Shown here piece by piece: positions 1-64,000 of a DNA stretch of 64,000 nucleotides. The stretch covers positions 32,001 through 96,000 of the forward strand of contig JBDREQ010000025.1 of NCBI GenBank assembly GCA_043819555.1. Reading direction: 5' to 3'. Each line of letters begins with the position of its first letter. The first letter of the stretch is position 1. Both the position numbers and the translations under genes were made by a program. This stretch comes from Candidatus Zixiibacteriota bacterium (GTDB taxonomy: Bacteria > Zixibacteria > MSB-5A5 > GN15 > JAAZOE01). The notes beneath the pieces are model-generated. The model was not told the DNA's origin. It saw nothing but the letters and a program-made list of their open reading frames with translations, and ran no database searches.

Positions 1-74
1 TTGATAAAACAGCGCGTCAGGTTCTTTTTGATAAAACGGAAAAGGCGATTTTGAAATTGGAGGACGAGTTGTGA
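1..74 (+). CDS. 3' end of upstream gene, possibly BatD-like (partial)
   Basis: Open frame from base 3 (DKTARQVLFDKTEKAILKLEDEL*) ends in a GTGA overlap with the next start. The BatD guess rests only on the neighbouring BatE-like gene. Confidence 0.45.
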   Translation, partial: DKTARQVLFDKTEKAILKLEDEL

Positions 75-829
75 ATTATCTAAAGCGCGTTTTCCTATCT
101 ATGTTCGTGGTGTTCATCTATTCAGCTCCTGTTTTTGCCAGCACTTTGGAATATAATTTCGAGCAGGGGAATAATTTTTATACCGAGGGCAAGTATCGCG
201 ACGCGATTGGCGAATATGAAAAAGTAATTCAAGGCGGTTATCAATCAGCGGAGCTTTATTATAATTTGGGCAACGCCTATTTCCGCGAAGGGATGTTGGG
301 CCAGTCTATAAAAAATTATATTCGGGCCAAACGATTGAATCCGCGCGATGAGGATATCCGAACCAATCTGGAATTTGCCCGCCAGTTTACCATCGATAAG
401 ATTGAGATTTCTCAGGAAACGATCTTTTTTCAATACATAAATCGATTTTTCGATTCATTCAGCCTTACCGAGATATCATGGATTGCTTTAATTCTGTATT
501 TTTTGGTAATTGCGATTATTCTGGTTCGTTATATATATCGCTGGTGGTATGTGTCATCTCCTGTATTTGTTGTTCTGCTGGTCTTGTTTATAATTTCAAC
601 GGCATTTGCCGGTATCAAATTCGACCAAGATGTATTGACGCGAGGCGGAGTAGTTATATCTCACCAGACCGATATAAAAAACGGTCCCGGTGAAGATTAC
701 AATACTCAATTTACAGCTCATTCCGGATTGACTTTTAAGATAGACCGGGAAGAGTTGGGGTATTATCTGGTTAATTTTGAAAATCGGTTAAAAGGCTGGA
801 TAAAGATTCAGGCAGTCGCCGAAATATAG
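71..829 (+). CDS. BatE-like TPR / SH3b membrane protein
   Basis: Signal peptide, TPR (AELYYNLGNAY...A..LNPRDEDI..NL), two TM helices and a C-terminal SH3-like domain (GPG..Y...GWI). Confidence 0.75.
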   Translation: MNYLKRVFLSMFVVFIYSAPVFASTLEYNFEQGNNFYTEGKYRDAIGEYEKVIQGGYQSAELYYNLGNAYFREGMLGQSIKNYIRAKRLNPRDEDIRTNLEFARQFTIDKIEISQETIFFQYINRFFDSFSLTEISWIALILYFLVIAIILVRYIYRWWYVSSPVFVVLLVLFIISTAFAGIKFDQDVLTRGGVVISHQTDIKNGPGEDYNTQFTAHSGLTFKIDREELGYYLVNFENRLKGWIKIQAVAEI

Positions 830-928
830 CAATTAATAGTATTATCCAATTTTGTTTGACACCCAATTTGTTTTTATCTACCTTTCATGTCATTTTTAAT
901 TCCGGCGGGGACCGGTAATTTTTGAATT

Positions 929-1981
929 ATGGCGAAATTTCTGAAGAAAAAGCAGTTTTGGGGCGGGATTGTGGCCGCTGGGATCATGGCTTTCCTGTTT
1001 TATGATCTCGATATACCGCACACAATTGAAGTCGCCAGGCATTTGCGCCTGATTTACACGATTCCTATTCTAATATGCACGACCGGACTGATATTTTTTA
1101 AGACTTTACGATGGATGACGATAGTCAGTAAAATCAAAAAAGTACTATTTTGGCCGACGCTGGCATTGTATTCTACCGCGCAGGTTATCGCTGTTTTGCT
1201 TCCGGCCCTGACGGGGCAGGCCGGACGGGTTCTCCTGTTTTCCCGCAAGGGTGATTTTACGAAAACCTATGCTTTTTCGACAATCTTTCTGGAAATTGTC
1301 CTTGACGGTGCCGGTTTGATAATATTAATGATGATAAGTTCCAGCGTCTTTGTATTTCCCGAGGAATATCGATTCGTCAGCTATATTATCGGCGGCGCGA
1401 CAGTTCTTGTTTTGATTTTGTTTTATTGCAGTTTGCATTTTCAATCCCGCATGGAGGGATTTGGATATCGCCGCATCAGGCCCCGATCCCCCAAAGTTTA
1501 TCTAGTTGTCAGGAAATTTATCAGGTCCTTCAACGATGGAATATCGGTCATTAAATCAACCGACAAATTATTCGTGATTTCTCTTAATACTTTTCTGTCC
1601 TGGGCCTGTCATGTCGGAGCGGTTTTTTATTTGTTTCACATGTTTAATTTTGATCTTCCTATATGGGCCGCGGTAGTCGTTATTATTGTCAATTACCTGG
1701 CTCTGATGATACCGATTACCCCCGGGAACATCGGGTCCTTTCAACTGGCGGTCGTGGCCAGCCTTAATATATTCTCGGTTCCCAAAACCGAAGCGGTTTT
1801 GTTTTCAATTCTCTTATATATTGCGGATATGCTGCCTTTGATTATTTTGGCGGGGTTTTTTATTTTTAAGGAGAATTTTTCGATATCAGAAATAAGCGAA
1901 GACGAAGAGTTGATTGCTGAAGTTGAAAATATTGTAGGCGAAAGCGATATAAAGATATCGGATGAGGTGGAAGAAACGTGA
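929..1981 (+). CDS. Lysylphosphatidylglycerol synthase TM-region / flippase-like (UPF0104) membrane protein
   Basis: Multi-TM protein with RW, LP...G...R and IPITPGNIGSFQ motifs. Confidence 0.8.
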   Translation: MAKFLKKKQFWGGIVAAGIMAFLFYDLDIPHTIEVARHLRLIYTIPILICTTGLIFFKTLRWMTIVSKIKKVLFWPTLALYSTAQVIAVLLPALTGQAGRVLLFSRKGDFTKTYAFSTIFLEIVLDGAGLIILMMISSSVFVFPEEYRFVSYIIGGATVLVLILFYCSLHFQSRMEGFGYRRIRPRSPKVYLVVRKFIRSFNDGISVIKSTDKLFVISLNTFLSWACHVGAVFYLFHMFNFDLPIWAAVVVIIVNYLALMIPITPGNIGSFQLAVVASLNIFSVPKTEAVLFSILLYIADMLPLIILAGFFIFKENFSISEISEDEELIAEVENIVGESDIKISDEVEET

Positions 1982-2946
1982 TACGGTCATTTATTTGGAA
2001 TCCCGAAGAGGGAACGAGTTATCATGAAGGCATAATTGATTTTGATGCCATTCTAGCCCGACCCAATATAGTCATGTGGGTCGATATGACAGCGCCGTCG
2101 GACAAGGAATCGTTCGCACTGACTCATGATTTCAAATTCCACCCTCTGGCCATCGAAGACGTTATCTCTGAATTACCCCGCCCAAAGCTCGACGATTATG
2201 GCAATTATTTATTTTTGGTTTTTCAACTGGCCGATTACATGGGGCGGGATAAAGGATTAAAAATCAGCGAAGTCGATTTTTTCCTGACCAAAAATTGTCT
2301 GGTCACTATTCATTTTGATGATCATAAGGTTTTTGGGAATTTATATGCCCGTGCCCGTAAAGATGATCGATTATTTTTGCGCGGCGCGGACTTTCTCTTT
2401 CATGCCGTTCTTGATGGAATAGTTGATAATTATACGGCGGCGCTTGATTTGCTTGAATTCGAAGTGGACGCGATTGAAAGCGATGTTTTCGAAGAACCGG
2501 ATGAAGAAACGGTCAAAACGATTTTTAATTTGCGCCGGGATATTCAGGGGTTAAAAAGAATCGCCGGCCCTCAGCAGGAAGTCCTTTCGCTGATAACTCG
2601 CGAAGATTATATGCTCATTTCGGAAAAGTCATCGGTCTATCTAAGTGACATTCTCGACCACATGGCCCGTATCAATGAAATTGCGGATATGCACCGCGAT
2701 ACCTTAATTTCGGCCCTGGAAGTTTATTTTTCCGGCGTGTCAACGCGCACCAATGAAATTATAAAAGTCCTGACGATATTTACCGCGATTTTAATGCCGC
2801 CAACATTTTTGGTTGGTTTGTATGGCATGAATTTTAAGCTAATGCCGGAATTGAATTGGGAATATGGTTACCTCTTCTTCTGGATTCTGGTTGTCATAAT
2901 AACAATTTCGCTGCTGTTTTTCTTCAAGAAAAAGAAATGGATTTGA
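1978..2946 (+). CDS. corA: Magnesium/cobalt transporter CorA
   Basis: FHPLAIED, RPKLDDY and the YGMNF..MPEL.W signature with two C-terminal TMs. Confidence 0.95.
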   Translation: MIRSFIWNPEEGTSYHEGIIDFDAILARPNIVMWVDMTAPSDKESFALTHDFKFHPLAIEDVISELPRPKLDDYGNYLFLVFQLADYMGRDKGLKISEVDFFLTKNCLVTIHFDDHKVFGNLYARARKDDRLFLRGADFLFHAVLDGIVDNYTAALDLLEFEVDAIESDVFEEPDEETVKTIFNLRRDIQGLKRIAGPQQEVLSLITREDYMLISEKSSVYLSDILDHMARINEIADMHRDTLISALEVYFSGVSTRTNEIIKVLTIFTAILMPPTFLVGLYGMNFKLMPELNWEYGYLFFWILVVIITISLLFFFKKKKWI

Positions 2947-3047
2947 AACAAAATAGCGGCCGGGTTGTTTATCTTTTTATATCCTGTCAGAATTTGCATT
3001 TGTTGCATTTGTGGATTTTATCGTGATAGTTTACTTGCGGGGTATTA

Positions 3048-4670
3048 TTGAAGGATACAATAGTAAAATATTCTGATTTATCCGGTTATTCGAAAATCTT
3101 TTTGGATTTTAATTATAACCGAGAAAATCTCTCCGGAATTTTTGGCGCTTCCAAACCAGGTTGTTTAATCAAGCAAATAAATAATTCTTTTTATCCTAGA
3201 AAAGAATTAACCGATATGCTTTTGCGCCAAAATAAAGGCTGGAATGCCCCCGAAAAAGTTATAAATAATATCGGCAAATTGGGTGATGAGAAATCAGTCG
3301 TAGTCACGGCGGGCCAGCAGGCTTGTCTATTTGGCGGACCTTATCTGGTACTATTGAAAATGCTGACAGTATTGAAGAAGGCGAAATTGTTGCAAACTAA
3401 ATATAATATCCATGTGATTCCGTTATTCTGGATTGCATCTGACGATCATGATTTTACCGAGATATCTCAGGCTCATTTATTTGATACCGGGGGAGAGATA
3501 GCCCGATTAGCAATAGATTATGACAAAAATAGAAAATACCCTCCTGTGGGTTCACTCGCTTTTGATGATTCGGTTTCCCGTGAAATCAATCAACTAAAAA
3601 ATTATTTACCGGAAAACGATTTTAAGGAAACGGCCATAAGTTCGATTGAAAAATATTATTCACCGGGAATATCCATCATTGATGCCTTTGCCCGGTACTG
3701 GCTTGAACTGCTCGGTCATCAGGGTCTTGTGTTGTTTAATCCGTATGATGCCGAAGTCAAAGAGTTATGCGCCCCATTTATGGCAGGCGTCATCGATAAA
3801 CGTGCCGACTTGAAAAAAATATTAAGTGAATCTAACGAATACCTCATATCAAGAGGTTATCAATTGCAGGTTCAAAAGCCCGAATCATCGACCCATTTGT
3901 TTGCCCATCTTCCTGAACGCACAGCGATTCATCGCATAGGAAATAAATTTGAAGCTGGCAAAGTAAAATATTCTCCGGAACGTCTTTATGGGGAGATAAG
4001 GGCGAATCCTTTTAATTTCTCGCCAGATGTTTTCATGCGGCCTCTCATGCAATCGTATCTCTTTCCGGTTTTGGATATAATTGCGGGCCCATCAGAAATC
4101 GCTTATCTGGCGCAGATGATGCCTTTATTTAAATTATATGATTTACCTCAACCGGAAATTACTGCGCGTTTATCGGCGACACTGGTTGAGAAAAAATTTG
4201 AAAATATGATGACGTCTTTTGATCTTCAATATCAGGATATTGTGTTGGATTTTAAAAAACAATTGGAAGAGTACGTAAAAGAAGATTTTCCTGATTCAAT
4301 CAGCCGGCAAATTGATTCGATTAAAAAATCCAATAAAGAAATGCTTTTGGAATTAGGCGAAATATCAGATCGGTACAGTTTTGATTCGAAAAATATAATT
4401 GAAAAGTACCGGCGCAAGTTGGACTATCTGACAGGCGAACTTGGTAAAAAACTGAAAGGCGCACATGCCACGCAGTATGGCTTGCATAAAAATAAATTCG
4501 AGCGAATGCGAAAAGCTTTATGGCCTCATGAAAGCCCCCCGGAAAGGTCAATCGCTCTCTTGTATTTTATTTCGCGTTACGGCAAACATGTAATTGACTT
4601 CATAGACAAAAAACTTGATATTAATCCAGCGGGGCATCAGTTGATTTATTTATCGGAGCATCATGGATAA
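3048..4670 (+). CDS. bshC: Bacillithiol biosynthesis cysteine-adding enzyme BshC
   Basis: TAGQQ..LFGGP, FWIASDDHDF.E, SPDV..RP..Q, GPSE.AY and P.ER motifs; directly upstream of bshA. Confidence 0.9.
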   Translation: MKDTIVKYSDLSGYSKIFLDFNYNRENLSGIFGASKPGCLIKQINNSFYPRKELTDMLLRQNKGWNAPEKVINNIGKLGDEKSVVVTAGQQACLFGGPYLVLLKMLTVLKKAKLLQTKYNIHVIPLFWIASDDHDFTEISQAHLFDTGGEIARLAIDYDKNRKYPPVGSLAFDDSVSREINQLKNYLPENDFKETAISSIEKYYSPGISIIDAFARYWLELLGHQGLVLFNPYDAEVKELCAPFMAGVIDKRADLKKILSESNEYLISRGYQLQVQKPESSTHLFAHLPERTAIHRIGNKFEAGKVKYSPERLYGEIRANPFNFSPDVFMRPLMQSYLFPVLDIIAGPSEIAYLAQMMPLFKLYDLPQPEITARLSATLVEKKFENMMTSFDLQYQDIVLDFKKQLEEYVKEDFPDSISRQIDSIKKSNKEMLLELGEISDRYSFDSKNIIEKYRRKLDYLTGELGKKLKGAHATQYGLHKNKFERMRKALWPHESPPERSIALLYFISRYGKHVIDFIDKKLDINPAGHQLIYLSEHHG

Positions 4671-5799
4671 GTTAAAAATTGGCATAACCTGTTATCCGGT
4701 GGCGGGAGGTTCAGGAATCATCGCCACAGAATTAGGCATTAAACTTGCCGAACGAGGGCATCAGGTGCATTTTATCGCTTACGCCCTGCCTTTTCGACTG
4801 GACGTGTTCCAGCCGAATCTGTTTTTTCACGAAGTTGACACGATTTCTTATCAGCTCTTTAAATATCCGCCTTATACATTGACATTAGCGGCTAAAATGG
4901 CCGAAATATCAGAGGCGTACAAACTCGATTTGCTGCACGTTCATTATGCCATACCGCACGCGACCGCGGCGTTTTTGTCTAAGCAGCTGACAAATAATCA
5001 TTCTCCCAAAATTATCACAACTTTGCACGGCACCGATATTACTCTGGTTGGAGCGGATAAATCGTATTATGATATCACTCGATTTTCAATTCTTATGTCC
5101 GACGGTATCACGGCCGTATCAAAATACCTGGCCGCGGAGACGGAGCAGGAATTTAATATTGAAAAACCGATTGAAGTGATTCCGAATTTTGTTGATGTCA
5201 CTCGATTTAATCCCACCCTGACCGATTGCTGCCGGGCAGATTTTTCGATAAATCCAGAAGAACGTTTGATATGTCATATGTCGAATTTCCGGCCGGTCAA
5301 ACGTGTCATGGATGTCATCGAAATATTCCGCCAAATCCGAGAAACTCTGCCGGCTAAACTTCTTTTAATCGGAGAAGGCCCCGATACAATGCTGGCGCGG
5401 CGAACTGTTAAGAAATATAAATTAGATGAAAGCGTGATTTTTCTTGGTAATCAGGCAAAGGTCGAAGAATTATTACCATGCGCTGATTTGTGTCTTTGTC
5501 CGTCGGAGGAAGAATCGTTTGGGCTGGCGGCATTGGAAGCTCTTGCCTGCGGCGTACCGGTTATAGGCTCGAGCGGAACCGGGCTGGTCGAAGTTGTTGA
5601 TCATGGCGTCAATGGATTTTTATTCCCCGTAGCCGACACGCGCTCGATGGCGGGCGCGGCGATATCTTTATTGACCGGGAAATATGATATATTGGAGTTC
5701 AGGAAAAACGCCGCTGAAAAATCGCACGAAAGATTCAATGCGGAATTAGTGGTTGATCATTATGAAAAATATTATCATACCATATTGGAGAACGATTAA
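4663..5799 (+). CDS. bshA: N-acetyl-alpha-D-glucosaminyl L-malate synthase BshA
   Basis: IGITCYP..GGSG..ATELG, LLHVHYAIPHA, TTLHGTDIT, SNFRPVKR and ESFGLAALEA motifs. Confidence 0.95.
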   Translation: MDKLKIGITCYPVAGGSGIIATELGIKLAERGHQVHFIAYALPFRLDVFQPNLFFHEVDTISYQLFKYPPYTLTLAAKMAEISEAYKLDLLHVHYAIPHATAAFLSKQLTNNHSPKIITTLHGTDITLVGADKSYYDITRFSILMSDGITAVSKYLAAETEQEFNIEKPIEVIPNFVDVTRFNPTLTDCCRADFSINPEERLICHMSNFRPVKRVMDVIEIFRQIRETLPAKLLLIGEGPDTMLARRTVKKYKLDESVIFLGNQAKVEELLPCADLCLCPSEEESFGLAALEALACGVPVIGSSGTGLVEVVDHGVNGFLFPVADTRSMAGAAISLLTGKYDILEFRKNAAEKSHERFNAELVVDHYEKYYHTILEND

Positions 5800-6512
5800 T
5801 GGAGCTTGATGTATTGGCAATCGGCGCCCATCCGGATGATATCGAAATTACCTGTGGTGGAACGATGATAAAATTGGCCGATGCCGGAAAAACGACCGGC
5901 GTGCTCGATCTTACCGAGGGGGAAATGGGAACGCTGGGGACGCCCGCTGAACGGATGGAAGATGCCGCGCGAGCGTCCAAAGTATTGGGTCTGGCCGTGC
6001 GGGAAAATCTACATTTGCCCGATGCCGCATTAGAACCAAGCCGCGATAATCGGCTTCGCATCGCTTCCATAATAAGAAGTTACAGACCTCACACGGTTAT
6101 CCTTCCGTTTCGCCGCAAACAGCGGCATCCCGACCATCGCATCGCTTCGATTCTGGGTTATGATGCCTGTTTTTTGGCAGGATTAAAAAAAACCGAAATT
6201 GACGGGGATCCGTTCCGGCCTTTTAAGATAATATATGCTTCGTCGTTTTTGGCTGTCGCTCATACTTTTTTTACGGATATTTCGGATCAGTTCGAAAAAA
6301 AGTGCAAGTCGGTTCAGGCTTTTCGCTCGCAATTTGATGGTTCGGCGCAGTCGCGGCAGATTTATAAACCGGGTAATGATATATTTGAGATGATGCGCGT
6401 TTATGCCCGGAAATATGGCATTGAAGTCGGCTGTCAATATGCTGAGGCATTCGTGATGATTGAGCCGATGCTGATTGATGATCTCATGGCGATTCCGGTT
6501 CAGTCCATCTAA
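5799..6512 (+). CDS. bshB1: Bacillithiol biosynthesis deacetylase BshB1 (PIG-L family)
   Basis: AHPDDIE, DLT.GE.GT.GT and RHPDH motifs; TAATG-coupled to bshA. Confidence 0.9.
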   Translation: MELDVLAIGAHPDDIEITCGGTMIKLADAGKTTGVLDLTEGEMGTLGTPAERMEDAARASKVLGLAVRENLHLPDAALEPSRDNRLRIASIIRSYRPHTVILPFRRKQRHPDHRIASILGYDACFLAGLKKTEIDGDPFRPFKIIYASSFLAVAHTFFTDISDQFEKKCKSVQAFRSQFDGSAQSRQIYKPGNDIFEMMRVYARKYGIEVGCQYAEAFVMIEPMLIDDLMAIPVQSI

Positions 6513-6574
6513 TCAAATTTAATCTCCACTCAGAGCCTCTTGCGTTTTTTGTCCGCATTCGTTATAAATCAAAT

Positions 6575-6667
6575 GGAAGTGGATAGGGTCTGGTGGCCCT
6601 TGCGGTCTTCAAAACCGTGGGCCGGCGGTTATGCCGTCGGCGGTGGGTTCGATTCCCACCCCTTCCG
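6575..6667 (+). tRNA. selC: tRNA-Sec (anticodon UCA)
   Basis: 6-bp D stem AGGGTC/GGCCCT with 4-nt loop, anticodon loop CTTCAAA, long variable arm GCCGGCGGT/GCCGTCGGC, T arm GTGGG-TTCGATT-CCCAC and G discriminator. CCA is not encoded. Confidence 0.93.
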
Positions 6668-6740
6668 TTTTTATACTCAAGTTACCCACATTATTTTTGC
6701 GATAAATCCTCGTAAGTGCATGAGATTTAATTTGTTAATG

Positions 6741-6945
6741 TCGCAGGGGCGGGATTTCTGCCGAAGGTTTCGAGCGAGGCGAGATAGATCCCGCCAATCC
6801 TCTATGCACAATTGGCAAGAGCCTAGCAGGCTCTTTCCCTACGATTCAAAAAAATAGTCTGTAGGGCAGTATCCCTTCGATGCTGCCATTCTCTTTAATT
6901 ATCCCGCTACGCGGGATTGTCAGGAGCGCAGGGCTCCTGACCTAC
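6741..6945. repeat. Cluster of REP-like palindromic doublets (GTAG-type ends)
   Basis: CGCAGGGGCGGGAT..ATCCCGCC...AAGAGCCT-AGC-AGGCTCTT..CCCTACGA and GTAGGGCAG..CTGCC...GTCAGGAGC..GCTCCTGAC-CTAC, plus the hairpin ATCCCGC-TAC-GCGGGAT. Confidence 0.6.
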
Positions 6946-7040
6946 TGTTTAACTAATAGTAGTAGAAATTAATTAAGTTGTCAGGTCACGATTTTGTTTT
7001 CACAAAACCAGGACCATAAAGAACGGGGAAATATTTTTAT

Positions 7041-7290
7041 TTGTCATCCCAGCGAAAGTTGGGAAGCCATGCGGCGTTTGCATCATGATAAAAAATCAGG
7101 AATTCTTCATACACTGTATGGCTGCCAGCTTCCGCTAGAATAACACAGGCAGGGGCTGTTAGTGGCAGGCATGACACGATAACTCATAAGTTGTCGCTAT
7201 ACTTTTATACAAGACTTTTAGGGATTTAGCTATACATGAATTAAAAACACCCCGTCCCGTTATTCCGGGACACCCCTCTCAAGACAGGCA
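7041..7290. repeat. Degenerate GTCAT..-type and CCCCTCTC-type extragenic palindromic elements
   Basis: TTGTCATCCCAGC-GAAA-GTTGGGA. Bases 7103-7131 resemble 34435-34463, and 7273-7288 resembles the reverse complement of 34526-34541. Confidence 0.55.
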
Positions 7291-7390
7291 AAAGCATGGT
7301 TGGGGACAAATAATCTAATTGACAATTGGCTCTGCAAAGCTCTAATATGTTTCATTGGATTTTTATACAAAATTGGAATAGATAATATTA

Positions 7391-8731
7391 ATGGAACTTA
7401 TTGGAGCCCAACCGGGACGGAAAGTTATAATTTATTTTGCGGCGACGATAATCATCGGGACGATACTTCTATATCTGCCGGTCAGTTCGGCCGGTGATTC
7501 GATAAGTTTAATCGACGCCTTTTTTACTTCGACATCAGCGGTATGCGTCACCGGATTGACGGTTCTTGATACCGGTTCTGATTTTTCATTCTTCGGACAG
7601 GTCGTGATTCTAATCCTGATACAGCTTGGTGGGCTGGGAATAATGACGTTCGCGACGTCGCTTTTGATGATGATGGGAGCGCGGGTGTCGTTTTATGATC
7701 GGATAGGGATATTCGAGGATTTCGGCAACTGGACTCGAACGGGAACGATTTTGGCGGCGATAATATTAACAACGATTGCAATTGAGGGATTGGGTGCGGC
7801 GGCTTTGTATACTCAGTTCAGCCAGGAGTTTCCTTCGGATCAAGCGATATTTTATTCGGTTTTTCATTCCATTTCGGCCTTCTGCAATGCTGGATTTTCA
7901 ACGTTTCCAAATAGTCTCGAATCGTATCATGGGAATTTGTATATCATCGGAGTGTTTTCGTTTCTTATAATCATCGGCGGGCTGGGTTTCATCGTGATTG
8001 GAGAAATGTTTTCGCGGTTATTCAGGTTTCGCAATATGTTATCGTTACATGCCAAATTATGTTTAAGCGTAACGGGAATATTGCTTTTCGGCGGGACGGT
8101 TTTATTTTTCGCGATTGAATATAATAACTGCTTTGGATATATGTCTTTTATTGACAGCCTGGCTAACGCTTTTTTTCAATCGGTAACGTGCCGGACGGCC
8201 GGATTTAATACCATCCCTCAGGCAAATTTGACAGAAGTAGCATTGCTTATTACGCTGATTTTGATGTTTATCGGGGCCTGCCCGGGTTCGACCGGGGGAG
8301 GTATTAAGACGACTACAGCGGCCGTGATATTACTTTTAGTGTACAATAGATTCAGAGGGCATAAATCGATTCCGGTATTTAAACGGTCGATTGACAATGA
8401 TTCAATTAGGCGAGCATTGACGGTTATTCTACTGGCGAGTTTGATAATAATTGTCATGTTTGCGCTTTTAATGCTGGCGGAGCAGAAACCGCAATCGCAT
8501 CAACTTAGTCAGGGTTGGTTTGTCGATAATTTGTTTGAGGTCGTGTCGGCATTCGGTACGGTCGGGTTATCTTTGGGGATCTCAGGACATTCGACTATAA
8601 CCGGGAAATTGATACTTATTGTTTTGATGTTTATTGGTCGAGTGGGTCTTTTAACACTGGCGTTTTCTTTGGCTCGTCCGGTACAGGCGGGCGAGATAGT
8701 TTATGCCGGCGAATCGGTAATGATAGGGTAA
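7391..8731 (+). CDS. ktrB: Trk/Ktr potassium uptake membrane subunit (KtrB/TrkH family)
   Basis: Four filter motifs (SAVCVTGL, SAFCNAGF, TCRTAGFN, SAFGTVGLS) and GSTGGGIK. Confidence 0.9.
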   Translation: MELIGAQPGRKVIIYFAATIIIGTILLYLPVSSAGDSISLIDAFFTSTSAVCVTGLTVLDTGSDFSFFGQVVILILIQLGGLGIMTFATSLLMMMGARVSFYDRIGIFEDFGNWTRTGTILAAIILTTIAIEGLGAAALYTQFSQEFPSDQAIFYSVFHSISAFCNAGFSTFPNSLESYHGNLYIIGVFSFLIIIGGLGFIVIGEMFSRLFRFRNMLSLHAKLCLSVTGILLFGGTVLFFAIEYNNCFGYMSFIDSLANAFFQSVTCRTAGFNTIPQANLTEVALLITLILMFIGACPGSTGGGIKTTTAAVILLLVYNRFRGHKSIPVFKRSIDNDSIRRALTVILLASLIIIVMFALLMLAEQKPQSHQLSQGWFVDNLFEVVSAFGTVGLSLGISGHSTITGKLILIVLMFIGRVGLLTLAFSLARPVQAGEIVYAGESVMIG

Positions 8732-8736
8732 GAAAT

Positions 8737-9384
8737 ATGAAAGAATTTGCGGTAATAGGATTGGGGAATTTTGGGGCAACGGTGGCGCGGGAATTAAAAG
8801 GATTAAATTGTCAGGTAACCGCGATAGATTCTGATGAAACGGCGGTGCAGTCGATTCAGGATGATATGGTGGCGATTGTCGCCGACGCCACTCAGCGGGC
8901 CTTTCTGGAGAAAATCGAAGTTGAAAAATTCGATTGTTTTGTTGTTTCTACCGGACAGGATTCGCATGCCTCGATACTTATCACGCTGCATTTGAAGGAG
9001 CTTAAAGCCAAACGGATAATCGTCAAGGCCAATTCTGACGACCATGCCCGAATACTGACCAAGGTGGGAGCATCGGAAGCGATTATTCCTGAAAAACAGA
9101 TGGCGTTTCGATTGGCCAATTCTATGGCGCAGTCTAATCTTCTTGATTTCCTGCCGTTGACAGGCGATTATTTTGTTGTTGAACTGCAGCCGCCCAGGAA
9201 TTTCATAGGTAAAACTCTTCATAATCTGGATGTTCGGGCCAAGTTTAACGTGCAGATTATCGCCGTCCGCGATCTGGAGGCGGGGACGTTTGATCATATT
9301 CCAGGGGGTGATTATATGATTACTGAAAATGATTTATTGCTTGTAATCGGCACCAATGAAGATATCGAGAAGATGAAGGACTGA
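8737..9384 (+). CDS. ktrA: Trk/Ktr regulatory RCK subunit (KtrA/TrkA family)
   Basis: AVIGLGNFG Rossmann motif and TrkA-C domain; follows ktrB. Confidence 0.9.
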   Translation: MKEFAVIGLGNFGATVARELKGLNCQVTAIDSDETAVQSIQDDMVAIVADATQRAFLEKIEVEKFDCFVVSTGQDSHASILITLHLKELKAKRIIVKANSDDHARILTKVGASEAIIPEKQMAFRLANSMAQSNLLDFLPLTGDYFVVELQPPRNFIGKTLHNLDVRAKFNVQIIAVRDLEAGTFDHIPGGDYMITENDLLLVIGTNEDIEKMKD

Positions 9385-9533
9385 TTGTTGGCGTTTTTTT
9401 TTACTTACTTCATAGATATGAATGGCAAATTAATTGCTGATGGATAGAGTTTGTTTTAATTTCAATCATCAAAGTATCATATTCTACGTATAATTCAGTG
9501 AATAAAAGATGAGAAAGTGAAGTTTTTGGATTC

Positions 9534-10748
9534 ATGGCAGAATTATTTCCGGCCATCGCCGCCGTTATTATGCTGACGATTTTATCGGGATTGGAAATTA
9601 TCTTTTTTAAAGTTCTCAATCGCCGGTGGTGGCAACATCGATTCGTCAGGATATTTTCATATACGCTTCCGATTCTGGGCGGGGTTTTCATCGGCATCTG
9701 GATGCTGGGGATTTATTTTTTTATCAAACCACTAATGTTTATCTCGGCAGCTTTGAGCGCTCTTTCGCTGGTATTGATATTGGCGTTGCTCATCTCCCTG
9801 CCGGTTTCGGGAATTATAAATTTTATTCATGATATCTGGGAACGGCGCCAGAAGAGGCGCACTGAATCGGTCAATCAGTCAGCGACACTTAATAATCAAA
9901 AACAGATATCCCGCAGAAAGTTTTTAAATTATGCCGCGGTAATAGCTCCCACGGTTGCTTTGGGAGCCGGGGCTGCGGGTGTGGGCGGGTCATTTACAGA
10001 TATTGATGTTTATAAAAAACAAATATATTTTGATGATTTACCGGATGCTCTGGATGGATTCAGGATATTGCATATTTCCGACATTCATATTGGATATTAT
10101 CGCCATCTTGAAGATGTCGAAGTGGTGATGGAGGAGGCCAAGGCATTTTCTCCGGATATAATTGTCGCAACCGGTGATTTGTCGGATCGCATTGAATTAT
10201 ATAAAAATGTATTGGATTTGTTGGGGCAAGCAAAACCGCCTTATGGTGTGTACGCCTGCCTTGGCAATCATGAATATTTTCGCGGAATTACGCATGTAAG
10301 AAGGGCGTTTGATAAGAGCGATGTGGCTCTTTTGAAGGATAATGGCGTCGCGATCCAAATCGGCGATGGGAAACTCTATGTTGCCGGAGCTGACGATCCC
10401 ATGACTATGCATGGTGATTTAAGCGGATTTTTAAAAGCCAGTATTACAAGCGCGGTGAAAAACGCACCCGATGATGCATTCAAAATACTCCTCAGTCATC
10501 GACCAAAGGGATTTGATCAGGCTGATAAATTAGGCATAGATTTGACTCTGGCGGGGCATACGCATGGCGGACAGCTGGGTATATACGGCCAGTCGGCGTT
10601 TGAATTGGTTTCAGAAAACGCCTACCTCTGGGGTCTGTATGAAAAGGGGAATAATAAACTATATACATCTTCAGGGGTAGGACACTGGTTTCCATTTCGA
10701 TTTGGCTGTCCGGCGGAAGCCCCGATTTTCGAGCTAAAGAGAAGGTAG
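9534..10748 (+). CDS. Membrane-anchored metallophosphoesterase (YkuE/YaeI-like)
   Basis: DIH, GDL.D, GNHE, LSH.P and GHTHGGQ calcineurin-like motifs; N-terminal TMs; internal SRRKFL. Confidence 0.9.
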   Translation: MAELFPAIAAVIMLTILSGLEIIFFKVLNRRWWQHRFVRIFSYTLPILGGVFIGIWMLGIYFFIKPLMFISAALSALSLVLILALLISLPVSGIINFIHDIWERRQKRRTESVNQSATLNNQKQISRRKFLNYAAVIAPTVALGAGAAGVGGSFTDIDVYKKQIYFDDLPDALDGFRILHISDIHIGYYRHLEDVEVVMEEAKAFSPDIIVATGDLSDRIELYKNVLDLLGQAKPPYGVYACLGNHEYFRGITHVRRAFDKSDVALLKDNGVAIQIGDGKLYVAGADDPMTMHGDLSGFLKASITSAVKNAPDDAFKILLSHRPKGFDQADKLGIDLTLAGHTHGGQLGIYGQSAFELVSENAYLWGLYEKGNNKLYTSSGVGHWFPFRFGCPAEAPIFELKRR

Positions 10749-10925
10749 TTTTCGCCTTCTTTATCGTTTAACCATGTCCAATCACAATTTGAGTACCAAT
10801 CAAGTTGTTTTGGTTCTTGACGATTTTAAAATGGAGAGTATATTAATTAATAATACTCCTCACTGCCGTATAGATATCGTATCTATTTGAAATATTTACT
10901 GGGCTCAGCTGCCTTGGAGAAGATA

Positions 10926-13154
10926 ATGAAAGTATTTTTCGCATTTGTTATTGCTTTAGGATTTCTTGGGGCAGGAGTTTGGTCACTAGATGGTAATTTA
11001 ACGAACACTCCGATCAAATCACCCAATGAATTTACGCCGCCGGAAACGCATAAGTGGCTTTGGGAAAATGAATTGCGTCCATATCTCCTCAAGGTTAAAC
11101 AGGCTGAAAAAAATCGTACTCAAATGGCATTATCCAACTGGCAGGAGTACGATATTACTTTTTACAGTATTGATGTTGAGGTATTTGAAGCTGAACAGGC
11201 AATAGAAGGGGCGGTTGGGATATTCGGGAAGATAGGCGCCGGGTCATTGGATAGTATTGTTGTCGATTTACGTTATAACATGATTGTTGATTCAGTATAT
11301 AATGGCTCTGGAAACCTGGCTTTTGCGCACAATGGGGATTTATTGACGGTATATCTTGAACATGATTATTATTTCGATGAAGAATTTTATTTTACTGTGG
11401 TCTATAATGGCCAACCGTTGCAGACAGGCGGATTGCAGGGATTTCAGTTTACTGAACGATTTGGATTGCCTCTCATATCGACGCTGTCTCAGCCATATGG
11501 ATCGCGTGATTGGTGGCCGTGCAATGATATTACCGCCGACAAGGCCGATTCGGCCGATATTATTATCACTGCTGATAATTCTCTGGTAATATCATCGAAT
11601 GGACTTTTGGTGTCGGATACTGATAATGGCGATGGAACTCACACTGCCTATTGGAAAGAGCGGTATCCGATTGTGCCGTATCTTGTATCTCTGGCGTTGC
11701 ATCCATATTCGGTTTGGTATGATGAATATGATTATGGAACCGGAGTGATGCCGCTGCATTATTATGTTTTCAACGATCATGTTGAAGATTCAAAATTATA
11801 CTTCGCGATTATGCCAAACGCGCTGTCTATCTTTGAGGATAAATTTGGGGAATATCCTTATCGAAATGAAAAATACGGATGTTCTCATTTTGACTGGGGC
11901 GGGGCGATGGAACATCAGACAAACACTTCTACCCAGGCTTCAAATTGGGCTTATTCAGATGATATTATTACCCATGAACTGGCCCATCAATGGTGGGGGG
12001 ATGAAATTACCTGCAGTGATTGGCATCATATCTGGATAAACGAGGGATTCGCGTCTTATTCCGAAGCGATATACCATGAAGCCGTTTATGGAAAAGAGTA
12101 CTATCATACTTATATGGGGTATTTGGAATTCACTGGCGGCGGCAGCATATATGTCCAGGACACGACAGACATTTGGAATATCTTCGGATGGATTGTTTAT
12201 GATAAGGGCGCCTGGGTGCTGCATATGCTCCGGCATATAGTCGGTGATGAACTGTTTTTCCAGTCGCTAAATGATTATCGCCAGCAGTATAAATGGGGTT
12301 CGGCCTCGACTGAGGATTTTCAGGCGGTAGTCGAAATGACCTGTGGAATTGATCTGGATTATTTCTTCGAGCAATGGATTTATGGTACTTATTACCCTGA
12401 ATTTACAATTGCCCCCTATTCTAACATAGATCCTGAAGGAGGGTATTTAAATTATCTGTATGTCGGGCAGACTCAGGAAACCGATCCTTTGGTATTTTCC
12501 ATGCCGATTGATATTCATTTAGTGAAAGCTGCCGCAACTGATACGCTAACGGTGTTTAACAACCGCCGCGAACAAGTGTTTTATTTTCATACCGATGAAG
12601 CTGTGTTCTCAATTGAATTGGATCCTGAAAAATGGGTATTGCGTGAGGTAACTGAGGAGTTTTGGGGGATTAGAGTTTTTATCGATTCACTCTCAATGGC
12701 ATATTTTTCCTATGATTATGAAGATACGATTTCGATTTTGAGTGTAAATGATGCATATACTGCGACAATTATTTCAGGCAGTTTACCTCCCGGGCTTGAG
12801 TTTTATCCTGAAACGGGAATAATTTCTGGTCTGCCGACGGAATTGGGTGAGTTCGTCTTTAGTATTTATGCTGAAGACGAGTTTAATCCCGAGTTGAAGG
12901 ATACAACGGAATTTACCATTGTCGTAACTGACGCCATTACCGACCGACCGGGCGATGCCAATAATGATGGGGATGTAAATGTTGGGGATGCCGTATTTTT
13001 GATAAATCATGTTTTCAAAGGAGGCCCTCCTCCGGAGGTGCCCAATTGGGCGGATGCCAACGCTGATTGCGCCGTCAATGTCGGCGATGCTGTTTACCTG
13101 ATTAATCATGTCTTCAAGGGAGGTACGCCTCCTCAGCTGGGATGTGCAGAGTAG
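10926..13154 (+). CDS. Secreted M1-family aminopeptidase with putative Ig domain and C-terminal dockerin-like domain
   Basis: GAMEH, HELAHQWWG..W.NEGFA and YDKG motifs; GSLPPGL...TG.ISG.PT Ig repeat; twin DAN.D..VNVGDAV.LINHVFKGG repeats. Start moved to ATG 10926 (GGAG upstream, signal peptide); the ORF track starts at 10887. Confidence 0.88.
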   Translation: MKVFFAFVIALGFLGAGVWSLDGNLTNTPIKSPNEFTPPETHKWLWENELRPYLLKVKQAEKNRTQMALSNWQEYDITFYSIDVEVFEAEQAIEGAVGIFGKIGAGSLDSIVVDLRYNMIVDSVYNGSGNLAFAHNGDLLTVYLEHDYYFDEEFYFTVVYNGQPLQTGGLQGFQFTERFGLPLISTLSQPYGSRDWWPCNDITADKADSADIIITADNSLVISSNGLLVSDTDNGDGTHTAYWKERYPIVPYLVSLALHPYSVWYDEYDYGTGVMPLHYYVFNDHVEDSKLYFAIMPNALSIFEDKFGEYPYRNEKYGCSHFDWGGAMEHQTNTSTQASNWAYSDDIITHELAHQWWGDEITCSDWHHIWINEGFASYSEAIYHEAVYGKEYYHTYMGYLEFTGGGSIYVQDTTDIWNIFGWIVYDKGAWVLHMLRHIVGDELFFQSLNDYRQQYKWGSASTEDFQAVVEMTCGIDLDYFFEQWIYGTYYPEFTIAPYSNIDPEGGYLNYLYVGQTQETDPLVFSMPIDIHLVKAAATDTLTVFNNRREQVFYFHTDEAVFSIELDPEKWVLREVTEEFWGIRVFIDSLSMAYFSYDYEDTISILSVNDAYTATIISGSLPPGLEFYPETGIISGLPTELGEFVFSIYAEDEFNPELKDTTEFTIVVTDAITDRPGDANNDGDVNVGDAVFLINHVFKGGPPPEVPNWADANADCAVNVGDAVYLINHVFKGGTPPQLGCAE

Positions 13155-13324
13155 ATATCATATTCTGAAACCATGCTGAAAGATAAGCCCCATGCGGATT
13201 CCACCGGGGGTATTAAAATCCTCCGTATTCAGGTTATTTGTTGACTTTGGCCGAATTTCGTAGATATATTATAGCAAATACGTTGAAGATAACAGCCGAT
13301 ACTTCACCTTGTCCGGGCTGAAAA

Positions 13325-14626
13325 ATGCAAGAGACTTACTATTTACATAGCTATGGATGTCAGATGAATGTTGCCGATTCGGGAATTCTATCGGCGGCAA
13401 TGGAAAAAGCGGGATTCGTTCCGGTTCCAAATCCTGACGAGGCTGGCGTTATAATTATTAATACTTGCTCGGTTCGGGAAAGGGCGGAAGAGCGTGCTCT
13501 GGGGCGATTGACGGAACTGGCACGAATTAAGAAAAAAGGGGACAGCCGTATTTGCGTTATTGGTTGTATGGCTCAGAGGATGGGCGAGAAAATACTTGAA
13601 CGGATTCCTGAAATGGATTTTATTTTGGGGACGGAACGGTTATTTGATCTACCGCGACTTCTGAATAATGAATCGGCTAAGCCGGTAGTTGATACTCGCA
13701 TGACTAATGATTTGAATTGGGCGGAGTTTTCTCCTGCCCCCGATAGCCCTTATTCCGCCCATGTTACTATTTCACGCGGATGTAATAATTACTGTGCCTA
13801 TTGTATCGTGCCGTATTTAAGAGGCCCCGAACGTTACCGCGAGGCGGGCGCCATAATAAAAGATATTAATGAATTGACAAGAAAAGGCATTGTGGAAATT
13901 ACATTGGTAGGGCAGAACGTAAATTCATATAATTCGGGACGAATGCATTTTCCGGGACTAATAAAAAATATGATTGACGAAACCGATGTCAAACGAATTC
14001 GTTTTATTACCTCGCACCCGAAAGATTTGTCAGACGATTTGATTGATTTGTTCGCTAGCGAGCAGAAATTGATGGGGCATTTCCATCTGCCTCTCCAAAG
14101 CGGATCGGATAGAATCCTTGACAGGATGTTTCGCAAATATGATTACGCGCATTATCTGAGTTTAATTCACAAATTGCGGCAGGCTCGTTCCAATATCGCG
14201 ATAACAACCGATTTAATTGTTGGATTCCCAACTGAGACAGAAGATGAATTTGGGATGACTCTTGAGGCGGTTCGTGAAATTCGGTTTGATGCGGCGTTTA
14301 TGTTCAGGTATTCGATGCGGGAGGGAACCTGGGCTGCTAAAAATCTTATCGATGATGTTCCCGAAGGGATTAAATTGAAACGCCTTCAGGAGTTGATAGA
14401 TTTGCAAAAGGGTATTTCGTATCAGGTCAATCAAAAGGAAATTGGCCGAATTAGTTCGGTTTTGATTGACGGGACCAGCCGCCGGGATAGATCAGTATGG
14501 AAGGGTAAAACCGAAGGGAATAAAACGATCCTGGTAAAAAATCCGGATGACCTGTTGGGCAAAATTGTAAATTCCCGCGTTAATCGGGCTGACAGCTGGA
14601 CCTTGCATGGAGAACTTGCGGCATGA
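13325..14626 (+). CDS. miaB: tRNA-2-methylthio-N6-dimethylallyladenosine synthase MiaB
   Basis: GCQMN..DS, NTCSVRE.AE, CNNYCAYC radical-SAM motif, HLPLQSGS and a TRAM domain. Confidence 0.95.
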   Translation: MQETYYLHSYGCQMNVADSGILSAAMEKAGFVPVPNPDEAGVIIINTCSVRERAEERALGRLTELARIKKKGDSRICVIGCMAQRMGEKILERIPEMDFILGTERLFDLPRLLNNESAKPVVDTRMTNDLNWAEFSPAPDSPYSAHVTISRGCNNYCAYCIVPYLRGPERYREAGAIIKDINELTRKGIVEITLVGQNVNSYNSGRMHFPGLIKNMIDETDVKRIRFITSHPKDLSDDLIDLFASEQKLMGHFHLPLQSGSDRILDRMFRKYDYAHYLSLIHKLRQARSNIAITTDLIVGFPTETEDEFGMTLEAVREIRFDAAFMFRYSMREGTWAAKNLIDDVPEGIKLKRLQELIDLQKGISYQVNQKEIGRISSVLIDGTSRRDRSVWKGKTEGNKTILVKNPDDLLGKIVNSRVNRADSWTLHGELAA

Positions 14627-17574
14627 CCGCTGAACTAATTGGCTCAATTCTATTTTTCGCGCTGACTATTTTTGCGTTGATTTTCAGTTCCATGAAATCG
14701 TCTCGTATTGACAGCGAAAGTTTTCCAAATAAGACACGGTTTTTTAGCGGTTTGATTCTCTGGATGATGGCGTCGATTCTGGCCGTTTTCGTAAGCTGGC
14801 CCGGGTATACGCAATGGTTTATTCCTATCGTATATCCGATTCTGCAAATCTCATTAATAGTATTTTTTCTCGCTGGTTTCTTTCTAGTTCTTACAACCGT
14901 TAACGCCTTTCCGATTCACCTTGATAGTATTCGAAAGGAATCTACCAGCCGGGTTGATAAATATTTACTCCTGGATAATATAAGGCATATCGCGTCGCAG
15001 CCATATTCAATGATGGAACAATTTGCTCTTGTTTTGAAGGAAATAGCGAGTTATCTGGTCATCAAAAAGGGAGCTGTTTTTTTAATTAATCGTGCCCGTG
15101 GTGAAATGTATCTGGCGGCCCAGATTGGCATGAGCCAGGAAGAGATGCATAATCTGGAAAGATTTCCTCTGGGGCAGGATATAATTTCTCGCGCGGCATC
15201 CGAACAACGCTCTTTCATTTCCGATGATCTGGTGGCTTCTGATTCAACCAGCCGCAAATTGATATTGGCCGGGAGGAAGCTGACTTTTTCGGCAGCCGCG
15301 ATTCCATTGAGCGCCAGAGATCTATCGCTGGGAACCCTCCTGGTTTTGTCAAATCAAGCAGGATATTTCGAAAAATCGAAGCGCTTACTTTTGGCAGCGG
15401 CGGCAGAAATCATCGCCCGGGAAATAGAATCCAACAGGCTAATTCGGGAAAATCAAAAATACAGCGGACAGCTTAAGGCCACGCAGGACTTGCTCATTCA
15501 GACTTTCGCCAATGTTAATCATTTGGCCAAATCCGGAGATTATAAAAAACTGCCTGGCGATATTTGTAAGCTATTGGTGGATGGATTTCAGCTATTAGCA
15601 TGTCGAGTTGTTTTGCTATCAAAAGGCAAAATTGAAAATCTGGCCATTCATCAGGCGCCGGCATACCGGCCGGAGCAAAGCGAATCTTATTTAATTGCGG
15701 TTGTTGAATCGATCAGGCGCGGCCAAATGATAATCCTAAATCAGGAGGCCAAAAATCCCGACGAATCGATTTTTATTAATCGCAGTACTTTACTTTGCCC
15801 TTTTAGCCTATGGAGAGGCGGCGATTACGCACTGTTATTGGATTATTCGGGGGGCAGTTTATCAGTAAATGAATCATTGCTTCAGGAAATTGAAAGTTCC
15901 ATTAGCATAATTTCGGTAGCATTAAACATTATAGAGCTAAAAAACTCCGATATTTTAAGCCAAACCGCGGTGACGTCTCTTATTAATATCCTCGAAATTA
16001 AGAATGATTCGGGATTGGATGAGATATACAGAAAATTCTTAAAGGAGATCACCCGGTTCCTGCCGAAATCCGCGGCGGCCATGATATTTGTTTCCGAAAA
16101 CGGACAGGGGTATCGCGTTCAGGCAGGTCATAGCGAAGAAATGAAGGGGTTGACTTTTGTGCCCGGAGAAGGCCCCGTCGGCAAGGCGGCCGCAACAGGC
16201 AGTATTCTTGAATTTAATTCCGCGGGCGAAATTGAAAATGCATGGGCGGATATCGAGCCGATTAATATAGATTTTTTGATAAAGTTTTGCGGCGAGAGGG
16301 GCATTCCGACATTTCAGATAAATATTCCGGTTGTGGTCATGGACGCGGTAATCGCGATTATATCCATATTTGATTTTAATCAGTCATCATTATCAGTGCG
16401 CAAGGAAAAGGGACTTCTGCTGTTGTCAGCTCAATTGCTGTCAATCAAATTGACGGCGTCGGAAATCGACAATCAGATTTTTATGAGTCAGAATGGTTCT
16501 ATAAAAGCCGGTGACAGCGTCGTCTTAAACAGGATAAATAATTACCTGGCGACGATAAGCGGGCGGGCGCAATTATTATCCCGCCAGGCGGATATTTCCG
16601 GGCCGACTCGTTACACGGCCGATGAAATAATGAAAGCTTCCGAATCAGCCGCGGAATCAATCAGCAGGCTGCAGAAATCCATAATCGATAAACAGAGCGC
16701 TCCCGATGAGCAAACGAGCGATTTGGCGATGGCTCTTGAGGAGTATCTGAGTTCGCGGCATATTACAGCGAACTTATATATGTTCGATGATAATCGAACT
16801 ATGATACTTGAAAAAGATATGGATAAGGTGGCTAGATTTGCCATCGGAAATGAAAATCTGATTTCATTAATTGAGTGCATATTGAAGCAATTCGTCAGTT
16901 TCGTCGGGGATGGGGAAGAGGTTCTGCTTAAATCAGTAATCAGCAATGCCGCTTTATATTTTAGTATAATTCGCGGATCGAAAGAGTATACCAAAGATTT
17001 TAAGCCCTCTGATTATGATTATGGAGAACCGGATGTATTGCCCAAGGAATTTATTCCCACTGAAATGATTGGCAAATTGATTAATCTAAATGCCCTTGTT
17101 TCTTTTGATCGTTTTGGACGCCGTCCTACGTATATTTCATTTAAGTTTCCTAATCAGGCTGATGCGAACAATATAATTTCGACGTCTTCAATTGAAGCCA
17201 CAGCCCTGACAATTCTTGCCATTGATGATCAGCAAATGATTTTGGATTTATTATCCGGCATTTGCCAGTCATTGGGATTCCGGCTGACGGCGGTCAAATC
17301 TCCGGCCGAAGGAATGAATCTGATTCGTAACAATAATTATGATATTGTCATGGTTGATCTGGTAATGGGCGATATTTCCGGCTGGGATGTAGCCCGAGAA
17401 GTCAAAAAGCAATCTCCCACGACCCCGGTTGTAATGATGACGGGCTGGGGGATTTCTTTGACTGAAGAACAGACCAACCGCGCCGGTGTTGATTTTACGC
17501 TGGCAAAACCATTTAAGATTGAACAACTTACCGAAGTTATAAGCCGGGCTCGCCAGAAACATAATTCCTATTAA
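14623..17574 (+). CDS. Membrane-anchored GAF-domain protein with degenerate kinase core and C-terminal receiver domain
   Basis: 3 N-terminal TMs, GAF-like segments, HisKA-like LNRINNYLATISGRAQLL lacking His, and a receiver (IDD, D, TG, KPF). Confidence 0.7.
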   Translation: MTAELIGSILFFALTIFALIFSSMKSSRIDSESFPNKTRFFSGLILWMMASILAVFVSWPGYTQWFIPIVYPILQISLIVFFLAGFFLVLTTVNAFPIHLDSIRKESTSRVDKYLLLDNIRHIASQPYSMMEQFALVLKEIASYLVIKKGAVFLINRARGEMYLAAQIGMSQEEMHNLERFPLGQDIISRAASEQRSFISDDLVASDSTSRKLILAGRKLTFSAAAIPLSARDLSLGTLLVLSNQAGYFEKSKRLLLAAAAEIIAREIESNRLIRENQKYSGQLKATQDLLIQTFANVNHLAKSGDYKKLPGDICKLLVDGFQLLACRVVLLSKGKIENLAIHQAPAYRPEQSESYLIAVVESIRRGQMIILNQEAKNPDESIFINRSTLLCPFSLWRGGDYALLLDYSGGSLSVNESLLQEIESSISIISVALNIIELKNSDILSQTAVTSLINILEIKNDSGLDEIYRKFLKEITRFLPKSAAAMIFVSENGQGYRVQAGHSEEMKGLTFVPGEGPVGKAAATGSILEFNSAGEIENAWADIEPINIDFLIKFCGERGIPTFQINIPVVVMDAVIAIISIFDFNQSSLSVRKEKGLLLLSAQLLSIKLTASEIDNQIFMSQNGSIKAGDSVVLNRINNYLATISGRAQLLSRQADISGPTRYTADEIMKASESAAESISRLQKSIIDKQSAPDEQTSDLAMALEEYLSSRHITANLYMFDDNRTMILEKDMDKVARFAIGNENLISLIECILKQFVSFVGDGEEVLLKSVISNAALYFSIIRGSKEYTKDFKPSDYDYGEPDVLPKEFIPTEMIGKLINLNALVSFDRFGRRPTYISFKFPNQADANNIISTSSIEATALTILAIDDQQMILDLLSGICQSLGFRLTAVKSPAEGMNLIRNNNYDIVMVDLVMGDISGWDVAREVKKQSPTTPVVMMTGWGISLTEEQTNRAGVDFTLAKPFKIEQLTEVISRARQKHNSY

Positions 17575-17653
17575 AAAAATTCCATAGATTAATATCTATC
17601 TTCATTTGCCGACAATAATAATTAGGGAGGGCTCATTTAGCAGGAATAAATAT

Positions 17654-18982
17654 ATGAAACAACTAAAATTTATTGACATGATACATCGGGATGATACGCT
17701 TTTGTCTATGCCGCAAAGTTTATCCCAGATGCTCACGCTGGTGGGTTCGAATGACTATTCAATCGATGATTTGATTAAAGTCATTATGAAAGATCCTGGA
17801 TTGGCCAGCCGGATACTTAAGATGGCCAACTCGTCATTTTATGGCTATCGATCGGAAATATCGACACTTCATCAGGCAGTAATGGTCCTTGGGGCAACCC
17901 AGTTAAAATGTTTGGTGCTATCGACTTCAATTTTCAGGTTGCAGAAACTTGAATTTGATTATGATTTCGACATCAAAGGAATGTTTGCTCATATTATTGG
18001 CGTTGGATCATTGTGCAAAAACCTGGCTGATTTTTTGGGTTATAAGAAATCGGATGAATTGTTTGTCGCTGGTCTTTTGCATGATATTGGGCAGCTTTTC
18101 TTCATTCATCATTTTCCCAAGAATTATATGGAGGTTCAGAAAAGGCTTGCCGAATTTCCCTCGCGTCTTGACGCTGAACGAAAAATAATGGGAATCGATC
18201 ATGCCATGATTGGACAAATGCTTGCCGAAAAATGGGGTTTCCCAAAGATACTTATAGACGCGATTGGTGGCCATCATAATTCAATTTCAAATATTAACGG
18301 CAACCGGGAAATGCAAATAATACAACTGGCAGTCTTACTGCACCCTTATTCCTACGCGGATACGCCGACGAAGATTGAAAAACGAATGGTATCAATTGGC
18401 CAGTTATTAAATCTATTAAATATATCCCACAATGATATTGAATCAATTACAAGGAATTTGCCCAATGAGATTTTGACAATTGCGGACAGTTTTGGAATTG
18501 ATATCGGTGATACTTGTGAGCTGCTTTCCCGCGCCAATCGAGAATTGTATAACTCATTTCTTACCATTGAGCATTTATTCCGTGAAAGGCAGGATTTATC
18601 ACAAAAAATCCTATTAGAAGAGAGACGAGTCTCGGCTATGGAGACCAAAAACGTGGCCATTGCGACATTATCTCATTATGTTAATAATGCCGCCATGGCT
18701 ATCTCCGGCCGGGTACAACTTTTGAAGATGCTCAAAGACCAGGGGAAAATAATTGACAATGATGGTCGTTTTGATAACATACTGGAAGTCGTTGAAAAAT
18801 CATTAAAAAAAATCATGGTCGTGATTCTCGAACTGCGAGATTTGACAAACCTGGACGAAATAGAAAAGTATTCTGACTCGAACGCGATCTGCATAGATGA
18901 ACGCATTTTGGAACGGTTAAAAGATTTTGATGACTGGGAAGAGGTAATTTTGCCCGACCGTGAGGCAATGCCAAATAAATAA
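17654..18982 (+). CDS. HDOD-domain protein with C-terminal HisKA/DHp-like helix pair
   Basis: DP.LASRILKMANS, GLLHDIG and LA.KWGFP..L..AI..HH motifs; C-terminal TLSHYVNN. Start moved to ATG 17654; the ORF track starts at 17606. Confidence 0.8.
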   Translation: MKQLKFIDMIHRDDTLLSMPQSLSQMLTLVGSNDYSIDDLIKVIMKDPGLASRILKMANSSFYGYRSEISTLHQAVMVLGATQLKCLVLSTSIFRLQKLEFDYDFDIKGMFAHIIGVGSLCKNLADFLGYKKSDELFVAGLLHDIGQLFFIHHFPKNYMEVQKRLAEFPSRLDAERKIMGIDHAMIGQMLAEKWGFPKILIDAIGGHHNSISNINGNREMQIIQLAVLLHPYSYADTPTKIEKRMVSIGQLLNLLNISHNDIESITRNLPNEILTIADSFGIDIGDTCELLSRANRELYNSFLTIEHLFRERQDLSQKILLEERRVSAMETKNVAIATLSHYVNNAAMAISGRVQLLKMLKDQGKIIDNDGRFDNILEVVEKSLKKIMVVILELRDLTNLDEIEKYSDSNAICIDERILERLKDFDDWEEVILPDREAMPNK

Positions 18983-19037
18983 TATTGTCCTTTACTCATA
19001 ATACCATTATATTTCAAGATTATTATCAGGAGGAGTA

Positions 19038-20234
19038 ATGCCCCGTTATTTGACGGCCGGAGAGTCGCATGGTTACGGACTTATTGGAATGATTGAATCA
19101 TTTCCGGCTGGAATTCCCATATCACAAGAAAAAATAAATATTCAGCTGGGCCGCCGTCAGCAGGGATTCGGTCGCGGCGGCCGCATGAAAATCGAAAAAG
19201 ATAAAGTTACGATTCTCAGCGGTTTGCGCTACGGTAAGACTCTTGGCTCTCCGATTGCGCTTTTGATTTCCAATAAGGATTGGGTTAATTGGAAAAAAAT
19301 AATGGATCCGATCAAGCCGGTTGCCAGAAATTTAACATCAATGCAAAAAAAACAGGCTTTTGATGTGACGGCTCCTCGTCCGGGACATACCGATCTTGCC
19401 GGAGCCATAAAATATAACACTCATGATTTAAGGAATATTCTGGAGCGCGCCTCAGCCAGGGAAACCGCCGCGCGGGTAGCATGCGGTTCTGTCGCTCGGC
19501 AATTGCTTGGGCATTTCGGCATAAATATAGCATCTCATGTTATTGCGATTGGCGGCATTAAGGCTATAAAGAAACGAATTGATTTTGATATAATTTGCAA
19601 TCTCGCTGACAATTCGCCGGTGAGGTGTGTTGACGCCGAATCGGAAAAAATAATGATAGCCCAGATTAAATCCGCAATGAAATCGCACGATACTTTGGGG
19701 GGTGTATTTGAGATAAGAGCAACCGGTATCCCGGCCGGGTTGGGAAATAACTCTCAGTGGTACCAAAAGTTTGATGCACAGCTGGCAGCGGCCATAATGT
19801 CGATTCATTCGATCAAAGGGGTGGAAATCGGCGAGGGATTTTCCAATGCGGGGAAATCTGGCTCAAAAGTGCACGACCGCATTTATTATGATTCTCCAAA
19901 TAAACATCCGCAATCAAAGGGCTTTCTTAGAAAGACTAATCGAGCCGGTGGAATTGAAGGGGGACTGACGAATGGGAGTGAGCTAATAGTTCGAGGAGCT
20001 TGCAAGCCGATATCGACCCTGATGCAACCGCTGAATACTGTGGATGTTAAAAGCAAAAAAAATGTTCAGGCGATGATTGAAAGGTCCGATATATGTGTCG
20101 TCCCGGCCGCGGCGATTGTCGGCGAGGCAATGGTGGCGATGGTACTTTCCGACGCGTTTCTTGAAAAATTCGGGGGCGATAATCTGGCAGAAATTGAAAA
20201 CAATTATGAAAGTTATCTAAAGGCTGATTTCTAA
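19038..20234 (+). CDS. aroC: Chorismate synthase
   Basis: TAGESHG, RPGH.D, ERASARETA.RV, N.AGGIEGG and RSD.C motifs. Confidence 0.97.
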   Translation: MPRYLTAGESHGYGLIGMIESFPAGIPISQEKINIQLGRRQQGFGRGGRMKIEKDKVTILSGLRYGKTLGSPIALLISNKDWVNWKKIMDPIKPVARNLTSMQKKQAFDVTAPRPGHTDLAGAIKYNTHDLRNILERASARETAARVACGSVARQLLGHFGINIASHVIAIGGIKAIKKRIDFDIICNLADNSPVRCVDAESEKIMIAQIKSAMKSHDTLGGVFEIRATGIPAGLGNNSQWYQKFDAQLAAAIMSIHSIKGVEIGEGFSNAGKSGSKVHDRIYYDSPNKHPQSKGFLRKTNRAGGIEGGLTNGSELIVRGACKPISTLMQPLNTVDVKSKKNVQAMIERSDICVVPAAAIVGEAMVAMVLSDAFLEKFGGDNLAEIENNYESYLKADF

Positions 20235-20369
20235 AGAGTTCAATATCTATATTTTCATTAAATTCCGTGCATTTCATAGTTAATTTGGCCGGTGAAAATT
20301 GTTGGCTGAGCCTTATTAATTTTGTACATTTTCAATAATTCAAAATTCAAAATAACTCTGAGGTAAAAT

Positions 20370-21851
20370 ATGAAACTTTCATGTTATGTTTCCAATGTAT
20401 TTGAGATAGCGGCCAAAGCGGCTGTGATTTTCTGCCATAAAAATGAAATTCCAAAAGGCGATGTAATAGAAAAGATCGATATTCTGACCAATGGTGCGGT
20501 CAGTGAGATGTTCGCATCCGGAGAATTTGATGGTTCTGAGGCGAAAGCTGTCATGATACATCAGGTTCCCGAAACAGCTTCCCGCCGAATAATTATTGCC
20601 GGATTGGGCGATAAGAAAACGGTGACTTTTGATACGTATCGTAAAGCGGCCGGAATTGTTGGGAAAATGGCGTTATCACACAAATTAGAGGACGTTTCAT
20701 TTTATTTTGACGGTTCTGCCACTAATCCCATAACCTCGGCGATTTTCGAAGGATTTGTTCTCGGAAGTTATCGCTATGAGGAATATAAATCGGATAAGAA
20801 AGAAATTATCAAATCGATGTCAGTGGTTGTTCCTCAGCAGGGCAAACTGCGCCAGGCGGAAGCCGGTATGGCGCGGGGGGAGATTATAGCCGGCGCGGTG
20901 ACTCATTGCCGCGATTTAGTCAATGCTCCGGGAAATAATCTTTATCCAGAGACGTATGCCAAAGAGGCGGCTCGAATGGCGAAGAAATATAAATTCAATT
21001 GCAAAATCTTAGGCCCCTCAGAAATCAAGAAAGAAAAAATGGGGGCGTTATTATCGGTCAGCAAAGGTTCGGATAATCCGCCTCGTTTCGTAATCCTTGA
21101 ATATAATGGCAGCCCCAAAGGCAAACCGGTCGTGATAATAGGCAAAGGCGTGACTTTTGATTCGGGCGGGCTATCGTTAAAGACAGCGGCAGGCATGATT
21201 GATATGAAAAATGATATGACCGGATCGGCCGTAGTCCTAAATGTAATTGCCGCAGCCGCTCGGTTAAATGCCAAAATAAATTTGGTCGCTCTGATGCCAT
21301 TGGTGGAAAACATGCCTTCGGGTAAAGCCAGCCGTCCCGGTGATGTTGTTATATCACGCGCCGGACATTCAATTGAGATAATCAGTACCGATGCCGAAGG
21401 CCGGTTGATTTTGGCCGATGCTTTGGATTATGCGGAAACATTCGATCCCCAGGCAATTCTTGATATCGCGACATTAACCGGAGCGGCCAAGTATATTCTG
21501 GGTTACGCCGGAGCTGTTTTCGCCGGAAATAATAAGAAACTGATTGATAGTATTCACGCCGCGTCATTCGCGACCGGGGAGAGAGTCTGGGATCTGCCAA
21601 TCTGGAAAGATTTCGAAGACGCCATGAAATCGGATATCGCTGATTTGAAAAATTCCGGAGGCGCTGACGCCGGTACTCTGAAAGCCGCTGCGTTTTTGAA
21701 AAAATTTATAAAAGACAGGGCGTGGGCGCATATTGATATCGCTTATGTCGATCTTGAGCCGAAGGGATTGCCTTATGTTCCCAAAGGGGCAACCGGCTTC
21801 GGTGTGCGATTGCTTCTGGAGCTAATTATGCGCTGGAAAAAAGTTGACTAA
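20370..21851 (+). CDS. pepA: Leucyl aminopeptidase (M17)
   Basis: GKGVTFDSGG.SLK, MK.DM.G, TDAEGRLILAD, ATLTGA and WAHIDIA motifs. Confidence 0.95.
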   Translation: MKLSCYVSNVFEIAAKAAVIFCHKNEIPKGDVIEKIDILTNGAVSEMFASGEFDGSEAKAVMIHQVPETASRRIIIAGLGDKKTVTFDTYRKAAGIVGKMALSHKLEDVSFYFDGSATNPITSAIFEGFVLGSYRYEEYKSDKKEIIKSMSVVVPQQGKLRQAEAGMARGEIIAGAVTHCRDLVNAPGNNLYPETYAKEAARMAKKYKFNCKILGPSEIKKEKMGALLSVSKGSDNPPRFVILEYNGSPKGKPVVIIGKGVTFDSGGLSLKTAAGMIDMKNDMTGSAVVLNVIAAAARLNAKINLVALMPLVENMPSGKASRPGDVVISRAGHSIEIISTDAEGRLILADALDYAETFDPQAILDIATLTGAAKYILGYAGAVFAGNNKKLIDSIHAASFATGERVWDLPIWKDFEDAMKSDIADLKNSGGADAGTLKAAAFLKKFIKDRAWAHIDIAYVDLEPKGLPYVPKGATGFGVRLLLELIMRWKKVD

Positions 21852-21863
21852 ATAATATTTAAG

Positions 21864-21894
21864 AAAAAACCCCGCTTTGAAGCAGGGTTTTTTT
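21864..21894. terminator. Bidirectional intrinsic terminator between convergent genes
   Basis: AAAAAACCCCGCTT-TG-AAGCAGGGTTTTTTT. Confidence 0.85.
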
Positions 21895-21915
21895 ATCAAT
21901 AATTTTCTCTATTTC

Positions 21916-22962
21916 TTAATTTGACCAGGCAGGATTGGAATGATTCCCGGCGCCGGAAAGTGGTGTCAGATTTTCCCCATTAATATCTATAATAAAGATT
22001 GTGCCGTCGGCAGTGGCAAAAGTTATCCATTTTGAATTCGGCGCCCATCCGACCGGATGAGGATTTAGCTGCTGCGAAATAGTGGGAGAGAAAACAAGCC
22101 TGTTTTCGCTAAGATCTGATTTAATGATATATATCCCGGAATTGCGCATGTCGTTACTTACATAAGCCAGCCATTGTCCGTCCGGGGACCATTGGGGGGC
22201 TAAAGCGTTTTTTAGGCCCGGGCTGGGTATTCGGATTTCGCTTTCCGAGAGCATAACATCTTTTGTGTCAATTATCCTGATACCGAAATTCTGAAAGTTA
22301 TATTTATCCGGATTAAGGCTGTAATTGACCAGAAAGGCCATTTTTTTGCCATCCCGCGTAAAAGTCGGCTGCATAAAATTGGTCGATAATGTCTGCCAAT
22401 CCTTGCGGAAATAATCGGCGTGGCCGTCGGCGATACTCACTTTAGTTAATTGCATCGAGGGAACGATATAATCAACAAAGCCGGCGTTAATATCATTGAC
22501 ATAGTAAATCAAAGTGTCATTGTCTGACCACTGGGGATTGGAACCGCCCAATCCGAATGTTGTTCGCGTCCACCAGCCGAGATTAGTTGAGGCGGAATCA
22601 ATATAGGCCAGAAAAATATCATAGAGAACGTGCGCTCCGCCTTCATCTGACGGCAATTTGCTGGCATCTTGCCCTTTGCGAGCAAAAGCAATTTTTTTGT
22701 TGTCAGGAGAGAATGACAGTCGTCCAGAGGCATTAGTTATTTCACAGATAATGCGGCGATTTTTGCCGTCACTATCCATTATCCATATGCCTCCGTCTTT
22801 GATGAATGCAATTGTCCCCAAGGGACGAGGACCTGCATCAATTTTACCTGCATTGAGCGCTGGTTGTTGAGGAGCGGGCTTATCGCTATCCGCAAAGGTA
22901 AATGGCCCGGTTCCGAATATTAACACTAAGGCAATTACAAAGGCAAAATAAATTCGTGTCAT
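21916..22962 (-). CDS. Exported TolB-like beta-propeller (PD40 repeats)
   Basis: Signal peptide and repeated P.WSPDG / FSPD..KIAF motifs. Confidence 0.75.
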   Translation of the reverse strand: MTRIYFAFVIALVLIFGTGPFTFADSDKPAPQQPALNAGKIDAGPRPLGTIAFIKDGGIWIMDSDGKNRRIICEITNASGRLSFSPDNKKIAFARKGQDASKLPSDEGGAHVLYDIFLAYIDSASTNLGWWTRTTFGLGGSNPQWSDNDTLIYYVNDINAGFVDYIVPSMQLTKVSIADGHADYFRKDWQTLSTNFMQPTFTRDGKKMAFLVNYSLNPDKYNFQNFGIRIIDTKDVMLSESEIRIPSPGLKNALAPQWSPDGQWLAYVSNDMRNSGIYIIKSDLSENRLVFSPTISQQLNPHPVGWAPNSKWITFATADGTIFIIDINGENLTPLSGAGNHSNPAWSN

Positions 22963-23027
22963 CTAAATGTCCTTACCAAAATTCAAAGAAGCTCTAATAT
23001 ATGAATCCGGCCGGTAAGAAACAAGTT

Positions 23028-23897
23028 CTACCAGCAGAAATATCTTTTCAGACCAAATTGAGCCCTGGGTCCGGAAAGATTAAGTTCCACCCGATCGCCG
23101 CTGAAGTTGTATCCAGCCACAACTTCTTCGTTACTGCTATTATACCATTTCATTTTGGTAAAGTTCAGGTATTGATAATTTAATGTGCCTTCGAGTATAA
23201 GCCCGCCCATCTTAATGGGGTACTCGGCCGATACATGAGCTGAAAATCCGGGCGCCGTGCCTGTTAGATTGCCTTCAACCGTTGATGCTGCCTGAGTGCT
23301 TAAGTTAAATCCTGAATAACCATCCCATAAATCCCATTTGGCGAAATACAAACCGGCGCCCCCGCCGACTTTCAGAGCCGCCTTATTTAAAATTCCAAAT
23401 TTGTCCGGTCCGTTAATAAGATAATGATCATAAGAACCAGAAAAACCATAAACCTGAATTTGTGAACTTAAATCAAAATCCGTACGGACATCGGTGTCCT
23501 CCAGATTCAAGCTTGTAAGGTCATAATTGCCGACGTCTTTGCTGCCCATTTTTAGCCAATAAGTCAGGCCAACCTGGGCCGAGGATTTGGGAGATGTCAA
23601 TAACCCGAATCCAAGATAGAACTCTTTGGAATTATAAATGCCATCGATGCTGACCGGATCTCCGGCAGCGGTGGCCATCAGCGGGGATACATGTCCCGTA
23701 AAATAATTGTAATCATTATCCCGATTGAGGCGGCCAAAAGAACCCTGAATTATTAAGTAGCCAACCTTTTTAATTTGGTTTTTCTCTGCCCTTTTAAGGA
23801 ATTTATTGACCAGTTCCTCTTCAGTTTGCGCATACGAAGGGATGGTAAGGAGTAGTGAAACAACAATAATTGCAAAAAAGAATATACGAGTGCGCAT
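23028..23897 (-). CDS. Putative outer-membrane beta-barrel protein
   Basis: Signal peptide, alternating Gly/aromatic strands and an aromatic C-terminus (GLKRYFCW). Confidence 0.55.
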   Translation of the reverse strand: MRTRIFFFAIIVVSLLLTIPSYAQTEEELVNKFLKRAEKNQIKKVGYLIIQGSFGRLNRDNDYNYFTGHVSPLMATAAGDPVSIDGIYNSKEFYLGFGLLTSPKSSAQVGLTYWLKMGSKDVGNYDLTSLNLEDTDVRTDFDLSSQIQVYGFSGSYDHYLINGPDKFGILNKAALKVGGGAGLYFAKWDLWDGYSGFNLSTQAASTVEGNLTGTAPGFSAHVSAEYPIKMGGLILEGTLNYQYLNFTKMKWYNSSNEEVVAGYNFSGDRVELNLSGPRAQFGLKRYFCW

Positions 23898-23935
23898 TTT
23901 AGCCTCCTGTTTAGAAAAATGACAGTTTTGTCATG

Positions 23936-23963
23936 TTATCGGAAGTAAACGGCGTAATCTTAA
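23936..23963 (-). promoter_or_regulatory. Sigma28-like promoter
   Basis: Minus strand TTAAG-N15-TCCGATAA, about 40 nt upstream of the start at 23897. Confidence 0.5.
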
Positions 23964-24000
23964 GCAAGAAAGTTAGTTTTGGGAAAAATAGCCTGATATA

Positions 24001-24028
24001 AAAAACGCCGGTGTAAACCGGCGTTTTT
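24001..24028 (-). terminator. Intrinsic terminator of nifJ
   Basis: AAAAACGCCGGT-GTAA-ACCGGCGTTTTT. Confidence 0.85.
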
Positions 24029-24050
24029 GTAATGTGCAATAAAAACTAAG

Positions 24051-27000
24051 CTATTTTTCGGGCTCATCGCTAAAACTTAGTTTGGCGAGTTGTTCATAGA
24101 CATGGAAGCGAAGAGAGGCGTCTTGCTGAGCCAATTTGCCGAGACGTTCGGCTCTTTCCGGATCAATGCCTTTCAGAGATCTCCAGCGGTTTTCGCCCAT
24201 AGCGTATTCCGAATATGGGATTGACGGGGTTTTGGAATCCATTGTTAAAGGATTCTTTCCATCTTCAATAAGAGTTGGGTTAAATCTCATCAGGGGCCAA
24301 TGACCGCATTTAACCGCCTTATTCTGTTCTTCAAATCCGTGAGCCATGTCAATTCCGTGGGCGATACAATGACTGTAAGCTATTATGATTGAAGGACCAT
24401 CGTAGGCTTCCGCTTCCATGAAAGCTTTTACCGTTTGATTCTGACTGGCCCCCATTGCTACGCGGGCAACATAGACATTGCCATAGGCCATAGCCATCAT
24501 ACCCAGGTCTTTCTTGGGCAACGGCTTACCTGCCGCGGCAAACTGCGCCGTGGCTCCTCGCGGCGTGGATTTTGACATCTGGCCGCCCGTGTTGGAATAG
24601 ACTTCGGTATCAAGAACGAGCAAATTGACGTTTTTGCCGGAAGCCAGGACATGGTCAAGACCGCCGTAACCGATATCATAAGCCCAGCCGTCTCCGCCAA
24701 TACCCCACACGGATTTATTGACCAAATAATCGGCAATTTCAAACAACCGTTTGGAGTCAGCGCTGCTATTGGATTTGATTTTATCTTTCAGTTTTGCGAC
24801 TCGGCCGCGTTGTTTTTCAATTGCGATCGGTTCGGATTGGTCCGCGTTTTTAATATCATCATAATCATCGGGACTGATCTTTTTAACCAATTCCAAAGCA
24901 TATTCTTTAAGCTTATCAACGGTCAGCCGCATCCCATAGGCAAATTCGGCACAATCTTCAAAGAGAGAATTGGACCATGATGGTCCCCGGCCATCGGCAC
25001 GCTTGGCGAATGGAGTCGTGGGGAGATTGCCTCCGTAAATGGAAGAGCATCCGGTCGCGTTTCCTATAAGGGCGCGGTCGCCGAATAACTGCGATACCAA
25101 TTTGACGTACGGGGTTTCACCGCATCCGGAACAGGCGCCCGAGAATTCAAATAACGGTCTGATGAACTGACTGCCTTTGACCGAGTTGATTTTGTACAGG
25201 GATGGATCGGTTTCGGGAATCGTCAGGAAGAAATCAAAATTCTCTGCCTCCAGTTTGCGAAGCGGAGCTTGCAAAGACATGTTAATCGCTTTGCGGCCGG
25301 TCTTCTGCTTGTTATCATCTTTTTCAAAGGCTGGACAAACATTAACGCAGACCATACATCCGGTACAGTCCTCAGGCGCGACCTGGAGAGTATATTTCAT
25401 GCTTTTGAAAGTAGGACCAGTGGCATCGGCAGATTTAAATGCATCGGGAGCCTTGTCCAAAATCGCCGGGTCGTATGCTTTTTGCAAAATTGCCGCATGA
25501 GGGCAGACCATAACGCATTGACCGCATTGAATGCATATTTCCTCATCCCAGACTGGAATTTCGACCGCGATATTACGCTTCTCGTATTGAGTTGTGGCGG
25601 TCATATAGGTTCCGTCTGCGGGGAATGCGGAAACCGGCAGGTCGTCACCGCGGCCGGCTATTATTTCGGCGGTGACATTCTTGACGAAATCGGGAGCGCT
25701 GGCCGGAACCACCGGCGGCATAACAATATCACTGGTGACTTCATTGGGATAAGTCACCTTAAAAATAGCATTTATGGCGCCATCGACGGCGGAATAGTTC
25801 ATGTTAACAACTTTTTCGCCTTTGCGGCCGTAGGTCTTTTCAATCGCCTTCTTAATTTCCTTGACGCTTTGCTCTTTGGGGAGAATTTCGGAGATGATAA
25901 AAAAGGCCGTCTGCATGATCATATTAATTCGCGAACCAAGACCGAGTTTTTTGCCCAGGGCCAAAGCGTCTATAACATAAAAATTGAGTTTTTTATCAGT
26001 TATTTGTTTCTGGACTTCCCTGGGCATTTTATCCCAGACTTCATCGGCCGAATAGGGGCTATTGAGCAGGAAAGTTCCGCCATTAATTACTGAGGAAAGC
26101 ATATCATATTTTTCGAGGAATGAAAAATTATGACAGGCGACAAGATTGGCCTGTGAAATGAGATAGGGGCTCAGGATCGGTTTTTTGCTGAAGCGGACAT
26201 GCGATACGGTGATAGCTCCTGCTTTTTTGGAATCATAAACAAAATATCCCTGAGCATAGTTATCCGTATTTTCGCCAATAATTTTAATTGTGTTTTTATT
26301 GGCTCCAACAGTCCCGTCAGCTCCAAGGCCATAGAATAATGCCCGATATACGTCGTCAGATTCGGTATTGAAACTCCTGTCGTAATCCAGACTAGTATTT
26401 GTAACATCATCAACTATTGAGACCGTGAAATGATTTTTCGGTTTGGCCGCGCTCAGGTTATCAAAAGTTCCTTTGACATCGGCGGGTGTGAAGTCCTTAG
26501 AACCCAATCCATATCTTCCGCCGACTACTACTGGTGACGCGTCAAGAGGCAGAGTGTTATTCTGTTCGGCCTCTCTTAAAGCGCTCTGAACGTCAACATA
26601 AAGAGGCTCACCCATGGAGCCCGGTTCTTTGGTACGATCCAAAACAGCGATTGCCTTGACAGTTTTCGGGAGAGCATTGATTAAGGCGTGTGAATCGAAT
26701 GGACGATATAGACGGACTTTGAGGAGACCGACTTTTTCACCCTGACTATTAAGATAATTGACGGTTTCATGAGCACATTCGGCGCCGGAACCCATAATGA
26801 CGATTACCCGTTCGGCTTCAGGGTGACCGACATAGTCAAATAGATGGTACTGCCGTCCAGTCAACTGAGCAAACTGGTTCATTTTGCTTTGTACAATTTC
26901 AGGCGCGGCCAGATAATATTTATTGACCGTCTCACGCGACTGGAAGAACACATCGGGATTTTGCGATGTGCCTTTGATCGTCGGCTTATCCGGATTTAAA

Positions 27001-27677
27001 GCTCGATTACGGTGCGCAAACACCATTCCATCGGTAATCATCTGTTTCATTGTTTCTTGATTGACTTCACAAACTTTCTGGACTTCATGCGAAGTACGGA
27101 AGCCGTCGAAAGCATGAACAAATGGCACCCGGCTATCTAACGATGCGGCTTGCGATATAAGAGCCATATCCATAGCTTCCTGCACCGATCCGGACAGAAT
27201 AAGACCAAATCCGGTGGAACGAACGGCCATAATATCGGAATGATCGCCAAAAATCGATAAGGCATGAGTCGCAACTGCCCGGGCTGAAACATGAAATGTA
27301 GTCGGAGTCAATTCCCCGGCAATCTTAAACATATTGGGTATCATTAGAAGCAAGCCCTGTGAAGCGGTAAAAGTAGTCGCCAATGATCCACTGGTCACGG
27401 CTCCATGAACCGCGCCGGCGGCCCCGGCTTCCGATTGCATTTCGGTCACGATTGGAATCGTGCCCCAGATATTGGTTTTCCCGGCCGCCGAATAAGCGTC
27501 AGAAACTTCACCCATAACTGAAGAAGGTGTAATCGGATAAATCGCGATCACCTCATTAATGGCATGGGCGACATCGGCAACAGCCGTGTTACCGTCAATA
27601 GTAATCATATTGGCGGAAATTGTGCCGGTCGATCCTTTGGCGTCCGGTTTATCTTTTGAAGCTGTCTTGCTTTGCAT
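24051..27677 (-). CDS. nifJ: Pyruvate:ferredoxin (flavodoxin) oxidoreductase, single-chain
   Basis: YPITPSS, QSEAGAAG, GLGADGTVGANK, two 4Fe-4S motifs, FSGAC.GCGETPY, GGDGWAYDIG and DTEVYSNTGGQ. Confidence 0.97.
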   Translation of the reverse strand: MQSKTASKDKPDAKGSTGTISANMITIDGNTAVADVAHAINEVIAIYPITPSSVMGEVSDAYSAAGKTNIWGTIPIVTEMQSEAGAAGAVHGAVTSGSLATTFTASQGLLLMIPNMFKIAGELTPTTFHVSARAVATHALSIFGDHSDIMAVRSTGFGLILSGSVQEAMDMALISQAASLDSRVPFVHAFDGFRTSHEVQKVCEVNQETMKQMITDGMVFAHRNRALNPDKPTIKGTSQNPDVFFQSRETVNKYYLAAPEIVQSKMNQFAQLTGRQYHLFDYVGHPEAERVIVIMGSGAECAHETVNYLNSQGEKVGLLKVRLYRPFDSHALINALPKTVKAIAVLDRTKEPGSMGEPLYVDVQSALREAEQNNTLPLDASPVVVGGRYGLGSKDFTPADVKGTFDNLSAAKPKNHFTVSIVDDVTNTSLDYDRSFNTESDDVYRALFYGLGADGTVGANKNTIKIIGENTDNYAQGYFVYDSKKAGAITVSHVRFSKKPILSPYLISQANLVACHNFSFLEKYDMLSSVINGGTFLLNSPYSADEVWDKMPREVQKQITDKKLNFYVIDALALGKKLGLGSRINMIMQTAFFIISEILPKEQSVKEIKKAIEKTYGRKGEKVVNMNYSAVDGAINAIFKVTYPNEVTSDIVMPPVVPASAPDFVKNVTAEIIAGRGDDLPVSAFPADGTYMTATTQYEKRNIAVEIPVWDEEICIQCGQCVMVCPHAAILQKAYDPAILDKAPDAFKSADATGPTFKSMKYTLQVAPEDCTGCMVCVNVCPAFEKDDNKQKTGRKAINMSLQAPLRKLEAENFDFFLTIPETDPSLYKINSVKGSQFIRPLFEFSGACSGCGETPYVKLVSQLFGDRALIGNATGCSSIYGGNLPTTPFAKRADGRGPSWSNSLFEDCAEFAYGMRLTVDKLKEYALELVKKISPDDYDDIKNADQSEPIAIEKQRGRVAKLKDKIKSNSSADSKRLFEIADYLVNKSVWGIGGDGWAYDIGYGGLDHVLASGKNVNLLVLDTEVYSNTGGQMSKSTPRGATAQFAAAGKPLPKKDLGMMAMAYGNVYVARVAMGASQNQTVKAFMEAEAYDGPSIIIAYSHCIAHGIDMAHGFEEQNKAVKCGHWPLMRFNPTLIEDGKNPLTMDSKTPSIPYSEYAMGENRWRSLKGIDPERAERLGKLAQQDASLRFHVYEQLAKLSFSDEPEK

Positions 27678-27715
27678 ATTAACTCCTCTGTTACTCTAAA
27701 CTTCCCTTTCAGAAA

Positions 27716-27774
27716 ATTATCCTATCCGGGGAAGTATAAGTCAAAATTATCCTCTCCCAAATTCAGACGGTCAA
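27716..27774 (-). promoter_or_regulatory. Two tandem sigma70-type promoters upstream of nifJ
   Basis: Minus strand TTGACC-N17-GATAAT (27774-27746) and TTGACT-N17-GATAAT (27744-27716). Confidence 0.7.
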
Positions 27775-27854
27775 TATATGAAAAAATCAAAAAAAAGATA
27801 CACTCAAATTCTCAATTTTATTCGTGTTTGAAATCGACGTAATTTTTGTTTTCC

Positions 27855-28406
27855 TTATATTTTGGCCGGAGTAATCCGTTTTTGAGCCTGATATTTCCCT
27901 TTTTTGTCTGCGTACGAAACCTGGCATAATTCGTCGGCCTCAAAAAACAACAATTGGCCGATTCCTTCATTTGCATAAATTTTAACCGGCATCGGCGCTG
28001 TATTGCAAATGGCCAGGGTGGCGAATCCTTCCCACTCAGGTTCAAAAGGCGTAACGTTTATAACTACTCCGCAGCGGGCATAGGTTGATTTCCCCTGGCA
28101 GATAGTCAAAATATTTCGCGGAATCTTAAAATATTCGACGGTCTGTCCCAAGGCAAAAGTATGCGGGGGGAGAAGCAGTGTTTTACTTTTTATTGTTGTA
28201 AATGAAGAAATATCAAAGTTTTTGGGATCAATAATACAGGCTTCAATGGGATTAAATATTTTGAACTCATCGGCTACTCTGAAATCATATCCATACGAAG
28301 CCACCCCATACGATACACCTCTTCGTATTTGCCGGGGTGAAAACGGCCGAATCATATTTTTTTGCCTGGCCATTTTCTTGATCCAGGCATCACATTTTAT
28401 CGCCAT
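27855..28406 (-). CDS. dcd: dCTP deaminase
   Basis: [32 protein letters not shown] and Y.D..GKYQ.Q motifs. Confidence 0.95.
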
Positions 28407-28482
28407 TCGATGCGCTCCGAAATAAAATCCTTATACCTCGCCGTCCATCAGCAGGGTATAGTAAAAATTACTTCGGCGTTTG

Positions 28483-28911
28483 TCAAACTTTTTGAGACTC
28501 TATTGCCTGTTTTTGCAATGCCAGTAAATCAGAAACAGTGTGGCTTTCAAAAACGTCAACCAAAGCAAATTGTGCTTTTTCAAGTAAAACTCTCAAGACG
28601 CAGTCAACTCGATCGCAAGCATCGGCATTATATAAACATTTCGCTATATAATATGGGCCATGAACGCTCTCGACAATCTGTTTGATTGTAATTTCATCCG
28701 GGGACTCCGCCAAAGAGAATCCGCCCTTTACTCCTCGATGCGAAATAACAATTCCCGATTTAGATAATGATTGAAAAATTTTGGCCAGAAATTTCTCTGG
28801 AACAGCTTGAGCTTCAGAAATCTCAGAAAGAGGGACGATCTTGCCAGATGGCTGTATAGCCAGATGGAGTACACCGAATATTCCATATGACTCAGCCTTA
28901 GTAAATTGCAT
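28483..28911 (-). CDS. Rrf2-family transcriptional regulator with three Cys (candidate Fe-S sensor)
   Basis: FL.KIFQ.L...G.V.S.RG..GGF.LA wHTH and C-x6-C-x4-C. Confidence 0.9.
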   Translation of the reverse strand: MQFTKAESYGIFGVLHLAIQPSGKIVPLSEISEAQAVPEKFLAKIFQSLSKSGIVISHRGVKGGFSLAESPDEITIKQIVESVHGPYYIAKCLYNADACDRVDCVLRVLLEKAQFALVDVFESHTVSDLLALQKQAIESQKV

Positions 28912-28960
28912 TAATCCTCTCCCAGTTAAGGCATCTCGTCAATATATATTTATCCCACGC

Positions 28961-28996
28961 TTTATTATACTATTCCTGGATGAATAGGTCAATAAA
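28961..28996 (-). promoter_or_regulatory. Sigma70 promoter of the Rrf2 gene overlapped by an inverted repeat (putative operator)
   Basis: Minus strand TTGACC-N17-TATAAT. Inverted repeat TTTATT-N3-CTATTC-N6-GAATAG-N3-AATAAA. Confidence 0.75.
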
Positions 28997-29187
28997 ATTT
29001 GTGCATTTTTTCACAAATTCGATAAAAATATTTGAAGACTAAAGTTGTCGTAAAACCCGCATTATTGTGTCTAACTTGTTGAATATCAATGACATGATAA
29101 TGGAATACATAAGCCACATAGTTATAATATAGATTTCATGTATCCCATAAACTTGACTTTGGGCGCTATATTGAGATATATTCATAT

Positions 29188-31917
29188 ATGAGCAAAAGGA
29201 AAAGTAAAAACGGGAAATACTTCGGCACCTCAAAGGCAGTTTCGAATATCTCGAGAGAGGCATACGGTTCAGATGCGTCCATTTATAGGATATTTCCTCA
29301 GGAAGTTTATTGTCCTTCCACATTGCCTGAACTTTTTGATATAGTCCGGAAATCCCTAAAAAATCAAATGCCTGTGACTCCGAGGGGAGGGGGAACCGGT
29401 TTATCCGGAGGGGCTCTGGGAACCGGCGCTGTCATAGATTGTTCGAGATTGGCCAATATTAACTCAATAGATGTCAGCGCCAGGACTGTGACCTGCCAAA
29501 CGGGAATCATCTACAGCGATTTGAATCGCCGCCTCAAGAAAGATAGTTTGTTCTTTCCACCTGATCCATCATCCGGTGATAGCTGCCAGATAGGAGGCAT
29601 GCTGGCTAATAATTCATCCGGCCCAAGATCAGTGAAATACGGTTTGACATCTCATTATGTTGAAGAAATAAAAATAATTAATGCACAGGGCAAAGAGGTT
29701 GAGTTAAAAAAAATGGCGCTTGATAGTGATGAATTGAATGAATTTGTCACGCGTTTTCCAGAATATTATAAACTCCTGGGGCTTCTGACCGAAAACAAAA
29801 AACTTATTCAGGACAATTGGCCGAAGGTCAAAAAGAACTCAGCCGGATATAATTTAAGACAGGTTGCAGATGATTTTGATAAAGGAATATTTAATTTGCC
29901 GGCCCTATATGTCGGTTCCGAAGGGACATTGGGATTATTTGTTTCTGTAAAGCTGAGTTTGCGGACCCTTCCGGATGAGAATTTATCATACCGATTATTT
30001 TTTGAATCTCTTGAGCAGGCAGGACAGGCAATCATGCCGCTGATGTCAACCAATCCATCGGCGCTTGAAATCGTTGACGGCTCGACACTTGATTTGATAG
30101 GCCGGGATGAATTTTCGATTCCTGCCAATGCCGATGCGATGCTGCTTCTTGAGTATGACGCTGACATAAAAGCAGCCAGACTAAAATTGGATAATATTCT
30201 TTCTCGACTGAATTTATTACATCCGCCCGAAGAAGCGGATGATACGGAAAAACAATCGAAATTATGGGCAGCGCGCCGCGCCATTGTTCCAATATTGTAT
30301 CGTCATGATTCGATAAAACGGCCGTTGCCTTTTATTGAAGACGCATCTTTACCAATTGGAAGTCTCCCCGAATTTATCGCCTGGGTCAGGGAGAGATTGG
30401 AAAGAAGGGGACTGGTCTTTGGACTTTTTGGCCATATCGGCGACGGCAATCTGCATATTCGGCCGCTTTTAAATTTGGCGAATGATAATGACTTTAAAAC
30501 CCTGAAGGAATTGTATGGCGAGGTCTACGTAAAAATTATTTCTCTGAAAGGATCGAGTACGGCTGAACATGCCGACGGACGTCTCCGGGCTCCCGTAGTT
30601 AAAAACGTCTATGGCGAAGAGATTTATAAGATATTTAAAGAATTAAAATCTATCCTTGATCCGGATAATCTTATGAATCCAGGAGTGATATTATCTACCG
30701 ATGATTTCACCGAAAATATTGACCTGAAAAAACTTGAACTGGCCTGTGCCGCCTGCGGAAAATGCAATGGATATTGCCCGGCGTTTGAAATTTTCCGCCG
30801 TGAGGATATGTCTCCGAGGGGTTGGCTGCGCATGCTTCATTTCAGCGAAAATGATCATCATGTATTATCGGAGTCATTAAAGTTTTGTTTGAACTGTAAA
30901 AACTGCACGACGGTATGTCCGGCCGGTATTGATATTGCCGAAGAGATTTTGAAATATAAAGCCAGTCATCCGAATTACAAAGCCGGCCGGATAATCACGG
31001 TTTTTGATAAAAAGTCAGTCTTTGAAAAGGTAATGAATATTTCCGCTTTAGCCAATCCGATTATCTCTTCAAGAATTGCTAAAAGTATAATTTCAACTCT
31101 CGGGAAGTCTCCGTTTGGATTTGATAATGAAGTGGAATTACCGCTGCCCGCTCGCAGGAATTTTCGTCAGAGATATAAACGACTAATTGACTCCGATTCC
31201 GGCGTTGCGATATTTCATGGATGCGCTGACAATTATTTTGAATCGAAAACATGCGATGCTCTGGTTCATGTTTTGGAGCGTTTGGATATGCATCCCGCCA
31301 TTCCCGCGCAGGATTGCTGTGGATTGCCGATGGAAGTATATGGCCATCGCGATAATATGATTGCAAAAGCCAGGAAGAATCTGGATGCATTGGACGAGTA
31401 TGATGCGATTATATTCACATGCGCATCATGCCTGCATCGAATTCAAGATTATAGCATCCTTTTTGAAGAAAATTCTGAATACTGGCATAAAGCTGATTCG
31501 ATTAAAAACAGGTTGTTTGATATTTGCGGGTATTTGTTGACGATTAGGGAAAAATTGCCGCAGCTAAAAACGAAAAAACCAATTCGATTGACCTATCATC
31601 ATCCCTGTCACCTGCGGGCGGCGAAAAAAGAGAATGAGCCGCTGAAACTGCTGGGTATGATTGATGGAATTGAGATTATTCATCCTGAGCTGGCGGGGAG
31701 ATGTTGCGGACAGGCGGGGTCCTTTGGGTATATACACTATCAGGAAGGCAAAGCGATGTTTGATCGCAAGCGGGAAGAATATCTCGATTTTGGCGTGAAA
31801 CATATAGTCAGCAGTTGTCCCTCCTGCATCGCAAAGATTAAGAAAGAGATGGGATCTGAATATCATGTTTGCCATCCAATTGAAATAATCTCAGACATAA
31901 TTTCGGGGAAATTATAG
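29188..31917 (+). CDS. FAD-linked oxidoreductase with 4Fe-4S and CCG domains (GlcD/GlcF-like 2-hydroxyacid dehydrogenase)
   Basis: PRGGGTGLSG, GSEGTLG, GHIGDGNLH, EH.DG, CxxCxxCxxxCP twice and CCG repeats. Confidence 0.88.
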   Translation: MSKRKSKNGKYFGTSKAVSNISREAYGSDASIYRIFPQEVYCPSTLPELFDIVRKSLKNQMPVTPRGGGTGLSGGALGTGAVIDCSRLANINSIDVSARTVTCQTGIIYSDLNRRLKKDSLFFPPDPSSGDSCQIGGMLANNSSGPRSVKYGLTSHYVEEIKIINAQGKEVELKKMALDSDELNEFVTRFPEYYKLLGLLTENKKLIQDNWPKVKKNSAGYNLRQVADDFDKGIFNLPALYVGSEGTLGLFVSVKLSLRTLPDENLSYRLFFESLEQAGQAIMPLMSTNPSALEIVDGSTLDLIGRDEFSIPANADAMLLLEYDADIKAARLKLDNILSRLNLLHPPEEADDTEKQSKLWAARRAIVPILYRHDSIKRPLPFIEDASLPIGSLPEFIAWVRERLERRGLVFGLFGHIGDGNLHIRPLLNLANDNDFKTLKELYGEVYVKIISLKGSSTAEHADGRLRAPVVKNVYGEEIYKIFKELKSILDPDNLMNPGVILSTDDFTENIDLKKLELACAACGKCNGYCPAFEIFRREDMSPRGWLRMLHFSENDHHVLSESLKFCLNCKNCTTVCPAGIDIAEEILKYKASHPNYKAGRIITVFDKKSVFEKVMNISALANPIISSRIAKSIISTLGKSPFGFDNEVELPLPARRNFRQRYKRLIDSDSGVAIFHGCADNYFESKTCDALVHVLERLDMHPAIPAQDCCGLPMEVYGHRDNMIAKARKNLDALDEYDAIIFTCASCLHRIQDYSILFEENSEYWHKADSIKNRLFDICGYLLTIREKLPQLKTKKPIRLTYHHPCHLRAAKKENEPLKLLGMIDGIEIIHPELAGRCCGQAGSFGYIHYQEGKAMFDRKREEYLDFGVKHIVSSCPSCIAKIKKEMGSEYHVCHPIEIISDIISGKL

Positions 31918-31918
31918 T

Positions 31919-32473
31919 ATGAGCGAAAAGGAAATATCATCCCGGAAAAAAGGGTTTATTATTGTTTATACGGGGAACGGAAAAGGAAAGACTACGGCCG
32001 CATTGGGATTGTGCGTTCGAGCGGTTGGGCATGGGAACAAAATCGGCATTATTCAGTTTATCAAAAGTGATTGGGAATATGGAGAGTTGAAAGGATTAAA
32101 GCAATTATCACCAGCGATTGACATCCAAACGCTGGGCGCCGGATGTATCGGGATAATGGGCGATGAGAAGCCTTTGGAAGAACATAAAAAGGCGGCGAAT
32201 AAGGCGTTGAATGCGGCAATCAAAGTGGTTCAGTCGGAAAAATATAATATATTGATACTGGATGAGATTAATGTGGCAATTAATCTTGGATTAATAACGA
32301 CGGATCAGGTTATGGAATTTTTGAAAAATAAACCGGCACATTTGAATATCGTATTGACGGGTCGAAACGCTCCGGCTGAATTAATCGAGGCCGCCGATCT
32401 GGTGACTGAAATGAAAGAGATAAAACATCCTTTTCAAAAAGGCATCCCGGCTCGCAAAGGAATTGATTTTTAA
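31919..32473 (+). CDS. cobO: Cob(I)yrinic acid a,c-diamide adenosyltransferase (CobO/BtuR)
   Basis: YTGNGKGKTTAALG, QFIK, ILDEI, TGR.AP, ADLVTEM..IKHP motifs. Confidence 0.93.
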   Translation: MSEKEISSRKKGFIIVYTGNGKGKTTAALGLCVRAVGHGNKIGIIQFIKSDWEYGELKGLKQLSPAIDIQTLGAGCIGIMGDEKPLEEHKKAANKALNAAIKVVQSEKYNILILDEINVAINLGLITTDQVMEFLKNKPAHLNIVLTGRNAPAELIEAADLVTEMKEIKHPFQKGIPARKGIDF

Positions 32474-32478
32474 TAATT

Positions 32479-33402
32479 ATGTCAAATGATGATTTCACTC
32501 ATAATTCAATTAATACAGTGGCGGTTTTGGGTGGCAGCGGGTTTATCGGTTCACATTTGGTTTTGCAGTTATTACAACTTGGTTATACGCTAAACATCCT
32601 ATCCAATAAAACCTTGCCTGATTTGATTTCTCCAAGAGGACGAATTAATATTATCAAGGGAAATATCGAGGATGCCGCTTCGCTTGAGAAGTGTTTGGAT
32701 GGTTGCGACGCGGTTTATCATCTGGTCGGAATAATTGCGGAAACAAAAAATAAAACGTTTCATAAAACAGTGGTGATGGGAACGCGGAATGTCATCGAAG
32801 CGGCTCAGAAATGCGGCGTGTCAAAAGTATTTTATCTTTCGGCGCTAGGGACGAATGAAAATTCAAATTCACTTTATTTTCAATCCAAATGGGCCGCGGA
32901 AAAAATAATTAGAAATTCAGGAATTGATTTTACGATCTTTCGACCATCAATTGTCTATGGACCGGAGGATGAGTTCGTCAATAAAATTGTCAAGCTGATA
33001 AAGTATTCACCGCTTATTCCTGTAATTGGTGACGGATTGTATAAATTGCAGCCGGTGTATGTTGATGAACTTTGCGCCGTCATGGCGCTATCGAGCCAAC
33101 GCGATTTTACAACGGGCAAGACTTATGAAATCGGCGGACCACAGCAGTTGACATATCTGGAAATTCTTGATATAATCAAAAACACTCTGGGCATAAAAAA
33201 ATATAATATTCATCTGCCAATTGGGCTGGTCAGAGTCGTTGCCAGAGTGCTGGAAAAAATAATGAAACCGGCGCCGATAACGATTGATCAATTAAATATG
33301 ATGGCGGCCGGTTCGATATGTGATCAGACAATCGTTGAGAACGAGTTTGGAGCGAAGTTTTCATCAATGGAATCACAGTTACCCGGTTATTTGAGGAGAT
33401 AA
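32479..33402 (+). CDS. Complex I NDUFA9-like NAD(P)-dependent SDR
   Basis: GGSGFIG, Y..SK..AE, RPS.VYG.ED and LQPVYV motifs. Confidence 0.8.
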   Translation: MSNDDFTHNSINTVAVLGGSGFIGSHLVLQLLQLGYTLNILSNKTLPDLISPRGRINIIKGNIEDAASLEKCLDGCDAVYHLVGIIAETKNKTFHKTVVMGTRNVIEAAQKCGVSKVFYLSALGTNENSNSLYFQSKWAAEKIIRNSGIDFTIFRPSIVYGPEDEFVNKIVKLIKYSPLIPVIGDGLYKLQPVYVDELCAVMALSSQRDFTTGKTYEIGGPQQLTYLEILDIIKNTLGIKKYNIHLPIGLVRVVARVLEKIMKPAPITIDQLNMMAAGSICDQTIVENEFGAKFSSMESQLPGYLRR

Positions 33403-33405
33403 ATT

Positions 33406-34341
33406 ATGGCTGAAGAAAAAAATTATGATATCGTAATCGTCGGCGGAGGTCCCGGAGGCATAACTGCCGGACTGTATGGTTCTCGGGCTAATTTGAAAAC
33501 CGTGATGATAGAAAAATATATGCCCGGCGGCCAAATCGCCAATACCGAGGAAGTTGAAGACTATCCCGGATTCGAGCATATCTCCGGAGCTGAGCTGGCT
33601 ATGAAAATGACTGACCACGCCAAAAAATTCGGCCTTGAGGTTTTATCCGATGAAATTGTTGAAATACGTTCCGAGGGTGATTATCGCAAGGTTGCCGTTG
33701 GCGTCAGCGGCGATACCTATGTCGGCAAAGCAATGGTGGTATGCACCGGCGGTACGCCGGTACTACTCAATGTTCCCGGAGAAAAAGAGCTGACCGGTCG
33801 AGGCGTGTCTTACTGCGCCATCTGTGATGGAGCTTTTTTCAAAGAGCAGGTTATTGCGGTTGCCGGCGGGGGAGACGCCGCGGTTGAAGAGGCGATTTTT
33901 TTGACCAAGTTCGGCTCCAAAGTTATTATTATCCATCGCCGTGATAAACTGCGGGCGCAAAAAATTATTCAGGAGCGTGCCTTCAATAATCCCAAAATCG
34001 AATTTATCTGGGATTCGGTCGTGGAGAAAATTAACGGCGAGGCAAAGATCGAATCATTATCTTTAAAGAATGTAAAAACCGGTGAGATTTCGACGCTTGA
34101 TGTCGGAGCCTGTTTCGTATTTATTGGATTTAAACCAAATACAAGTATTCTCCCTGATGATATCAAGATGAATGAACAGGGTTATGTAATTACAGATTAT
34201 AAAATGGAAACTTCGGTACCGGGCATATACGTCTGCGGTGATATTCGGGTGCAGTTAGTACGCCAGATTACCAATGCTGTCGGCGATGGCACGACCGCGG
34301 CGATGGCTGCTGTTTACCGAATCGAGGAGATGGAAGGATAG
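33406..34341 (+). CDS. trxB: Thioredoxin-disulfide reductase
   Basis: GGGPGG, GVSYCAICDG, GGGDAAVEEA and HRRD.LRA motifs. Confidence 0.95.
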   Translation: MAEEKNYDIVIVGGGPGGITAGLYGSRANLKTVMIEKYMPGGQIANTEEVEDYPGFEHISGAELAMKMTDHAKKFGLEVLSDEIVEIRSEGDYRKVAVGVSGDTYVGKAMVVCTGGTPVLLNVPGEKELTGRGVSYCAICDGAFFKEQVIAVAGGGDAAVEEAIFLTKFGSKVIIIHRRDKLRAQKIIQERAFNNPKIEFIWDSVVEKINGEAKIESLSLKNVKTGEISTLDVGACFVFIGFKPNTSILPDDIKMNEQGYVITDYKMETSVPGIYVCGDIRVQLVRQITNAVGDGTTAAMAAVYRIEEMEG

Positions 34342-34411
34342 ATATTCTCCGATTTATCATTACGGCTCTTGCGTTGGAATCAAACGGAACAATTTCTCAC
34401 GCCACTCAATC

Positions 34412-34541
34412 TTGTCATGCCAGACGCCAATCAGTTCTTCATACGCTGTATGGATTCCAGCTTGCGTTTTGCTACCGCCGAAACTTGCTGGAATGACAAA
34501 TTAAGATTTCTCCAATAAGGCTATTCCCCTCTTGAGAGGGG
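34412..34541. repeat. Extragenic palindromic / MITE-like element(s)
   Basis: Terminal inverted repeat TTGTCATGCCAG/CTGGAATGACAA, internal ATTCCAGC..GCTGGAAT, then CCCCTCT-TG-AGAGGGG. Related to 7041-7290. Confidence 0.55.
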
Positions 34542-34555
34542 AACAAACCAAAACG

Positions 34556-36175
34556 CTATTTTAGCAATATCATCTTCTTTGTCTCGGAATAATTGCCGGA
34601 AGTGATTTGATAGAAATAGATTCCTGTCGCGGTAGGGTTGCCGTTTTGATCTTTGCCGTCCCAGCTGACCTGGTGCATTCCCGCCGTTAAATGCGTTTCC
34701 AGCAAAACGGTAATCAACTCTCCAAGTAAATTATATATCGTTATCTCTGTGTATTCAGATTGGGGAAGAGTAAACTCGATAATCGTTCCCGAATTAAATG
34801 GGTTTGGGAAATTTTGCTTAAGCTCAAAGTTTTCGGGAAGGTTCGGTAAGTCATCATCTATAGCTAACGGGTCTTGCCATCCGGCAACTATAAACATCCG
34901 ACCTTTATTCCAACTGCCATCTTCACTGTAAGCACCGACCAAAACATCATCTATCCCGTCTCCATCTACATCACCAACACGGGAAATGCTATTCCCCAGA
35001 TTCAACACCGAGCCATTTCGTCCCATCGCAGCCAGTTCCGCTTCAAAATCACTATCGGTGAAAATAACATCAACAACTGTGTCCATTTCAGGACCACAAT
35101 ACATGAATGAAATTCGATTATGGAGGTTAGTCGCATAAACCAGTATTACATCATCCCAACCATCATTGTTTATATCACCAATGTTTTCAATATAGTTTCC
35201 ACTTACCTGGCTACTCACATAAGAATAATCTAACCCATAATCAACCGTCGTATCGAATGGTGATCCCCCAAGATAAACATAATTTCGTCCGCCCTGGCGC
35301 ACCCATAAATCATCAATTCCATCACCGCTAATATCACCCATACAATCTAAATCTGATCCGAATAATTGATCGTCCATCGCTCCCATTCCTGGGGCGTAAA
35401 ATACTAAATCTGGAGATTCAGATATATCCTGTCCACCCCACACTATGCAAACTCGCCCCAACCCACCGATATTTCCATATTTCTCCCCCCATATTATATC
35501 GGGAAATGAATCGCCATTTACATCACAATCACTACATATATATACACTCATCACATATCCCAAACGGGGCGATTCGGTTCTTAAAATACCAAAATCAAAT
35601 AAGTCATCTAATTGACTACATGTTTCAAAACCGTAAATTGTATCATTCTGTGAGCTACTGCCTTCCCAAGGATACACCCAAAATTCATGTATCCCATTTT
35701 TATTATTGTCTGCACTAATAGAGAAGTTAAACATCCAGCTATCTTGTCCCGGTGTTGAATCTGAAAACAGAACCAAATAATCTTCAGTATCAAGGTTTTC
35801 TAATCCAAGACACAACTTTACCGTATCGGAATAATCAAAAACACCTATAAAGTCATTTGTACAATCGCAATCTACATCACCGACATTTACAGGGCCATGA
35901 TACAACGAAGTGTAATTAGTAAATGTAAGAGCTGGGGGATTGTCGAATGGCGCGGGGCCACCATAATACAAATACAAATATCCTGGTGTGCCAACAGTTA
36001 CCAAAAAATCTGCATATCCATCATTATTTATATCGCCCATACCCTCGCAGGCCCGACCGAGTTGATCGCCATAATTAGTTCCCTGCAACTCACCTATCAA
36101 CCTGAGTTCAACAGGCACAGCAAAAGAAGCCAACAATAATACACTAATGAATATCTGAACACAAACTTTCCGCAT
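34556..36175 (-). CDS. Secreted FG-GAP (integrin-alpha-like) repeat protein with FlgD-Ig/T9SS-like C-terminal domain
   Basis: Repeated GD.N.DG..D motifs; C-terminal QNFPNPFN..T.I.F...IYN.LG...WDG.D..G....GIYFY...KKMILLK. Confidence 0.8.
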   Translation of the reverse strand: MRKVCVQIFISVLLLASFAVPVELRLIGELQGTNYGDQLGRACEGMGDINNDGYADFLVTVGTPGYLYLYYGGPAPFDNPPALTFTNYTSLYHGPVNVGDVDCDCTNDFIGVFDYSDTVKLCLGLENLDTEDYLVLFSDSTPGQDSWMFNFSISADNNKNGIHEFWVYPWEGSSSQNDTIYGFETCSQLDDLFDFGILRTESPRLGYVMSVYICSDCDVNGDSFPDIIWGEKYGNIGGLGRVCIVWGGQDISESPDLVFYAPGMGAMDDQLFGSDLDCMGDISGDGIDDLWVRQGGRNYVYLGGSPFDTTVDYGLDYSYVSSQVSGNYIENIGDINNDGWDDVILVYATNLHNRISFMYCGPEMDTVVDVIFTDSDFEAELAAMGRNGSVLNLGNSISRVGDVDGDGIDDVLVGAYSEDGSWNKGRMFIVAGWQDPLAIDDDLPNLPENFELKQNFPNPFNSGTIIEFTLPQSEYTEITIYNLLGELITVLLETHLTAGMHQVSWDGKDQNGNPTATGIYFYQITSGNYSETKKMILLK

Positions 36176-36486
36176 AATCGGCCAATCGCTATATTATTTC
36201 CTTCACTCTCAATATACCACAAATCCCAAATCCGGCAAGAGGGATAATATTGTAAAGTATTGAGCTTTCTATAGAGTTTTTAATTTGGCTAATGATATAT
36301 TGCCGGAATTTTGTGCAGAGAATTGCGGTTTCGATAGATAAATACGCGAAATTACAATAGATGTTCAAGCTATTAGAAAACACCCGATACGGAGTTAAGG
36401 TTCTAACCAAATGCATTTGAAGAGGATATATAAAGATTGTGAATTCATATGGATTTCTGGATAGATTTATCCGGTTTATTTTACAT

Positions 36487-36503
36487 TTGGTCTGATATTT
36501 GCA
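36487..36503 (+). promoter_or_regulatory. Putative sigma54 (-24/-12) promoter
   Basis: TTGGTCTGATATTTGCA, with GG-N10-GC spacing and a TTGCA -12 element. Confidence 0.45.
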
Positions 36504-36555
36504 TTAATCCCAATCGAGAACATTGAATATTTGACTCCTGTGACTTGCTCAAGCT

Positions 36556-36622
36556 ATGGGAGTGGTGCGCATCCACATATTCCAAATATGTTTTTGCGGC
36601 TTCCCCCCTCCACCACTCCCAT
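36556..36622 (+). ncRNA. Candidate structured RNA (sRNA or leader)
   Basis: Perfect 12-bp stem ATGGGAGTGGTG/CACCACTCCCAT enclosing an inner stem and an unpaired C-rich tract. Confidence 0.4.
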
Positions 36623-36704
36623 TCTCATTATTTTCCCTACATAAAATGTTGATACTGCCGATAATTCAAAGGATTGCTTCTATATATTAACCGCGAGGGT
36701 AAAA

Positions 36705-38642
36705 TTGAAGGTCCCTGGAATTTTATATCGAATTTCGTTTTTGGTTCTGATTAATTCTATATTTATTTTTATCGCCGTCTCATATGTCAGCATAGAAAAT
36801 AATCAAACCAAAATTGACAAACTGGTTTCGTACCGTTTTGATTTCATCAGCGATTATTTTCGCGCGGAGTTGAATGAGGCGCGGCTTGTTCATAATCCCG
36901 ATTCCGGCATCGCCTTAATTGGCAGAACATATCTGGCGGATATATTTGAGCATTCCAGCAAATTTATGCGGGGATTGGGCGGTCTGACGCTCCTTGAGAC
37001 GAATTCCAATGATGCCAAATATAATGTATTGGCCGATTGCTATCGAGATGAATTGAATGATCTCAAAATAAACCTCTCCCAAAAAGTAGATGATGAAATT
37101 GATAAAGATAAATTAACAAAATCAGGAATTCAAATTGGTCCGCGTTATAATTCCGATATCGGGCGGATGTGTACGATTTATATTCCCTGGGAAGAGAATA
37201 ATCCAAACCTGATATTGGCGATAACTTTTATGCCGGAAGAATTTCTCGGCTCAGACTTCGAATATAATTTGACTCTGGTATTGCTGTTTTTGGCCATTAC
37301 GCTGATTAGTCTACTGACGGTCAATTTGCTTTTTAGGGACTTTATAAAGCCGCTTCGAAATTTAATCCGGGGCATGGAAAAAACCGCAAAAGGCGAAGTT
37401 TTGCACCAAATGGAAAAAGTAAGCGATCGGGAGATCGGCCGCGTAACGACAGCTTTTAATACCATGTCATCGTCACTATGGAAACAGCGCAAACGACTTA
37501 AAAGAGCATTTATTGAACTTAAACAGGCGAATAAATCACTTGAAAAATCAGAAGCGTTTTTATCGAAACTAATAACTAATTCACCGTTTGCCATTATAGC
37601 TACGGATAGCGAAAAGAGAATTAAGCTTTTTAATCAGGCCGCTCAGGAAATGTTCTGCTTTTCCAATGAAGCCGTCATTGGGCGGGAATTACTGCAGTTT
37701 TTCCCCTTTGCGCCGGAACGGGTATTTCCGGGTGATAGGCAAGAGACAGGAGTAGTCGAGCGGGAGATGATCTGCCAGAAGGATAATGGTGAGAGTTTTC
37801 CGGTGTTAGTTAACCGTGTAACGATACGGGATGAAAATTCAGAATCGGGCGGGCATCTGTTTATTATTCGTGATATTTCCGAATCCAAAAATTTCCAGGA
37901 AATGTTAATTTCAATTGACCGAATGGCCACCAGCGGCGCAATGGCCGGCGAGATTGCCCATGAGATTAATAATTATCTGGCGATTATTCTTGGTAATGTC
38001 GAGTTGTTGCCGCTGTTATTATCCAAAGGGAAAATGGATAAGGTGGAACAGAAGCTTGGAGTATTGCGGACTACAGTTACCAAAATACAGACCTTCGCGG
38101 AAGGATTGATGGGATACGGAAATGAAGAAGCCGTTTTTACCGCTGAAGATTTAAATCAGTGCATTGAAAACCTGATTGCCTTTTTGAAACCGCAGAATCG
38201 TTATGATGATATATCCTTTAATGTGGATTTGTCTCGCAATTTACCGTTGGTTGAATTTGACGGCAGTCAGATACAGCAGTTGCTTGTAAATCTGCTGAAT
38301 AATGCCGCCGATGCCTTACGGGAAATCACTGACGAAAGAATAATTTCAATTTCTACCGACATCGACAGAGACAATAGCCAGGCCAAAATAAAAATTGCCG
38401 ATAATGCGGGAGGATTACCCGAAGATATAGATGGTTATATCTTTGAAAGACGATATACCGGCAAAAGGCGCGGCCGGGGATTTGGATTGGTTATTGTCAA
38501 ACGTATTATTAATAAGCATAATGGGCATATATCATATCAATCCAAAGTCGGATCGGGTACCAGTTTTGAGATTACAATACCATTGAGCAAGCCGGTAACG
38601 ATTGAAGCGGAAGAATCGACTCGCGAACAAGTTACCACTTGA
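36705..38642 (+). CDS. Sensor histidine kinase (TM-HAMP-PAS-HisKA-HATPase)
   Basis: AHEINNYL H-box, QLLVNLLNNA.DA N-box, IADNAGG and G.GFGL. Confidence 0.9.
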   Translation: MKVPGILYRISFLVLINSIFIFIAVSYVSIENNQTKIDKLVSYRFDFISDYFRAELNEARLVHNPDSGIALIGRTYLADIFEHSSKFMRGLGGLTLLETNSNDAKYNVLADCYRDELNDLKINLSQKVDDEIDKDKLTKSGIQIGPRYNSDIGRMCTIYIPWEENNPNLILAITFMPEEFLGSDFEYNLTLVLLFLAITLISLLTVNLLFRDFIKPLRNLIRGMEKTAKGEVLHQMEKVSDREIGRVTTAFNTMSSSLWKQRKRLKRAFIELKQANKSLEKSEAFLSKLITNSPFAIIATDSEKRIKLFNQAAQEMFCFSNEAVIGRELLQFFPFAPERVFPGDRQETGVVEREMICQKDNGESFPVLVNRVTIRDENSESGGHLFIIRDISESKNFQEMLISIDRMATSGAMAGEIAHEINNYLAIILGNVELLPLLLSKGKMDKVEQKLGVLRTTVTKIQTFAEGLMGYGNEEAVFTAEDLNQCIENLIAFLKPQNRYDDISFNVDLSRNLPLVEFDGSQIQQLLVNLLNNAADALREITDERIISISTDIDRDNSQAKIKIADNAGGLPEDIDGYIFERRYTGKRRGRGFGLVIVKRIINKHNGHISYQSKVGSGTSFEITIPLSKPVTIEAEESTREQVTT

Positions 38643-38674
38643 CAGTCTAATAGTAATCATCATACTTTGAAGCA

Positions 38675-40720
38675 ATGAAGCCGGTAAAATTATCAGCCTT
38701 TTTGGCGCCAATTCGACTTCGCTATTTGTTTTTGGTGACGATGGCATTGGCGGTGATTTTTTTCTCATTAGCATATCTTGGGATTAAAAAAGCCCGACAA
38801 TCTCTGACTAATATTATGGTGACGGAAGGGAAAGCGTTGATTGAATCGCTGACGTTATCGTCCACCAATGCGATTCAATCCGGACTCCTTCTGGAAAGCC
38901 TTTCCGAAGAAAAACTGGTTGAAATAGCGGCCGATGCGCAAACCCAACTTACCGGGATAACGGATTCCGAGAAATTCCGTCTGTTTTGCAAAGATCGGGA
39001 TTTGCTTACTCTTGAAATACTGGATTCATCGCTGGCTGTCATCGGGTCAAATCAGTGGGCTCGCGGGCATATTCCCGATTATCCGAATAAGGTCAAAGCC
39101 GAGATTCTGGAAATACTCCGGTTTAGCGGAGGATATCGCTCTGTCCTAATTTACGGGGAGGATTCGACGGCATCAGTTTCTCAATATTTTGTGTATGAAC
39201 TGGTTCCCACCGATGAAACATCTCCATCGGGAATAATGGTTTTGACGGTTCAGGCAAATTATATTGAACAGATTCTCAGGCAGATCGGAATTGGTTATCT
39301 GATTCAGGAGATTTCCGGTCAGGCCGGAATAGAATATATATTTTTGCAGAGCCACGATGGCATAATATTCTCATCACAAGGATTACCTCCGGTATTGAGC
39401 ATAGACGATGACCCGTTTCTTGCCTCATTGATGCAGGTCGATACTGTCGGCTGGCGCATCAGCCAGTTTGAAGGTTTTGATGTTCTGGAAATTGCCCATC
39501 GCTTTGAGTCCGTTTCTTATCCCCCCGGGATATACCGCATTGGGATGAACCTTGATGAGTTTCATTCCATATCGGCCGGATACGATCGGCAGATTATCAT
39601 CACGGCTATCGTACTGTTTTTGATAACTCTTCTTATTGTCGCCGTGGTATCGATTAATCAAAATTATTTTATTCTCGACAAAACATATCGGCAGATGCAG
39701 TCTCGCACGGAGACGATTTTTGACCAACTGACCAGCGCTGTTTTAGCTTATGACATGAACGGAAGAATTATCGCTGTCAATAACGCCTTTTTTGAAATGA
39801 CCGGAATTGGGTCCAAAAATATTGATGATTCTATCGATGAAATCGTGTCCCGATTACCCTTTGCTTTGCCCCAGGAGTTTTTCTCAGGACAAGCCAGTAT
39901 ATCACAGGAACTGGAGATTAAGACGCCACAAAACCAACTTCGCACAATCCTGCTGGGAGCGACGGAACTTCCAAGTAAGGCGGGCGGAGGCGTGGTAATT
40001 CTGATACATGATATTACCCGGCGCAAGAGGCTCGAAGAAGAAAATCGGCGCCGGGAGAGGCTGGTGGAAATGGGGGATATGGCGGCCGGAGTTGCTCATG
40101 AAATAAGGAATCCTCTAAATGCCATTGGAATCGCCGCGCAGAGACTAAAAATGGAATTTAATCCGCCGGAAGATAACGACGGGTATAATACTCTGACAAA
40201 AAACATTCTTAGTGAAACGGAACGATTGAATCAAATTTTGACCCGGTTTTTGGATTTGGCCCGTTCCAAGGCCATGGAGGATACGCCTGTTGATTTGAAT
40301 GAGGCAATTGAGAGGGGAATAAACAGCGTTGATGATGAAGCCAGGCAAAACGGAATTACGATTAGTTTCCCTGCGGAAAAATCTTTTATGGTGCGCTGCC
40401 AAATTGAAAAATTACAGCAGGTTTTCATAAACCTGATTCGAAACAGCATTCAGGCCATGAAATTTGGAGGAGAGGTAATAATCGACGTTCTCGAAACCGC
40501 CAACGAGGGGGTCGTAATCACTATCTCAGACACCGGGCCGGGATTTGAAGATGAAGTTTTATCCCGGATATTTCAGCCCTATTTTACGACAAAGACGGAT
40601 GGTTCCGGGCTTGGTCTGGCTCTGGCCTATAAGACAATATCCGAATGCGGCGGAACGATTGAGGCGTCAAATCATCCCAACGGCGGAGCAGTAATTAAAA
40701 TAAATCTTCCCATGGCATAA
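38675..40720 (+). CDS. Sensor histidine kinase (periplasmic sensor-PAS-HisKA-HATPase, NtrB/ZraS-like)
   Basis: AAGVAHEIRNPL, QVFINLIRN, DTGPG and PYFTTK..GSGLGL motifs. Confidence 0.92.
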   Translation: MKPVKLSAFLAPIRLRYLFLVTMALAVIFFSLAYLGIKKARQSLTNIMVTEGKALIESLTLSSTNAIQSGLLLESLSEEKLVEIAADAQTQLTGITDSEKFRLFCKDRDLLTLEILDSSLAVIGSNQWARGHIPDYPNKVKAEILEILRFSGGYRSVLIYGEDSTASVSQYFVYELVPTDETSPSGIMVLTVQANYIEQILRQIGIGYLIQEISGQAGIEYIFLQSHDGIIFSSQGLPPVLSIDDDPFLASLMQVDTVGWRISQFEGFDVLEIAHRFESVSYPPGIYRIGMNLDEFHSISAGYDRQIIITAIVLFLITLLIVAVVSINQNYFILDKTYRQMQSRTETIFDQLTSAVLAYDMNGRIIAVNNAFFEMTGIGSKNIDDSIDEIVSRLPFALPQEFFSGQASISQELEIKTPQNQLRTILLGATELPSKAGGGVVILIHDITRRKRLEEENRRRERLVEMGDMAAGVAHEIRNPLNAIGIAAQRLKMEFNPPEDNDGYNTLTKNILSETERLNQILTRFLDLARSKAMEDTPVDLNEAIERGINSVDDEARQNGITISFPAEKSFMVRCQIEKLQQVFINLIRNSIQAMKFGGEVIIDVLETANEGVVITISDTGPGFEDEVLSRIFQPYFTTKTDGSGLGLALAYKTISECGGTIEASNHPNGGAVIKINLPMA

Positions 40721-40774
40721 ATAAATGATCTAAAAAACTCGCATCTTTTAATTTAGCCAAATCCATAAAAATAT

Positions 40775-40804
40775 TTGACAATTGGAACCGATATATGTAC
40801 ATAT
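40775..40804 (+). promoter_or_regulatory. Promoter with palindromic putative ArsR operator
   Basis: TTGACA (40775-40780) followed by the perfect palindrome ATATGTACATAT (40793-40804). Confidence 0.55.
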
Positions 40805-40848
40805 CGTTATGGATATATAATGAGGTGGCCTCAATTAGGGTGATTGGT

Positions 40849-41163
40849 ATGATGAATAATAAGCAATACAGTAAGTACTTCAAGGCCTTTGGCGATCCGT
40901 CCCGGCTGAAAATTCTTGGCTTTCTTTCATCGAAGGAAATGACGGTAAACGATATCGTCAAAAAGATGGATTTGTCTCAGCCAACGATCAGCCGCCATCT
41001 GGCGATATTGAGAGAAGCCGAAATAGTCGTCGATCGCCGCGATGGCCAAAAAGTGTACTACAGTATCAATAGAAACTCCATAAGTAAATGCTGCTGCAGT
41101 TTTTGCGATTGCCTGGAAATTCCGGTCGCGGCTGGTGACAGCAAAAAAAGTAAGAATAAGTAA
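40849..41163 (+). CDS. ArsR/SmtB-family regulator with Cys-rich C-terminus
   Basis: FKAFGDPSRLKIL, SQPTISRHLAILREA and RRDG..VYYS; tail KCCCSFCDC. Start moved to ATG 40849; the ORF track starts at 40795. Confidence 0.9.
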   Translation: MMNNKQYSKYFKAFGDPSRLKILGFLSSKEMTVNDIVKKMDLSQPTISRHLAILREAEIVVDRRDGQKVYYSINRNSISKCCCSFCDCLEIPVAAGDSKKSKNK

Positions 41164-41240
41164 AAAAATTTTGAAACAATAATAGACACATGCGCATATA
41201 AAGATATGTAGATACGCAATAAACGAAGGAGGTGATTAAG

Positions 41241-41447
41241 GTGGAAAAAGATTGCTGCCAGGTTAAAGTAACCGAAATTGATAATGGTTATAAAATCGAA
41301 GTGACCGGGGACGATGTCAAAAGCAAGTTTGCCGATTGCTGCGGACCCAAAATGGGCATGATGAAGATAGAAACATCTGAATGTTGCCCGGATGAGTCGA
41401 AAGGAAAAGCGGGGGACTGTTGCCCCAAAGAAAATAAGAACAAATAA
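41241..41447 (+). CDS. Small Cys-pair-rich protein (68 aa, four CC motifs), possibly metal/metalloid-binding
   Basis: Strong SD AAGGAGGTGAT before GTG 41241; sequence MEKDCC...DCCGP...ECCP...DCCP. Confidence 0.75.
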   Translation: MEKDCCQVKVTEIDNGYKIEVTGDDVKSKFADCCGPKMGMMKIETSECCPDESKGKAGDCCPKENKNK

Positions 41448-41622
41448 AAAAGGGTGTTTTCCGCTTTGTACTTTTTATATAAATCAACTCGAACCAAGGA
41501 GGATATGATGATCCGATTTTAACATTCCGCGAACCGCTCATTGTTGCGAAGGCGCCATGATGGCGTCCCGGGTATGACATAAAACTGCCTGATATATCTT
41601 TAATAATGATTCCTTAATTATT

Positions 41623-41658
41623 AACCCGGCGGGTTTATTAACCAGCCGGGTTTAAAAA
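41623..41658. terminator. Hairpin, probable terminator of the arsR unit
   Basis: AACCCGGC-GGGTT-TATT-AACCA-GCCGGGTT followed by TAAAAA. Confidence 0.5.
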
Positions 41659-41741
41659 TTGCAGTTTTTGGCGAATAAGTATCTTGAGGAAATATCCTGA
41701 ATCGTCAATCCCGCTTGACATAATATAATTCGGAGCATAAT

Positions 41742-42182
41742 TTGGCGTTCATGAAAGAAATTGCCAGATATTCAGGGTGTTTTGTCTGCGGTGAGGGTAA
41801 TCCAATTGGGCTTCAGGCTCGGTTTTACTATGATGGCCGAAAGGCTATAAGCGAAATCACGGCCGATGAGAGATACGCCGGATATAAAAATATAATTCAC
41901 GGCGGCATCCTCGCAACCATGCTCGATGAAATCATGATTAAATCTCTTTTGGCCGAGGATTTATATGTTGTTACGGCCGAGATGACAGTCAGGTTCAAAA
42001 GGCCGGTTTATATCGGTGATAAATTGAGATTTGAGGGATATAAAACCGGAACCAGGGGGCCGGTTTATCTGACTGAGGGAAAAGCGATAAACCAGAACGA
42101 CGATATTATTGCCGAAGCCTCAGGTAAGTATATTGCTCCTAAATCCGAGTTGGCTGATCGGCTTCAGGATTCGGTCGAATAA
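41742..42182 (+). CDS. PaaI-family hotdog-fold thioesterase
   Basis: CFVCG..NP.GL, HGG..AT.LDE and TAEMTVRFKRP motifs. Confidence 0.88.
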   Translation: MAFMKEIARYSGCFVCGEGNPIGLQARFYYDGRKAISEITADERYAGYKNIIHGGILATMLDEIMIKSLLAEDLYVVTAEMTVRFKRPVYIGDKLRFEGYKTGTRGPVYLTEGKAINQNDDIIAEASGKYIAPKSELADRLQDSVE

Positions 42183-42191
42183 CCGACACCA

Positions 42192-44789
42192 TTACTTCAT
42201 TATCACCAGTTTACCCAGTTGCTCCCCGTTATCCGAGAGTACATGCCAAAAATATATGCCGGTTACCACCGCCTGCGTATTGCGACTGATTACATCCCAC
42301 GACTCGTATTGCGATTGCGGTCCACCCTCGGGATTATAATGCTCAATTTCTTTAATCAGATCACCATCGATTGAATAGATTCTGATCTTGCAAACTTTGG
42401 GTAGGTTCATGAAATTAATTTTCCGCGTGCGTTCTGCTGATTTGGTCCTTTGCCGGTTCTCATAACCTTGGCTGGCATAACCGCCGTCGATACGATAGGG
42501 ATTGGGAAAGACAATAACGTCGAGAGCATGTTCTTCAGCATAATCTCCCTGGGGCATGGCGAAATCATTGACCGCATTTGTCATGGGTGAGGATTCGAGG
42601 GCACCAACTTCAAGCTGCAACGAACCATAATCGAAGGTTGTCACCGAAAAGTAAAACGGTATCGACGGTTGAATATTATCAACTGTGTATTCGTATTCGT
42701 AATACCGAATGTGTCCTTCGTCAGTGGTATCGTTCGGATCGTCCTTTGAAGCCCATGGATATATTTTGTGAATGCGATTGGGATTGGATAGATCGGATGT
42801 ATTCCAATCCTGGGGCGTAAAATAGATAAATTCGCCGGTCGCATGATCGACTAAAAACTTTTCCGGATTATTATAATCGAGAGGATTAAAATTGGGGCCG
42901 TATAATTTCTTTAGCGAATCAAGAGTAAAAGGGATTTCGCTTCGTTTCCATTGGAGCGTAATCGAATCATAATAATATCGTTTGAAATCTAAAACATCAT
43001 AAGAATCCAGCAGGACAAAATCCTGAAATCGCTCGGTGGTGGACATATAAACCCGGTAACCCTCAAAGTCTTTTTTGCCCGAGAAAGGATCGGGTGTAGT
43101 TTCAGATATTTGTCCGTTCCATCGGATTGTTACTTTGCCCATTTCCGGAATTGTCCTGATAATTGGCGGCGGAGGCGGGCCAGCGGCTTTGAAATCAGGA
43201 ACTCCGTCCCCGGTATAGAAATATTTATCGCAAAGTTTAAGCATATCATCCGGAGGCGGATCAGTTTCTGTAAAATACAGGGTCGAATCGTCGCCCTGAC
43301 AACTCCAAATATAGCGCCCGGAATCGCCGTTATTATCGGTGTCTACGCCGGGATTATCATAGACCCAGTATGCCCAGCGTGAATTATCTGAAAAATCTTT
43401 GAAATTAAGGGTGTTGTAATACAGGTCAGGATAGTAAGCATCAAAATTCTCGTGAAAATCCCTGGGATTGACGTGGAAATTAACGCCTGCGACAAAGGCT
43501 ATGGTAATGGGAAGCGTATCACCGGGTTCAACATTAAAGGGACCAAAGGAAAGCAGATAGCGAGTGTCAAAACCATTGGCGATATCGGTCGCCATACTTG
43601 GTCGCGGTGGCGGTAAATATCCCCGGCCGGTATGAGAAATGGCTGTATAAAGCTGATCGTAGTCGAATTCTTCATGAGATAAAATATAGTATTTGAGAAT
43701 ATCGCCTATAGGTGTGCCCAAATGAGTTCCAAATGAACGAAACGGGTCTTCATCGGAACCTGCCTTCCGGGGTCCAAAATCCAGGGTTGGATCGCTATTG
43801 GATACCCACCAATTAAAGCTGTAATTTAAATCCGGATTGGGAGTGCGCAAAACTCTTGTCCCGGTAACGCCTCGGGCCGACTGAATATACCAGTACTGCG
43901 GCTGCATGTCGGGAGGACCGGGGTCGCCATCATTATCGGCAATCCAGGCAATATTGACGGTGTCTTTTCGGGGACCGAATCGAGGCGGCATGTCGGCTGT
44001 TCTGAGGAATCCGCATATATCATCATAAGGCCCGTTTTGTCGATTGCCCATGTGGAAAACATCGCCGTCAACATATAGCCCCATATATACTTCTCTAAGC
44101 GGAAAGACATTGATATTAGCAATTTGAAAATCAATTAAAATAAAATCATCGGCGTAACTGTAACTCCAGGCATAAGAACGTTGCACTACAGATATATTGA
44201 GCGGCATATGAGGCCTATTATCAATTTGATTCTCACCTCCCGGAGCGACCATGGTATCAGTATAGTAAGCGATTATGTCCTGCTCAGATTTTGCATCAGG
44301 ATGAAACCCCGGGCGTCCCTTGAGAACTGTTCTGAATTCAAAATTACCGGCCGGATAATAATCTGGATTAAATTCCCGTCCGGTCCAGTTTTCCCAGCCT
44401 GTGGTAGCGCAGGAAACCAGAGTATCGCGTCCTACAATCGCTCCAATCCAGAGAGCGCCTCCAAAAAGGTGATTGACATCCGAGGCTTTTGGGTATTCAC
44501 AGCTGGGAACGACTTCGCCATCATAAACCGTTGACTGATCTCCGGAAAATGCGCCCAGAATACCACTATTGAGCAAAGCCATCCTGATATAACCAATATT
44601 ATGCATGGCCAATTGATAATTGGGTTCAAAATTTGCTGCCGATTTTGTCGAGTTATTTTTATTTAAATCTGGTAATTCAAACGGCGCTCGTGCCAAAGAA
44701 TCTACTGAGAAACAGTAAGTGATAAAGAAGATGCTTATTGTGGTTCTAATTATGCTAAATAATGAATTCATTAAAACTATCCTTTTCAA
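42192..44789 (-). CDS. Large secreted hypothetical protein with FN3-like region and C-terminal sorting-like domain
   Basis: Signal-like N-terminus, SCEYP..S...LFGGALWIGA, PPPP linker, DFEGYRVY and VFPNPY...I.F.NLP..C.I.IYS..G.L...W...GIY..V...GKLVI.K. Confidence 0.65.
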   Translation of the reverse strand: MKRIVLMNSLFSIIRTTISIFFITYCFSVDSLARAPFELPDLNKNNSTKSAANFEPNYQLAMHNIGYIRMALLNSGILGAFSGDQSTVYDGEVVPSCEYPKASDVNHLFGGALWIGAIVGRDTLVSCATTGWENWTGREFNPDYYPAGNFEFRTVLKGRPGFHPDAKSEQDIIAYYTDTMVAPGGENQIDNRPHMPLNISVVQRSYAWSYSYADDFILIDFQIANINVFPLREVYMGLYVDGDVFHMGNRQNGPYDDICGFLRTADMPPRFGPRKDTVNIAWIADNDGDPGPPDMQPQYWYIQSARGVTGTRVLRTPNPDLNYSFNWWVSNSDPTLDFGPRKAGSDEDPFRSFGTHLGTPIGDILKYYILSHEEFDYDQLYTAISHTGRGYLPPPRPSMATDIANGFDTRYLLSFGPFNVEPGDTLPITIAFVAGVNFHVNPRDFHENFDAYYPDLYYNTLNFKDFSDNSRWAYWVYDNPGVDTDNNGDSGRYIWSCQGDDSTLYFTETDPPPDDMLKLCDKYFYTGDGVPDFKAAGPPPPPIIRTIPEMGKVTIRWNGQISETTPDPFSGKKDFEGYRVYMSTTERFQDFVLLDSYDVLDFKRYYYDSITLQWKRSEIPFTLDSLKKLYGPNFNPLDYNNPEKFLVDHATGEFIYFTPQDWNTSDLSNPNRIHKIYPWASKDDPNDTTDEGHIRYYEYEYTVDNIQPSIPFYFSVTTFDYGSLQLEVGALESSPMTNAVNDFAMPQGDYAEEHALDVIVFPNPYRIDGGYASQGYENRQRTKSAERTRKINFMNLPKVCKIRIYSIDGDLIKEIEHYNPEGGPQSQYESWDVISRNTQAVVTGIYFWHVLSDNGEQLGKLVIMK

Positions 44790-45032
44790 ATGAAATAATA
44801 CCAGTCGATGCTACTGACGAATAATAACGCAATTTATCCATTTTTGCCAGTCGATTATGGCGGGAATTACAGTTAAAAAGTAATTGGCTGCAGGTTATGT
44901 CGGCTGACGACATAAATTTGAAATTGTCTGCATAACTTGTTAAAATCATAAAAAATGGTTCGCCGCAAGCCATTGATTTCCAAGGGGTATTTCATCTTAA
45001 CGATCCTATGAGTCGGGCATGATGTTTGCTGA

Positions 45033-45539
45033 TTGCTTCCTATGAAAGATTTTATCAAATGCTATATTTCCGGTAGGCATCAGATTAAGAATGAAAAGGA
45101 AGGGATTGTCTCATTTGCGGTACCCGATTATGGGATATTATTTCGATGCATGGCCTGCGGATCCAGAGCGGAATTGGAGATCATTGCTTTCTTAAGTTTT
45201 TTGAAATTTGCAGAACATAACCTTGATATTTTTAAGACAAGGCAATTGCTGATTTTTACCGATTTCCCGTTACTTGTATATTTAATGAATAATGGCGCCG
45301 TGGGGATGCCGGGAATGCAAGCGGTGGTTGCCGAAGCCAAAAAATATTCCAGAAAGATGGAATTTACAGTCAAATGGATAAATGAAAAAGAGAATCGGTC
45401 CGCCGATTCGGTTGTCAATATTCCTTATATGCCGTTGAAGCATCGGGTGAAGATCAGAACTTTCGCCAATCTGAATATCACCAAACCGGAGAATAATTTA
45501 ACCGGGAATTCAGAAACTTCCGGCGGAATGAATTTATAA
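45033..45539 (+). CDS. Hypothetical protein with degenerate RNase HI-like fold
   Basis: AELE..A, L.IFTD..L.V..MN and WI...EN.SAD segments resemble RNase HI. The N-terminal catalytic DG is replaced by SG. Confidence 0.5.
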   Translation: MLPMKDFIKCYISGRHQIKNEKEGIVSFAVPDYGILFRCMACGSRAELEIIAFLSFLKFAEHNLDIFKTRQLLIFTDFPLLVYLMNNGAVGMPGMQAVVAEAKKYSRKMEFTVKWINEKENRSADSVVNIPYMPLKHRVKIRTFANLNITKPENNLTGNSETSGGMNL

Positions 45540-45585
45540 TCCAAATCTCAACTATTATTCTCTTCAGGTGTATAACATAAAGGTT

Positions 45586-45607
45586 GCGCCATGTGGCGTT
45601 TTTTTTT
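45586..45607 (+). terminator. Intrinsic terminator
   Basis: GCGCCA-TG-TGGCGT followed by a T tract. Confidence 0.65.
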
Positions 45608-45657
45608 ATTGTTGAACCTAATGTAATTGGCATTTTGGCATTGAGTGAGTGAAGGAA

Positions 45658-46781
45658 ATGATTCAACAGATTAAAGCATCGCGAATAATTTTATGGGCAT
45701 TGGCGTTCATCTTTCTGGGCGCCTTACCGGTATCGGCTTTGAAATTGATAAACTATATTCAATACCTCTCGATAAAAGCGGCCGCGTTATAGGCTCTCTT
45801 CGAGGAAACTACCTTATTTATACGCGCCCTAATATAAAAATGTATAATAACAGCGGCCGCGAGATTTTTTCGCGCAGCCTGAAAAATAATGTTAAACCGA
45901 AGCTTTCCCCCAATGGTGAACAATTGGGATTGATTACTTACGCGGATAATTCCCCGACCAGTATTAAGACCATCAAATTTGAATTATTTGATCGTAATGG
46001 AAAGTATCAATGGGCCATGGATATGCCTGCTCCCAATGATTTTATTCTCACAAATTCGGGGAAGATATTTGGCATAGAGGGGGCTTTGGGCATCTCTCCG
46101 GTTCGAGTGCATTTATTCAGCGAATTTGGCGACCTGGTTAATATTTTGACATTTGAAGATGATTATAAGGCTATAGAAATTACTCCCAATGGCAAAAAAT
46201 TTGTTATAGATCGCTCGTACAACGGTTACTTTGTATATGATTCAACTGGTAACTTGCTAAAGAAAATTCCCGAATGCACCAAATTTGTTTTTGACCGGGA
46301 TGATCGTTATTTTGGAGTGTTTTTTCAAAAGTATTTTCACTTGTATCAGGATGAAAACGAAATCAAAGCCATAGAAACCGAGGAATTTGAAATTAAAGAA
46401 ATGGCGATGAATGTAGAGGCTAATGTTTTGGTATTGTTATCGAAAAGCCTGATTGAAGTTTATGAATTGACATCGGGAAAACAGCTTTGGAAATATCAAT
46501 TCGCGGACAAGGATAATCGATTTACAGTATTGGATTTGAGTGATGATGGAGAATTCCTCGTTTGCGGGCTGGATAAAAGCAAAGGAATCAAAGCGCCCAA
46601 GGAAGAAAGGCATGTTGAAGGAGAAATATACCTGATTCCAACTAATGGCAAAACAATGTTCAGACAACGGGCGAATTACAAGGAATGGAACCCTGATTTC
46701 CCAAAAGGATTTTTTGGCTCAGGAAATAGAAGCGTATTTATGCTGACAAAAGAGGAATTGATTAAATATAGAATCAACTAA
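45658..46781 (+). pseudogene. Exported beta-propeller-like protein with an apparent 1-nt frameshift at ~45738-45740 (pseudogene or assembly error)
   Basis: GAAGGA SD plus ATG 45658 encodes a signal peptide (MIQQIKASRIILWALAFIFLGALPVSA) that is out of frame with the 45693..46781 ORF. One extra T gives ...VSA-FEIDKLY.... Confidence 0.65.
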
Positions 46782-46812
46782 CCTTCTCGCGGCAAGTTTT
46801 TGCATAAATTTG

Positions 46813-46845
46813 AATGGCCGATGCCAATTTCGGCCATTTTTTTTT
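46813..46845 (+). terminator. Intrinsic terminator
   Basis: AATGGCCGA/TCGGCCATT stem followed by a T tract. Confidence 0.8.
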
Positions 46846-46965
46846 GCTTCAGATTCAAAATAATCTTAACCCGTCGTCTTTTGTCTGTAAGTCATTGGTA
46901 GGCGGGGATAAAAATCTATTTAAGCTAATGACCTTTTCCGTTTTTTTGAGTTAATTTACGGCATT

Positions 46966-47814
46966 GTGTTTGCTCAAATGGATTCAAATAGAAGTTTAAA
47001 ACAGGATTCAGGCATGATTGACACTTTGAAAATTATTCCAATTGAGCAAATTGTACCGTTCGAAAATTATTCCGACGAACATGCTAACCGGCAAATAAAT
47101 GAGTTGAAATTACTGGGCACTCTCAGAAATCCACTTCTGGTGTATCCAATTAAGGATAGATTTCTCCTCCTTGATGATTCCTGTACAATAAAAGCACTAA
47201 ATACGTTGAACATCGATCATGTGCCGGTTCAAATCGCGAGTAAGGATAAAGTGTCGATTTACCCCTGGCAAAAAGTGGTCGAAGGATGGCATTATCCAGA
47301 TTTAGTTAAATTTTGTGAGAAATTTCCGCGACAGATTAAGATACTGATGGAGGCATCAGGTAAATTGCGTCGGGATGAGGCTGAGTTTCGATTTAGAGAC
47401 CGACAAGTCGTAAGATTGAGATTTGTTTCAGACTCATTCTGGGTTCGAGCCGATATTTATTGCAAACTTTATAAGGATATAGCCTGGAGCCGAAAAAGCT
47501 ATCGGGCAAGTCTGGAGTATAATCATCATTTGCAATTTACAGAACATCCCAAGGCGTCGGCGGTAATATTTCCTATTTGTTTTAACATGGATGAATTATC
47601 CGAATTCGCTCAAAAAGGAGCATTGCTTCCCAGAGGTATAGTTCGGGGCGATCTGCCGGGAAGAATCTTAGGCATTGATTATTCGCTGGCAATACTGAAA
47701 GAAAAGGTCGGAGTGGAAGATAAAGAGTTATTTTTGAGGGAATTGATAGAGATGAGGATGAAGGCCGATCGAACGACTTATTATTTTGGAAAGGTATTTG
47801 TCTTTAACAGCTAA
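46966..47814 (+). CDS. SbnI-like ParB/Srx-domain protein with degenerate active-site motif
   Basis: LKIIP...I...E, LRNPLLV, VPVQ...SI..WQ, KG.LLP.G..R..L.GR.L......L..LK and Y..KVFV recall S. aureus SbnI. DGxHR is replaced by DDSCT. Confidence 0.6.
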   Translation: MFAQMDSNRSLKQDSGMIDTLKIIPIEQIVPFENYSDEHANRQINELKLLGTLRNPLLVYPIKDRFLLLDDSCTIKALNTLNIDHVPVQIASKDKVSIYPWQKVVEGWHYPDLVKFCEKFPRQIKILMEASGKLRRDEAEFRFRDRQVVRLRFVSDSFWVRADIYCKLYKDIAWSRKSYRASLEYNHHLQFTEHPKASAVIFPICFNMDELSEFAQKGALLPRGIVRGDLPGRILGIDYSLAILKEKVGVEDKELFLRELIEMRMKADRTTYYFGKVFVFNS

Positions 47815-47832
47815 TAATAAATCTTGTTTTAG

Positions 47833-47867
47833 AAACCCGGCTATGATAGTATTAGTCGGGTTTTTTT
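47833..47867 (+). terminator. Terminator-like hairpin directly before the ferredoxin start, overlapping a possible sigma70 promoter
   Basis: AAACCCGGCTA/TAGTCGGGTTT stem plus T7; TTGTTT-N17-TAGTAT at 47824-47852. Confidence 0.55.
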
Positions 47868-48056
47868 ATGCTGACTATCGATTCAAGGACATGTCATGAA
47901 TGCGCCGGATGTATTTCGCTATGTCCGGATTTTGCCCTGTATTTAGATATTGATGGATTACAAGTCAGACAGGATGATTGTTCTTTATGCGAAATTTGCA
48001 TTGAGTTTTGTCCGGTCGGTTCATTAAAGGTTCAATCTCAAAATCTGCAAACCTGA
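47868..48056 (+). CDS. 2[4Fe-4S] ferredoxin
   Basis: CHECAGCISLCP and CSLCEICIEFCP. Confidence 0.92.
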   Translation: MLTIDSRTCHECAGCISLCPDFALYLDIDGLQVRQDDCSLCEICIEFCPVGSLKVQSQNLQT

Positions 48057-48066
48057 GGGGGCCGAT

Positions 48067-49242
48067 TTGAAAAAAAGGCATCAGCTTCTGATTGTCGGCG
48101 CCGGTCCCGCCGGAGCCTATGCCGCGTGCAAAGCCGCCGAAGCCGGTTTGGATGTACTGCTGGTTGACAGAAAAAAGGATATAGGTAAGCCTGTTTGCTG
48201 TGCCGAAGCGACTTCAATGGAAGGGTTGTCGTCTTTTGTTGAACCGCTTCCAGAATTCATATCAACAGAAATTAGTTCTCTGAAATTGACGGTTTCAACA
48301 GGAAAAAAACTACAGTGTGATTTCGGTAAAACTGTTGGATATGTATTGGATCGGCCCGCCTTTGAGAAATTCCTGATAAATCGAGCCATTGAACAAGGTG
48401 TGGAGTTTGTCGCAGGAGCCTATGTTTGGGATATTTCAATAAATGGAAGAGCGCTTGCGTCAATTCGAACTGAAACCGAAGGTTTTCAAACTGAGTCGTA
48501 TTATATAATCGGTGCCGACGGCGTCGAATCTCAAATCGGCAGAATGGCCGGATTGGAAACGGGTTTGGATCTGGAGCATTGTGAATCAGCATTGCAATAT
48601 TACGTTTCGAATATCGATATTGATCCTCATTGCCTGCTTTTTTTTGTAGGGGACAGTTATTCGCCGAACGGCTATTTATGGGTTTTCCCGAAATCTGAAA
48701 ACTCGGCTAATATTGGAGTCGGATTAAATCCATATGAATCTGACAGTAAATTTCTCAGAGAAAATTTGGATAGATTTATCAGAGAGAATTTTCCCCGAGG
48801 CAGGATAGAGTCTGAATCATGCGGGATGGTACCGAAATTTAAAAATTTCGATATACTGGGCCGGGAGAATATTCTCCTTGCCGGAGATGCCGCCCGAATT
48901 ATAGATTCGGTTACGGGAGCAGGTATTGCTCGGGCTTTGCATACCGGTCAGCTTGCTGCTCAAACCATTGCCGAGGCAGTCAATAATAATTTGACACTTG
49001 ACAATATGCAGGGGCGATATCGATCACAAGTTGAGACGGCTATGGGTCGAGATATGAATATCTTTTCCCGCGCCTATCCAGTATTTAGAAAATTTGATAA
49101 TCGTGACTGGGATGCATTGCTTGAATTTCTTGAGGAGTATTTAAAAAACAAGAAGGCCGAATCAATTGACCCGGCCGCGATGATTAAGAGCGTATTGACA
49201 ACCGCGCCACGGCTTTTGCGCCTGGCGCGCCATGTGTTTTAG
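48067..49242 (+). CDS. Geranylgeranyl reductase family FAD oxidoreductase (DGGGPL reductase-like)
   Basis: GAGPAG, IG.PV.CAE, LDR..FEK.L, GADGVES.IGR.AG, P.GYLWVFPK....ANIG.G and GDAAR.ID..TG.GI motifs. Confidence 0.88.
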   Translation: MKKRHQLLIVGAGPAGAYAACKAAEAGLDVLLVDRKKDIGKPVCCAEATSMEGLSSFVEPLPEFISTEISSLKLTVSTGKKLQCDFGKTVGYVLDRPAFEKFLINRAIEQGVEFVAGAYVWDISINGRALASIRTETEGFQTESYYIIGADGVESQIGRMAGLETGLDLEHCESALQYYVSNIDIDPHCLLFFVGDSYSPNGYLWVFPKSENSANIGVGLNPYESDSKFLRENLDRFIRENFPRGRIESESCGMVPKFKNFDILGRENILLAGDAARIIDSVTGAGIARALHTGQLAAQTIAEAVNNNLTLDNMQGRYRSQVETAMGRDMNIFSRAYPVFRKFDNRDWDALLEFLEEYLKNKKAESIDPAAMIKSVLTTAPRLLRLARHVF

Positions 49243-49243
49243 A

Positions 49244-49501
49244 TTATTCTGATTTTAAGCGTGCCATGGCTTTTGTCATACGTGATTTTAAGCGGGCCGC
49301 TTTTCTTTTGTGAATGACCCCTTTACTCCAGACTTTATCAATACTGGCATATGCCTTTTTTAGATCGACCTCTTCGCCGGTCGCAAGACTGGCCCTGGTG
49401 TCCTTTATAGTCTTTTTCAGCAGCGTCCGGATAGCATTATTCCGAACCTTATCATTTGCCGATTGGCGCAGCCGCTTGACGCATGATTTGTGATGTGGCA
49501 A
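49244..49501 (-). CDS. rpsT: 30S ribosomal protein S20
   Basis: MP.HKS..KR.RQ...N....IDK...KGVIHK.KAAR.KSR. Confidence 0.95.
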   Translation of the reverse strand: MPHHKSCVKRLRQSANDKVRNNAIRTLLKKTIKDTRASLATGEEVDLKKAYASIDKVWSKGVIHKRKAARLKSRMTKAMARLKSE

Positions 49502-49573
49502 AAAAATCTCCTTTCAATTTGCTCAATAAAGCCTCATAATATACATTGTATCGGAGTTCTGTCAAGAGACTAT

Positions 49574-51148
49574 ATGACAAAAAAAACGGGATTTACAATT
49601 TCATTTTCAAGGGTGGCTTCGGGGACTTTTTTATCCCGTTTGCTTGGTTTGGTCCGAGAACAGGTGTTTGCCCATCTTTTTGGCACCTCATTAGCGGCCG
49701 ACGCCTTCTTTGCGGCCTATCGAATCCCCAATCTGTTGCGTGATTTGTTTGCGGAAGGGGCTCTTTCTTCGGCCTTTGTTCCGGTATTTAAACAGGAATT
49801 TCAGGAAAAAGGAAAAGAACCGGCTTTTGAGCTGGCCCAAATCAGTTTTTCAGTATTAACGTTAGTGGTTTCGGTGGTATGTATTGTCGGGGCAATATTG
49901 TCGCCTTATCTGGTCAAAATAATTGCTCCTGGCTTTTCGGATATTCCCGGAAAAGCAGAATTAACGGGGCAGTTGACCGCTTATATGTTTCCCTTCCTAT
50001 TATTGGTAGCATTAGCGGCGTTGGCTATGTCAATTCTAAATTGCCTCGAAAAATTTGGAATACCTGCTCTGGCTCCGGCGATGTTTAATATCGGTGTTAT
50101 CACAGCCGCTTTAATAATCTGTCCATATCTTGAACGGCCGATTTTTGGTATGGCTGCCGGAGTCTTACTCGGTGGTTTGGGGCAATTTTTAATTCAGGTT
50201 CCGAGTTTGTATAAATCCGGTTTTCGATTTCGGTTTAATCCCCAATTCAATCATGACGGTTTAAAACGCATCGCCAGATTAATGGGTCCGATGATTGGGG
50301 GATTGGCCGCCGGGCGAATAAATATTTTCGTCAATACGCTTCTGGCTTCGCTATTAGCAGCTGGTTCGGTATCTTATTTGACGTATGCTTACCGGATAAT
50401 GCACTTGCCGCTTGGAATCATAGCGGTGGCGCTGGGTACCGTCGCCCTGCCCAAAGCGTCGGCATTAGCAGCGATGAATGATGAAGAGGGTTTGGTCAAA
50501 GTCTTCTATCGAGCAGTACATTTATGTTTTTTCCTGGTCTTTCCAGTCGCCGCTTTTTTCATAGTCGCCGGGGATGAAGTCATCGGTCTTTTATTTGAGC
50601 ATGGGCGATTCGTGCAAAATGATACCTATAATACTTATCGAGCCTTGATCTGGTTTAGCGTCGGGCTAATTGGTTTTGCCGGGGTCAGAGTTACCGCGCC
50701 AATATACTATGCCCTCAAAGACGCCGTTAATCCGATGAAATTTTCTATTTATGCCGTCCTTATAAATCTGGGTGCGAATTTTATTTTTGTCAGATTTTGG
50801 GATTTCGCGGGCCTGGCGGCGGCGACGGCTCTGGGGGGAATCGTTAATTTTGGATTACTTGTATTTTATCTTCCCAGTAAAATTAAGGGAGTAAGAATCG
50901 CCGCAGTTTCTGTTATGTTTATAAAATCAATTGTGGCGGCCGGTTTGACCGGATTTATTCTGTTATACATAAAAGGAATTAGTTGGTTTACCTCCCTTGA
51001 AAATACTTTTTTCGACCGCATTGAGAAAATTCTGATTTTAATTGCTGTCGCCGGACTTTGTTATTTGCTTTTTTCAGTTGTATTCAGGAATATTCCCCAA
51101 ATAAAAGAAAAACCAGCTTTCGATAAAAAAGAAAATGACAGCATTTAG
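49574..51148 (+). CDS. murJ: Lipid II flippase MurJ (MviN)
   Basis: SR.LGLVRE, ADAF..AYRIPN.LR.LFAEGA.S.AFVPV and S.L.YA.R...LP.G motifs. Start moved to ATG 49574; the ORF track starts at 49490. Confidence 0.95.
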   Translation: MTKKTGFTISFSRVASGTFLSRLLGLVREQVFAHLFGTSLAADAFFAAYRIPNLLRDLFAEGALSSAFVPVFKQEFQEKGKEPAFELAQISFSVLTLVVSVVCIVGAILSPYLVKIIAPGFSDIPGKAELTGQLTAYMFPFLLLVALAALAMSILNCLEKFGIPALAPAMFNIGVITAALIICPYLERPIFGMAAGVLLGGLGQFLIQVPSLYKSGFRFRFNPQFNHDGLKRIARLMGPMIGGLAAGRINIFVNTLLASLLAAGSVSYLTYAYRIMHLPLGIIAVALGTVALPKASALAAMNDEEGLVKVFYRAVHLCFFLVFPVAAFFIVAGDEVIGLLFEHGRFVQNDTYNTYRALIWFSVGLIGFAGVRVTAPIYYALKDAVNPMKFSIYAVLINLGANFIFVRFWDFAGLAAATALGGIVNFGLLVFYLPSKIKGVRIAAVSVMFIKSIVAAGLTGFILLYIKGISWFTSLENTFFDRIEKILILIAVAGLCYLLFSVVFRNIPQIKEKPAFDKKENDSI

Positions 51149-53372
51149 TTTTCGATTTCCCGCCATAATTGCCCTTACCGGAATCGTTGCCGGGACAATA
51201 CTGGGCAGGTATGCGGCATTAAATATGCCAGTGGTGACAGTCATTTTCATTGCCGCCTTGTTGCTTTTAATAATGACCTATTTTCGATTAGATACCCGTT
51301 ATTTTTCCGCTTCGTTGATTTTGTTTTTGTTGATCGGCTCTTATTTAATGGCGTCCCAGAAATATCAATATTTCGCCGCTGATGATGTCGGGCAATATGC
51401 GTCATCTTCAAGCTCTTTGAGATGTTTTGGCAAGATAGAAAAGTGGCCGGTTTTGAAGCAGCATAAGACTATTCTTACTTGCCGGGTCGACTCAATCATA
51501 GTTCAAGATTCAGTCCGGCCGGCATCCGGATCCATCCTGATAAACGTCCAAAGAGAAACGACTGAATTCATGCTGGGCGATGAAATCTCTTTTTCGGGAA
51601 GGTTATACATTCCGTCGGGAGGAAATTATCCGGGCCAATTTGATTATCGTGAATATTTGGAGAATAAGGGCATCAGGGCAGTTGTTTATATGTCAAATCC
51701 GGCTTTAATATTAAAGTTTGAAAAAGAAAGCAATATCTGGGGGAAGATAATATCATCACTCAGAAAATGGACGCTGGATTGTTTTCAATCTAACCTGACT
51801 GAAATACCCTATGCCCTGGCTTCGGGATTTTTAATAGGAGAGACCCGTGATATCCCGGAGGACATTTATCAGGCCTTTCGACGGACAGGGACTTTACATT
51901 TATTGGCCGTATCAGGCTCGAATGTCGCCCTGGTTTTAATTGTTTTTTCAGTATTTCTCAAGATATTCTCATTTAAAAAAATTACCAGGCTGTTAATACT
52001 TATATTGGTCATTGTCGTATTTTCACATCTATCCCACAATCAGCCATCCGTCATTCGCGCTTCGGTCATGGCTATCCTGATCATTCTTGCCAGGTTTTTG
52101 TACCGCCGGGCCAATCTCAACAATATTATCGCCGCCGCCGCATGTTTACTGATATTGTATGATCCTGCCAATTTATTTGATATCGGATTTCAATTGTCAT
52201 TTGCCGTTACATGGGGATTGATTTCCTTTCTGCCAAAGATAAATTCACTCCTGACCGGTAAGTCAATTCCTTCAGTTTATCGTTATTTATTATTGATAGC
52301 TTTGGGTTCGTTTATCGCGTCATTGGTATCGGCTCCGATAACTTTGTATTATTTCGGGGAAATGTCGCTGGTCACGGTGTTTTCCAATTTAGTGATTGTG
52401 CCGATGGTATCAGCCGCAGTCATCGGGATAATGATTCTTCTGGCGGTAAATTTAATTTTTCCACCGCTGACGCTTATCCCCGGCGTTTTTCTCGATCGCT
52501 TGCTAAGCCTTATCAATGATCTGGTTATCTGGTTTGGAAGTTGGGAGTTTTCATCAATAAGAACTGCTGAGGTCAGGGGCGAGTATTCTATCTTTGCGTT
52601 GGTGATTTTGACGATGTTATTTTTTGCAATTACTTCAAAAGCATTCCGCCGTTTATTGGTGTTTTCAATCCTGCTTGGGGGAATATGCTTTTTTGGTGAA
52701 GGACTTCTGGCGCGGGGAAAACCGATATCATCAATTGAAATTTATAATTGGGGAGCGGCCCAGAGTATTATTATCAATTCCTCAAATGCGGTGGCCATAT
52801 ATCATCAAAGCCGAGTGTCTCGATATGATGATTTTGGCTCTAATCTGATACCTTATTTAATCGATCGTGAGGAGTCGTTACCGGAAATATATATATTATT
52901 TGAACCCAAACATAGGACAATGCAAAGAATGGCGGAAGGAGCAGAATTCGGCCCTGAAATTGATTTATACCCGGTAAATGATTTCGATTTTTCCAATCCA
53001 TCAATCTGGACTAATACTGAAAAAAAACGGGTATTTGAAAACGAGACTTATAATGAGATTCAAATAGGCCACAATGTTGTCATCATTAATATACTCGATT
53101 CAATTGAAATAATAATTGCTAATTCACCGGTAGATTTTAACCGATTGCCCGAAAATATAATTGAACAGTGTAATTGGTATATAATTTTTGTAAATAGTGA
53201 CAAAAATCTGGCGGAATTAGCAGCTGTGAATGATATGGAAAAGGCAATAATTCTTCTTGAAAAACATAAAAATATTTACAAGATATTGCAGGATAATAAT
53301 TTTGATGAATTATATCCCGGACTGAATGACAAAATCACTTTACCGGGTTCAAATATTACGCTAATCCCCTGA
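51135..53372 (+). CDS. comEC: ComEC/Rec2 DNA-uptake channel (OB + Competence domains; degenerate C-terminal MBL)
   Basis: PG.FDY..YL, G..HLLAVSG.NV, PSV.RA..M and DIGFQLSF motifs. Confidence 0.88.
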   Translation: MTAFSFRFPAIIALTGIVAGTILGRYAALNMPVVTVIFIAALLLLIMTYFRLDTRYFSASLILFLLIGSYLMASQKYQYFAADDVGQYASSSSSLRCFGKIEKWPVLKQHKTILTCRVDSIIVQDSVRPASGSILINVQRETTEFMLGDEISFSGRLYIPSGGNYPGQFDYREYLENKGIRAVVYMSNPALILKFEKESNIWGKIISSLRKWTLDCFQSNLTEIPYALASGFLIGETRDIPEDIYQAFRRTGTLHLLAVSGSNVALVLIVFSVFLKIFSFKKITRLLILILVIVVFSHLSHNQPSVIRASVMAILIILARFLYRRANLNNIIAAAACLLILYDPANLFDIGFQLSFAVTWGLISFLPKINSLLTGKSIPSVYRYLLLIALGSFIASLVSAPITLYYFGEMSLVTVFSNLVIVPMVSAAVIGIMILLAVNLIFPPLTLIPGVFLDRLLSLINDLVIWFGSWEFSSIRTAEVRGEYSIFALVILTMLFFAITSKAFRRLLVFSILLGGICFFGEGLLARGKPISSIEIYNWGAAQSIIINSSNAVAIYHQSRVSRYDDFGSNLIPYLIDREESLPEIYILFEPKHRTMQRMAEGAEFGPEIDLYPVNDFDFSNPSIWTNTEKKRVFENETYNEIQIGHNVVIINILDSIEIIIANSPVDFNRLPENIIEQCNWYIIFVNSDKNLAELAAVNDMEKAIILLEKHKNIYKILQDNNFDELYPGLNDKITLPGSNITLIP

Positions 53373-53420
53373 AGTATCGGCCAAACCCAATATTTTGTGC
53401 TAATCTGTTAAAGATATCGG

Positions 53421-53448
53421 TAAAGATATATGACTTAAGTCCCGATAA
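53421..53448 (+). promoter_or_regulatory. Sigma28-like promoter of the DUF4388/Mgl cluster
   Basis: TAAAG-N15-CCCGATAA. Confidence 0.55.
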
Positions 53449-53518
53449 AAAGGAAAGAAATATTGGTTTACGGGCATTTTAAATTAATGCAGTCTAACAT
53501 ATTAATAGTTAAGGTGAT

Positions 53519-54730
53519 ATGGGACTATCAGGAAACCTAAAAACAGTATCGTTTTCCGATGTACTGCAATTGTTGTCAACAGGGAAGAAAACAGGCGTAC
53601 TTACAGTAGCAATGGGTGCGCGCAAAAAAGAAATCGCATTCTCTGGAGGCAATATTATAAGCGCCATCTCAGTGAACGCGAATGAGGATCTACTGGGAAA
53701 TTTGCTTTTAAAGCGTGGAAGAATCAATAAGAAAGATCTGGAGCGAGCAATTTCATTGCATAAATCTTCCGGCCGTGCTTTGGGAGCTACTCTTATTGAT
53801 ATGCAATTGTTTGACAAAGACGAAGTTTCCGAATGTTTGCGGATGCAAATCGAAGAAATTGTCTATAATCTTTTCAGCTGGGTCGATGGCGAATTTTCAT
53901 TCGCGGAAGGTGAATCTCCAAAGAACGCAACATTCCTGGTTAATTTGTCAACTATGAATATCATCATGGAAGGTACGCGGCGGATTGACGAATGGCTCGA
54001 AATACAAAAAGTTCTTCCGCCCAATGATATTTTATTGCGCGTCCGCTTGACTCCTAAAGTCAAAACAGAGGAAATAACGCTATCTCTTGATGAATTTAAA
54101 ATATTAACATTGATAAATGGAGAAAGAACCCTTCCGGAAATAATAGAGGTTTCTCCGGTGGGTGAATTTCCTACCTGCCGGGCATTGTATCGTCTCATTT
54201 TGGGTTCCCTGGTAGAAGGCGCCGGAAAAACCGCCAATGATAATATCGGACCGGATGAAGATGAAGAAGAAATAATCCTTGGCATTATTTTCAAACTATA
54301 CAACACCTGTTTTCTGAGGACGCGCAAAGTAATCGAGGAAGTCGTCGGGACGACTAATCCGGGGTATAGCAGGTTCATATCAAGTTTCAGGCAAGGGTTA
54401 TTGGTATTTTTCCCGGGATGTGATATGAGTACCGAGTCGGGACCGTCGCTTGAGAAATTTCTTCAGGAAGTTAAAAAAATTCCGGAAAAAGTCAGAATGC
54501 ATAGACTTCTCTCCATGTTAGAAGATATGTTGCACGAACAGCTTGAATATATATTTATGAATTTTGGATATGGAGCCTTTCGCACTGCGGTGGGAAAAGT
54601 CAAAAAAGAGATTTCCGAACCGCTGGCCATACGCCGTGAATTAGTAAAGAAATTCCGTCTTGATGATAATTTCTATTATTCCATCAAAAAGGCGGAGAGA
54701 ACTATAAAGATGATATCGGGTGACTCATGA
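53519..54730 (+). CDS. DUF4388 (PatA-N-like) domain protein with MshEN-like insert
   Basis: M.L.GNL..VS..DVLQLL...KKTG.L, LG..LL..G.I....L..A...H......LG..L and W.DG.F.F...MEG.RR.DEW. Confidence 0.8.
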   Translation: MGLSGNLKTVSFSDVLQLLSTGKKTGVLTVAMGARKKEIAFSGGNIISAISVNANEDLLGNLLLKRGRINKKDLERAISLHKSSGRALGATLIDMQLFDKDEVSECLRMQIEEIVYNLFSWVDGEFSFAEGESPKNATFLVNLSTMNIIMEGTRRIDEWLEIQKVLPPNDILLRVRLTPKVKTEEITLSLDEFKILTLINGERTLPEIIEVSPVGEFPTCRALYRLILGSLVEGAGKTANDNIGPDEDEEEIILGIIFKLYNTCFLRTRKVIEEVVGTTNPGYSRFISSFRQGLLVFFPGCDMSTESGPSLEKFLQEVKKIPEKVRMHRLLSMLEDMLHEQLEYIFMNFGYGAFRTAVGKVKKEISEPLAIRRELVKKFRLDDNFYYSIKKAERTIKMISGDS

Positions 54731-55095
54731 AGAATAAACTTGGATTGATAGGGATATTTGTGTTTACGCTAATAATGGTCGAATCGGCTTATGCCGCCGA
54801 TTTTAAGGTTCTTGGAAATGTTCCAGCCATAATCAATCTAGTGATATTGATAGGCGCCTTAGCTTGCTTATCGGTAGCGATAAAACTATTTGGGTTAGTT
54901 AAGGGCGGAGCTCTGGCCAAAGGCTGTCAAATGTGGATAATCTCGTTTATAACGCTGACAGCCGGTCAGGTTTTAATCCTCGCTCAGGAACTCAAGTTGT
55001 TCATTTTGACTTTCGATATAGCCGGGATATTGTATGTCGGAACAGTGATACTATGGCTCATCGGTCTCATGCATGCCCGCCGCGTTTTGGGTTAA
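54727..55095 (+). CDS. Small multi-TM hypothetical protein
   Basis: 122 aa, signal/TM plus 3 hydrophobic helices; its start overlaps the DUF4388 stop (ATGA). Confidence 0.7.
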   Translation: MKNKLGLIGIFVFTLIMVESAYAADFKVLGNVPAIINLVILIGALACLSVAIKLFGLVKGGALAKGCQMWIISFITLTAGQVLILAQELKLFILTFDIAGILYVGTVILWLIGLMHARRVLG

Positions 55096-55106
55096 GGTAA
55101 TTTTGT

Positions 55107-55135
55107 TTGACTCGAATGAAGCCATAGGCTATTAT
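55107..55135 (+). promoter_or_regulatory. Internal sigma70-type promoter
   Basis: TTGACT-N17-TATTAT. Confidence 0.55.
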
Positions 55136-55187
55136 CGATTGGATATGCGCAAAACAGAGATACTAAAACTTTGGATGGATCATAATA

Positions 55188-56093
55188 ATGATTGATCGGT
55201 CAAGTATTGATGAACGGATCGCCAAATGCAGCAAAATACTGGATGAAAATCCTGGCTCGCAGATTTTTGCTGCTTTGGCTGAAGCTCTCCGCAAAAAGGG
55301 CGACCTTGATAAGGCCTTTCGCGTTTGCCAGAATGGTTTGAAAATCCACCCCGACTATGGTTCGGGCCACCTGGTGATGGCGAAAATCAACATGGATAAG
55401 GGGATGTATGATTGGGCCGAAATCGAAGCGATGAGAGCGGTCGAACTTGATGGCGAAACTCGAACAAATGAATTGCTTCTTTCTGAAATATATATTTATA
55501 AGAACGAGTTTAATAAAGCCTGCCGCCTCCTGGAAAAACTTCATGAGAGTGATCCGGGAAATGAGCAAATAAAAAAATTGCTCGAAATTGCCAGAAAAAT
55601 ACCCCTTGAACAGCATAATCAGCCAAACTCAGATTATAGTGCGCCGACTCCGCTGGTTGTCAATGCGGGCGTTTCACCGGCATCTCGGGAACGCGAACAT
55701 TCGGCTCCGGTGCAGACCATGACTCAGGAAGCCCCTCCGGTTAAATCTGATTTGAATTATAGGCAAATGTTAAGAACCCTGGTTATTACACCCGGGATTG
55801 AAGGGATATTATTAATAAATAATGACGGACTTGTGATTGAGTCCATTTGGAATGTATCGGGCGATACTGATTTGGTCGGAGCGCTGGCGGTTGAAACGGC
55901 GCGGTTTACGACTATTCAAATGCGAGAAGTAGGGTTTGGGCATTTGCAGTCGATGATGTTAGAAACACCCAAGTCATTATACTATATGGTCGGTATAAAA
56001 GGCAGGTTGCTAACAATGATATGCACTGAATCAATAAATCTCGGATCTCTTAAAATGAAATTGAGCGCTTTGCTTCCCAGACTGATGCCGTAA
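55188..56093 (+). CDS. TPR protein with C-terminal Roadblock/LC7 domain
   Basis: NP.S.IFA.LAE..RK.G..D.A...C..GL..HP.Y TPRs, Pro-rich linker and PGI.GILLI..DGLVI...GAL...NLG.LK Roadblock. Confidence 0.8.
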   Translation: MIDRSSIDERIAKCSKILDENPGSQIFAALAEALRKKGDLDKAFRVCQNGLKIHPDYGSGHLVMAKINMDKGMYDWAEIEAMRAVELDGETRTNELLLSEIYIYKNEFNKACRLLEKLHESDPGNEQIKKLLEIARKIPLEQHNQPNSDYSAPTPLVVNAGVSPASREREHSAPVQTMTQEAPPVKSDLNYRQMLRTLVITPGIEGILLINNDGLVIESIWNVSGDTDLVGALAVETARFTTIQMREVGFGHLQSMMLETPKSLYYMVGIKGRLLTMICTESINLGSLKMKLSALLPRLMP

Positions 56094-56108
56094 CCAAAAG
56101 GATATAAT

Positions 56109-57080
56109 ATGGAGAAGAATATAAAAAATTTAATTCTGCTCGCATCGTTGATATTGGTTGTGATACCGATGGTAATTTTTCCCAATAAACTGGGATTGCC
56201 GTTATTGTCGGCATCGGTCTTATATTTGTTTTATGAAATGGCGTTCTACGGGATAGTACTTCATTTTTTCCGCAGGAATGTATCATTAATGACCATTTTG
56301 ATTGGCGCATCTTTAACAATGGTATTTCGCATTGGTTTGGGAGCCGCATTTGGCCTGGCCATTATAATTATGTACAGACTCGATAGCTCGGTTGCTTTTT
56401 CTCTTGGAATAGGCAAATATTTGCCGGCTATAATACTTCATGTGGTGGCAGCTCCTTATGTTTTGCGCCCGGCGTATTTGTATCTGGCATCAAGTTTAAC
56501 CCCGGAAAAAATGCCAAAGAAATTTGTCTTTGAACCCCATATAGAAGCAAAGGAAGTAATCTCCCCCGAAGTAAACGAATCTATTATGAAATTGCAGAAG
56601 AAGAATTTTAATGAAATAGATGCTGAAAAGCAGGCCTTTGAAGTTACATCGATTCCACATGGGGACGGCGATAATCAGCTGGAGCGGGCAGTACAATATA
56701 TTGGAGAATCAGCCGCGGTTAAAATGTCGCTTCTTATAGATGAAGAAGGTCTTACGCTCGCCAGATTTAGTCGTTGCGAAGAGGACATAGAATTGTGGGC
56801 TCCAGCCGCGATTGTCATTGAAAAAGAAAATCGAAGATTATTGAATCGTTTCAGTCCGATTGGAGAACCCAGTAAGCTGGATATAACGGCTCATGATAAG
56901 CGCATTATTTTGCGTCGGATAGAGAGATTGACTTTAATGATTATGGCAGAAGAGAATATTGACGAGACCATTCATATTAGAATGGCGCAGGCTGCGGATA
57001 TGATAAAAAAATATATCAATGCACGATACAGCCCGGCAATGTTTGCCAGGGTGGAGGAACAATATGTATCAAATTCTTGA
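56109..57080 (+). CDS. Multi-TM membrane protein with C-terminal Roadblock/LC7-like domain
   Basis: About 4 N-terminal TMs, then V..SLLIDEEGL.LA, a Roadblock beta-hairpin motif. Confidence 0.65.
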   Translation: MEKNIKNLILLASLILVVIPMVIFPNKLGLPLLSASVLYLFYEMAFYGIVLHFFRRNVSLMTILIGASLTMVFRIGLGAAFGLAIIIMYRLDSSVAFSLGIGKYLPAIILHVVAAPYVLRPAYLYLASSLTPEKMPKKFVFEPHIEAKEVISPEVNESIMKLQKKNFNEIDAEKQAFEVTSIPHGDGDNQLERAVQYIGESAAVKMSLLIDEEGLTLARFSRCEEDIELWAPAAIVIEKENRRLLNRFSPIGEPSKLDITAHDKRIILRRIERLTLMIMAEENIDETIHIRMAQAADMIKKYINARYSPAMFARVEEQYVSNS

Positions 57081-57414
57081 GGGATTAAACAAGACGAGCG
57101 GAATAATCGGAAGTATGGTAGTTGGGAGCGATGGAATTGTGATCGCGGCCGATCTCAATACGCAGATTGAAGAAGACGCGATTGGCGCCCTGGCTGCATC
57201 GATTATTTCCAATGTACAGAAATCGCTCGATCGTCTTCAATCACCGCCACTGAAACAGGTTACGGTGGAAGCTGACAATGCCAAATTATTTTTCAGTGAG
57301 GTAGAAATGGGTGTTTTGGTAGTTATTACCGAACCGGAAGTTAATATTGGTTTAGTTCGGCTTGAAATCAAAAACGCGACAAGTAAATTAAACAATCAGG
57401 AAGCAGTTTGTTAA
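57064..57414 (+). CDS. Stand-alone Roadblock/LC7 protein (MglB/MglC-like)
   Basis: G.IGSMVVGSDGIVIA...GALAA...NIGLVRLE. GGAGGA SD before ATG 57064; the ORF track starts at 57019. Confidence 0.85.
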   Translation: MYQILEGLNKTSGIIGSMVVGSDGIVIAADLNTQIEEDAIGALAASIISNVQKSLDRLQSPPLKQVTVEADNAKLFFSEVEMGVLVVITEPEVNIGLVRLEIKNATSKLNNQEAVC

Positions 57415-57424
57415 GAGATAATAC

Positions 57425-58585
57425 ATGGTATCAATAAATTACGCATCGAAAGAGGTTAGTTGCAAAATCGTTTATTACGGCCCCGGGTTATCGGGTAAAA
57501 CGACCAATTTGCAATATGTCCATGCGAAGGTACCTTCCAATACGAAGGGTAAATTGATTTCGCTGGCTACAGACGCCGATCGGACCCTGTATTTCGATTT
57601 TCTGCCGATAAATATTGGGAAAATTAATGGTTTTGACGCCAAATTTCAGCTCTATACAGTTCCCGGACAGGTTTATTACAACGCCACGCGGAAACTTGTT
57701 TTACGGGGAGCAGATGGTGTTGTCTTTGTGGCCGATTCGCAACCGGATAAACGGGACGAAAATATTGAATCGCTTAATAATCTCAAGGAAAATCTGGCAG
57801 AGTATGATTTTAAGATCGAGGAGATGCCGTTTGTCATTCAATATAATAAGCAGGACCTGCCGGGAGTTTTTAGCGCCGAAGAGCTTCATGCCTTTCTTAA
57901 TACAGGCAATTGGCCGGAGTTTTGTGCTTCGGCGACAGAGGGCTTTGGCGTATTTGATACATTAAAGTGTATCTTGAAACTTGTTCTGGATAAGGCAAAA
58001 TCGGCAGGAAATGTTACAAAGCCCGCCCAATCTGCCTCAATTCAGACTGCACCTCGAGCTACTTTTCAAACGTCTCCTACTCCAATTCATCAGCCAGAAG
58101 TACCTCAGGTGTCACAACCAGCACCGTTTGCTCAACCAAGACCGGCACCGACTTCTATGGTCCCGGATCAGCCGGTACAGACGATACCACGGCCGGTCAC
58201 TCCGGCAGCATCCATGATTCAAGATACGAAACGCCCCTCAGAACAGGTTGCGCGGCCAAATTTGGAGTCGGATGAGCCTGTTGAACGACCAGCTGTATTT
58301 CAGCGCGAGCCGGTTGAGCAAAATAATGAAAAAGCCCCGTCATACGAAGCGAATTACCGGCCTTTTCCTGGTAATACCGCTGATGATGAAAAACGCATGC
58401 AATTTTCTCATCAAAAACAAAGCGTCAATTCACATATAACTAAAGCCGAAACTTACAATCCGAGCATCGGGGATGAAGATAAGAATCATTCTTCACATCC
58501 TCAAATGGCGCCATCGCTGCGCGCTGAATCGACCGAAAAGCCCAAAAAGCGGTCATTCTTTAAGCGCTTGTTTGGATTAAAATAA
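57425..58585 (+). CDS. mglA: MglA-family small GTPase with long Pro/Gln-rich C-terminal extension
   Basis: INY...E..CKIVYYGPGLSGKTTNL (G1), DRTLYFDF (intrinsic Arg finger), TVPGQ (G3) and NKQD (G4). Confidence 0.93.
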   Translation: MVSINYASKEVSCKIVYYGPGLSGKTTNLQYVHAKVPSNTKGKLISLATDADRTLYFDFLPINIGKINGFDAKFQLYTVPGQVYYNATRKLVLRGADGVVFVADSQPDKRDENIESLNNLKENLAEYDFKIEEMPFVIQYNKQDLPGVFSAEELHAFLNTGNWPEFCASATEGFGVFDTLKCILKLVLDKAKSAGNVTKPAQSASIQTAPRATFQTSPTPIHQPEVPQVSQPAPFAQPRPAPTSMVPDQPVQTIPRPVTPAASMIQDTKRPSEQVARPNLESDEPVERPAVFQREPVEQNNEKAPSYEANYRPFPGNTADDEKRMQFSHQKQSVNSHITKAETYNPSIGDEDKNHSSHPQMAPSLRAESTEKPKKRSFFKRLFGLK

Positions 58586-58601
58586 AGGGGAGGAAATTCC
58601 C

Positions 58602-59090
58602 GTGAGTGATGATAGTCTGATATTATATGAGGAAGAGATCGAGCGGATTGATTCTTTATTGACCAAGTTATTAAAAGGAGCGGAAGCGAAATGCGCCCTA
58701 TTGGTTGATAAGGATGGCCATCTCATCACGCGCCAGGGTTTTACGCACTCCCTGGATACAACCGCGCTGGCGGCACTTCTGGCCGGCTCGTTCGCTTCAA
58801 CCAAAGAGATTGCCCGATTGGTTGGTGAATCAGAGTTCTCGGTCCTGTTTCATCAGGGCAAAAAAGACCATATCCACATGTCTATCGTGGGAGAACGTTC
58901 GATAATGGTTGTGATTTTTGATGATCGCACCACGATAGGAATGGTGCGCCTGTACGCCAAGGAAGCATCGGAAGAATTAGCCAAAGTGTTTGCGCAAATA
59001 ATGGATCGTCCTCAAGAGGATCATCCGGAAATGTCAGCCGATTTTGCAGCTTCGGCGGGCGATAAACTGGATGATATATTTAAGGATTGA
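58602..59090 (+). CDS. mglB: MglB Roadblock protein (GAP) with acidic C-terminal helix
   Basis: L..YEEE, LVDK.G.LI, DTT.LA.L.AG, EF...FH.G, VVIFD.RT..G.VRL and C-terminal LDDIF; closely matches Myxococcus MglB as recalled. Confidence 0.9.
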   Translation: MSDDSLILYEEEIERIDSLLTKLLKGAEAKCALLVDKDGHLITRQGFTHSLDTTALAALLAGSFASTKEIARLVGESEFSVLFHQGKKDHIHMSIVGERSIMVVIFDDRTTIGMVRLYAKEASEELAKVFAQIMDRPQEDHPEMSADFAASAGDKLDDIFKD

Positions 59091-59247
59091 CCCCGAGCAA
59101 AGAATTGATCGCGGCCGCCGCGGAAGGAAAGGCGCGGCATTGATATTTTATTTTAGAGCTTCGCCCCCTGGTTCCGCCCGCGTTCCGCGGATATAACACT
59201 GGGCACATCATACGGGAAAGTACTTATGCCATTATGGAGAGACATTA

Positions 59248-60945
59248 ATGTCCGCTGAATTAGGAACCATGCTGGTAAAGGCCGGCAAAATTTCCGAAGA
59301 TCAATTGGAAAAAGCGCTGGCCATGAAGGAGCAGAATAATGAATATTTTGGCGAAGCCCTCGTCAAAGTAGGAGCCATTGGCAGCGAAGAAGAGCTCTCC
59401 CATTTTATCAGCAAGCAACTGAATATGGGATCTTTGCGTCTTGCCGACGTAGAGTTAAATCCGGAAGTTGTCGCCCTGATTCCCAATGATATTGCCCGCA
59501 AATTTAATGTCATAGCCGTTTCAAAACTCAAGAAAATTCTTATTGTCGCGATTGCAGACCCTAATAATGTTTATGTTCTTGACGCTATAAAATTCATTAC
59601 CGGCTGTAATGTACAGCCGGTAATTTCTCCAGAAAACGCCATCACCAAGGCGATTGAAAAATATTATCGTTCAGATAGTGGGGTTAGCGCCATCCTCAAA
59701 GGTCTTGAAGACGAGGATGAACTTGAGGTTGTTTCTGTTTCCGACGAAGAGCTCAGCGAAATGGACTTGCAGTCGGCGGTTCAGGACAAACCATTGGTTC
59801 GCCTGGTCGATTCGATTATCAAAGAAGCCGTTCGCACCGGGGCCTCTGATATTCATATCGAAATGTACGAACGACGGATTCGCGTGCGCTATCGAGTCGA
59901 TGGCAACCTTAAAGAGATGGATCCTTTGCCGTTCAAATATCGGGCAGCAATTATATCTCGCATAAAAATCATGGCGGATCTGGATATTTCCGAACGGCGT
60001 TTACCTCAGGATGGGCGCATAAAAATTAAGCTCGACAATCGTACTGTTGACCTTCGTGTTTCCGTTTTGCCGACTATTTTTGGTGAGAAAGTGGTTATGC
60101 GAATTTTGGATTCGAATGCTTTAATGGTTGATATGACCAAACTCGGTTTTGCAAAGAACTCGCTGAAGCGATTCGATAACGCCATTCATTTGCCATATGG
60201 AATAATTCTGGTGACCGGGCCAACCGGTTCAGGTAAAACGACTACTCTTTATTCGGCTCTGAAGCAGATTAATACCGAGGGTATAAACATAATGACTGCC
60301 GAAGATCCGGTTGAGTTTAACTTTGACGGGATCAACCAGATCGCTGTCAAGTCGGACATCGGTTTGACATTTGCCAAAGCATTGAGGTCTTTTTTGCGGC
60401 AGGACCCCGACGTGATAATGGTCGGTGAGATTCGAGATAGTGAAACAGCGGAAATAGCCATCCGAGCGGCATTAACCGGGCACTTAGTTTTCTCGACTCT
60501 GCATACCAATGACGCTCCCTCATCGATAAACCGGCTAATTGATATGGGTATTCCCAACTACCTGGTATCTTCAGCAACGCGGTTGATTATGGCTCAGCGT
60601 ATGACGAGGAAAATTTGTATCAATTGCAAGAGGGGTTATACTCTCACCGATGAAGATATACAAAACCTTGACGTTCCCGAACACCTTATCACAACCCGGG
60701 ATATTTTTGAATCTCCCGGCTGCAATGATTGTAACGGAACCGGCCAATCGGGCCGTACCGGTATATATGAAGTTATGCCGGTTTCAGAGGTGATTGAAGA
60801 CTTGATTTTAAGAAGAGCAACTGATATTGAAATTCGCAATAAGGCAGTTGAAGAGGGGATGCTGACATTGCGCATGGCCGCCGTTGATAAGCTAATGAGC
60901 GGCTTAATCAGTCTCAAAGAAGTCTTTGCCGTAACTGGTACTTAG
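59248..60945 (+). CDS. pilB: Type IV pilus assembly ATPase PilB
   Basis: ASDIHIE, R.PQDGRI, GPTGSGKTTTLY, LRQDPD.IMVGEIRD, TGHLV.STLHTN and Zn-binding CxxC twice. Confidence 0.95.
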   Translation: MSAELGTMLVKAGKISEDQLEKALAMKEQNNEYFGEALVKVGAIGSEEELSHFISKQLNMGSLRLADVELNPEVVALIPNDIARKFNVIAVSKLKKILIVAIADPNNVYVLDAIKFITGCNVQPVISPENAITKAIEKYYRSDSGVSAILKGLEDEDELEVVSVSDEELSEMDLQSAVQDKPLVRLVDSIIKEAVRTGASDIHIEMYERRIRVRYRVDGNLKEMDPLPFKYRAAIISRIKIMADLDISERRLPQDGRIKIKLDNRTVDLRVSVLPTIFGEKVVMRILDSNALMVDMTKLGFAKNSLKRFDNAIHLPYGIILVTGPTGSGKTTTLYSALKQINTEGINIMTAEDPVEFNFDGINQIAVKSDIGLTFAKALRSFLRQDPDVIMVGEIRDSETAEIAIRAALTGHLVFSTLHTNDAPSSINRLIDMGIPNYLVSSATRLIMAQRMTRKICINCKRGYTLTDEDIQNLDVPEHLITTRDIFESPGCNDCNGTGQSGRTGIYEVMPVSEVIEDLILRRATDIEIRNKAVEEGMLTLRMAAVDKLMSGLISLKEVFAVTGT

Positions 60946-61080
60946 AACGCGAAATTTCTTCCAAACACCAACAAGTAATAATTGGAAATGGGGAATAGCC
61001 AATAAATTTGCCATATTGGCTCATTTGTTCAACTTGTTTAATCGCAATAACTTATTATTGGCGTTTTAAGTCGGTGTCAC

Positions 61081-61108
61081 TTAAGATTTTCAATACATTT
61101 ACCGATAC
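61081..61108 (+). promoter_or_regulatory. Sigma28-like promoter upstream of pilT
   Basis: TTAAG-N15-ACCGATAC. Confidence 0.5.
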
Positions 61109-61172
61109 AATTAATGATACGATAGAGGCGCAATTCCGCTGAATATATAGTCGCTTTACTTTAGGAGATAAC

Positions 61173-62249
61173 ATGGTAACGTTGAGGGATCTTCTCCAGG
61201 AAATGGTCAAGATGGGGGCCTCCGATTTACATCTTACGGTTGGTATTCCACCCATGGTAAGAGTGGATGGAAATTTAGTACGAATGGAGCACGAGGTTTT
61301 AACCGCTGAAATGACATTGAAGCTGGCTTACAGCATCATGAATGAAAAACAGCGGAAGAAATTTGAAGAAAACAATGAACTGGACTTGTCGTTTGGCCTT
61401 GAGAATTTGAGCCGATTTCGCTGTAATGTATTTCGTCAGCGCGGTAATATTGCCGTCGCATTGCGGCAAATTCCCTTTAAGATAAAAACTTTTGAAGAAC
61501 TGGGATTGCCGAAAGTTGTTTCCGATATGGCCAATTTACCACGTGGCCTGGTTCTTGTTACCGGTCCGACCGGTTCAGGAAAATCGACTACTCTGGCCGC
61601 AATGATTGATAAAATCAATCGCGAGCGGCATGAGCATATTTTAACTGTTGAAGATCCGATTGAGTATTTACACCGACACAATAATTGTCTGGTAAATCAA
61701 AGAGAAGTTTTCAGCGATACGCCGTCATTTGGTTCGGCTCTAAAATACGCGTTGCGTGAGGATCCTGATGTAGTCCTGGTCGGTGAGATGAGAGATTTGG
61801 AAACAATTGAAGCGGCATTAAATATTTCAGAAACCGGCCACCTTGCCTTCGCGACGCTGCATACTAACTCGGCCGCCGAATCGATTAACCGCATCATCGA
61901 TGTATTTCCGACCAATCAGCAGGAGCAGATACGAGTTACCTTATCTTTCACATTGCAGTCGGTTATCGCCCAGCAATTAGTTCCGCGCATGGGCGGCGGA
62001 CGAGTATTGGCGATGGAAGTGATGGTTTGTACACCCGCCATTCGCGCGATAATTAGGGATGATAAGATACATCAAATATATAGTATGATTCAGTCAGGAC
62101 AGAAATACGGGATGCGAACGATGAATATGTCTCTGGGCGAATTATACCGTACTGGAAAAATAACCCTGAATGACGCGACAGGGCGCAGTTCCAATCCGCA
62201 GGAATTGACAGAGCTATTATCGAAACAGCCATCGCCCGCATTTGCATAA
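61173..62249 (+). CDS. pilT: Type IV pilus retraction ATPase PilT
   Basis: ASDLHL..G.PP, GPTGSGKSTTLAA, EDPIE, ALREDPD..LVGEMRD.ET and AIRAIIR (AIRNLIRE-like). Confidence 0.96.
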   Translation: MVTLRDLLQEMVKMGASDLHLTVGIPPMVRVDGNLVRMEHEVLTAEMTLKLAYSIMNEKQRKKFEENNELDLSFGLENLSRFRCNVFRQRGNIAVALRQIPFKIKTFEELGLPKVVSDMANLPRGLVLVTGPTGSGKSTTLAAMIDKINRERHEHILTVEDPIEYLHRHNNCLVNQREVFSDTPSFGSALKYALREDPDVVLVGEMRDLETIEAALNISETGHLAFATLHTNSAAESINRIIDVFPTNQQEQIRVTLSFTLQSVIAQQLVPRMGGGRVLAMEVMVCTPAIRAIIRDDKIHQIYSMIQSGQKYGMRTMNMSLGELYRTGKITLNDATGRSSNPQELTELLSKQPSPAFA

Positions 62250-62261
62250 GGAGTAAATGGT

Positions 62262-63458
62262 ATGCCGGAATTTGAATATAAAGGTAAGACCCTGGCCGGG
62301 GTTCAAGTCAGCGGTACGTTAAAGGCCAAAAATCAGCAGGATATGGAAAGAATTCTCAGGCAGAATAGGATCCTGGTTTCCAATATTCGCAAAAAACCGA
62401 CTGATATCGCGATTAAATTCGGTACCGGAATAAAAAAGCAGTCCATTTCCCGCTTCACTCGACAATTTGCGACCATGATCGGCGCTGGTCTGCCAATGAT
62501 ACAATGCCTGGAGATTTTGGCTTCTCAGGTTGAATCGGTTGAGCTGCGCAAAGTTCTATACAAAGTCAAGGAATCAGTCCAGGGTGGTACGACTTTGGCC
62601 GACGCGTTGGCCCGCCATCCTAAAGTTTTTGACCAGCTTTATACTAACATGGTTGAGGCCGGCGAGATGGGTGGCGCTCTTGACGTAATTCTTGTTCGGT
62701 TGGCGGTTTATCGTGAAAAAGCCGACGCCCTGGTGCGCAAGGTTCGCGGGGCGATGATGTATCCGATTGTAATCAGCGTCGTGGCTACCGGCGTTACAAT
62801 TGCCATGTTAACTTTCGTAGTGCCTGTGTTTGCCAAAATGTTTGAAGGCCTTGGATCGGAATTGCCCGGACCTACTCTGGTCATTTTGGGAATATCGAAT
62901 TTTCTGGGATCAAAATTCATGTATATCATAGGCGCCATAATCGGTCTAATTGTTAGCTATAGGCTTTACGTCAAAACGCCCAAAGGCCGTTATAATGCCG
63001 ATAAGTTTTTTCTGGCGTTTCCGGTTTTGGGAACGCTTCTCAAGAAATCCGCGATTTCAAGGTTCGCACGTACCCTGGGAACCTTGCTCTCATCGGGTGT
63101 TTCGATTCTGGAAGCCCTTGATATTACCGCTAAAACGGCCGGTAACAGGGTTATTCATGATGCTATCAAAAAATCAGTGATATCCATTGCCGAAGGTGAT
63201 ACAATTACCGCCCCGTTGAAGGAAACCGGTGTTTTCCCTCCGATGGTAACGCAGATGATCTCGGTCGGTGAAAAAACCGGCGGATTGGATGAGATGCTCA
63301 ATAAGATAGCAGATTTTTATGATGAAGAAGTTGATGCCGCGGTAACGGCCCTGACATCGATTATTGAACCGGTGGTTATTGTATTTATGGGTGTGATAAT
63401 TGGTGGTATTTTGATTGCGATGTATTTACCTATGTTTGATATAATAGGAAAAATCTAA
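62262..63458 (+). CDS. pilC: Type IV pilus inner-membrane platform protein PilC (GspF family)
   Basis: FTRQ.ATMI.AG.P, AGE.GG.LD..L.RLA, A..YP, GE.TG.LD.ML.KIADFY and MYLPMF motifs. Confidence 0.95.
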   Translation: MPEFEYKGKTLAGVQVSGTLKAKNQQDMERILRQNRILVSNIRKKPTDIAIKFGTGIKKQSISRFTRQFATMIGAGLPMIQCLEILASQVESVELRKVLYKVKESVQGGTTLADALARHPKVFDQLYTNMVEAGEMGGALDVILVRLAVYREKADALVRKVRGAMMYPIVISVVATGVTIAMLTFVVPVFAKMFEGLGSELPGPTLVILGISNFLGSKFMYIIGAIIGLIVSYRLYVKTPKGRYNADKFFLAFPVLGTLLKKSAISRFARTLGTLLSSGVSILEALDITAKTAGNRVIHDAIKKSVISIAEGDTITAPLKETGVFPPMVTQMISVGEKTGGLDEMLNKIADFYDEEVDAAVTALTSIIEPVVIVFMGVIIGGILIAMYLPMFDIIGKI

Positions 63459-63465
63459 GCGGGTT

Positions 63466-63494
63466 AGGCGGGCCGGCCGGCCCGCCTTTTTTTT
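63466..63494 (+). terminator. Intrinsic terminator after pilC
   Basis: AGGCGGGCCG-GC-CGGCCCGCCT followed by a T tract. Confidence 0.8.
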
Positions 63495-63496
63495 GC

Positions 63497-64000
63497 ATGA
63501 GGTTGTCACAGGCATATCCGGGAATAAATGCAGGCTGGTTTGCGCCTCTTCGGCTGATGAATTTTTGCCTTATATTTTGGGGGATTGTCGGCTGGCTCGG
63601 GCTTCCCACGTATACACAAACTTCATTCTATTTATATTGCATTGCCACTCTGGCAGCTTTAATTTCGCTGGTATTTTTGCGCCGCACCGATTTTCGATTA
63701 CTATTTCGAGTATTGATTGCGCTGACTTTTGTCACTGAAATAGTCAATGAGGCTGGCATAGTTTATTCGACAGGGAGTCTTTATTCGCCGTTTTCGATCC
63801 TATTTTTACTGACAATTGTTTCATCGGCCATAGTTTATCGGCTGGCAGGAACACTGTTAATTGCCACCTGCGCCAGTTTTGCTTATGCGTTTGTGGCCTG
63901 GATAAATACAAATCTTCCAGTTCAGGAAAACCTGTTCTCACAGCCATTAGGTGGGAGTTTTCTAAACGCCGATGATGCCCATTTTTATTCGACCTTTTTA
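63497..64000 (+). CDS. PilS-like sensor kinase, N-terminal membrane domain (runs off window)
   Basis: Not in the ORF track because it has no stop. Translates MRLSQAYPG...IVYSTGSLYSPFSILFLLTIVSSA...; multi-TM with the TG...SPF..L motif, positioned after pilBTC. Confidence 0.6.
   Translation, partial: MRLSQAYPGINAGWFAPLRLMNFCLIFWGIVGWLGLPTYTQTSFYLYCIATLAALISLVFLRRTDFRLLFRVLIALTFVTEIVNEAGIVYSTGSLYSPFSILFLLTIVSSAIVYRLAGTLLIATCASFAYAFVAWINTNLPVQENLFSQPLGGSFLNADDAHFYSTFL

Follow-up and report, generated by a model that had tools for sequence, protein, structure and literature searches.

An expanded MglA/Roadblock module with an apparently membrane-tied GTPase, encoded next to the type IV pilus motor genes of a Zixibacteria bacterium

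Gene content and layout of the locus

What does an MglA/MglB GTPase switch with several additional Roadblock proteins do next to the motor genes of a type IV pilus? The question was raised by a stretch of 64,000 nucleotides (the window) from a Candidatus Zixiibacteriota bacterium. In it, a sequence-only reading had listed co-oriented genes between positions 53519 and 64000 for a PATAN/DUF4388 protein, a small membrane protein, a TPR-Roadblock protein, a Roadblock protein with four membrane helices (4TM-Roadblock), a free Roadblock protein, MglA, MglB, PilB, PilT, PilC and a PilS-like kinase, with comEC upstream. Every named gene was found, and all of them are on the + strand, as determined by Pfam and NCBIfam profile matches, hhalign, AlphaFold2 and Foldseek. 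The seven-gene module, from the PATAN gene to mglB, sits between comEC and pilB-pilT-pilC:

51135..53372, + strand: comEC, 745 aa, the conserved upstream neighbour of the module, outside the seven genes (Pfam Competence 183 bits, DUF4131 87.9 bits)
53519..54730, + strand: PATAN/DUF4388 protein, 403 aa (Pfam DUF4388 113 bits)
54727..55095, + strand: small membrane protein, 122 aa, with a signal-like N-terminus and about three hydrophobic helices (hydropathy segments)
55188..56093, + strand: TPR-Roadblock, 301 aa, with N-terminal TPR repeats, a variable linker and a C-terminal Roadblock (TPR_2 38.4 bits; Robl_LC7 25.4 bits at residues 195-267, cut-off 23)
56109..57080, + strand: 4TM-Roadblock, 323 aa, with about four hydrophobic helices (residues 3-130), a disordered linker (135-186) and a Roadblock (190-306) (hhalign, AlphaFold2, Foldseek)
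57064..57414, + strand: free Roadblock, 116 aa (Robl_LC7 43.6 bits)
57425..58585, + strand: MglA, 386 aa, divided further below
58602..59090, + strand: MglB, 162 aa, GTG start, Roadblock plus C-terminal helix region (Robl_LC7 50.9 bits)
59248..60945, + strand: pilB, 565 aa, the extension ATPase of a type IVa pilus, its N-terminus formed by an MshEN/GSPII region (TIGR02538 687.7 bits, cut-off 675.65; T2SSE 457 bits; MshEN 63.7 bits; c-di-GMP_motif 45.3 bits at residues 5-57)
61173..62249, + strand: pilT, retraction ATPase, 358 aa (TIGR01420 507.1 bits, cut-off 319.1)
62262..63458, + strand: pilC, inner-membrane platform protein, 398 aa (T2SSF 219.7 bits; NF052606 501 bits, under the equivalog cut-off of 700)
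63466..63487, + strand: terminator-like hairpin directly 3' of pilC (9 pairs, 8 of them G-C, then 7 T)
63497..64000, + strand: start of the gene for a PilS-like sensor histidine kinase (6TM_PilS 38.1 bits, PAS, HisKA and HATPase_c in the full protein)

The PilS-like gene extends past the window (573 aa in the contig) and is followed by a gene for a PPIase, not by pilR. The remaining pilus machine (pilM, secretin) was found on another contig.

Within the module the genes are separated by -4, 92, 15, -17, 10 and 16 nt, while spacers of 146 nt and 157 nt lie between comEC and the PATAN gene and between mglB and pilB, respectively. No stable RNA fold was found in the mglB-pilB spacer (z 0.75). A scan of the + strand from 53300 to 63600 gave the hairpin behind pilC as the strongest terminator-like site and listed none upstream of it in the mglB-pilB or pilB-pilT gaps. 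The module and pilBTC are probably co-transcribed. In an RNA-library run, 5 of 24 contigs were at least 99% identical to parts of the PATAN gene, the 4TM-Roadblock gene, the MglA/MglB junction and mglB, and one contig spanned the end of the MglA tail and ran into mglB; the contigs were short, of low depth and possibly derived from DNA carry-over. Portions of pilBTC were matched in the same run at lower identity only.

The PATAN protein and the small membrane protein

The PATAN protein has a PATAN core with an MshEN/GSPII-like insertion of two hairpins (residues ∼56-140). Residues ∼171-237 may form a winged helix, and the C-terminal part (249-400) is helical. Residues 59-110 matched the NCBIfam c-di-GMP_motif with 40.3 bits (cut-off 38), and the AlphaFold2 model (mean pLDDT 78.5) could be superposed by VIA-align on c-di-GMP-bound MshE (5htl_B; Z 9.8, rmsd 2.8, 61 aligned residues, 31% identity). 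Structure comparison of the model gave no clear match for the winged-helix-like and helical C-terminal parts. The start of the small membrane protein gene overlaps the stop of the PATAN gene by 4 nt. Its product matched no Pfam or NCBIfam family; the nearest Atlas clusters were unnamed Zixibacteria proteins, and blastp detected it in 13 of the 18 related loci that cover its position.

The Roadblock proteins and MglB

The three additional proteins had been described from the sequence as Roadblocks, and a Roadblock domain was confirmed in each of them by Robl_LC7, hhalign, AlphaFold2 or Foldseek. The TPR-Roadblock aligned with the free-Roadblock profile in hhalign with a probability of 99% (E 5.3e-18). 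The 323-aa membrane protein gave no match in Pfam and NCBIfam searches; in hhalign it aligned with the same profile (probability 96.3%, E 1.5e-9), and AlphaFold2 predicted an a-b-b-a-b-b-b-a domain for residues 190-306 with a pLDDT of about 90. Its best Foldseek matches were LAMTOR2/p14 (1veu_B, E 1.7e-7), Ragulator, MglB (6hjm) and an Asgard Roadblock (9jue_C), the last with a TM by target of 0.86, the maximum among these matches. The longest open reading frame of the free Roadblock begins at 57019. The methionine at 57064 is invariant across 25 homologues and this ATG is, judging from the alignment, most likely the start, which gives a 17-nt overlap with the end of the gene before it. The free-Roadblock profile was nearest to Asgard archaeal Roadblocks (7yh1, E 4.5e-17); M. 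xanthus MglB scored E 1.2e-3.

The MglB candidate reached 99.4 bits with NF052242, under the cut-off of 200, and its profile matched M. xanthus MglB (6izw_B) at E 4.6e-46 over positions 4-162, which on profile evidence makes it a full-length MglB orthologue. Pfam Robl_LC7 found three matches in the whole genome, all of them within this locus. The four Roadblock proteins may all be partners of MglA.

MglA carries a long tail and a predicted membrane anchor

MglA had been taken for an ordinary protein of about 195 aa. The translation corrects this to 386 aa, a canonical G domain followed by a long tail with about 180 disordered residues:

57425..58021, + strand: G domain, residues 1-199 (phmmer against M. 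xanthus MglA 6h17_A, E 4.3e-77)
58022..58543, + strand: tail of about 175 residues, disordered and rich in P, Q, A and S (translation)
58544..58585, + strand: basic, aromatic C-terminal peptide KKRSFFKRLFGLK, followed by the stop; predicted amphipathic membrane anchor (likeness to the E. coli MinD tag)

The phmmer alignment with 6h17_A was collinear (3-196 to 3-196). The P-loop (residues 19-26), D52-R53-T54, T78 and Q82, and NKQD (141-144) are in place; by these motifs, every catalytic feature of Myxococcus MglA is kept. It is the single MglA match in the genome, which is 97% complete.

The tail was followed through 34 loci, made up of 19 Zixibacteria-type loci among the best 80 and 15 genomes from 13 other families of the phylum. 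The MglA reading frame has 323-483 aa across the Zixibacteria-type loci examined, and alignment of the tail between relatives was not possible; an R-P-[YF]-P-G motif (residues 312-316, 58358-58372) could be read by eye in 14 of the 19. All 34 scored tails close with a basic, aromatic peptide, whose kind is conserved over 14 families. The membrane-targeting tag of E. coli MinD is KGFLKRLFGG (PMC5471200), and the helical hydrophobic moment of the MglA peptide was 0.62 compared to 0.55 for this tag. In 30 of the 34 homologues the C-terminal window ranked among the highest 2% of the respective tail; in the other four the maximum lay elsewhere. This amphipathic signal is restricted to a 10-residue core and the Fauchere-Pliska scale; on the Eisenberg scale, the amphipathicity of the 13-residue C-terminus did not exceed that of shuffled sequences (0.22, shuffled mean 0.37; 77% of the shuffles were as high). 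The anchor motif occurs once in the genome. In Planctomycetota, the MglA relatives terminate in a hydrophobic helix (4/4 loci), a different anchor for the same job, as would be expected if the membrane tether is functional.

The tail might also be an artefact of annotation, by read-through or a fused frame, the true protein being cytosolic and about 195 aa long. The tail is of low complexity, it defies alignment, and its length is predicted from the sequence. Against this, a stop-free frame leads from the G domain to the conserved peptide in 34/34 loci despite free divergence of the tail in between, the kind of peptide is kept across the families, mglB starts 16 nt past the stop of the tail, and the RNA-library contig joins the tail end to mglB. 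Further, matches with E up to 1e-20 were obtained to at least 7999 database proteins, 212-676 aa in length. We consider an artefact very improbable. The tail with its predicted membrane anchor, absent from the earlier reading, is on this evidence the most unusual feature of the locus.

Conservation of the gene row and what it implies for the target

Linkage of the mgl and Roadblock genes to pilB, the claim that conservation in relatives was to decide, was kept in 34/34 loci. The order of module, then pilB, was present in 19/19 of the nearest Zixibacteria-type loci and in 15/15 sampled genomes of the 13 other families, and the gene row is therefore not due to chance. In two of the 34 loci (L022, L099) pilB was not followed by pilT and pilC, with the DNA continuing. 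Of 285 genomes of the phylum, 277 carry the 4TM-Roadblock gene; among the 198 of high quality the figure is 195. Upstream, comEC precedes the module in every locus whose contig reaches that far, and the murJ-comEC pair is likewise kept in the same loci. Conserved adjacency is little proof in this phylum, since the unrelated murJ-comEC pair is kept equally well.

The row looks different in one genus, represented by 3 genomes of which one is 96% complete: comEC is followed by a gap of 291 nt and then by pilB-pilT-pilC-kinase; the seven-gene module was absent as a unit from these genomes and no MglA match was found in them. In the FastTree phylogeny the PilBTC proteins of this genus have a long branch and are nested among those of families that carry the module (support 0.997), a position that speaks for the module having been lost en bloc. 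As read from these sequences, the row is conserved phylum-wide and the module is gained or lost as one unit. The genus retains pilBTC, so the motors do not need the module, which fits a regulator and fits an unrelated neighbour too.

The mglA-mglB order, singled out earlier as unusual, proved to be both real and unusual: mglB-mglA was found in 49/78 loci, all of which group in one clade separate from the mglA-mglB forms. Relatives in Sumerlaeota, Planctomycetota and Gemmatimonadota had the order free Roadblock-MglA-MglB-PATAN or PATAN-TPR-Roadblock-MglB-like-MglA, and in 12 such loci no pilB, pilT or pilC match was found within about 8 kb.

These 12 loci bear on whether the adjacent motors are the target at all. 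A working MglA/MglB switch could act on another surface-motility or secretion apparatus, on cell-pole identity or on division, with the pilBTC adjacency being frozen synteny. The pilus-free surroundings of these relatives would agree with this, as would the 157 nt between mglB and pilB, the retention of pilBTC in the module-less genus, and the equally faithful preservation of murJ and comEC, for neither of which a link to MglA is known. The stretch from mglB to pilC, however, has no terminator-like site, and every studied MglA system, as far as the cited sources describe them, works at least partly on type IV pili (Myxococcus and Bdellovibrio, PMC4316618; Thermus, PMC12024867). The PATAN domains of Synechocystis are reported to bind the N-terminal domains of both PilB1 and PilC in yeast two-hybrid assays and to set the direction of pilus-driven movement (10.1101/2021.06.11.447907). 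The long PilBTC branch of the module-less genus fits a change of constraint after loss of a partner, a weak argument in the same direction. A target other than the motors is in our view unlikely.

The position of comEC raises another possibility. In natural transformation, type IV pili and ComEC act together, and the switch could gate a DNA-uptake pilus with its ComEC channel instead of twitching or polarity. Wherever a locus extends to it, comEC directly precedes the module, and in the absence of the module it directly precedes pilB. On the other side stands the spacer of 146 nt in front of the PATAN gene; moreover, murJ precedes comEC in the same conserved row, so that the placement of comEC may be plain synteny. 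In Thermus, mglA and mglB mutants are described in PMC12024867, citing Salzer 2015, as altered in pilus location, not in pilus formation. A dedicated competence unit appears distinctly improbable.

Proposed mechanism

On balance, and by a modest measure, we favour an MglA/MglB switch that resides at the membrane and governs both pilus motors, for extension and for retraction, with the PATAN protein as the probable go-between. This functional reading is based on gene context and analogy. The switch would determine the site or the timing of motor activity in the type IVa pilus. An amphipathic helix at the C-terminus would hold MglA at the inner membrane, with 130-290 residues of flexible tether in between, and MglB, as a GAP, would turn MglA off. 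The membrane-embedded, TPR-fused and free Roadblocks may together build a platform at the membrane by which MglA or MglB is positioned or regulated. As in Synechocystis, the PATAN protein could then serve as the output arm, contacting PilB at its N-terminal domain, PilC, or both, and the outcome would be a bias to extension (PilB) or retraction (PilT). In Myxococcus, MglA is reported to recruit PilB through SgmX (PMC11580455). Of the self-contained polarity or switch system for pili proposed from the sequence, the linkage, the Roadblock domains and the gene order have held, and action of the module on the motors is still inference.

Comparison with known systems

One of the systems nearest to this one is the polarity module of Myxococcus xanthus (MglA, MglB, MglC, RomR/RomX and RomY, with a pilus branch of SgmX/FrzS/SopA on PilB). 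The MglA described here is also of the Group-1 type, has the same catalytic residues and is 58-60% identical to myxobacterial MglA. A full-length MglB, an extra Roadblock paralogue beside it and a TPR protein are shared as well, and by analogy output to PilB/PilT would be expected. In contrast to M. xanthus, the order is mglA-mglB instead of mglB-mglA, the genes share a row with pilBTC and are not encoded separately from them, MglA has a tail of about 190 residues and the predicted anchor, and MglB is joined by three additional Roadblock proteins, of which one has four membrane helices attached and another TPR repeats. For the free Roadblock, orthology to MglC is not evident (E 0.011, against 4.5e-17 for the Asgard Roadblocks).

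The PATAN regulators of cyanobacterial phototaxis (PixE, PixG) share the PATAN domain, the two-hairpin 'alpha-clip' insertion and the genetic tie to the pilus motor; PixE, PixG and relatives are reported to bind PilB1 and PilC (10.1101/2021.06.11.447907). The protein described here differs in having winged-helix-like and helical C-terminal parts and no receiver domain, and its gene is partnered with MglA/MglB, not with a chemosensory system. The terminal peptide of MglA resembles the targeting sequence of MinD in being short, basic and aromatic, with 7 of 10 positions identical to the E. coli tag (PMC5471200) and a comparable helical moment, but it sits on a Ras-like GTPase behind a long disordered linker, whereas MinD is a ParA/MinD ATPase.

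A loose parallel to Rag-Ragulator had been drawn, and several points are indeed common to it and to the C-terminally anchored Ras/Rho/Rab proteins: a small GTPase at the membrane (predicted here), several Roadblock subunits, one of them membrane-attached, and, in Ras/Rho/Rab, a variable linker before a C-terminal anchor (again predicted here). The Foldseek list of the membrane Roadblock was headed by LAMTOR2 and Ragulator, yet the LAMTOR2 fold matches no better than MglB and the parallel is one of analogy only. Unlike the Rag GTPases, MglA itself bears no Roadblock domain at its C-terminus, and whereas Ras/Rho/Rab are anchored by a lipid, the anchor predicted for MglA consists of a peptide or helix.

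Actinobacterial conservons (CvnA-D) and Group 3 MglA systems with one or two MglB are, as described in part of PMC4316618, likewise conserved multi-gene operons with an MglA-family GTPase, one or more Roadblocks and a membrane component. The GTPase of the present module differs from theirs in its Group-1 features R53, T78 and Q82, and the module lacks a CvnA-type kinase and CvnC and has pilus motors as neighbours.

The novelty first claimed for one GTPase with several Roadblocks and for the PATAN link was overstated, as both are published (PMC4316618 and PMC11112851); Makarova 2006 and later Wuichet and Sogaard-Andersen 2014 had already pointed out the PATAN-mgl neighbourhood, according to PMC4316618 and 10.1101/2021.06.11.447907. 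A literature search found no publication on the pilBTC linkage or on an MglA anchor. Set beside these systems, the locus seems to represent a bacterial polarity system of known type in an expanded form not previously described, in which the GTPase switch is apparently tied to the membrane.

Gene content of the locus

The host assembly comprises 3.35 Mb in 79 contigs and is 97% complete, and the window lies on its contig C25. All long ORFs from 51135 to the window end are on the + strand.

Genes of the mgl-pil locus, with coordinates, strand and basis of assignment
51135-53372, + strand: ComEC (Pfam/NCBIfam)
53519-54730, + strand: DUF4388/PATAN protein (Pfam/NCBIfam)
54727-55095, + strand: 122-aa protein (no Pfam/NCBIfam family)
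55188-56093, + strand: TPR and Robl_LC7 protein (Pfam)
56109-57080, + strand: 323-aa protein, 4TM-Roadblock (no Pfam/NCBIfam family)
57019-57414 (longest ORF), + strand: free Robl_LC7 protein (Pfam Robl_LC7, 43.6 bits)
57425-58585, + strand: small GTPase, MglA (Pfam Arf, 33 bits)
58602-59090, + strand: MglB-like Robl_LC7 protein (Robl_LC7, 50.9 bits)
next, + strand: PilB (TIGR02538, 687.7 bits against a cut-off of 675.65)
next, + strand: PilT (TIGR01420, 507.1 bits against a cut-off of 319.1)
next, + strand: PilC (T2SSF, 219.7 bits; NCBIfam PilC equivalogs below their cut-offs, 501 vs 700)
next, + strand: PilS-like kinase, only its start inside the window (full protein 573 aa with PAS, HisKA and HATPase_c)

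The co-oriented row described in the sequence-only reading, running from comEC through DUF4388, a small transmembrane protein, the Roadblocks and mglA-mglB to pilBTC and a pilS-like gene, was recovered with Pfam and NCBIfam, the transmembrane Roadblock being recognized via a profile and a structural model. The type IVa pilus motor set PilB, PilT and PilC is present at the locus (Pfam/NCBIfam). Past the window, a PPIase gene and housekeeping genes come after the PilS-like kinase, where neither pilR nor pilMNOPQ is found; the same genome encodes pilM and a secretin on a different contig. Genome-wide there was one MglA match, and the three Pfam Robl_LC7 matches were all at this locus. The seven genes between comEC and pilB are referred to below as the module.

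Within the module, neighboring genes are spaced by -4, 92, 15, -17, 10 and 16 nt; pilB, pilT and pilC begin 157, 227 and 12 nt, respectively, after the gene before them. The sole strong + strand terminator-like site is located after pilC, and the mglB-pilB spacer contained no stable fold. A promoter scan was uninformative (19 sites, 21.7 expected), and no Rfam family was matched in the window from 48000 to 64000. Contigs of one metatranscriptomic run included five that were ≥99% identical to the window. Three of them lie on PATAN, the 4TM-Roadblock and MglB, one spans the junction of PATAN and the small protein, and one covers the end of MglA and extends 34 nt into mglB. Uncovered stretches and pilB/pilT pieces of <90% identity were excluded as evidence. 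As RNA libraries can hold DNA and a contig over two genes proves no single transcript, these contigs are taken as weak evidence that the RNA library contained the organism and these genes.

Elsewhere in the window, the genes for BshC (270 bits), a PIG-L deacetylase and, between them, a GT4 glycosyltransferase form a row (3048-6509) that resembles a set for bacillithiol biosynthesis. The - strand encodes, at 34559-36175, a protein of FG-GAP repeats with a C-terminal Por_Secre_tail sorting domain. Por_Secre_tail is the sorting signal of type IX secretion, and the protein fits a placement in the FCB group. Four ORFs of 168-865 aa, at 42195-44789 (-) and 45033-47811 (+), matched no Pfam family at E 1e-6.

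Roadblock proteins

Extra Roadblock proteins had been claimed beside MglB, and the domain was indeed found in the TPR-fused, the membrane and the free protein by Pfam, hhalign, modeling and Foldseek; the fold of all three was assigned by Pfam or hhalign, with a model for the 323-aa membrane protein alone. The TPR-Roadblock matched Robl_LC7 with 25.4 bits in Pfam and the free-Roadblock profile with an hhalign probability of 99% (E 5.3e-18). The 323-aa protein, represented by an alignment of 19 sequences, matched the free-Roadblock profile over residues 195-283 (hhalign 96.3%, E 1.5e-9) and the MglB alignment with a probability of just 39%. Its AlphaFold2 model (mean pLDDT 75.8) contained helices at 3-23, 37-54, 60-89 and 93-130; residues 135-186 are disordered, and residues 190-306 form an a-b-b-a-b-b-b-a domain with a pLDDT of ~90. 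Foldseek matches of this model included LAMTOR2/p14 (1veu_B, E 1.7e-7) and Ragulator entries, and the TM-scores normalized by target were 0.83-0.84 for M. xanthus MglB (6hjm) and 0.86 for an Asgard Roadblock (9jue_C). A hydropathy scan placed hydrophobic segments only in the 323-aa and 122-aa proteins; for the 122-aa membrane protein, an Atlas search returned nothing but unnamed Zixibacteria clusters.

The closest relatives of the free-Roadblock profile were Asgard Roadblocks (7yh1, E 4.5e-17), with MglB (E 1.2e-3) and Myxococcus MglC (7ct3_A) far more distant. MglC is itself very divergent, so the weak E of 0.011 for the latter match speaks neither for nor against a functional equivalence of the two proteins. 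The MglB profile aligned with M. xanthus MglB at full length (positions 4-162, E 4.6e-46), and the protein has the Roadblock/LC7 domain of ~160 aa and the C-terminal helix expected of an MglB ortholog; its score against NF052242 was 99.4 bits, under the equivalog cut-off of 200.

MglA G domain and gene order

Residues 3-196 of the 386-aa MglA aligned collinearly and without gaps with M. xanthus MglA (6h17_A, E 4.3e-77). The motifs are a P-loop, GPGLSGKT (19-26), D52-R53-T54, TVPGQ (78-82) and NKQD (141-144), so that the Group 1 hallmarks GxxxxGKT, NKxD and a Thr (T78) replacing the usual Asp before PGQ are all there. The arginine finger R53 and the catalytic glutamine Q82 occupy the same positions as in 6h17_A. 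Roles for an intrinsic arginine finger and a catalytic glutamine of MglA are given in PMC4316618, and the threonine is named a hallmark of the MglA family in PMC3000849. As in Group 1, mglA is coupled to mglB, which starts 16 nt past the mglA stop; the length of 386 aa departs from the single domain of ~195 aa of that group. By its sequence, the G domain can be classed as a Group 1 MglA and the whole protein as a longer form.

The order mglA-mglB, singled out earlier as contrary to the usual mglB-mglA, is the one present here. Among 78 classed mgl loci (L041 and L077 having been removed by filters), 49 had mglB-mglA, 19 had tailed mglA, mglB and pilB, six had the same order, again with a tail, but without pilB, and four had no MglB match. 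An IQ-TREE phylogeny of MglA (79 rows including the window) is unrooted, and no direction was drawn from it. The pilus-linked rows formed one clade (100/96), all mglB-mglA rows together with three rows lacking MglB formed another of 52 (98/86), and the tailed MglA of Planctomycetota and Sumerlaeota fell outside both. The tree supports a deep split between an mglB-mglA clade and those tailed mglA-mglB forms that have a free Roadblock gene upstream.

Sumerlaeota and Planctomycetota loci have the order free Roadblock-MglA-MglB in common, with a PATAN gene nearby; in some of the Gemmatimonadota the row is PATAN-TPR-Roadblock-MglB-like-MglA. Matches to pilB, pilT or pilC within ~8 kb were absent from all 12 loci with such rows in these three phyla, so the wider module predates its junction with pilBTC. 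Among the loci seen, this junction is particular to Zixibacteria.

C-terminal tail of MglA

Beyond the G domain MglA continues for ~190 disordered, low-complexity residues, among which there is no Roadblock domain. The MglA ORFs of the 19 nearest loci measured 328-476 aa, and the open frames in 15 genomes of other families 326-483 aa (323-480 aa counted from the start codon). These tails could not be aligned with each other except for an R-P-[YF]-P-G motif and the C-terminus. The motif was present, sometimes in two copies, in 14 of the 19 tails of the nearest loci when read by eye, and in the window it is encoded at 58358-58372 (MglA residues 312-316), where a partner such as the neighboring TPR domain may dock.

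At the C-terminus, the relatives share a run of Lys/Arg followed by an aromatic/hydrophobic pattern, and the MglA of the window ends in KKRSFFKRLFGLK. The membrane-targeting tag of E. coli MinD is given as KGFLKRLFGG in PMC5471200, and seven of its ten positions are identical in the MglA C-terminus. On the Fauchere-Pliska scale the 10-residue core had a helical moment of 0.62, compared with 0.55 for the MinD tag, and in 30 of 34 homologues the best window in the last 16 residues ranked among the top 2% of the windows of the tail. On the Eisenberg scale a 13-mer including the leading lysines was not distinctive (moment 0.22, shuffle mean 0.37). The C-terminal motif occurs once in the genome.

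Tailed MglA proteins of 314-422 aa were also encoded at four Planctomycetota loci (L071, L072, L076 and L080), with a free Roadblock upstream, MglB downstream and a PATAN protein of ~1050 aa nearby; their disordered tails close with a hydrophobic, transmembrane-like helix, and these MglA would be tail-anchored. Two Sumerlaeota loci (L027 and L035) encode tailed MglA of 376-418 aa with no evident anchor, and the C-terminal part of these proteins resembles a folded domain rather than an anchor. Gemmatimonadota and myxobacterial MglA had the usual short length. Long MglA forms are abundant in metagenomes, with a minimum of 7999 matching proteins of 212-676 aa (E up to 1e-20); the names given by the sources go no further than 'GTPase', 'signal recognition particle receptor subunit beta' or 'MglA'.

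PATAN protein

PF14332 (DUF4388) matched the PATAN protein with 113 bits, and the match was split, residues 4-159 covering profile positions 1-121, which implies an insertion of ~35 residues. The model (mean pLDDT 78.5) showed the PATAN architecture of a core with an alpha-helical insertion: a beta-rich core is broken by helices at 58-119 and followed by an alpha/beta part (171-237) and a helical part (249-400). When the whole model was searched against the PDB with Foldseek, no match was obtained at E ≤0.001; the top rows, adenylosuccinate lyase, had a TM-score of ~0.1 and are meaningless. With VIA-align the sole clear match was an MshEN-like insertion. The best hit was MshE with c-di-GMP (5htl_B, Z 9.8, rmsd 2.8, 61 aligned residues, 31% identity, model residues 56-140), followed by the GSPII-B domain of Thermus PilF with c-di-GMP (Z 8.4). 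Hits of the winged-helix-like part (Z 6-7) and of the helical C-terminal part (Z up to 8.3, to phage baseplate and designed bundles) were within the noise of the tool and were discarded.

The NCBIfam c-di-GMP motif model NF053729 was passed narrowly, with 40.3 bits against a cut-off of 38. Compared with the MshEN motif of Wang 2016, the insertion retains the 24+5+24 spacing and most hydrophobic positions; the first Arg is replaced by L in motif 1 and by A in motif 2, motif 1 ends in H instead of Q, and motif 2 has Q for G. The same deviations are found in the consensus of the PATAN family alignment. According to Wang 2016, c-di-GMP binding by MshEN is mainly hydrophobic, and changes of charged residues cost at most fivefold. 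In view of the deviations in both the protein and its family consensus, binding of c-di-GMP by the insertion is possible but less likely than not.

According to the preprint by Han et al. (10.1101/2021.06.11.447907), the insertion is a general PATAN feature that also occurs N-terminally in PilB-type ATPases, PATAN domains bind the N-terminal domains of PilB1 and PilC, a PATAN domain by itself goes to the membrane, and PATAN genes often have mglA/mglB close by. A complex prediction with PATAN residues 1-170 and PilB residues 1-180, run from custom alignments without controls, scored 0.00 in both runs and gives no verdict either way. Two more PATAN/DUF4388 genes were found in the genome, at G000:C3:136990-137463 and G000:C20:55293-55604, in open frames of 283 and 733 aa; the former has the same split match and hence an implied insertion.

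Conservation and probable loss of the module

Two surveys of the gene neighborhood were made. Among the best 80 loci encoding relatives of the G domain, 19 had the pilus-linked arrangement, in records titled Zixibacteria and in some cases Ignavibacteria or Terriglobales. All 19 had the order free Roadblock-MglA-MglB-PilB and, wherever the contig reached, TPR-Roadblock, 4TM-Roadblock, PATAN and ComEC upstream; pilT followed pilB in 16 of the 17 with continuing DNA, the exception being L022. The second survey covered 16 genomes picked from 14 other families of the phylum, 15 of them with MglA. The row from ComEC and PATAN to MglA-MglB-PilB was present in all 15, and PilT and PilC came next in 14, the exception being L099. 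The proposed linkage of the mgl/Roadblock genes to pilB was hence kept in 19/19 and 15/15 loci of the phylum. L022 and L099 are related loci, with no pilT/pilC behind pilB in the 5-6 kb of DNA that continues.

The 4TM-Roadblock profile matched 277 of 285 genomes of the phylum, 195 of the 198 high-quality ones and 19 of 20 families. Many of these matches carried a '1 TGA' flag. At the loci checked, the protein ends a few residues before the profile does and the profile reads through the true TGA stop, so recoding was rejected as the cause. Three of the eight unmatched genomes (G001, G203 and G229) were accounted for by contig ends. Another, G096, had no MglA or ComEC match, which its low completeness (77%) explains. 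In G131, a 96%-complete genome from the same taxonomic order, ComEC, MglA, 4TM-Roadblock and an orthologous PilB were all unmatched (best PilB 43%); either the block was lost as a whole or the assembly is interrupted there.

The family without the module consists of one genus with three genomes, in which PilB is orthologous (64-65% identity) and no MglA was matched. In a 96%-complete genome of this genus (L102, G023:C30:50000-69000, reverse strand), ComEC is followed after 291 nt by PilB, PilT, PilC and the kinase, so the missing genes are exactly the seven of the module. A FastTree phylogeny of concatenated PilB, PilT and PilC (20 rows, midpoint root) nested the genus, on a long branch, with three module-bearing families (support 0.997). 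This nesting favors loss of the module as the explanation of its absence from the genus.

Discussion

The sequences show the parts of the locus, their predicted folds, the residues needed for catalysis, their conservation and the loss of the module as a unit. We regard the locus as a genuine and conserved form of the MglA/MglB system that seems not to have been described before; its function is inferred. MglA would be tethered to the membrane, MglB would act as its GAP, the Roadblock proteins may form a platform, and the PATAN protein could link the switch to PilB/PilC. A more specific reading, possible but less likely than not, is that Zixibacteria, and some Planctomycetota with another anchor, have a permanently membrane-tethered MglA on a membrane-embedded Roadblock platform wired to PilB/PilT/PilC; MglA would then consist of a conserved G domain, a hypervariable linker and an amphipathic or transmembrane anchor at the end. 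Since the host organisms are uncultured, tests would be heterologous or meta-omic.

Type IV pili in connection with MglA/MglB and the binding of PATAN to PilB and PilC are already in print. In two studies (PMC4316618; PMC11112851), several MglB-like genes per MglA and occasional PATAN neighbors of Group 1 and Group 5 MglA are described, and mgl neighborhoods otherwise 'vary widely'. A conserved mgl-pilBTC row was not found in open-access text. The open-access literature likewise yielded no MglA with a linker and membrane anchor (PMC11135422 included), no membrane-fused or TPR-fused Roadblocks inside an mgl module, and no paper on MglA in Zixibacteria.

The whole phylum keeps a compact, self-contained version of MglA/MglB. 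If our reading holds, the locus supplies a minimal set of components from which GTPase control of PilB and PilT could be reconstituted, and it joins the work on MglA and PilB in myxobacteria to that on PATAN and PilB/PilC in cyanobacteria. It would also show that eukaryotes are not alone in anchoring a Ras-like switch through a variable linker with an anchor at the C-terminus. MglA/MglB is a model for how the bacterial front-rear axis is set and switched. The MglA of Myxococcus is a soluble protein that a chain of species-specific adaptors brings to the pole and to the pilus motor, whereas here MglA has a predicted anchor of its own, three extra Roadblocks (one in the membrane) and a PATAN protein are added, and the motors are encoded in the same row.

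A parallel with Rag-Ragulator had also been proposed, and it stands as a likeness of design; a Rag-type Roadblock domain is absent from the MglA tail. Rag GTPases have their own C-terminal Roadblock domain and dock on heterodimers of Roadblock proteins, which a lipidated scaffold holds in place. If the reading with a permanently tethered MglA is true, the locus would be a bacterial counterpart both of the 'variable region plus anchor' in Ras, Rho and Rab and of Ragulator with its scaffold of Roadblock proteins, a design that either arose independently or is very old.

Follow-up and report, generated by a model that had tools for sequence, protein, structure and literature searches.

The analysed window, a stretch of 64,000 nucleotides of Candidatus Zixiibacteriota DNA, carries an mglA-like GTPase gene with a long C-terminal tail (57425–58585, plus strand), set in a run of Roadblock and type IV pilus genes on the same strand. 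Delineated by its open reading frame, Pfam match and structure alignment, the gene encodes 386 residues followed by a stop codon. Upstream lie a gene for a fusion of TPR and Roadblock domains (55188–56093), a gene for a 323-residue polytopic membrane protein belonging to no family (56109–57080), which was found in 43 of the 45 loci compared, and, directly before mglA, a gene for a Roadblock/LC7 protein (57019–57414; Pfam Robl_LC7, 2.4e-11), which is kept in all 45 loci and may in fact begin at an internal ATG. The possibility that the 323-residue protein has a C-terminal half with the Roadblock fold was rejected, as BLASTP gave no alignment to the neighbouring Roadblock protein and Pfam gave no match at E ≤ 5.

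Sixteen bases downstream of mglA, a GTG codon opens the gene of an MglB-like Roadblock protein (58602–59090; Robl_LC7, 1.4e-13), also present in 45 of 45 loci. This protein aligns with the NCBIfam MglB model NF052242 over 1–160 of 161 positions at 2.2e-28, below the cut-off of the model, and is likely to be the GTPase-activating protein (GAP). The type IV pilus motor genes follow: pilB (59248–60945; TIGR02538 PilB, 687.7 bits, above cut-off), pilT (61173–62249) and pilC (62262–63458), with T2SSE and T2SSF matches among them. All 45 loci, drawn from across the phylum, keep the order Roadblock, MglA, MglB, PilB, and the TPR–Roadblock gene was located 1–2 kb upstream of mglA in five of five distant families. 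A scan for promoters and terminators gave counts no higher than those of shuffled sequences; the only strong plus-strand terminator is at 63466–63487, after pilC.

The G domain of a group-1 MglA

The G domain, read from the sequence, comprises residues 1–196 (57425–58012, plus strand). Residues 3–196 align with Myxococcus xanthus MglA 6h17 at an E value of 4.5e-76, with 5ymx and 6hjh likewise at approximately 5e-76, and with Thermus thermophilus MglA 3t12 at 2.9e-69, whereas the Pfam Arf match to the domain stands at 5e-8. An earlier note made from the DNA letters had placed the end of the G domain near residue 190 and given the tail approximately 180 residues; the alignment moves the start of the tail to about residue 197 and its length to 190 residues. 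The nucleotide-binding motifs are a P-loop at G19–T27 (GPGLSGKTT), an Arg finger, R53, adjoining the G2 threonine T54 and aligned with the same residues in 6h17, a TVPGQ G3 motif (T78-V79-P80-G81-Q82) in place of DxxGQ, and an NKQD motif at N141–D144, the G3 motif and the intrinsic Arg finger beside the G2 threonine being defined as in PMC4316618. The protein thus combines TVPGQ, R53–T54 and a coupled MglB gene, the marks of group-1 MglA, with a length of 386 residues that exceeds the single-domain small proteins (<240 residues) of the 2014 census; that census left out sequences longer than 240 residues (PMC4316618). By its sequence, the G domain, with its catalytic features intact, is a member of group-1 MglA, and the architecture of the whole protein is a variant.

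The MglA proteins of M. xanthus and T. thermophilus share with the Zixibacteria protein the G domain, TVPGQ motif, Arg finger, adjacent MglB and link to type IV pili, but are without its 190-residue tail and anchor-like terminus. Solved and model MglAs are 195–203 residues long with nothing after the G domain, in agreement with the earlier description of typical MglA as a protein of about 195 residues without an anchor. MglA serves as the textbook example of a Ras-like polarity switch in bacteria; in model organisms the protein is small and soluble and is brought to the cell pole by its partners.

The linker and the terminal peptide

Residues 197–373 (58013–58543, plus strand) form a linker that is predicted to be disordered from its composition, its AlphaFold2 coil and its unconserved alignment columns. 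It consists of 15.8% P, 9.6% each of A, Q and S, 7.9% E and 7.3% T, with 17.5% hydrophobic residues, compared with 36.7% in the G domain; the low-complexity, Pro/Gln/Ser/Thr-rich stretch noticed earlier is thus recovered as a Pro/Ala/Gln/Ser-rich, AlphaFold-disordered linker. AlphaFold2 models it as coil with block pLDDT values of approximately 44–61, except for one helix at residues 319–333 (58379–58423; block pLDDT 78–81), within a whole model that is poor (mean pLDDT 61) and of low confidence even in G-domain residues 17–92. The linker columns are unconserved among 120 homologues; across 45 loci the tail ranges from 127 to 280 residues, and between families the linker composition shifts from Pro/Ala-rich to Glu/Lys-rich.

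Two short segments of the tail depart from this pattern. The motif Y-R-P-[FY]-P-G (residues 311–316, 58355–58372), directly followed by the predicted helix, has its R, P, P and G in 120 of the 121 aligned rows. The motif P-x-M-A-P-S-L-[KR] (residues 359–366, 58499–58522), identified in the same alignment of 121 rows, ends eight residues upstream of the terminal polybasic patch, with P359 in 117, M361 in 118 and P363 in 120 rows. Looser forms of the second motif, such as P.M..S.K, occur across other families; the first is absent from 14 of 15 representatives of more distant families, the fifteenth having a loose RPVPG. A correlation of YRPFPG with the TPR–Roadblock gene was rejected, as that gene is present in five of five distant families without a clear motif. 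Since the tail holds two further motifs invariant within the order, it is not only a leash: the flexible, disordered linker proposed in the earlier note stands, but its role as a purely passive leash does not. The two motifs are probably docking sites for proteins of the module.

The earlier note had located the terminus at 58544–58585. The peptide KKRSFFKRLFGLK (residues 374–386) is encoded at 58544–58582, with the stop codon at 58583–58585, and combines a polybasic patch with a MinD-type amphipathic helix as a putative membrane-targeting sequence. Its reported likeness to the E. coli MinD terminus KKGFLKRLFGG is real. In the K-12 genome (NC_000913) MinD ends ...EEEKKGFLKRLFGG, and the alignment has 7 identities in 11 positions, rising to 8 of 11 in the many MglA homologues that have G at position 377. 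The cores, both at the extreme C terminus, read KK-G-F-L-K-R-L-F-G in MinD and KK-R-S-F-F-K-R-L-F-G in the MglA peptide. Hydrophobic residues at i, i+1, i+4 and i+5 (F378, F379, L382 and F383) repeat the pattern of E. coli MinD and, as in MinD-type helices, are flanked by basic residues (K374–R376, K380–R381 and K386). The likeness goes beyond chance, because a strict form of the motif ends only 1 of the 16,634 stop-to-stop frames of at least 60 residues in the genome, that one being mglA, and because the motif is conserved.

The net charge of the last 13 residues is +6, against +2 in MinD, and the helical hydrophobic moment is 0.49, against 0.48 in MinD, a value reached by 3,401 of 10,000 shuffles of these 13 residues; at 34% of shuffles, amphipathicity alone is not significant. 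The terminal helix in the AlphaFold2 model spans only five residues, 378–382, with block pLDDT values of 68 (residues 371–380) and 77 (residues 381–386). The carrier also differs: MinD is a ParA/MinD ATPase with the helix attached directly to its fold, whereas here a Ras-like (TRAFAC) GTPase, which is without the deviant Walker A ATPase fold of the MinD/ParA family (TIGR01968), bears the peptide beyond a long disordered linker. The peptide is a functional look-alike of the MinD sequence, not a member of its family. MinD itself scored above the family cut-off neither in this genome nor in any of 285 Zixibacteria genomes; this absence and the two invariant tail motifs are new here.

Conservation of the tail within and beyond the phylum

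The expectation, set out in the earlier note, that orthologues would keep the terminal motif while the linker varied was borne out. Of the 120 closest homologues, 116 carry the motif by regular expression and 119 by eye, in lists whose shared-word ranking biases them towards proteins with this same terminal motif; the homologues compared are kin and not independent. Within the order, the terminal peptide is almost invariant. Across 16 families, each of 45 loci has a basic and aromatic terminus, compared with 87 of 2,176 long frames of the genome (4%). In families f3 and f4, a further six complete loci have the ending ...GFF[KR][KR][LM]FG.K, and sampling of complete MglA genes across 18 Zixibacteria families gave a polybasic, aromatic terminus in 51 of 51. 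The sequence of the terminus drifts between families, as in ...GFFSRLFGLFKK, ...SLFSRLFGWLFGR and ...KFWWRWIRKIVDRR, with its basic, aromatic and amphipathic character kept.

Outside the phylum, the nearest 150 representatives of 50%-identity clusters, ranked by G domain (54–79% identity), are all long, at 255–717 residues. Fixed rules class 40 of them as having a basic amphipathic end and 12 as having a transmembrane helix. The other 98 have long tails that were not classed as anchored; approximately 17 of these appear amphipathic by eye, and because most of the 98 end in other motifs or domains, long MglA tails serve other ends as well. The transmembrane-tailed relatives retain TVPGQ and the R-T pair, and are Planctomycetota in eight of eight cases among named genomes, with one further Schekmanbacteria record. 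In a group labelled Chitinivibrionales or Fibrobacter, the hydrophobic pattern is present in 99 of 105 termini; the Chitinivibrionales-type relatives end ...GFLSKFFNKD, and one Fibrobacter-labelled relative, ending ...IELRPYVPKKK, has no amphipathic helix. On the G-domain tree tail type is clustered, with 27 changes compared with a shuffle mean of 122, and the query falls within a starred set of 45 AH rows and 2 others. Short MglAs (190–199 residues) account for 57 of 80 relatives in named genomes.

Probable membrane tethering and alternative readings

We consider it probable, at roughly 0.7, that the tailed protein is a group-1 MglA attached to the inner membrane on its cytoplasmic side. The source organism belongs to an uncultured lineage, for which a tethered MglA is predicted from sequence. 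The conservation of the terminal peptide, together with three other lines of evidence, lends weight to the membrane-leashed Ras-like GTPase put forward in the earlier note. Tethering is suggested because the basic amphipathic character outlasts sequence drift between families, because a transmembrane helix takes the place of the terminal peptide in related MglAs, and because the E. coli MinD peptide is a transplantable membrane tag that works on other proteins (PMC5471200). In that work the tag was used as two copies in tandem, so that a single copy on a monomer may bind weakly. A C-terminal amphipathic helix is also the membrane anchor of MinD, FlhG and VirC (bioRxiv 10.64898/2026.10.19.760177).

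In the proposed arrangement, the terminal peptide would fold into an amphipathic helix on anionic lipid, with its aromatic face inserted and its Lys and Arg residues bound to phospholipid head groups. The G domain would then be confined to within approximately 10 nm of the membrane by a random-coil estimate (contour length approximately 64 nm), and its reach from membrane to pilus motor is likewise a polymer estimate. Binding by one MinD-type helix would be weak alone and probably reversible, and could be strengthened by the polybasic patch and by clustering at the pilus machine. Thus tethered, MglA would switch between its GTP and GDP states, with the neighbouring MglB-type Roadblock protein as its GAP, and act on the co-transcribed PilB/PilT/PilC pilus motor.

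In FtsZ, a globular GTPase is followed by a disordered linker, at the end of which a conserved C-terminal peptide docks into a partner protein. The tailed MglA matches this architecture in outline, and its terminal peptide could correspondingly be a site for docking to a pilus-machine or Roadblock protein instead of a lipid anchor. Near-invariance within the order, common among docking peptides, points the same way, as do the two further tail motifs, which are most simply read as docking sites. Nevertheless, we regard docking by the terminal peptide as unlikely: the peptide has changed in sequence across families, retaining its basic and aromatic character alone, while the proteins of the operon that might be its partners are conserved (MglB at 63–88% and PilB at 59–88% identity), related MglAs have a transmembrane helix at the same place, and 7 to 8 of 11 positions match a peptide proven to bind lipid.

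The membrane could instead be visited in a cycle, with the anchor gated by nucleotide state as in Arf/Sar1: in one state the G domain would hold on to the terminal helix or a different tail motif, which in the other would be free to reach the membrane. Arf-type GTPases, those of Asgard archaea included, bind membranes in a GTP-dependent manner through an amphipathic helix, as demonstrated for Asgard Arf by liposome flotation (PMC11914678), and AlphaFold2 confidence in the segment 311–333 and the terminal helix of MglA is above that of the rest of the tail. In Arf/Sar1 and Asgard Arf, however, the helix is N-terminal, packed on the core and coupled to the switches, whereas that of the tailed MglA, likewise a small GTPase with an amphipathic helix of its own, is C-terminal and remote, separated from the G domain by approximately 177 disordered, length-variable residues that allow no fixed geometry to the switch regions. 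Relatives anchored by a transmembrane helix, moreover, cannot leave the membrane. A nucleotide-gated switch of this kind, as opposed to a permanent tether, seems improbable. Complex prediction of the G domain (residues 1–196) with the tail (residues 300–386) scored 0.00 in both runs, which lacked controls, and counts neither for nor against gating.

Binding of the basic terminus to DNA, RNA or polyphosphate, or formation of a polar condensate by the Pro/Gln-rich tail, would fit the charge of the terminus (+6 over the last 13 residues and, in the 45 relatives, +3 to +10 over the final 18) and the low complexity of the linker. Such a target in place of the membrane is very unlikely, as the aromatic i, i+1, i+4, i+5 pattern with the Gly that follows is that of the MinD lipid-binding helix, only a membrane target is compatible with the transmembrane helix that replaces the peptide in relatives, and a linker that varies from Pro/Ala-rich to Glu/Lys-rich speaks against a specific condensate grammar.

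That the tail is an artefact of non-coding read-through, a frameshift or a mis-assembled contig can practically be dismissed, for nothing was found in its support beyond two seemingly short forms in related genomes that first suggested tail-less Zixibacteria copies (frames of 203 and 313 residues, both rejected as running off contig ends), whereas the frame at 57425–58585 is free of internal stops and in operon register, full-length homologues are present in 272 of 285 Zixibacteria genomes, the terminal motif is kept in frame among relatives, and a contig from an RNA library, marking presence in the library and not transcription, spans 58419–58635 with one synonymous difference, at codon R381. 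The same run gave a second short contig at 58776–58962, with the remainder of mglA uncovered, and two other sequencing runs gave no contigs over the mglA region.

The layout that membrane tethering would give MglA recalls that of eukaryotic Ras and Rab proteins, in which a hypervariable region ends in a lipid anchor, as in the polybasic tail of K-Ras4B. Both consist of a small GTPase with a variable, flexible C terminus and an anchor at the very end, and the polybasic patch that aids binding of K-Ras4B to acidic lipids has its analogue in the patch of the tailed MglA. Ras and Rab proteins, however, are prenylated at a CAAX box, whereas the MglA anchor would be a peptide helix on a linker about ten times longer; with no cysteine in residues 197–386, there is neither a CAAX box nor a terminal cysteine, and hence no prenylation. 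The likeness is no more than an analogous design.

SofG of M. xanthus has sequence extensions and depends on bactofilin. The tailed MglA is without an N-terminal extension (its P-loop begins at residue 19), has MglB adjacent and is the sole MglA homologue of its 97%-complete genome; SofG, in comparison, belongs to the MglA family of GTPases and positions the ATPases PilB and PilT (PMC4316618). Long homologues termed 'Group II MglA2' were noted in 2010 with their C-terminal part left unexplained (Fremgen, Burke and Hartzell, PMC3000849). They have the long form in common with the Zixibacteria protein, but that report proposed no function, anchor or motif for them, and the examples given there are without an MglB partner, in contrast to the adjacent MglB described here. 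No membrane anchor on MglA was described in the abstracts and open-access texts searched.

A broader reading, which we put forward as speculative and consider unlikely, is that anchoring by disordered tails is widespread among bacterial MglA-type GTPases and arose more than once, with the Zixibacteria tail motifs recruiting the three to four Roadblock proteins of the operon into a membrane platform that controls the pilus motors. Zixibacteria and Chitinivibrionales-type Fibrobacterota would use an amphipathic helix as the anchor, Planctomycetota and Schekmanbacteria a tail-anchor transmembrane helix. The logic of such a platform would be that of the eukaryotic LAMTOR1/Ragulator complex with Rag GTPases.

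Eukaryotic Ras, Rab and Arf characteristically signal while confined to membranes. If whole phyla have membrane-tethered MglA, whether permanently or reversibly bound, membrane-confined signalling by small GTPases would be common in bacteria too, and models of polarity and pilus-motor control in these lineages would need to let the GTPase diffuse in two dimensions and reach as far as its linker length allows. The terminal peptide is simple and directly testable. Tethering would also provide better names for thousands of database proteins: in the homologue listings most entries are unnamed, and the commonest names are 'signal recognition particle receptor subunit beta', 'GTPase' and 'hypothetical protein'.

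MglA and its C-terminal tail

The tail that follows the G domain of MglA is best explained as a membrane tether, a reading given a probability of about 0.7. The gene is an uninterrupted open reading frame of 386 residues (57425–58585, + strand), whose product is the single MglA homologue in a genome estimated to be 97% complete. Residues 3–196 align with the solved structures of M. xanthus MglA (6h17, 5ymx and 6hjh; E ~5e-76) and T. thermophilus MglA (3t12; E 2.9e-69), chains that are 195–203 residues long, and the sole Pfam match to the protein is Arf (5e-8). The G domain (residues 1–196) bears the group-1 hallmarks as defined in PMC4316618, all read from the sequence: the P-loop GPGLSGKTT (residues 19–27), R53 adjoining T54, TVPGQ (residues 78–82) and NKQD (residues 141–144).

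The linker, residues 197–373, is composed of 15.8% P, 9.6% each of A, Q and S, 7.9% E and 7.3% T, and is half as rich in hydrophobic residues as the G domain. An AlphaFold2 model based on a 59-row alignment shows the tail as low-confidence coil except for a helix at residues 319–333 (pLDDT ~80) and a short one near the C-terminus, residues 378–382 (block pLDDT 68 and 77). Its overall quality is poor (mean pLDDT 61), a weakness that extends to part of the G domain, and it backs a disordered tail in a general way only. In the alignment of homologues the G domain is nearly invariant and the linker is without conservation, and the tail carries three conserved islands: Y-R-P-[FY]-P-G (residues 311–316, within 58355–58423, + strand), which the predicted helix at residues 319–333 follows, P-x-M-A-P-S-L-[KR] (residues 359–366, 58499–58522, + strand) and the terminal peptide (58544–58582, + strand). 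The first motif is restricted to the order to which the window belongs, looser forms of the second persist across the phylum, and the linkers range between families from Pro/Ala-rich to Glu/Lys-rich. The two additional motifs suggest that the tail is probably also a docking platform. For the terminal peptide itself, a protein-docking function of the FtsZ kind is unlikely.

Resemblance of the terminal peptide to MinD

The last 13 residues, KKRSFFKRLFGLK, lie where the earlier note had placed them. Because this genome is without MinD (the best match reaches 73.7 bits, where the cut-off is 212.9), the E. coli K-12 protein (NC_000913), ending in ...EEEKKGFLKRLFGG, was used for comparison. The likeness to MinD that the note proposed is borne out: the two termini have in common KK, F, KRLFG and hydrophobic residues at i, i+1, i+4 and i+5. 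Their helical hydrophobic moments, in the best 11-residue window, are 0.49 (MglA) and 0.48 (MinD); as 3,401 of 10,000 shuffles of the 13 residues reach at least the observed value, the moment is consistent with the likeness and is not evidence by itself. As described in PMC5471200, the MinD peptide KGFLKRLFGG, in two tandem copies, served as a membrane tether for a foreign protein in E. coli. An Arf-like anchor, gated by nucleotide, is a slightly weaker candidate than the docking peptide.

No MinD exceeds the TIGR01968 cut-off in any of the 285 Zixibacteria genomes, a search that passes in six named control genomes. In the present genome, a strict MinD-type terminal peptide occurs on MglA only. 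Loose MinD-like ends occur on two other frames (contigs C24 and C55): that of adenylosuccinate lyase is probably due to chance, sitting inside the folded ADSL_C domain, and the second belongs to an amino-acid permease that carries a fused Usp domain.

Conservation within Zixibacteria

Conservation of the terminal motif in orthologues, on which the earlier note had staked its proposal, was found: among the 120 best homologues (212–676 aa; several are Zixibacteria GTPases by name), an end resembling KKR[SG]FFKRLFG[LI]K is seen in 119 on inspection, and a fixed regular expression matches 116, in a list whose ranking by shared words favours proteins with the same motif. A search without a word index, covering all 285 genomes of the phylum, detected an MglA homologue in 272 of them and in 196 of the 198 of high quality; two families had none (0/3 and 0/1 genomes). 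The gene was read in 45 loci from 16 families, where the tail is 127–280 aa long, and in six further loci, all complete, of families f3 and f4. In all 45, the last 18 residues carry a net charge of +3 or more and include four or more large hydrophobic residues and at least two Phe/Trp, a combination found in 87 of 2,176 long frames (4%) of this genome; on visual inspection, the six f3/f4 loci terminate in ...GFF[KR][KR][LM]FG.K. Termini of distant families differ in sequence (...GFFSRLFGLFKK, ...FFLFRWFKKSKKS, ...SLFSRLFGWLFGR and ...KFWWRWIRKIVDRR), but their polybasic, aromatic and amphipathic character is kept. Binding of the terminus to another polyanion, or condensate formation by the tail, is improbable. 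The tail is present on MglA in all 51 loci read, and the chance that it is an artefact is negligible. The frames of two seemingly short copies run off contig ends.

The order membrane protein without known family, Roadblock, MglA with tail, MglB-like Roadblock and PilB is kept in 45/45 loci, the membrane protein being detected, directly upstream of the Roadblock–MglA pair, in 43 of these. Its representative in the window (56109–57080, + strand), a 323-aa protein without Pfam or NCBIfam match, has several hydrophobic segments in its N-terminal part and a C-terminal half of ~170 aa that is cytoplasmic; it may be a membrane partner of the module. Its gene is preceded by that of a 301-aa fusion of TPR repeats and Roadblock/LC7 (55188–56093, + strand), a gene found 1–2 kb upstream of mglA in 5/5 distant families, with which the module has at least three Roadblock-domain proteins. 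Further upstream (53519–55095, + strand) lie genes for a 403-aa DUF4388 protein (1.1e-32) and a 122-aa product; the latter frame overlaps the DUF4388 gene by 4 bases and encodes almost wholly hydrophobic segments. Downstream are pilT, pilC and a PilS-like gene, and the only strong + strand terminator-like site follows pilC. A 217-base groundwater metatranscriptome contig covers 58419–58635 (tail end, stop codon and mglB start) and departs from the window at a single synonymous position, 58567 (codon R381); it shows presence in the library, and transcription is not thereby proven.

MglA tails beyond the phylum

A total of 1.84 billion cluster representatives were ranked by their similarity to the G domain alone. 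The best 150 (54–79% identity) are all long (255–717 aa) with an N-terminal G domain; by fixed rules, 40 have basic amphipathic ends, 12 a transmembrane helix and 98 neither. Inspection by eye adds ~17 of the 98 to the amphipathic forms and one to the transmembrane forms; the remainder terminate in other motifs or in a beta-rich domain. TVPGQ and R-T are retained in the transmembrane forms, a tail-anchored design in which basic residues precede a single hydrophobic helix at the terminus; one cluster member comes from Candidatus Schekmanbacteria. With these forms as query, the best 80 loci in named species genomes comprise 57 short canonical MglAs (labelled Gemmatimonadota, Desulfuromonadales, Myxococcota, Thermoanaerobaculia and others), eight transmembrane forms, all Planctomycetota-labelled, eight amphipathic forms (labelled Zixibacteria, Ignavibacteria and Brocadiia, plus one 'uncultured bacterium' record), six long forms with other ends and one that is cut. 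Another large group, whose sources are named Chitinivibrionales, Chitinispirillaceae and Fibrobacter sp., has the ending ...KRPVNPK....GFLSKFFNKD, with the hydrophobic pattern in 99 of 105 termini.

On a FastTree phylogeny of 250 G domains, tail type requires 27 changes, compared with 122 on average after shuffling, and the query falls in a well-supported set of 45 amphipathic rows and two others; as the tree is quick, unrooted and built on a short conserved domain, it is informative on clustering but not on how many times the tail types arose. The terminal position and basic-amphipathic chemistry are the features most widely kept, with a transmembrane helix as the nearest alternative at that position, and it is therefore that a membrane tether is preferred. 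Since one MinD-type helix on its own anchors only weakly, binding would be expected to be reversible, aided by the polybasic patch and by clustering. By the random-coil scaling law, 177 residues would have an end-to-end distance of ~10 nm and a contour length of ~64 nm, which would be compatible with reach to the cytoplasmic parts of a pilus machine.

The 2014 census (PMC4316618) left out all MglA sequences longer than 240 aa, and the openly accessible literature searched yielded no account of an MglA with a membrane anchor. Other long-tailed relatives have a beta-rich C-terminal domain ending in ...RRAA, a terminal ...DSPFIDLQPFRGVD motif or, in a Fibrobacter-labelled genome, the end ...IELRPYVPKKK, and one carries a FliMN_C (PF01052) domain.
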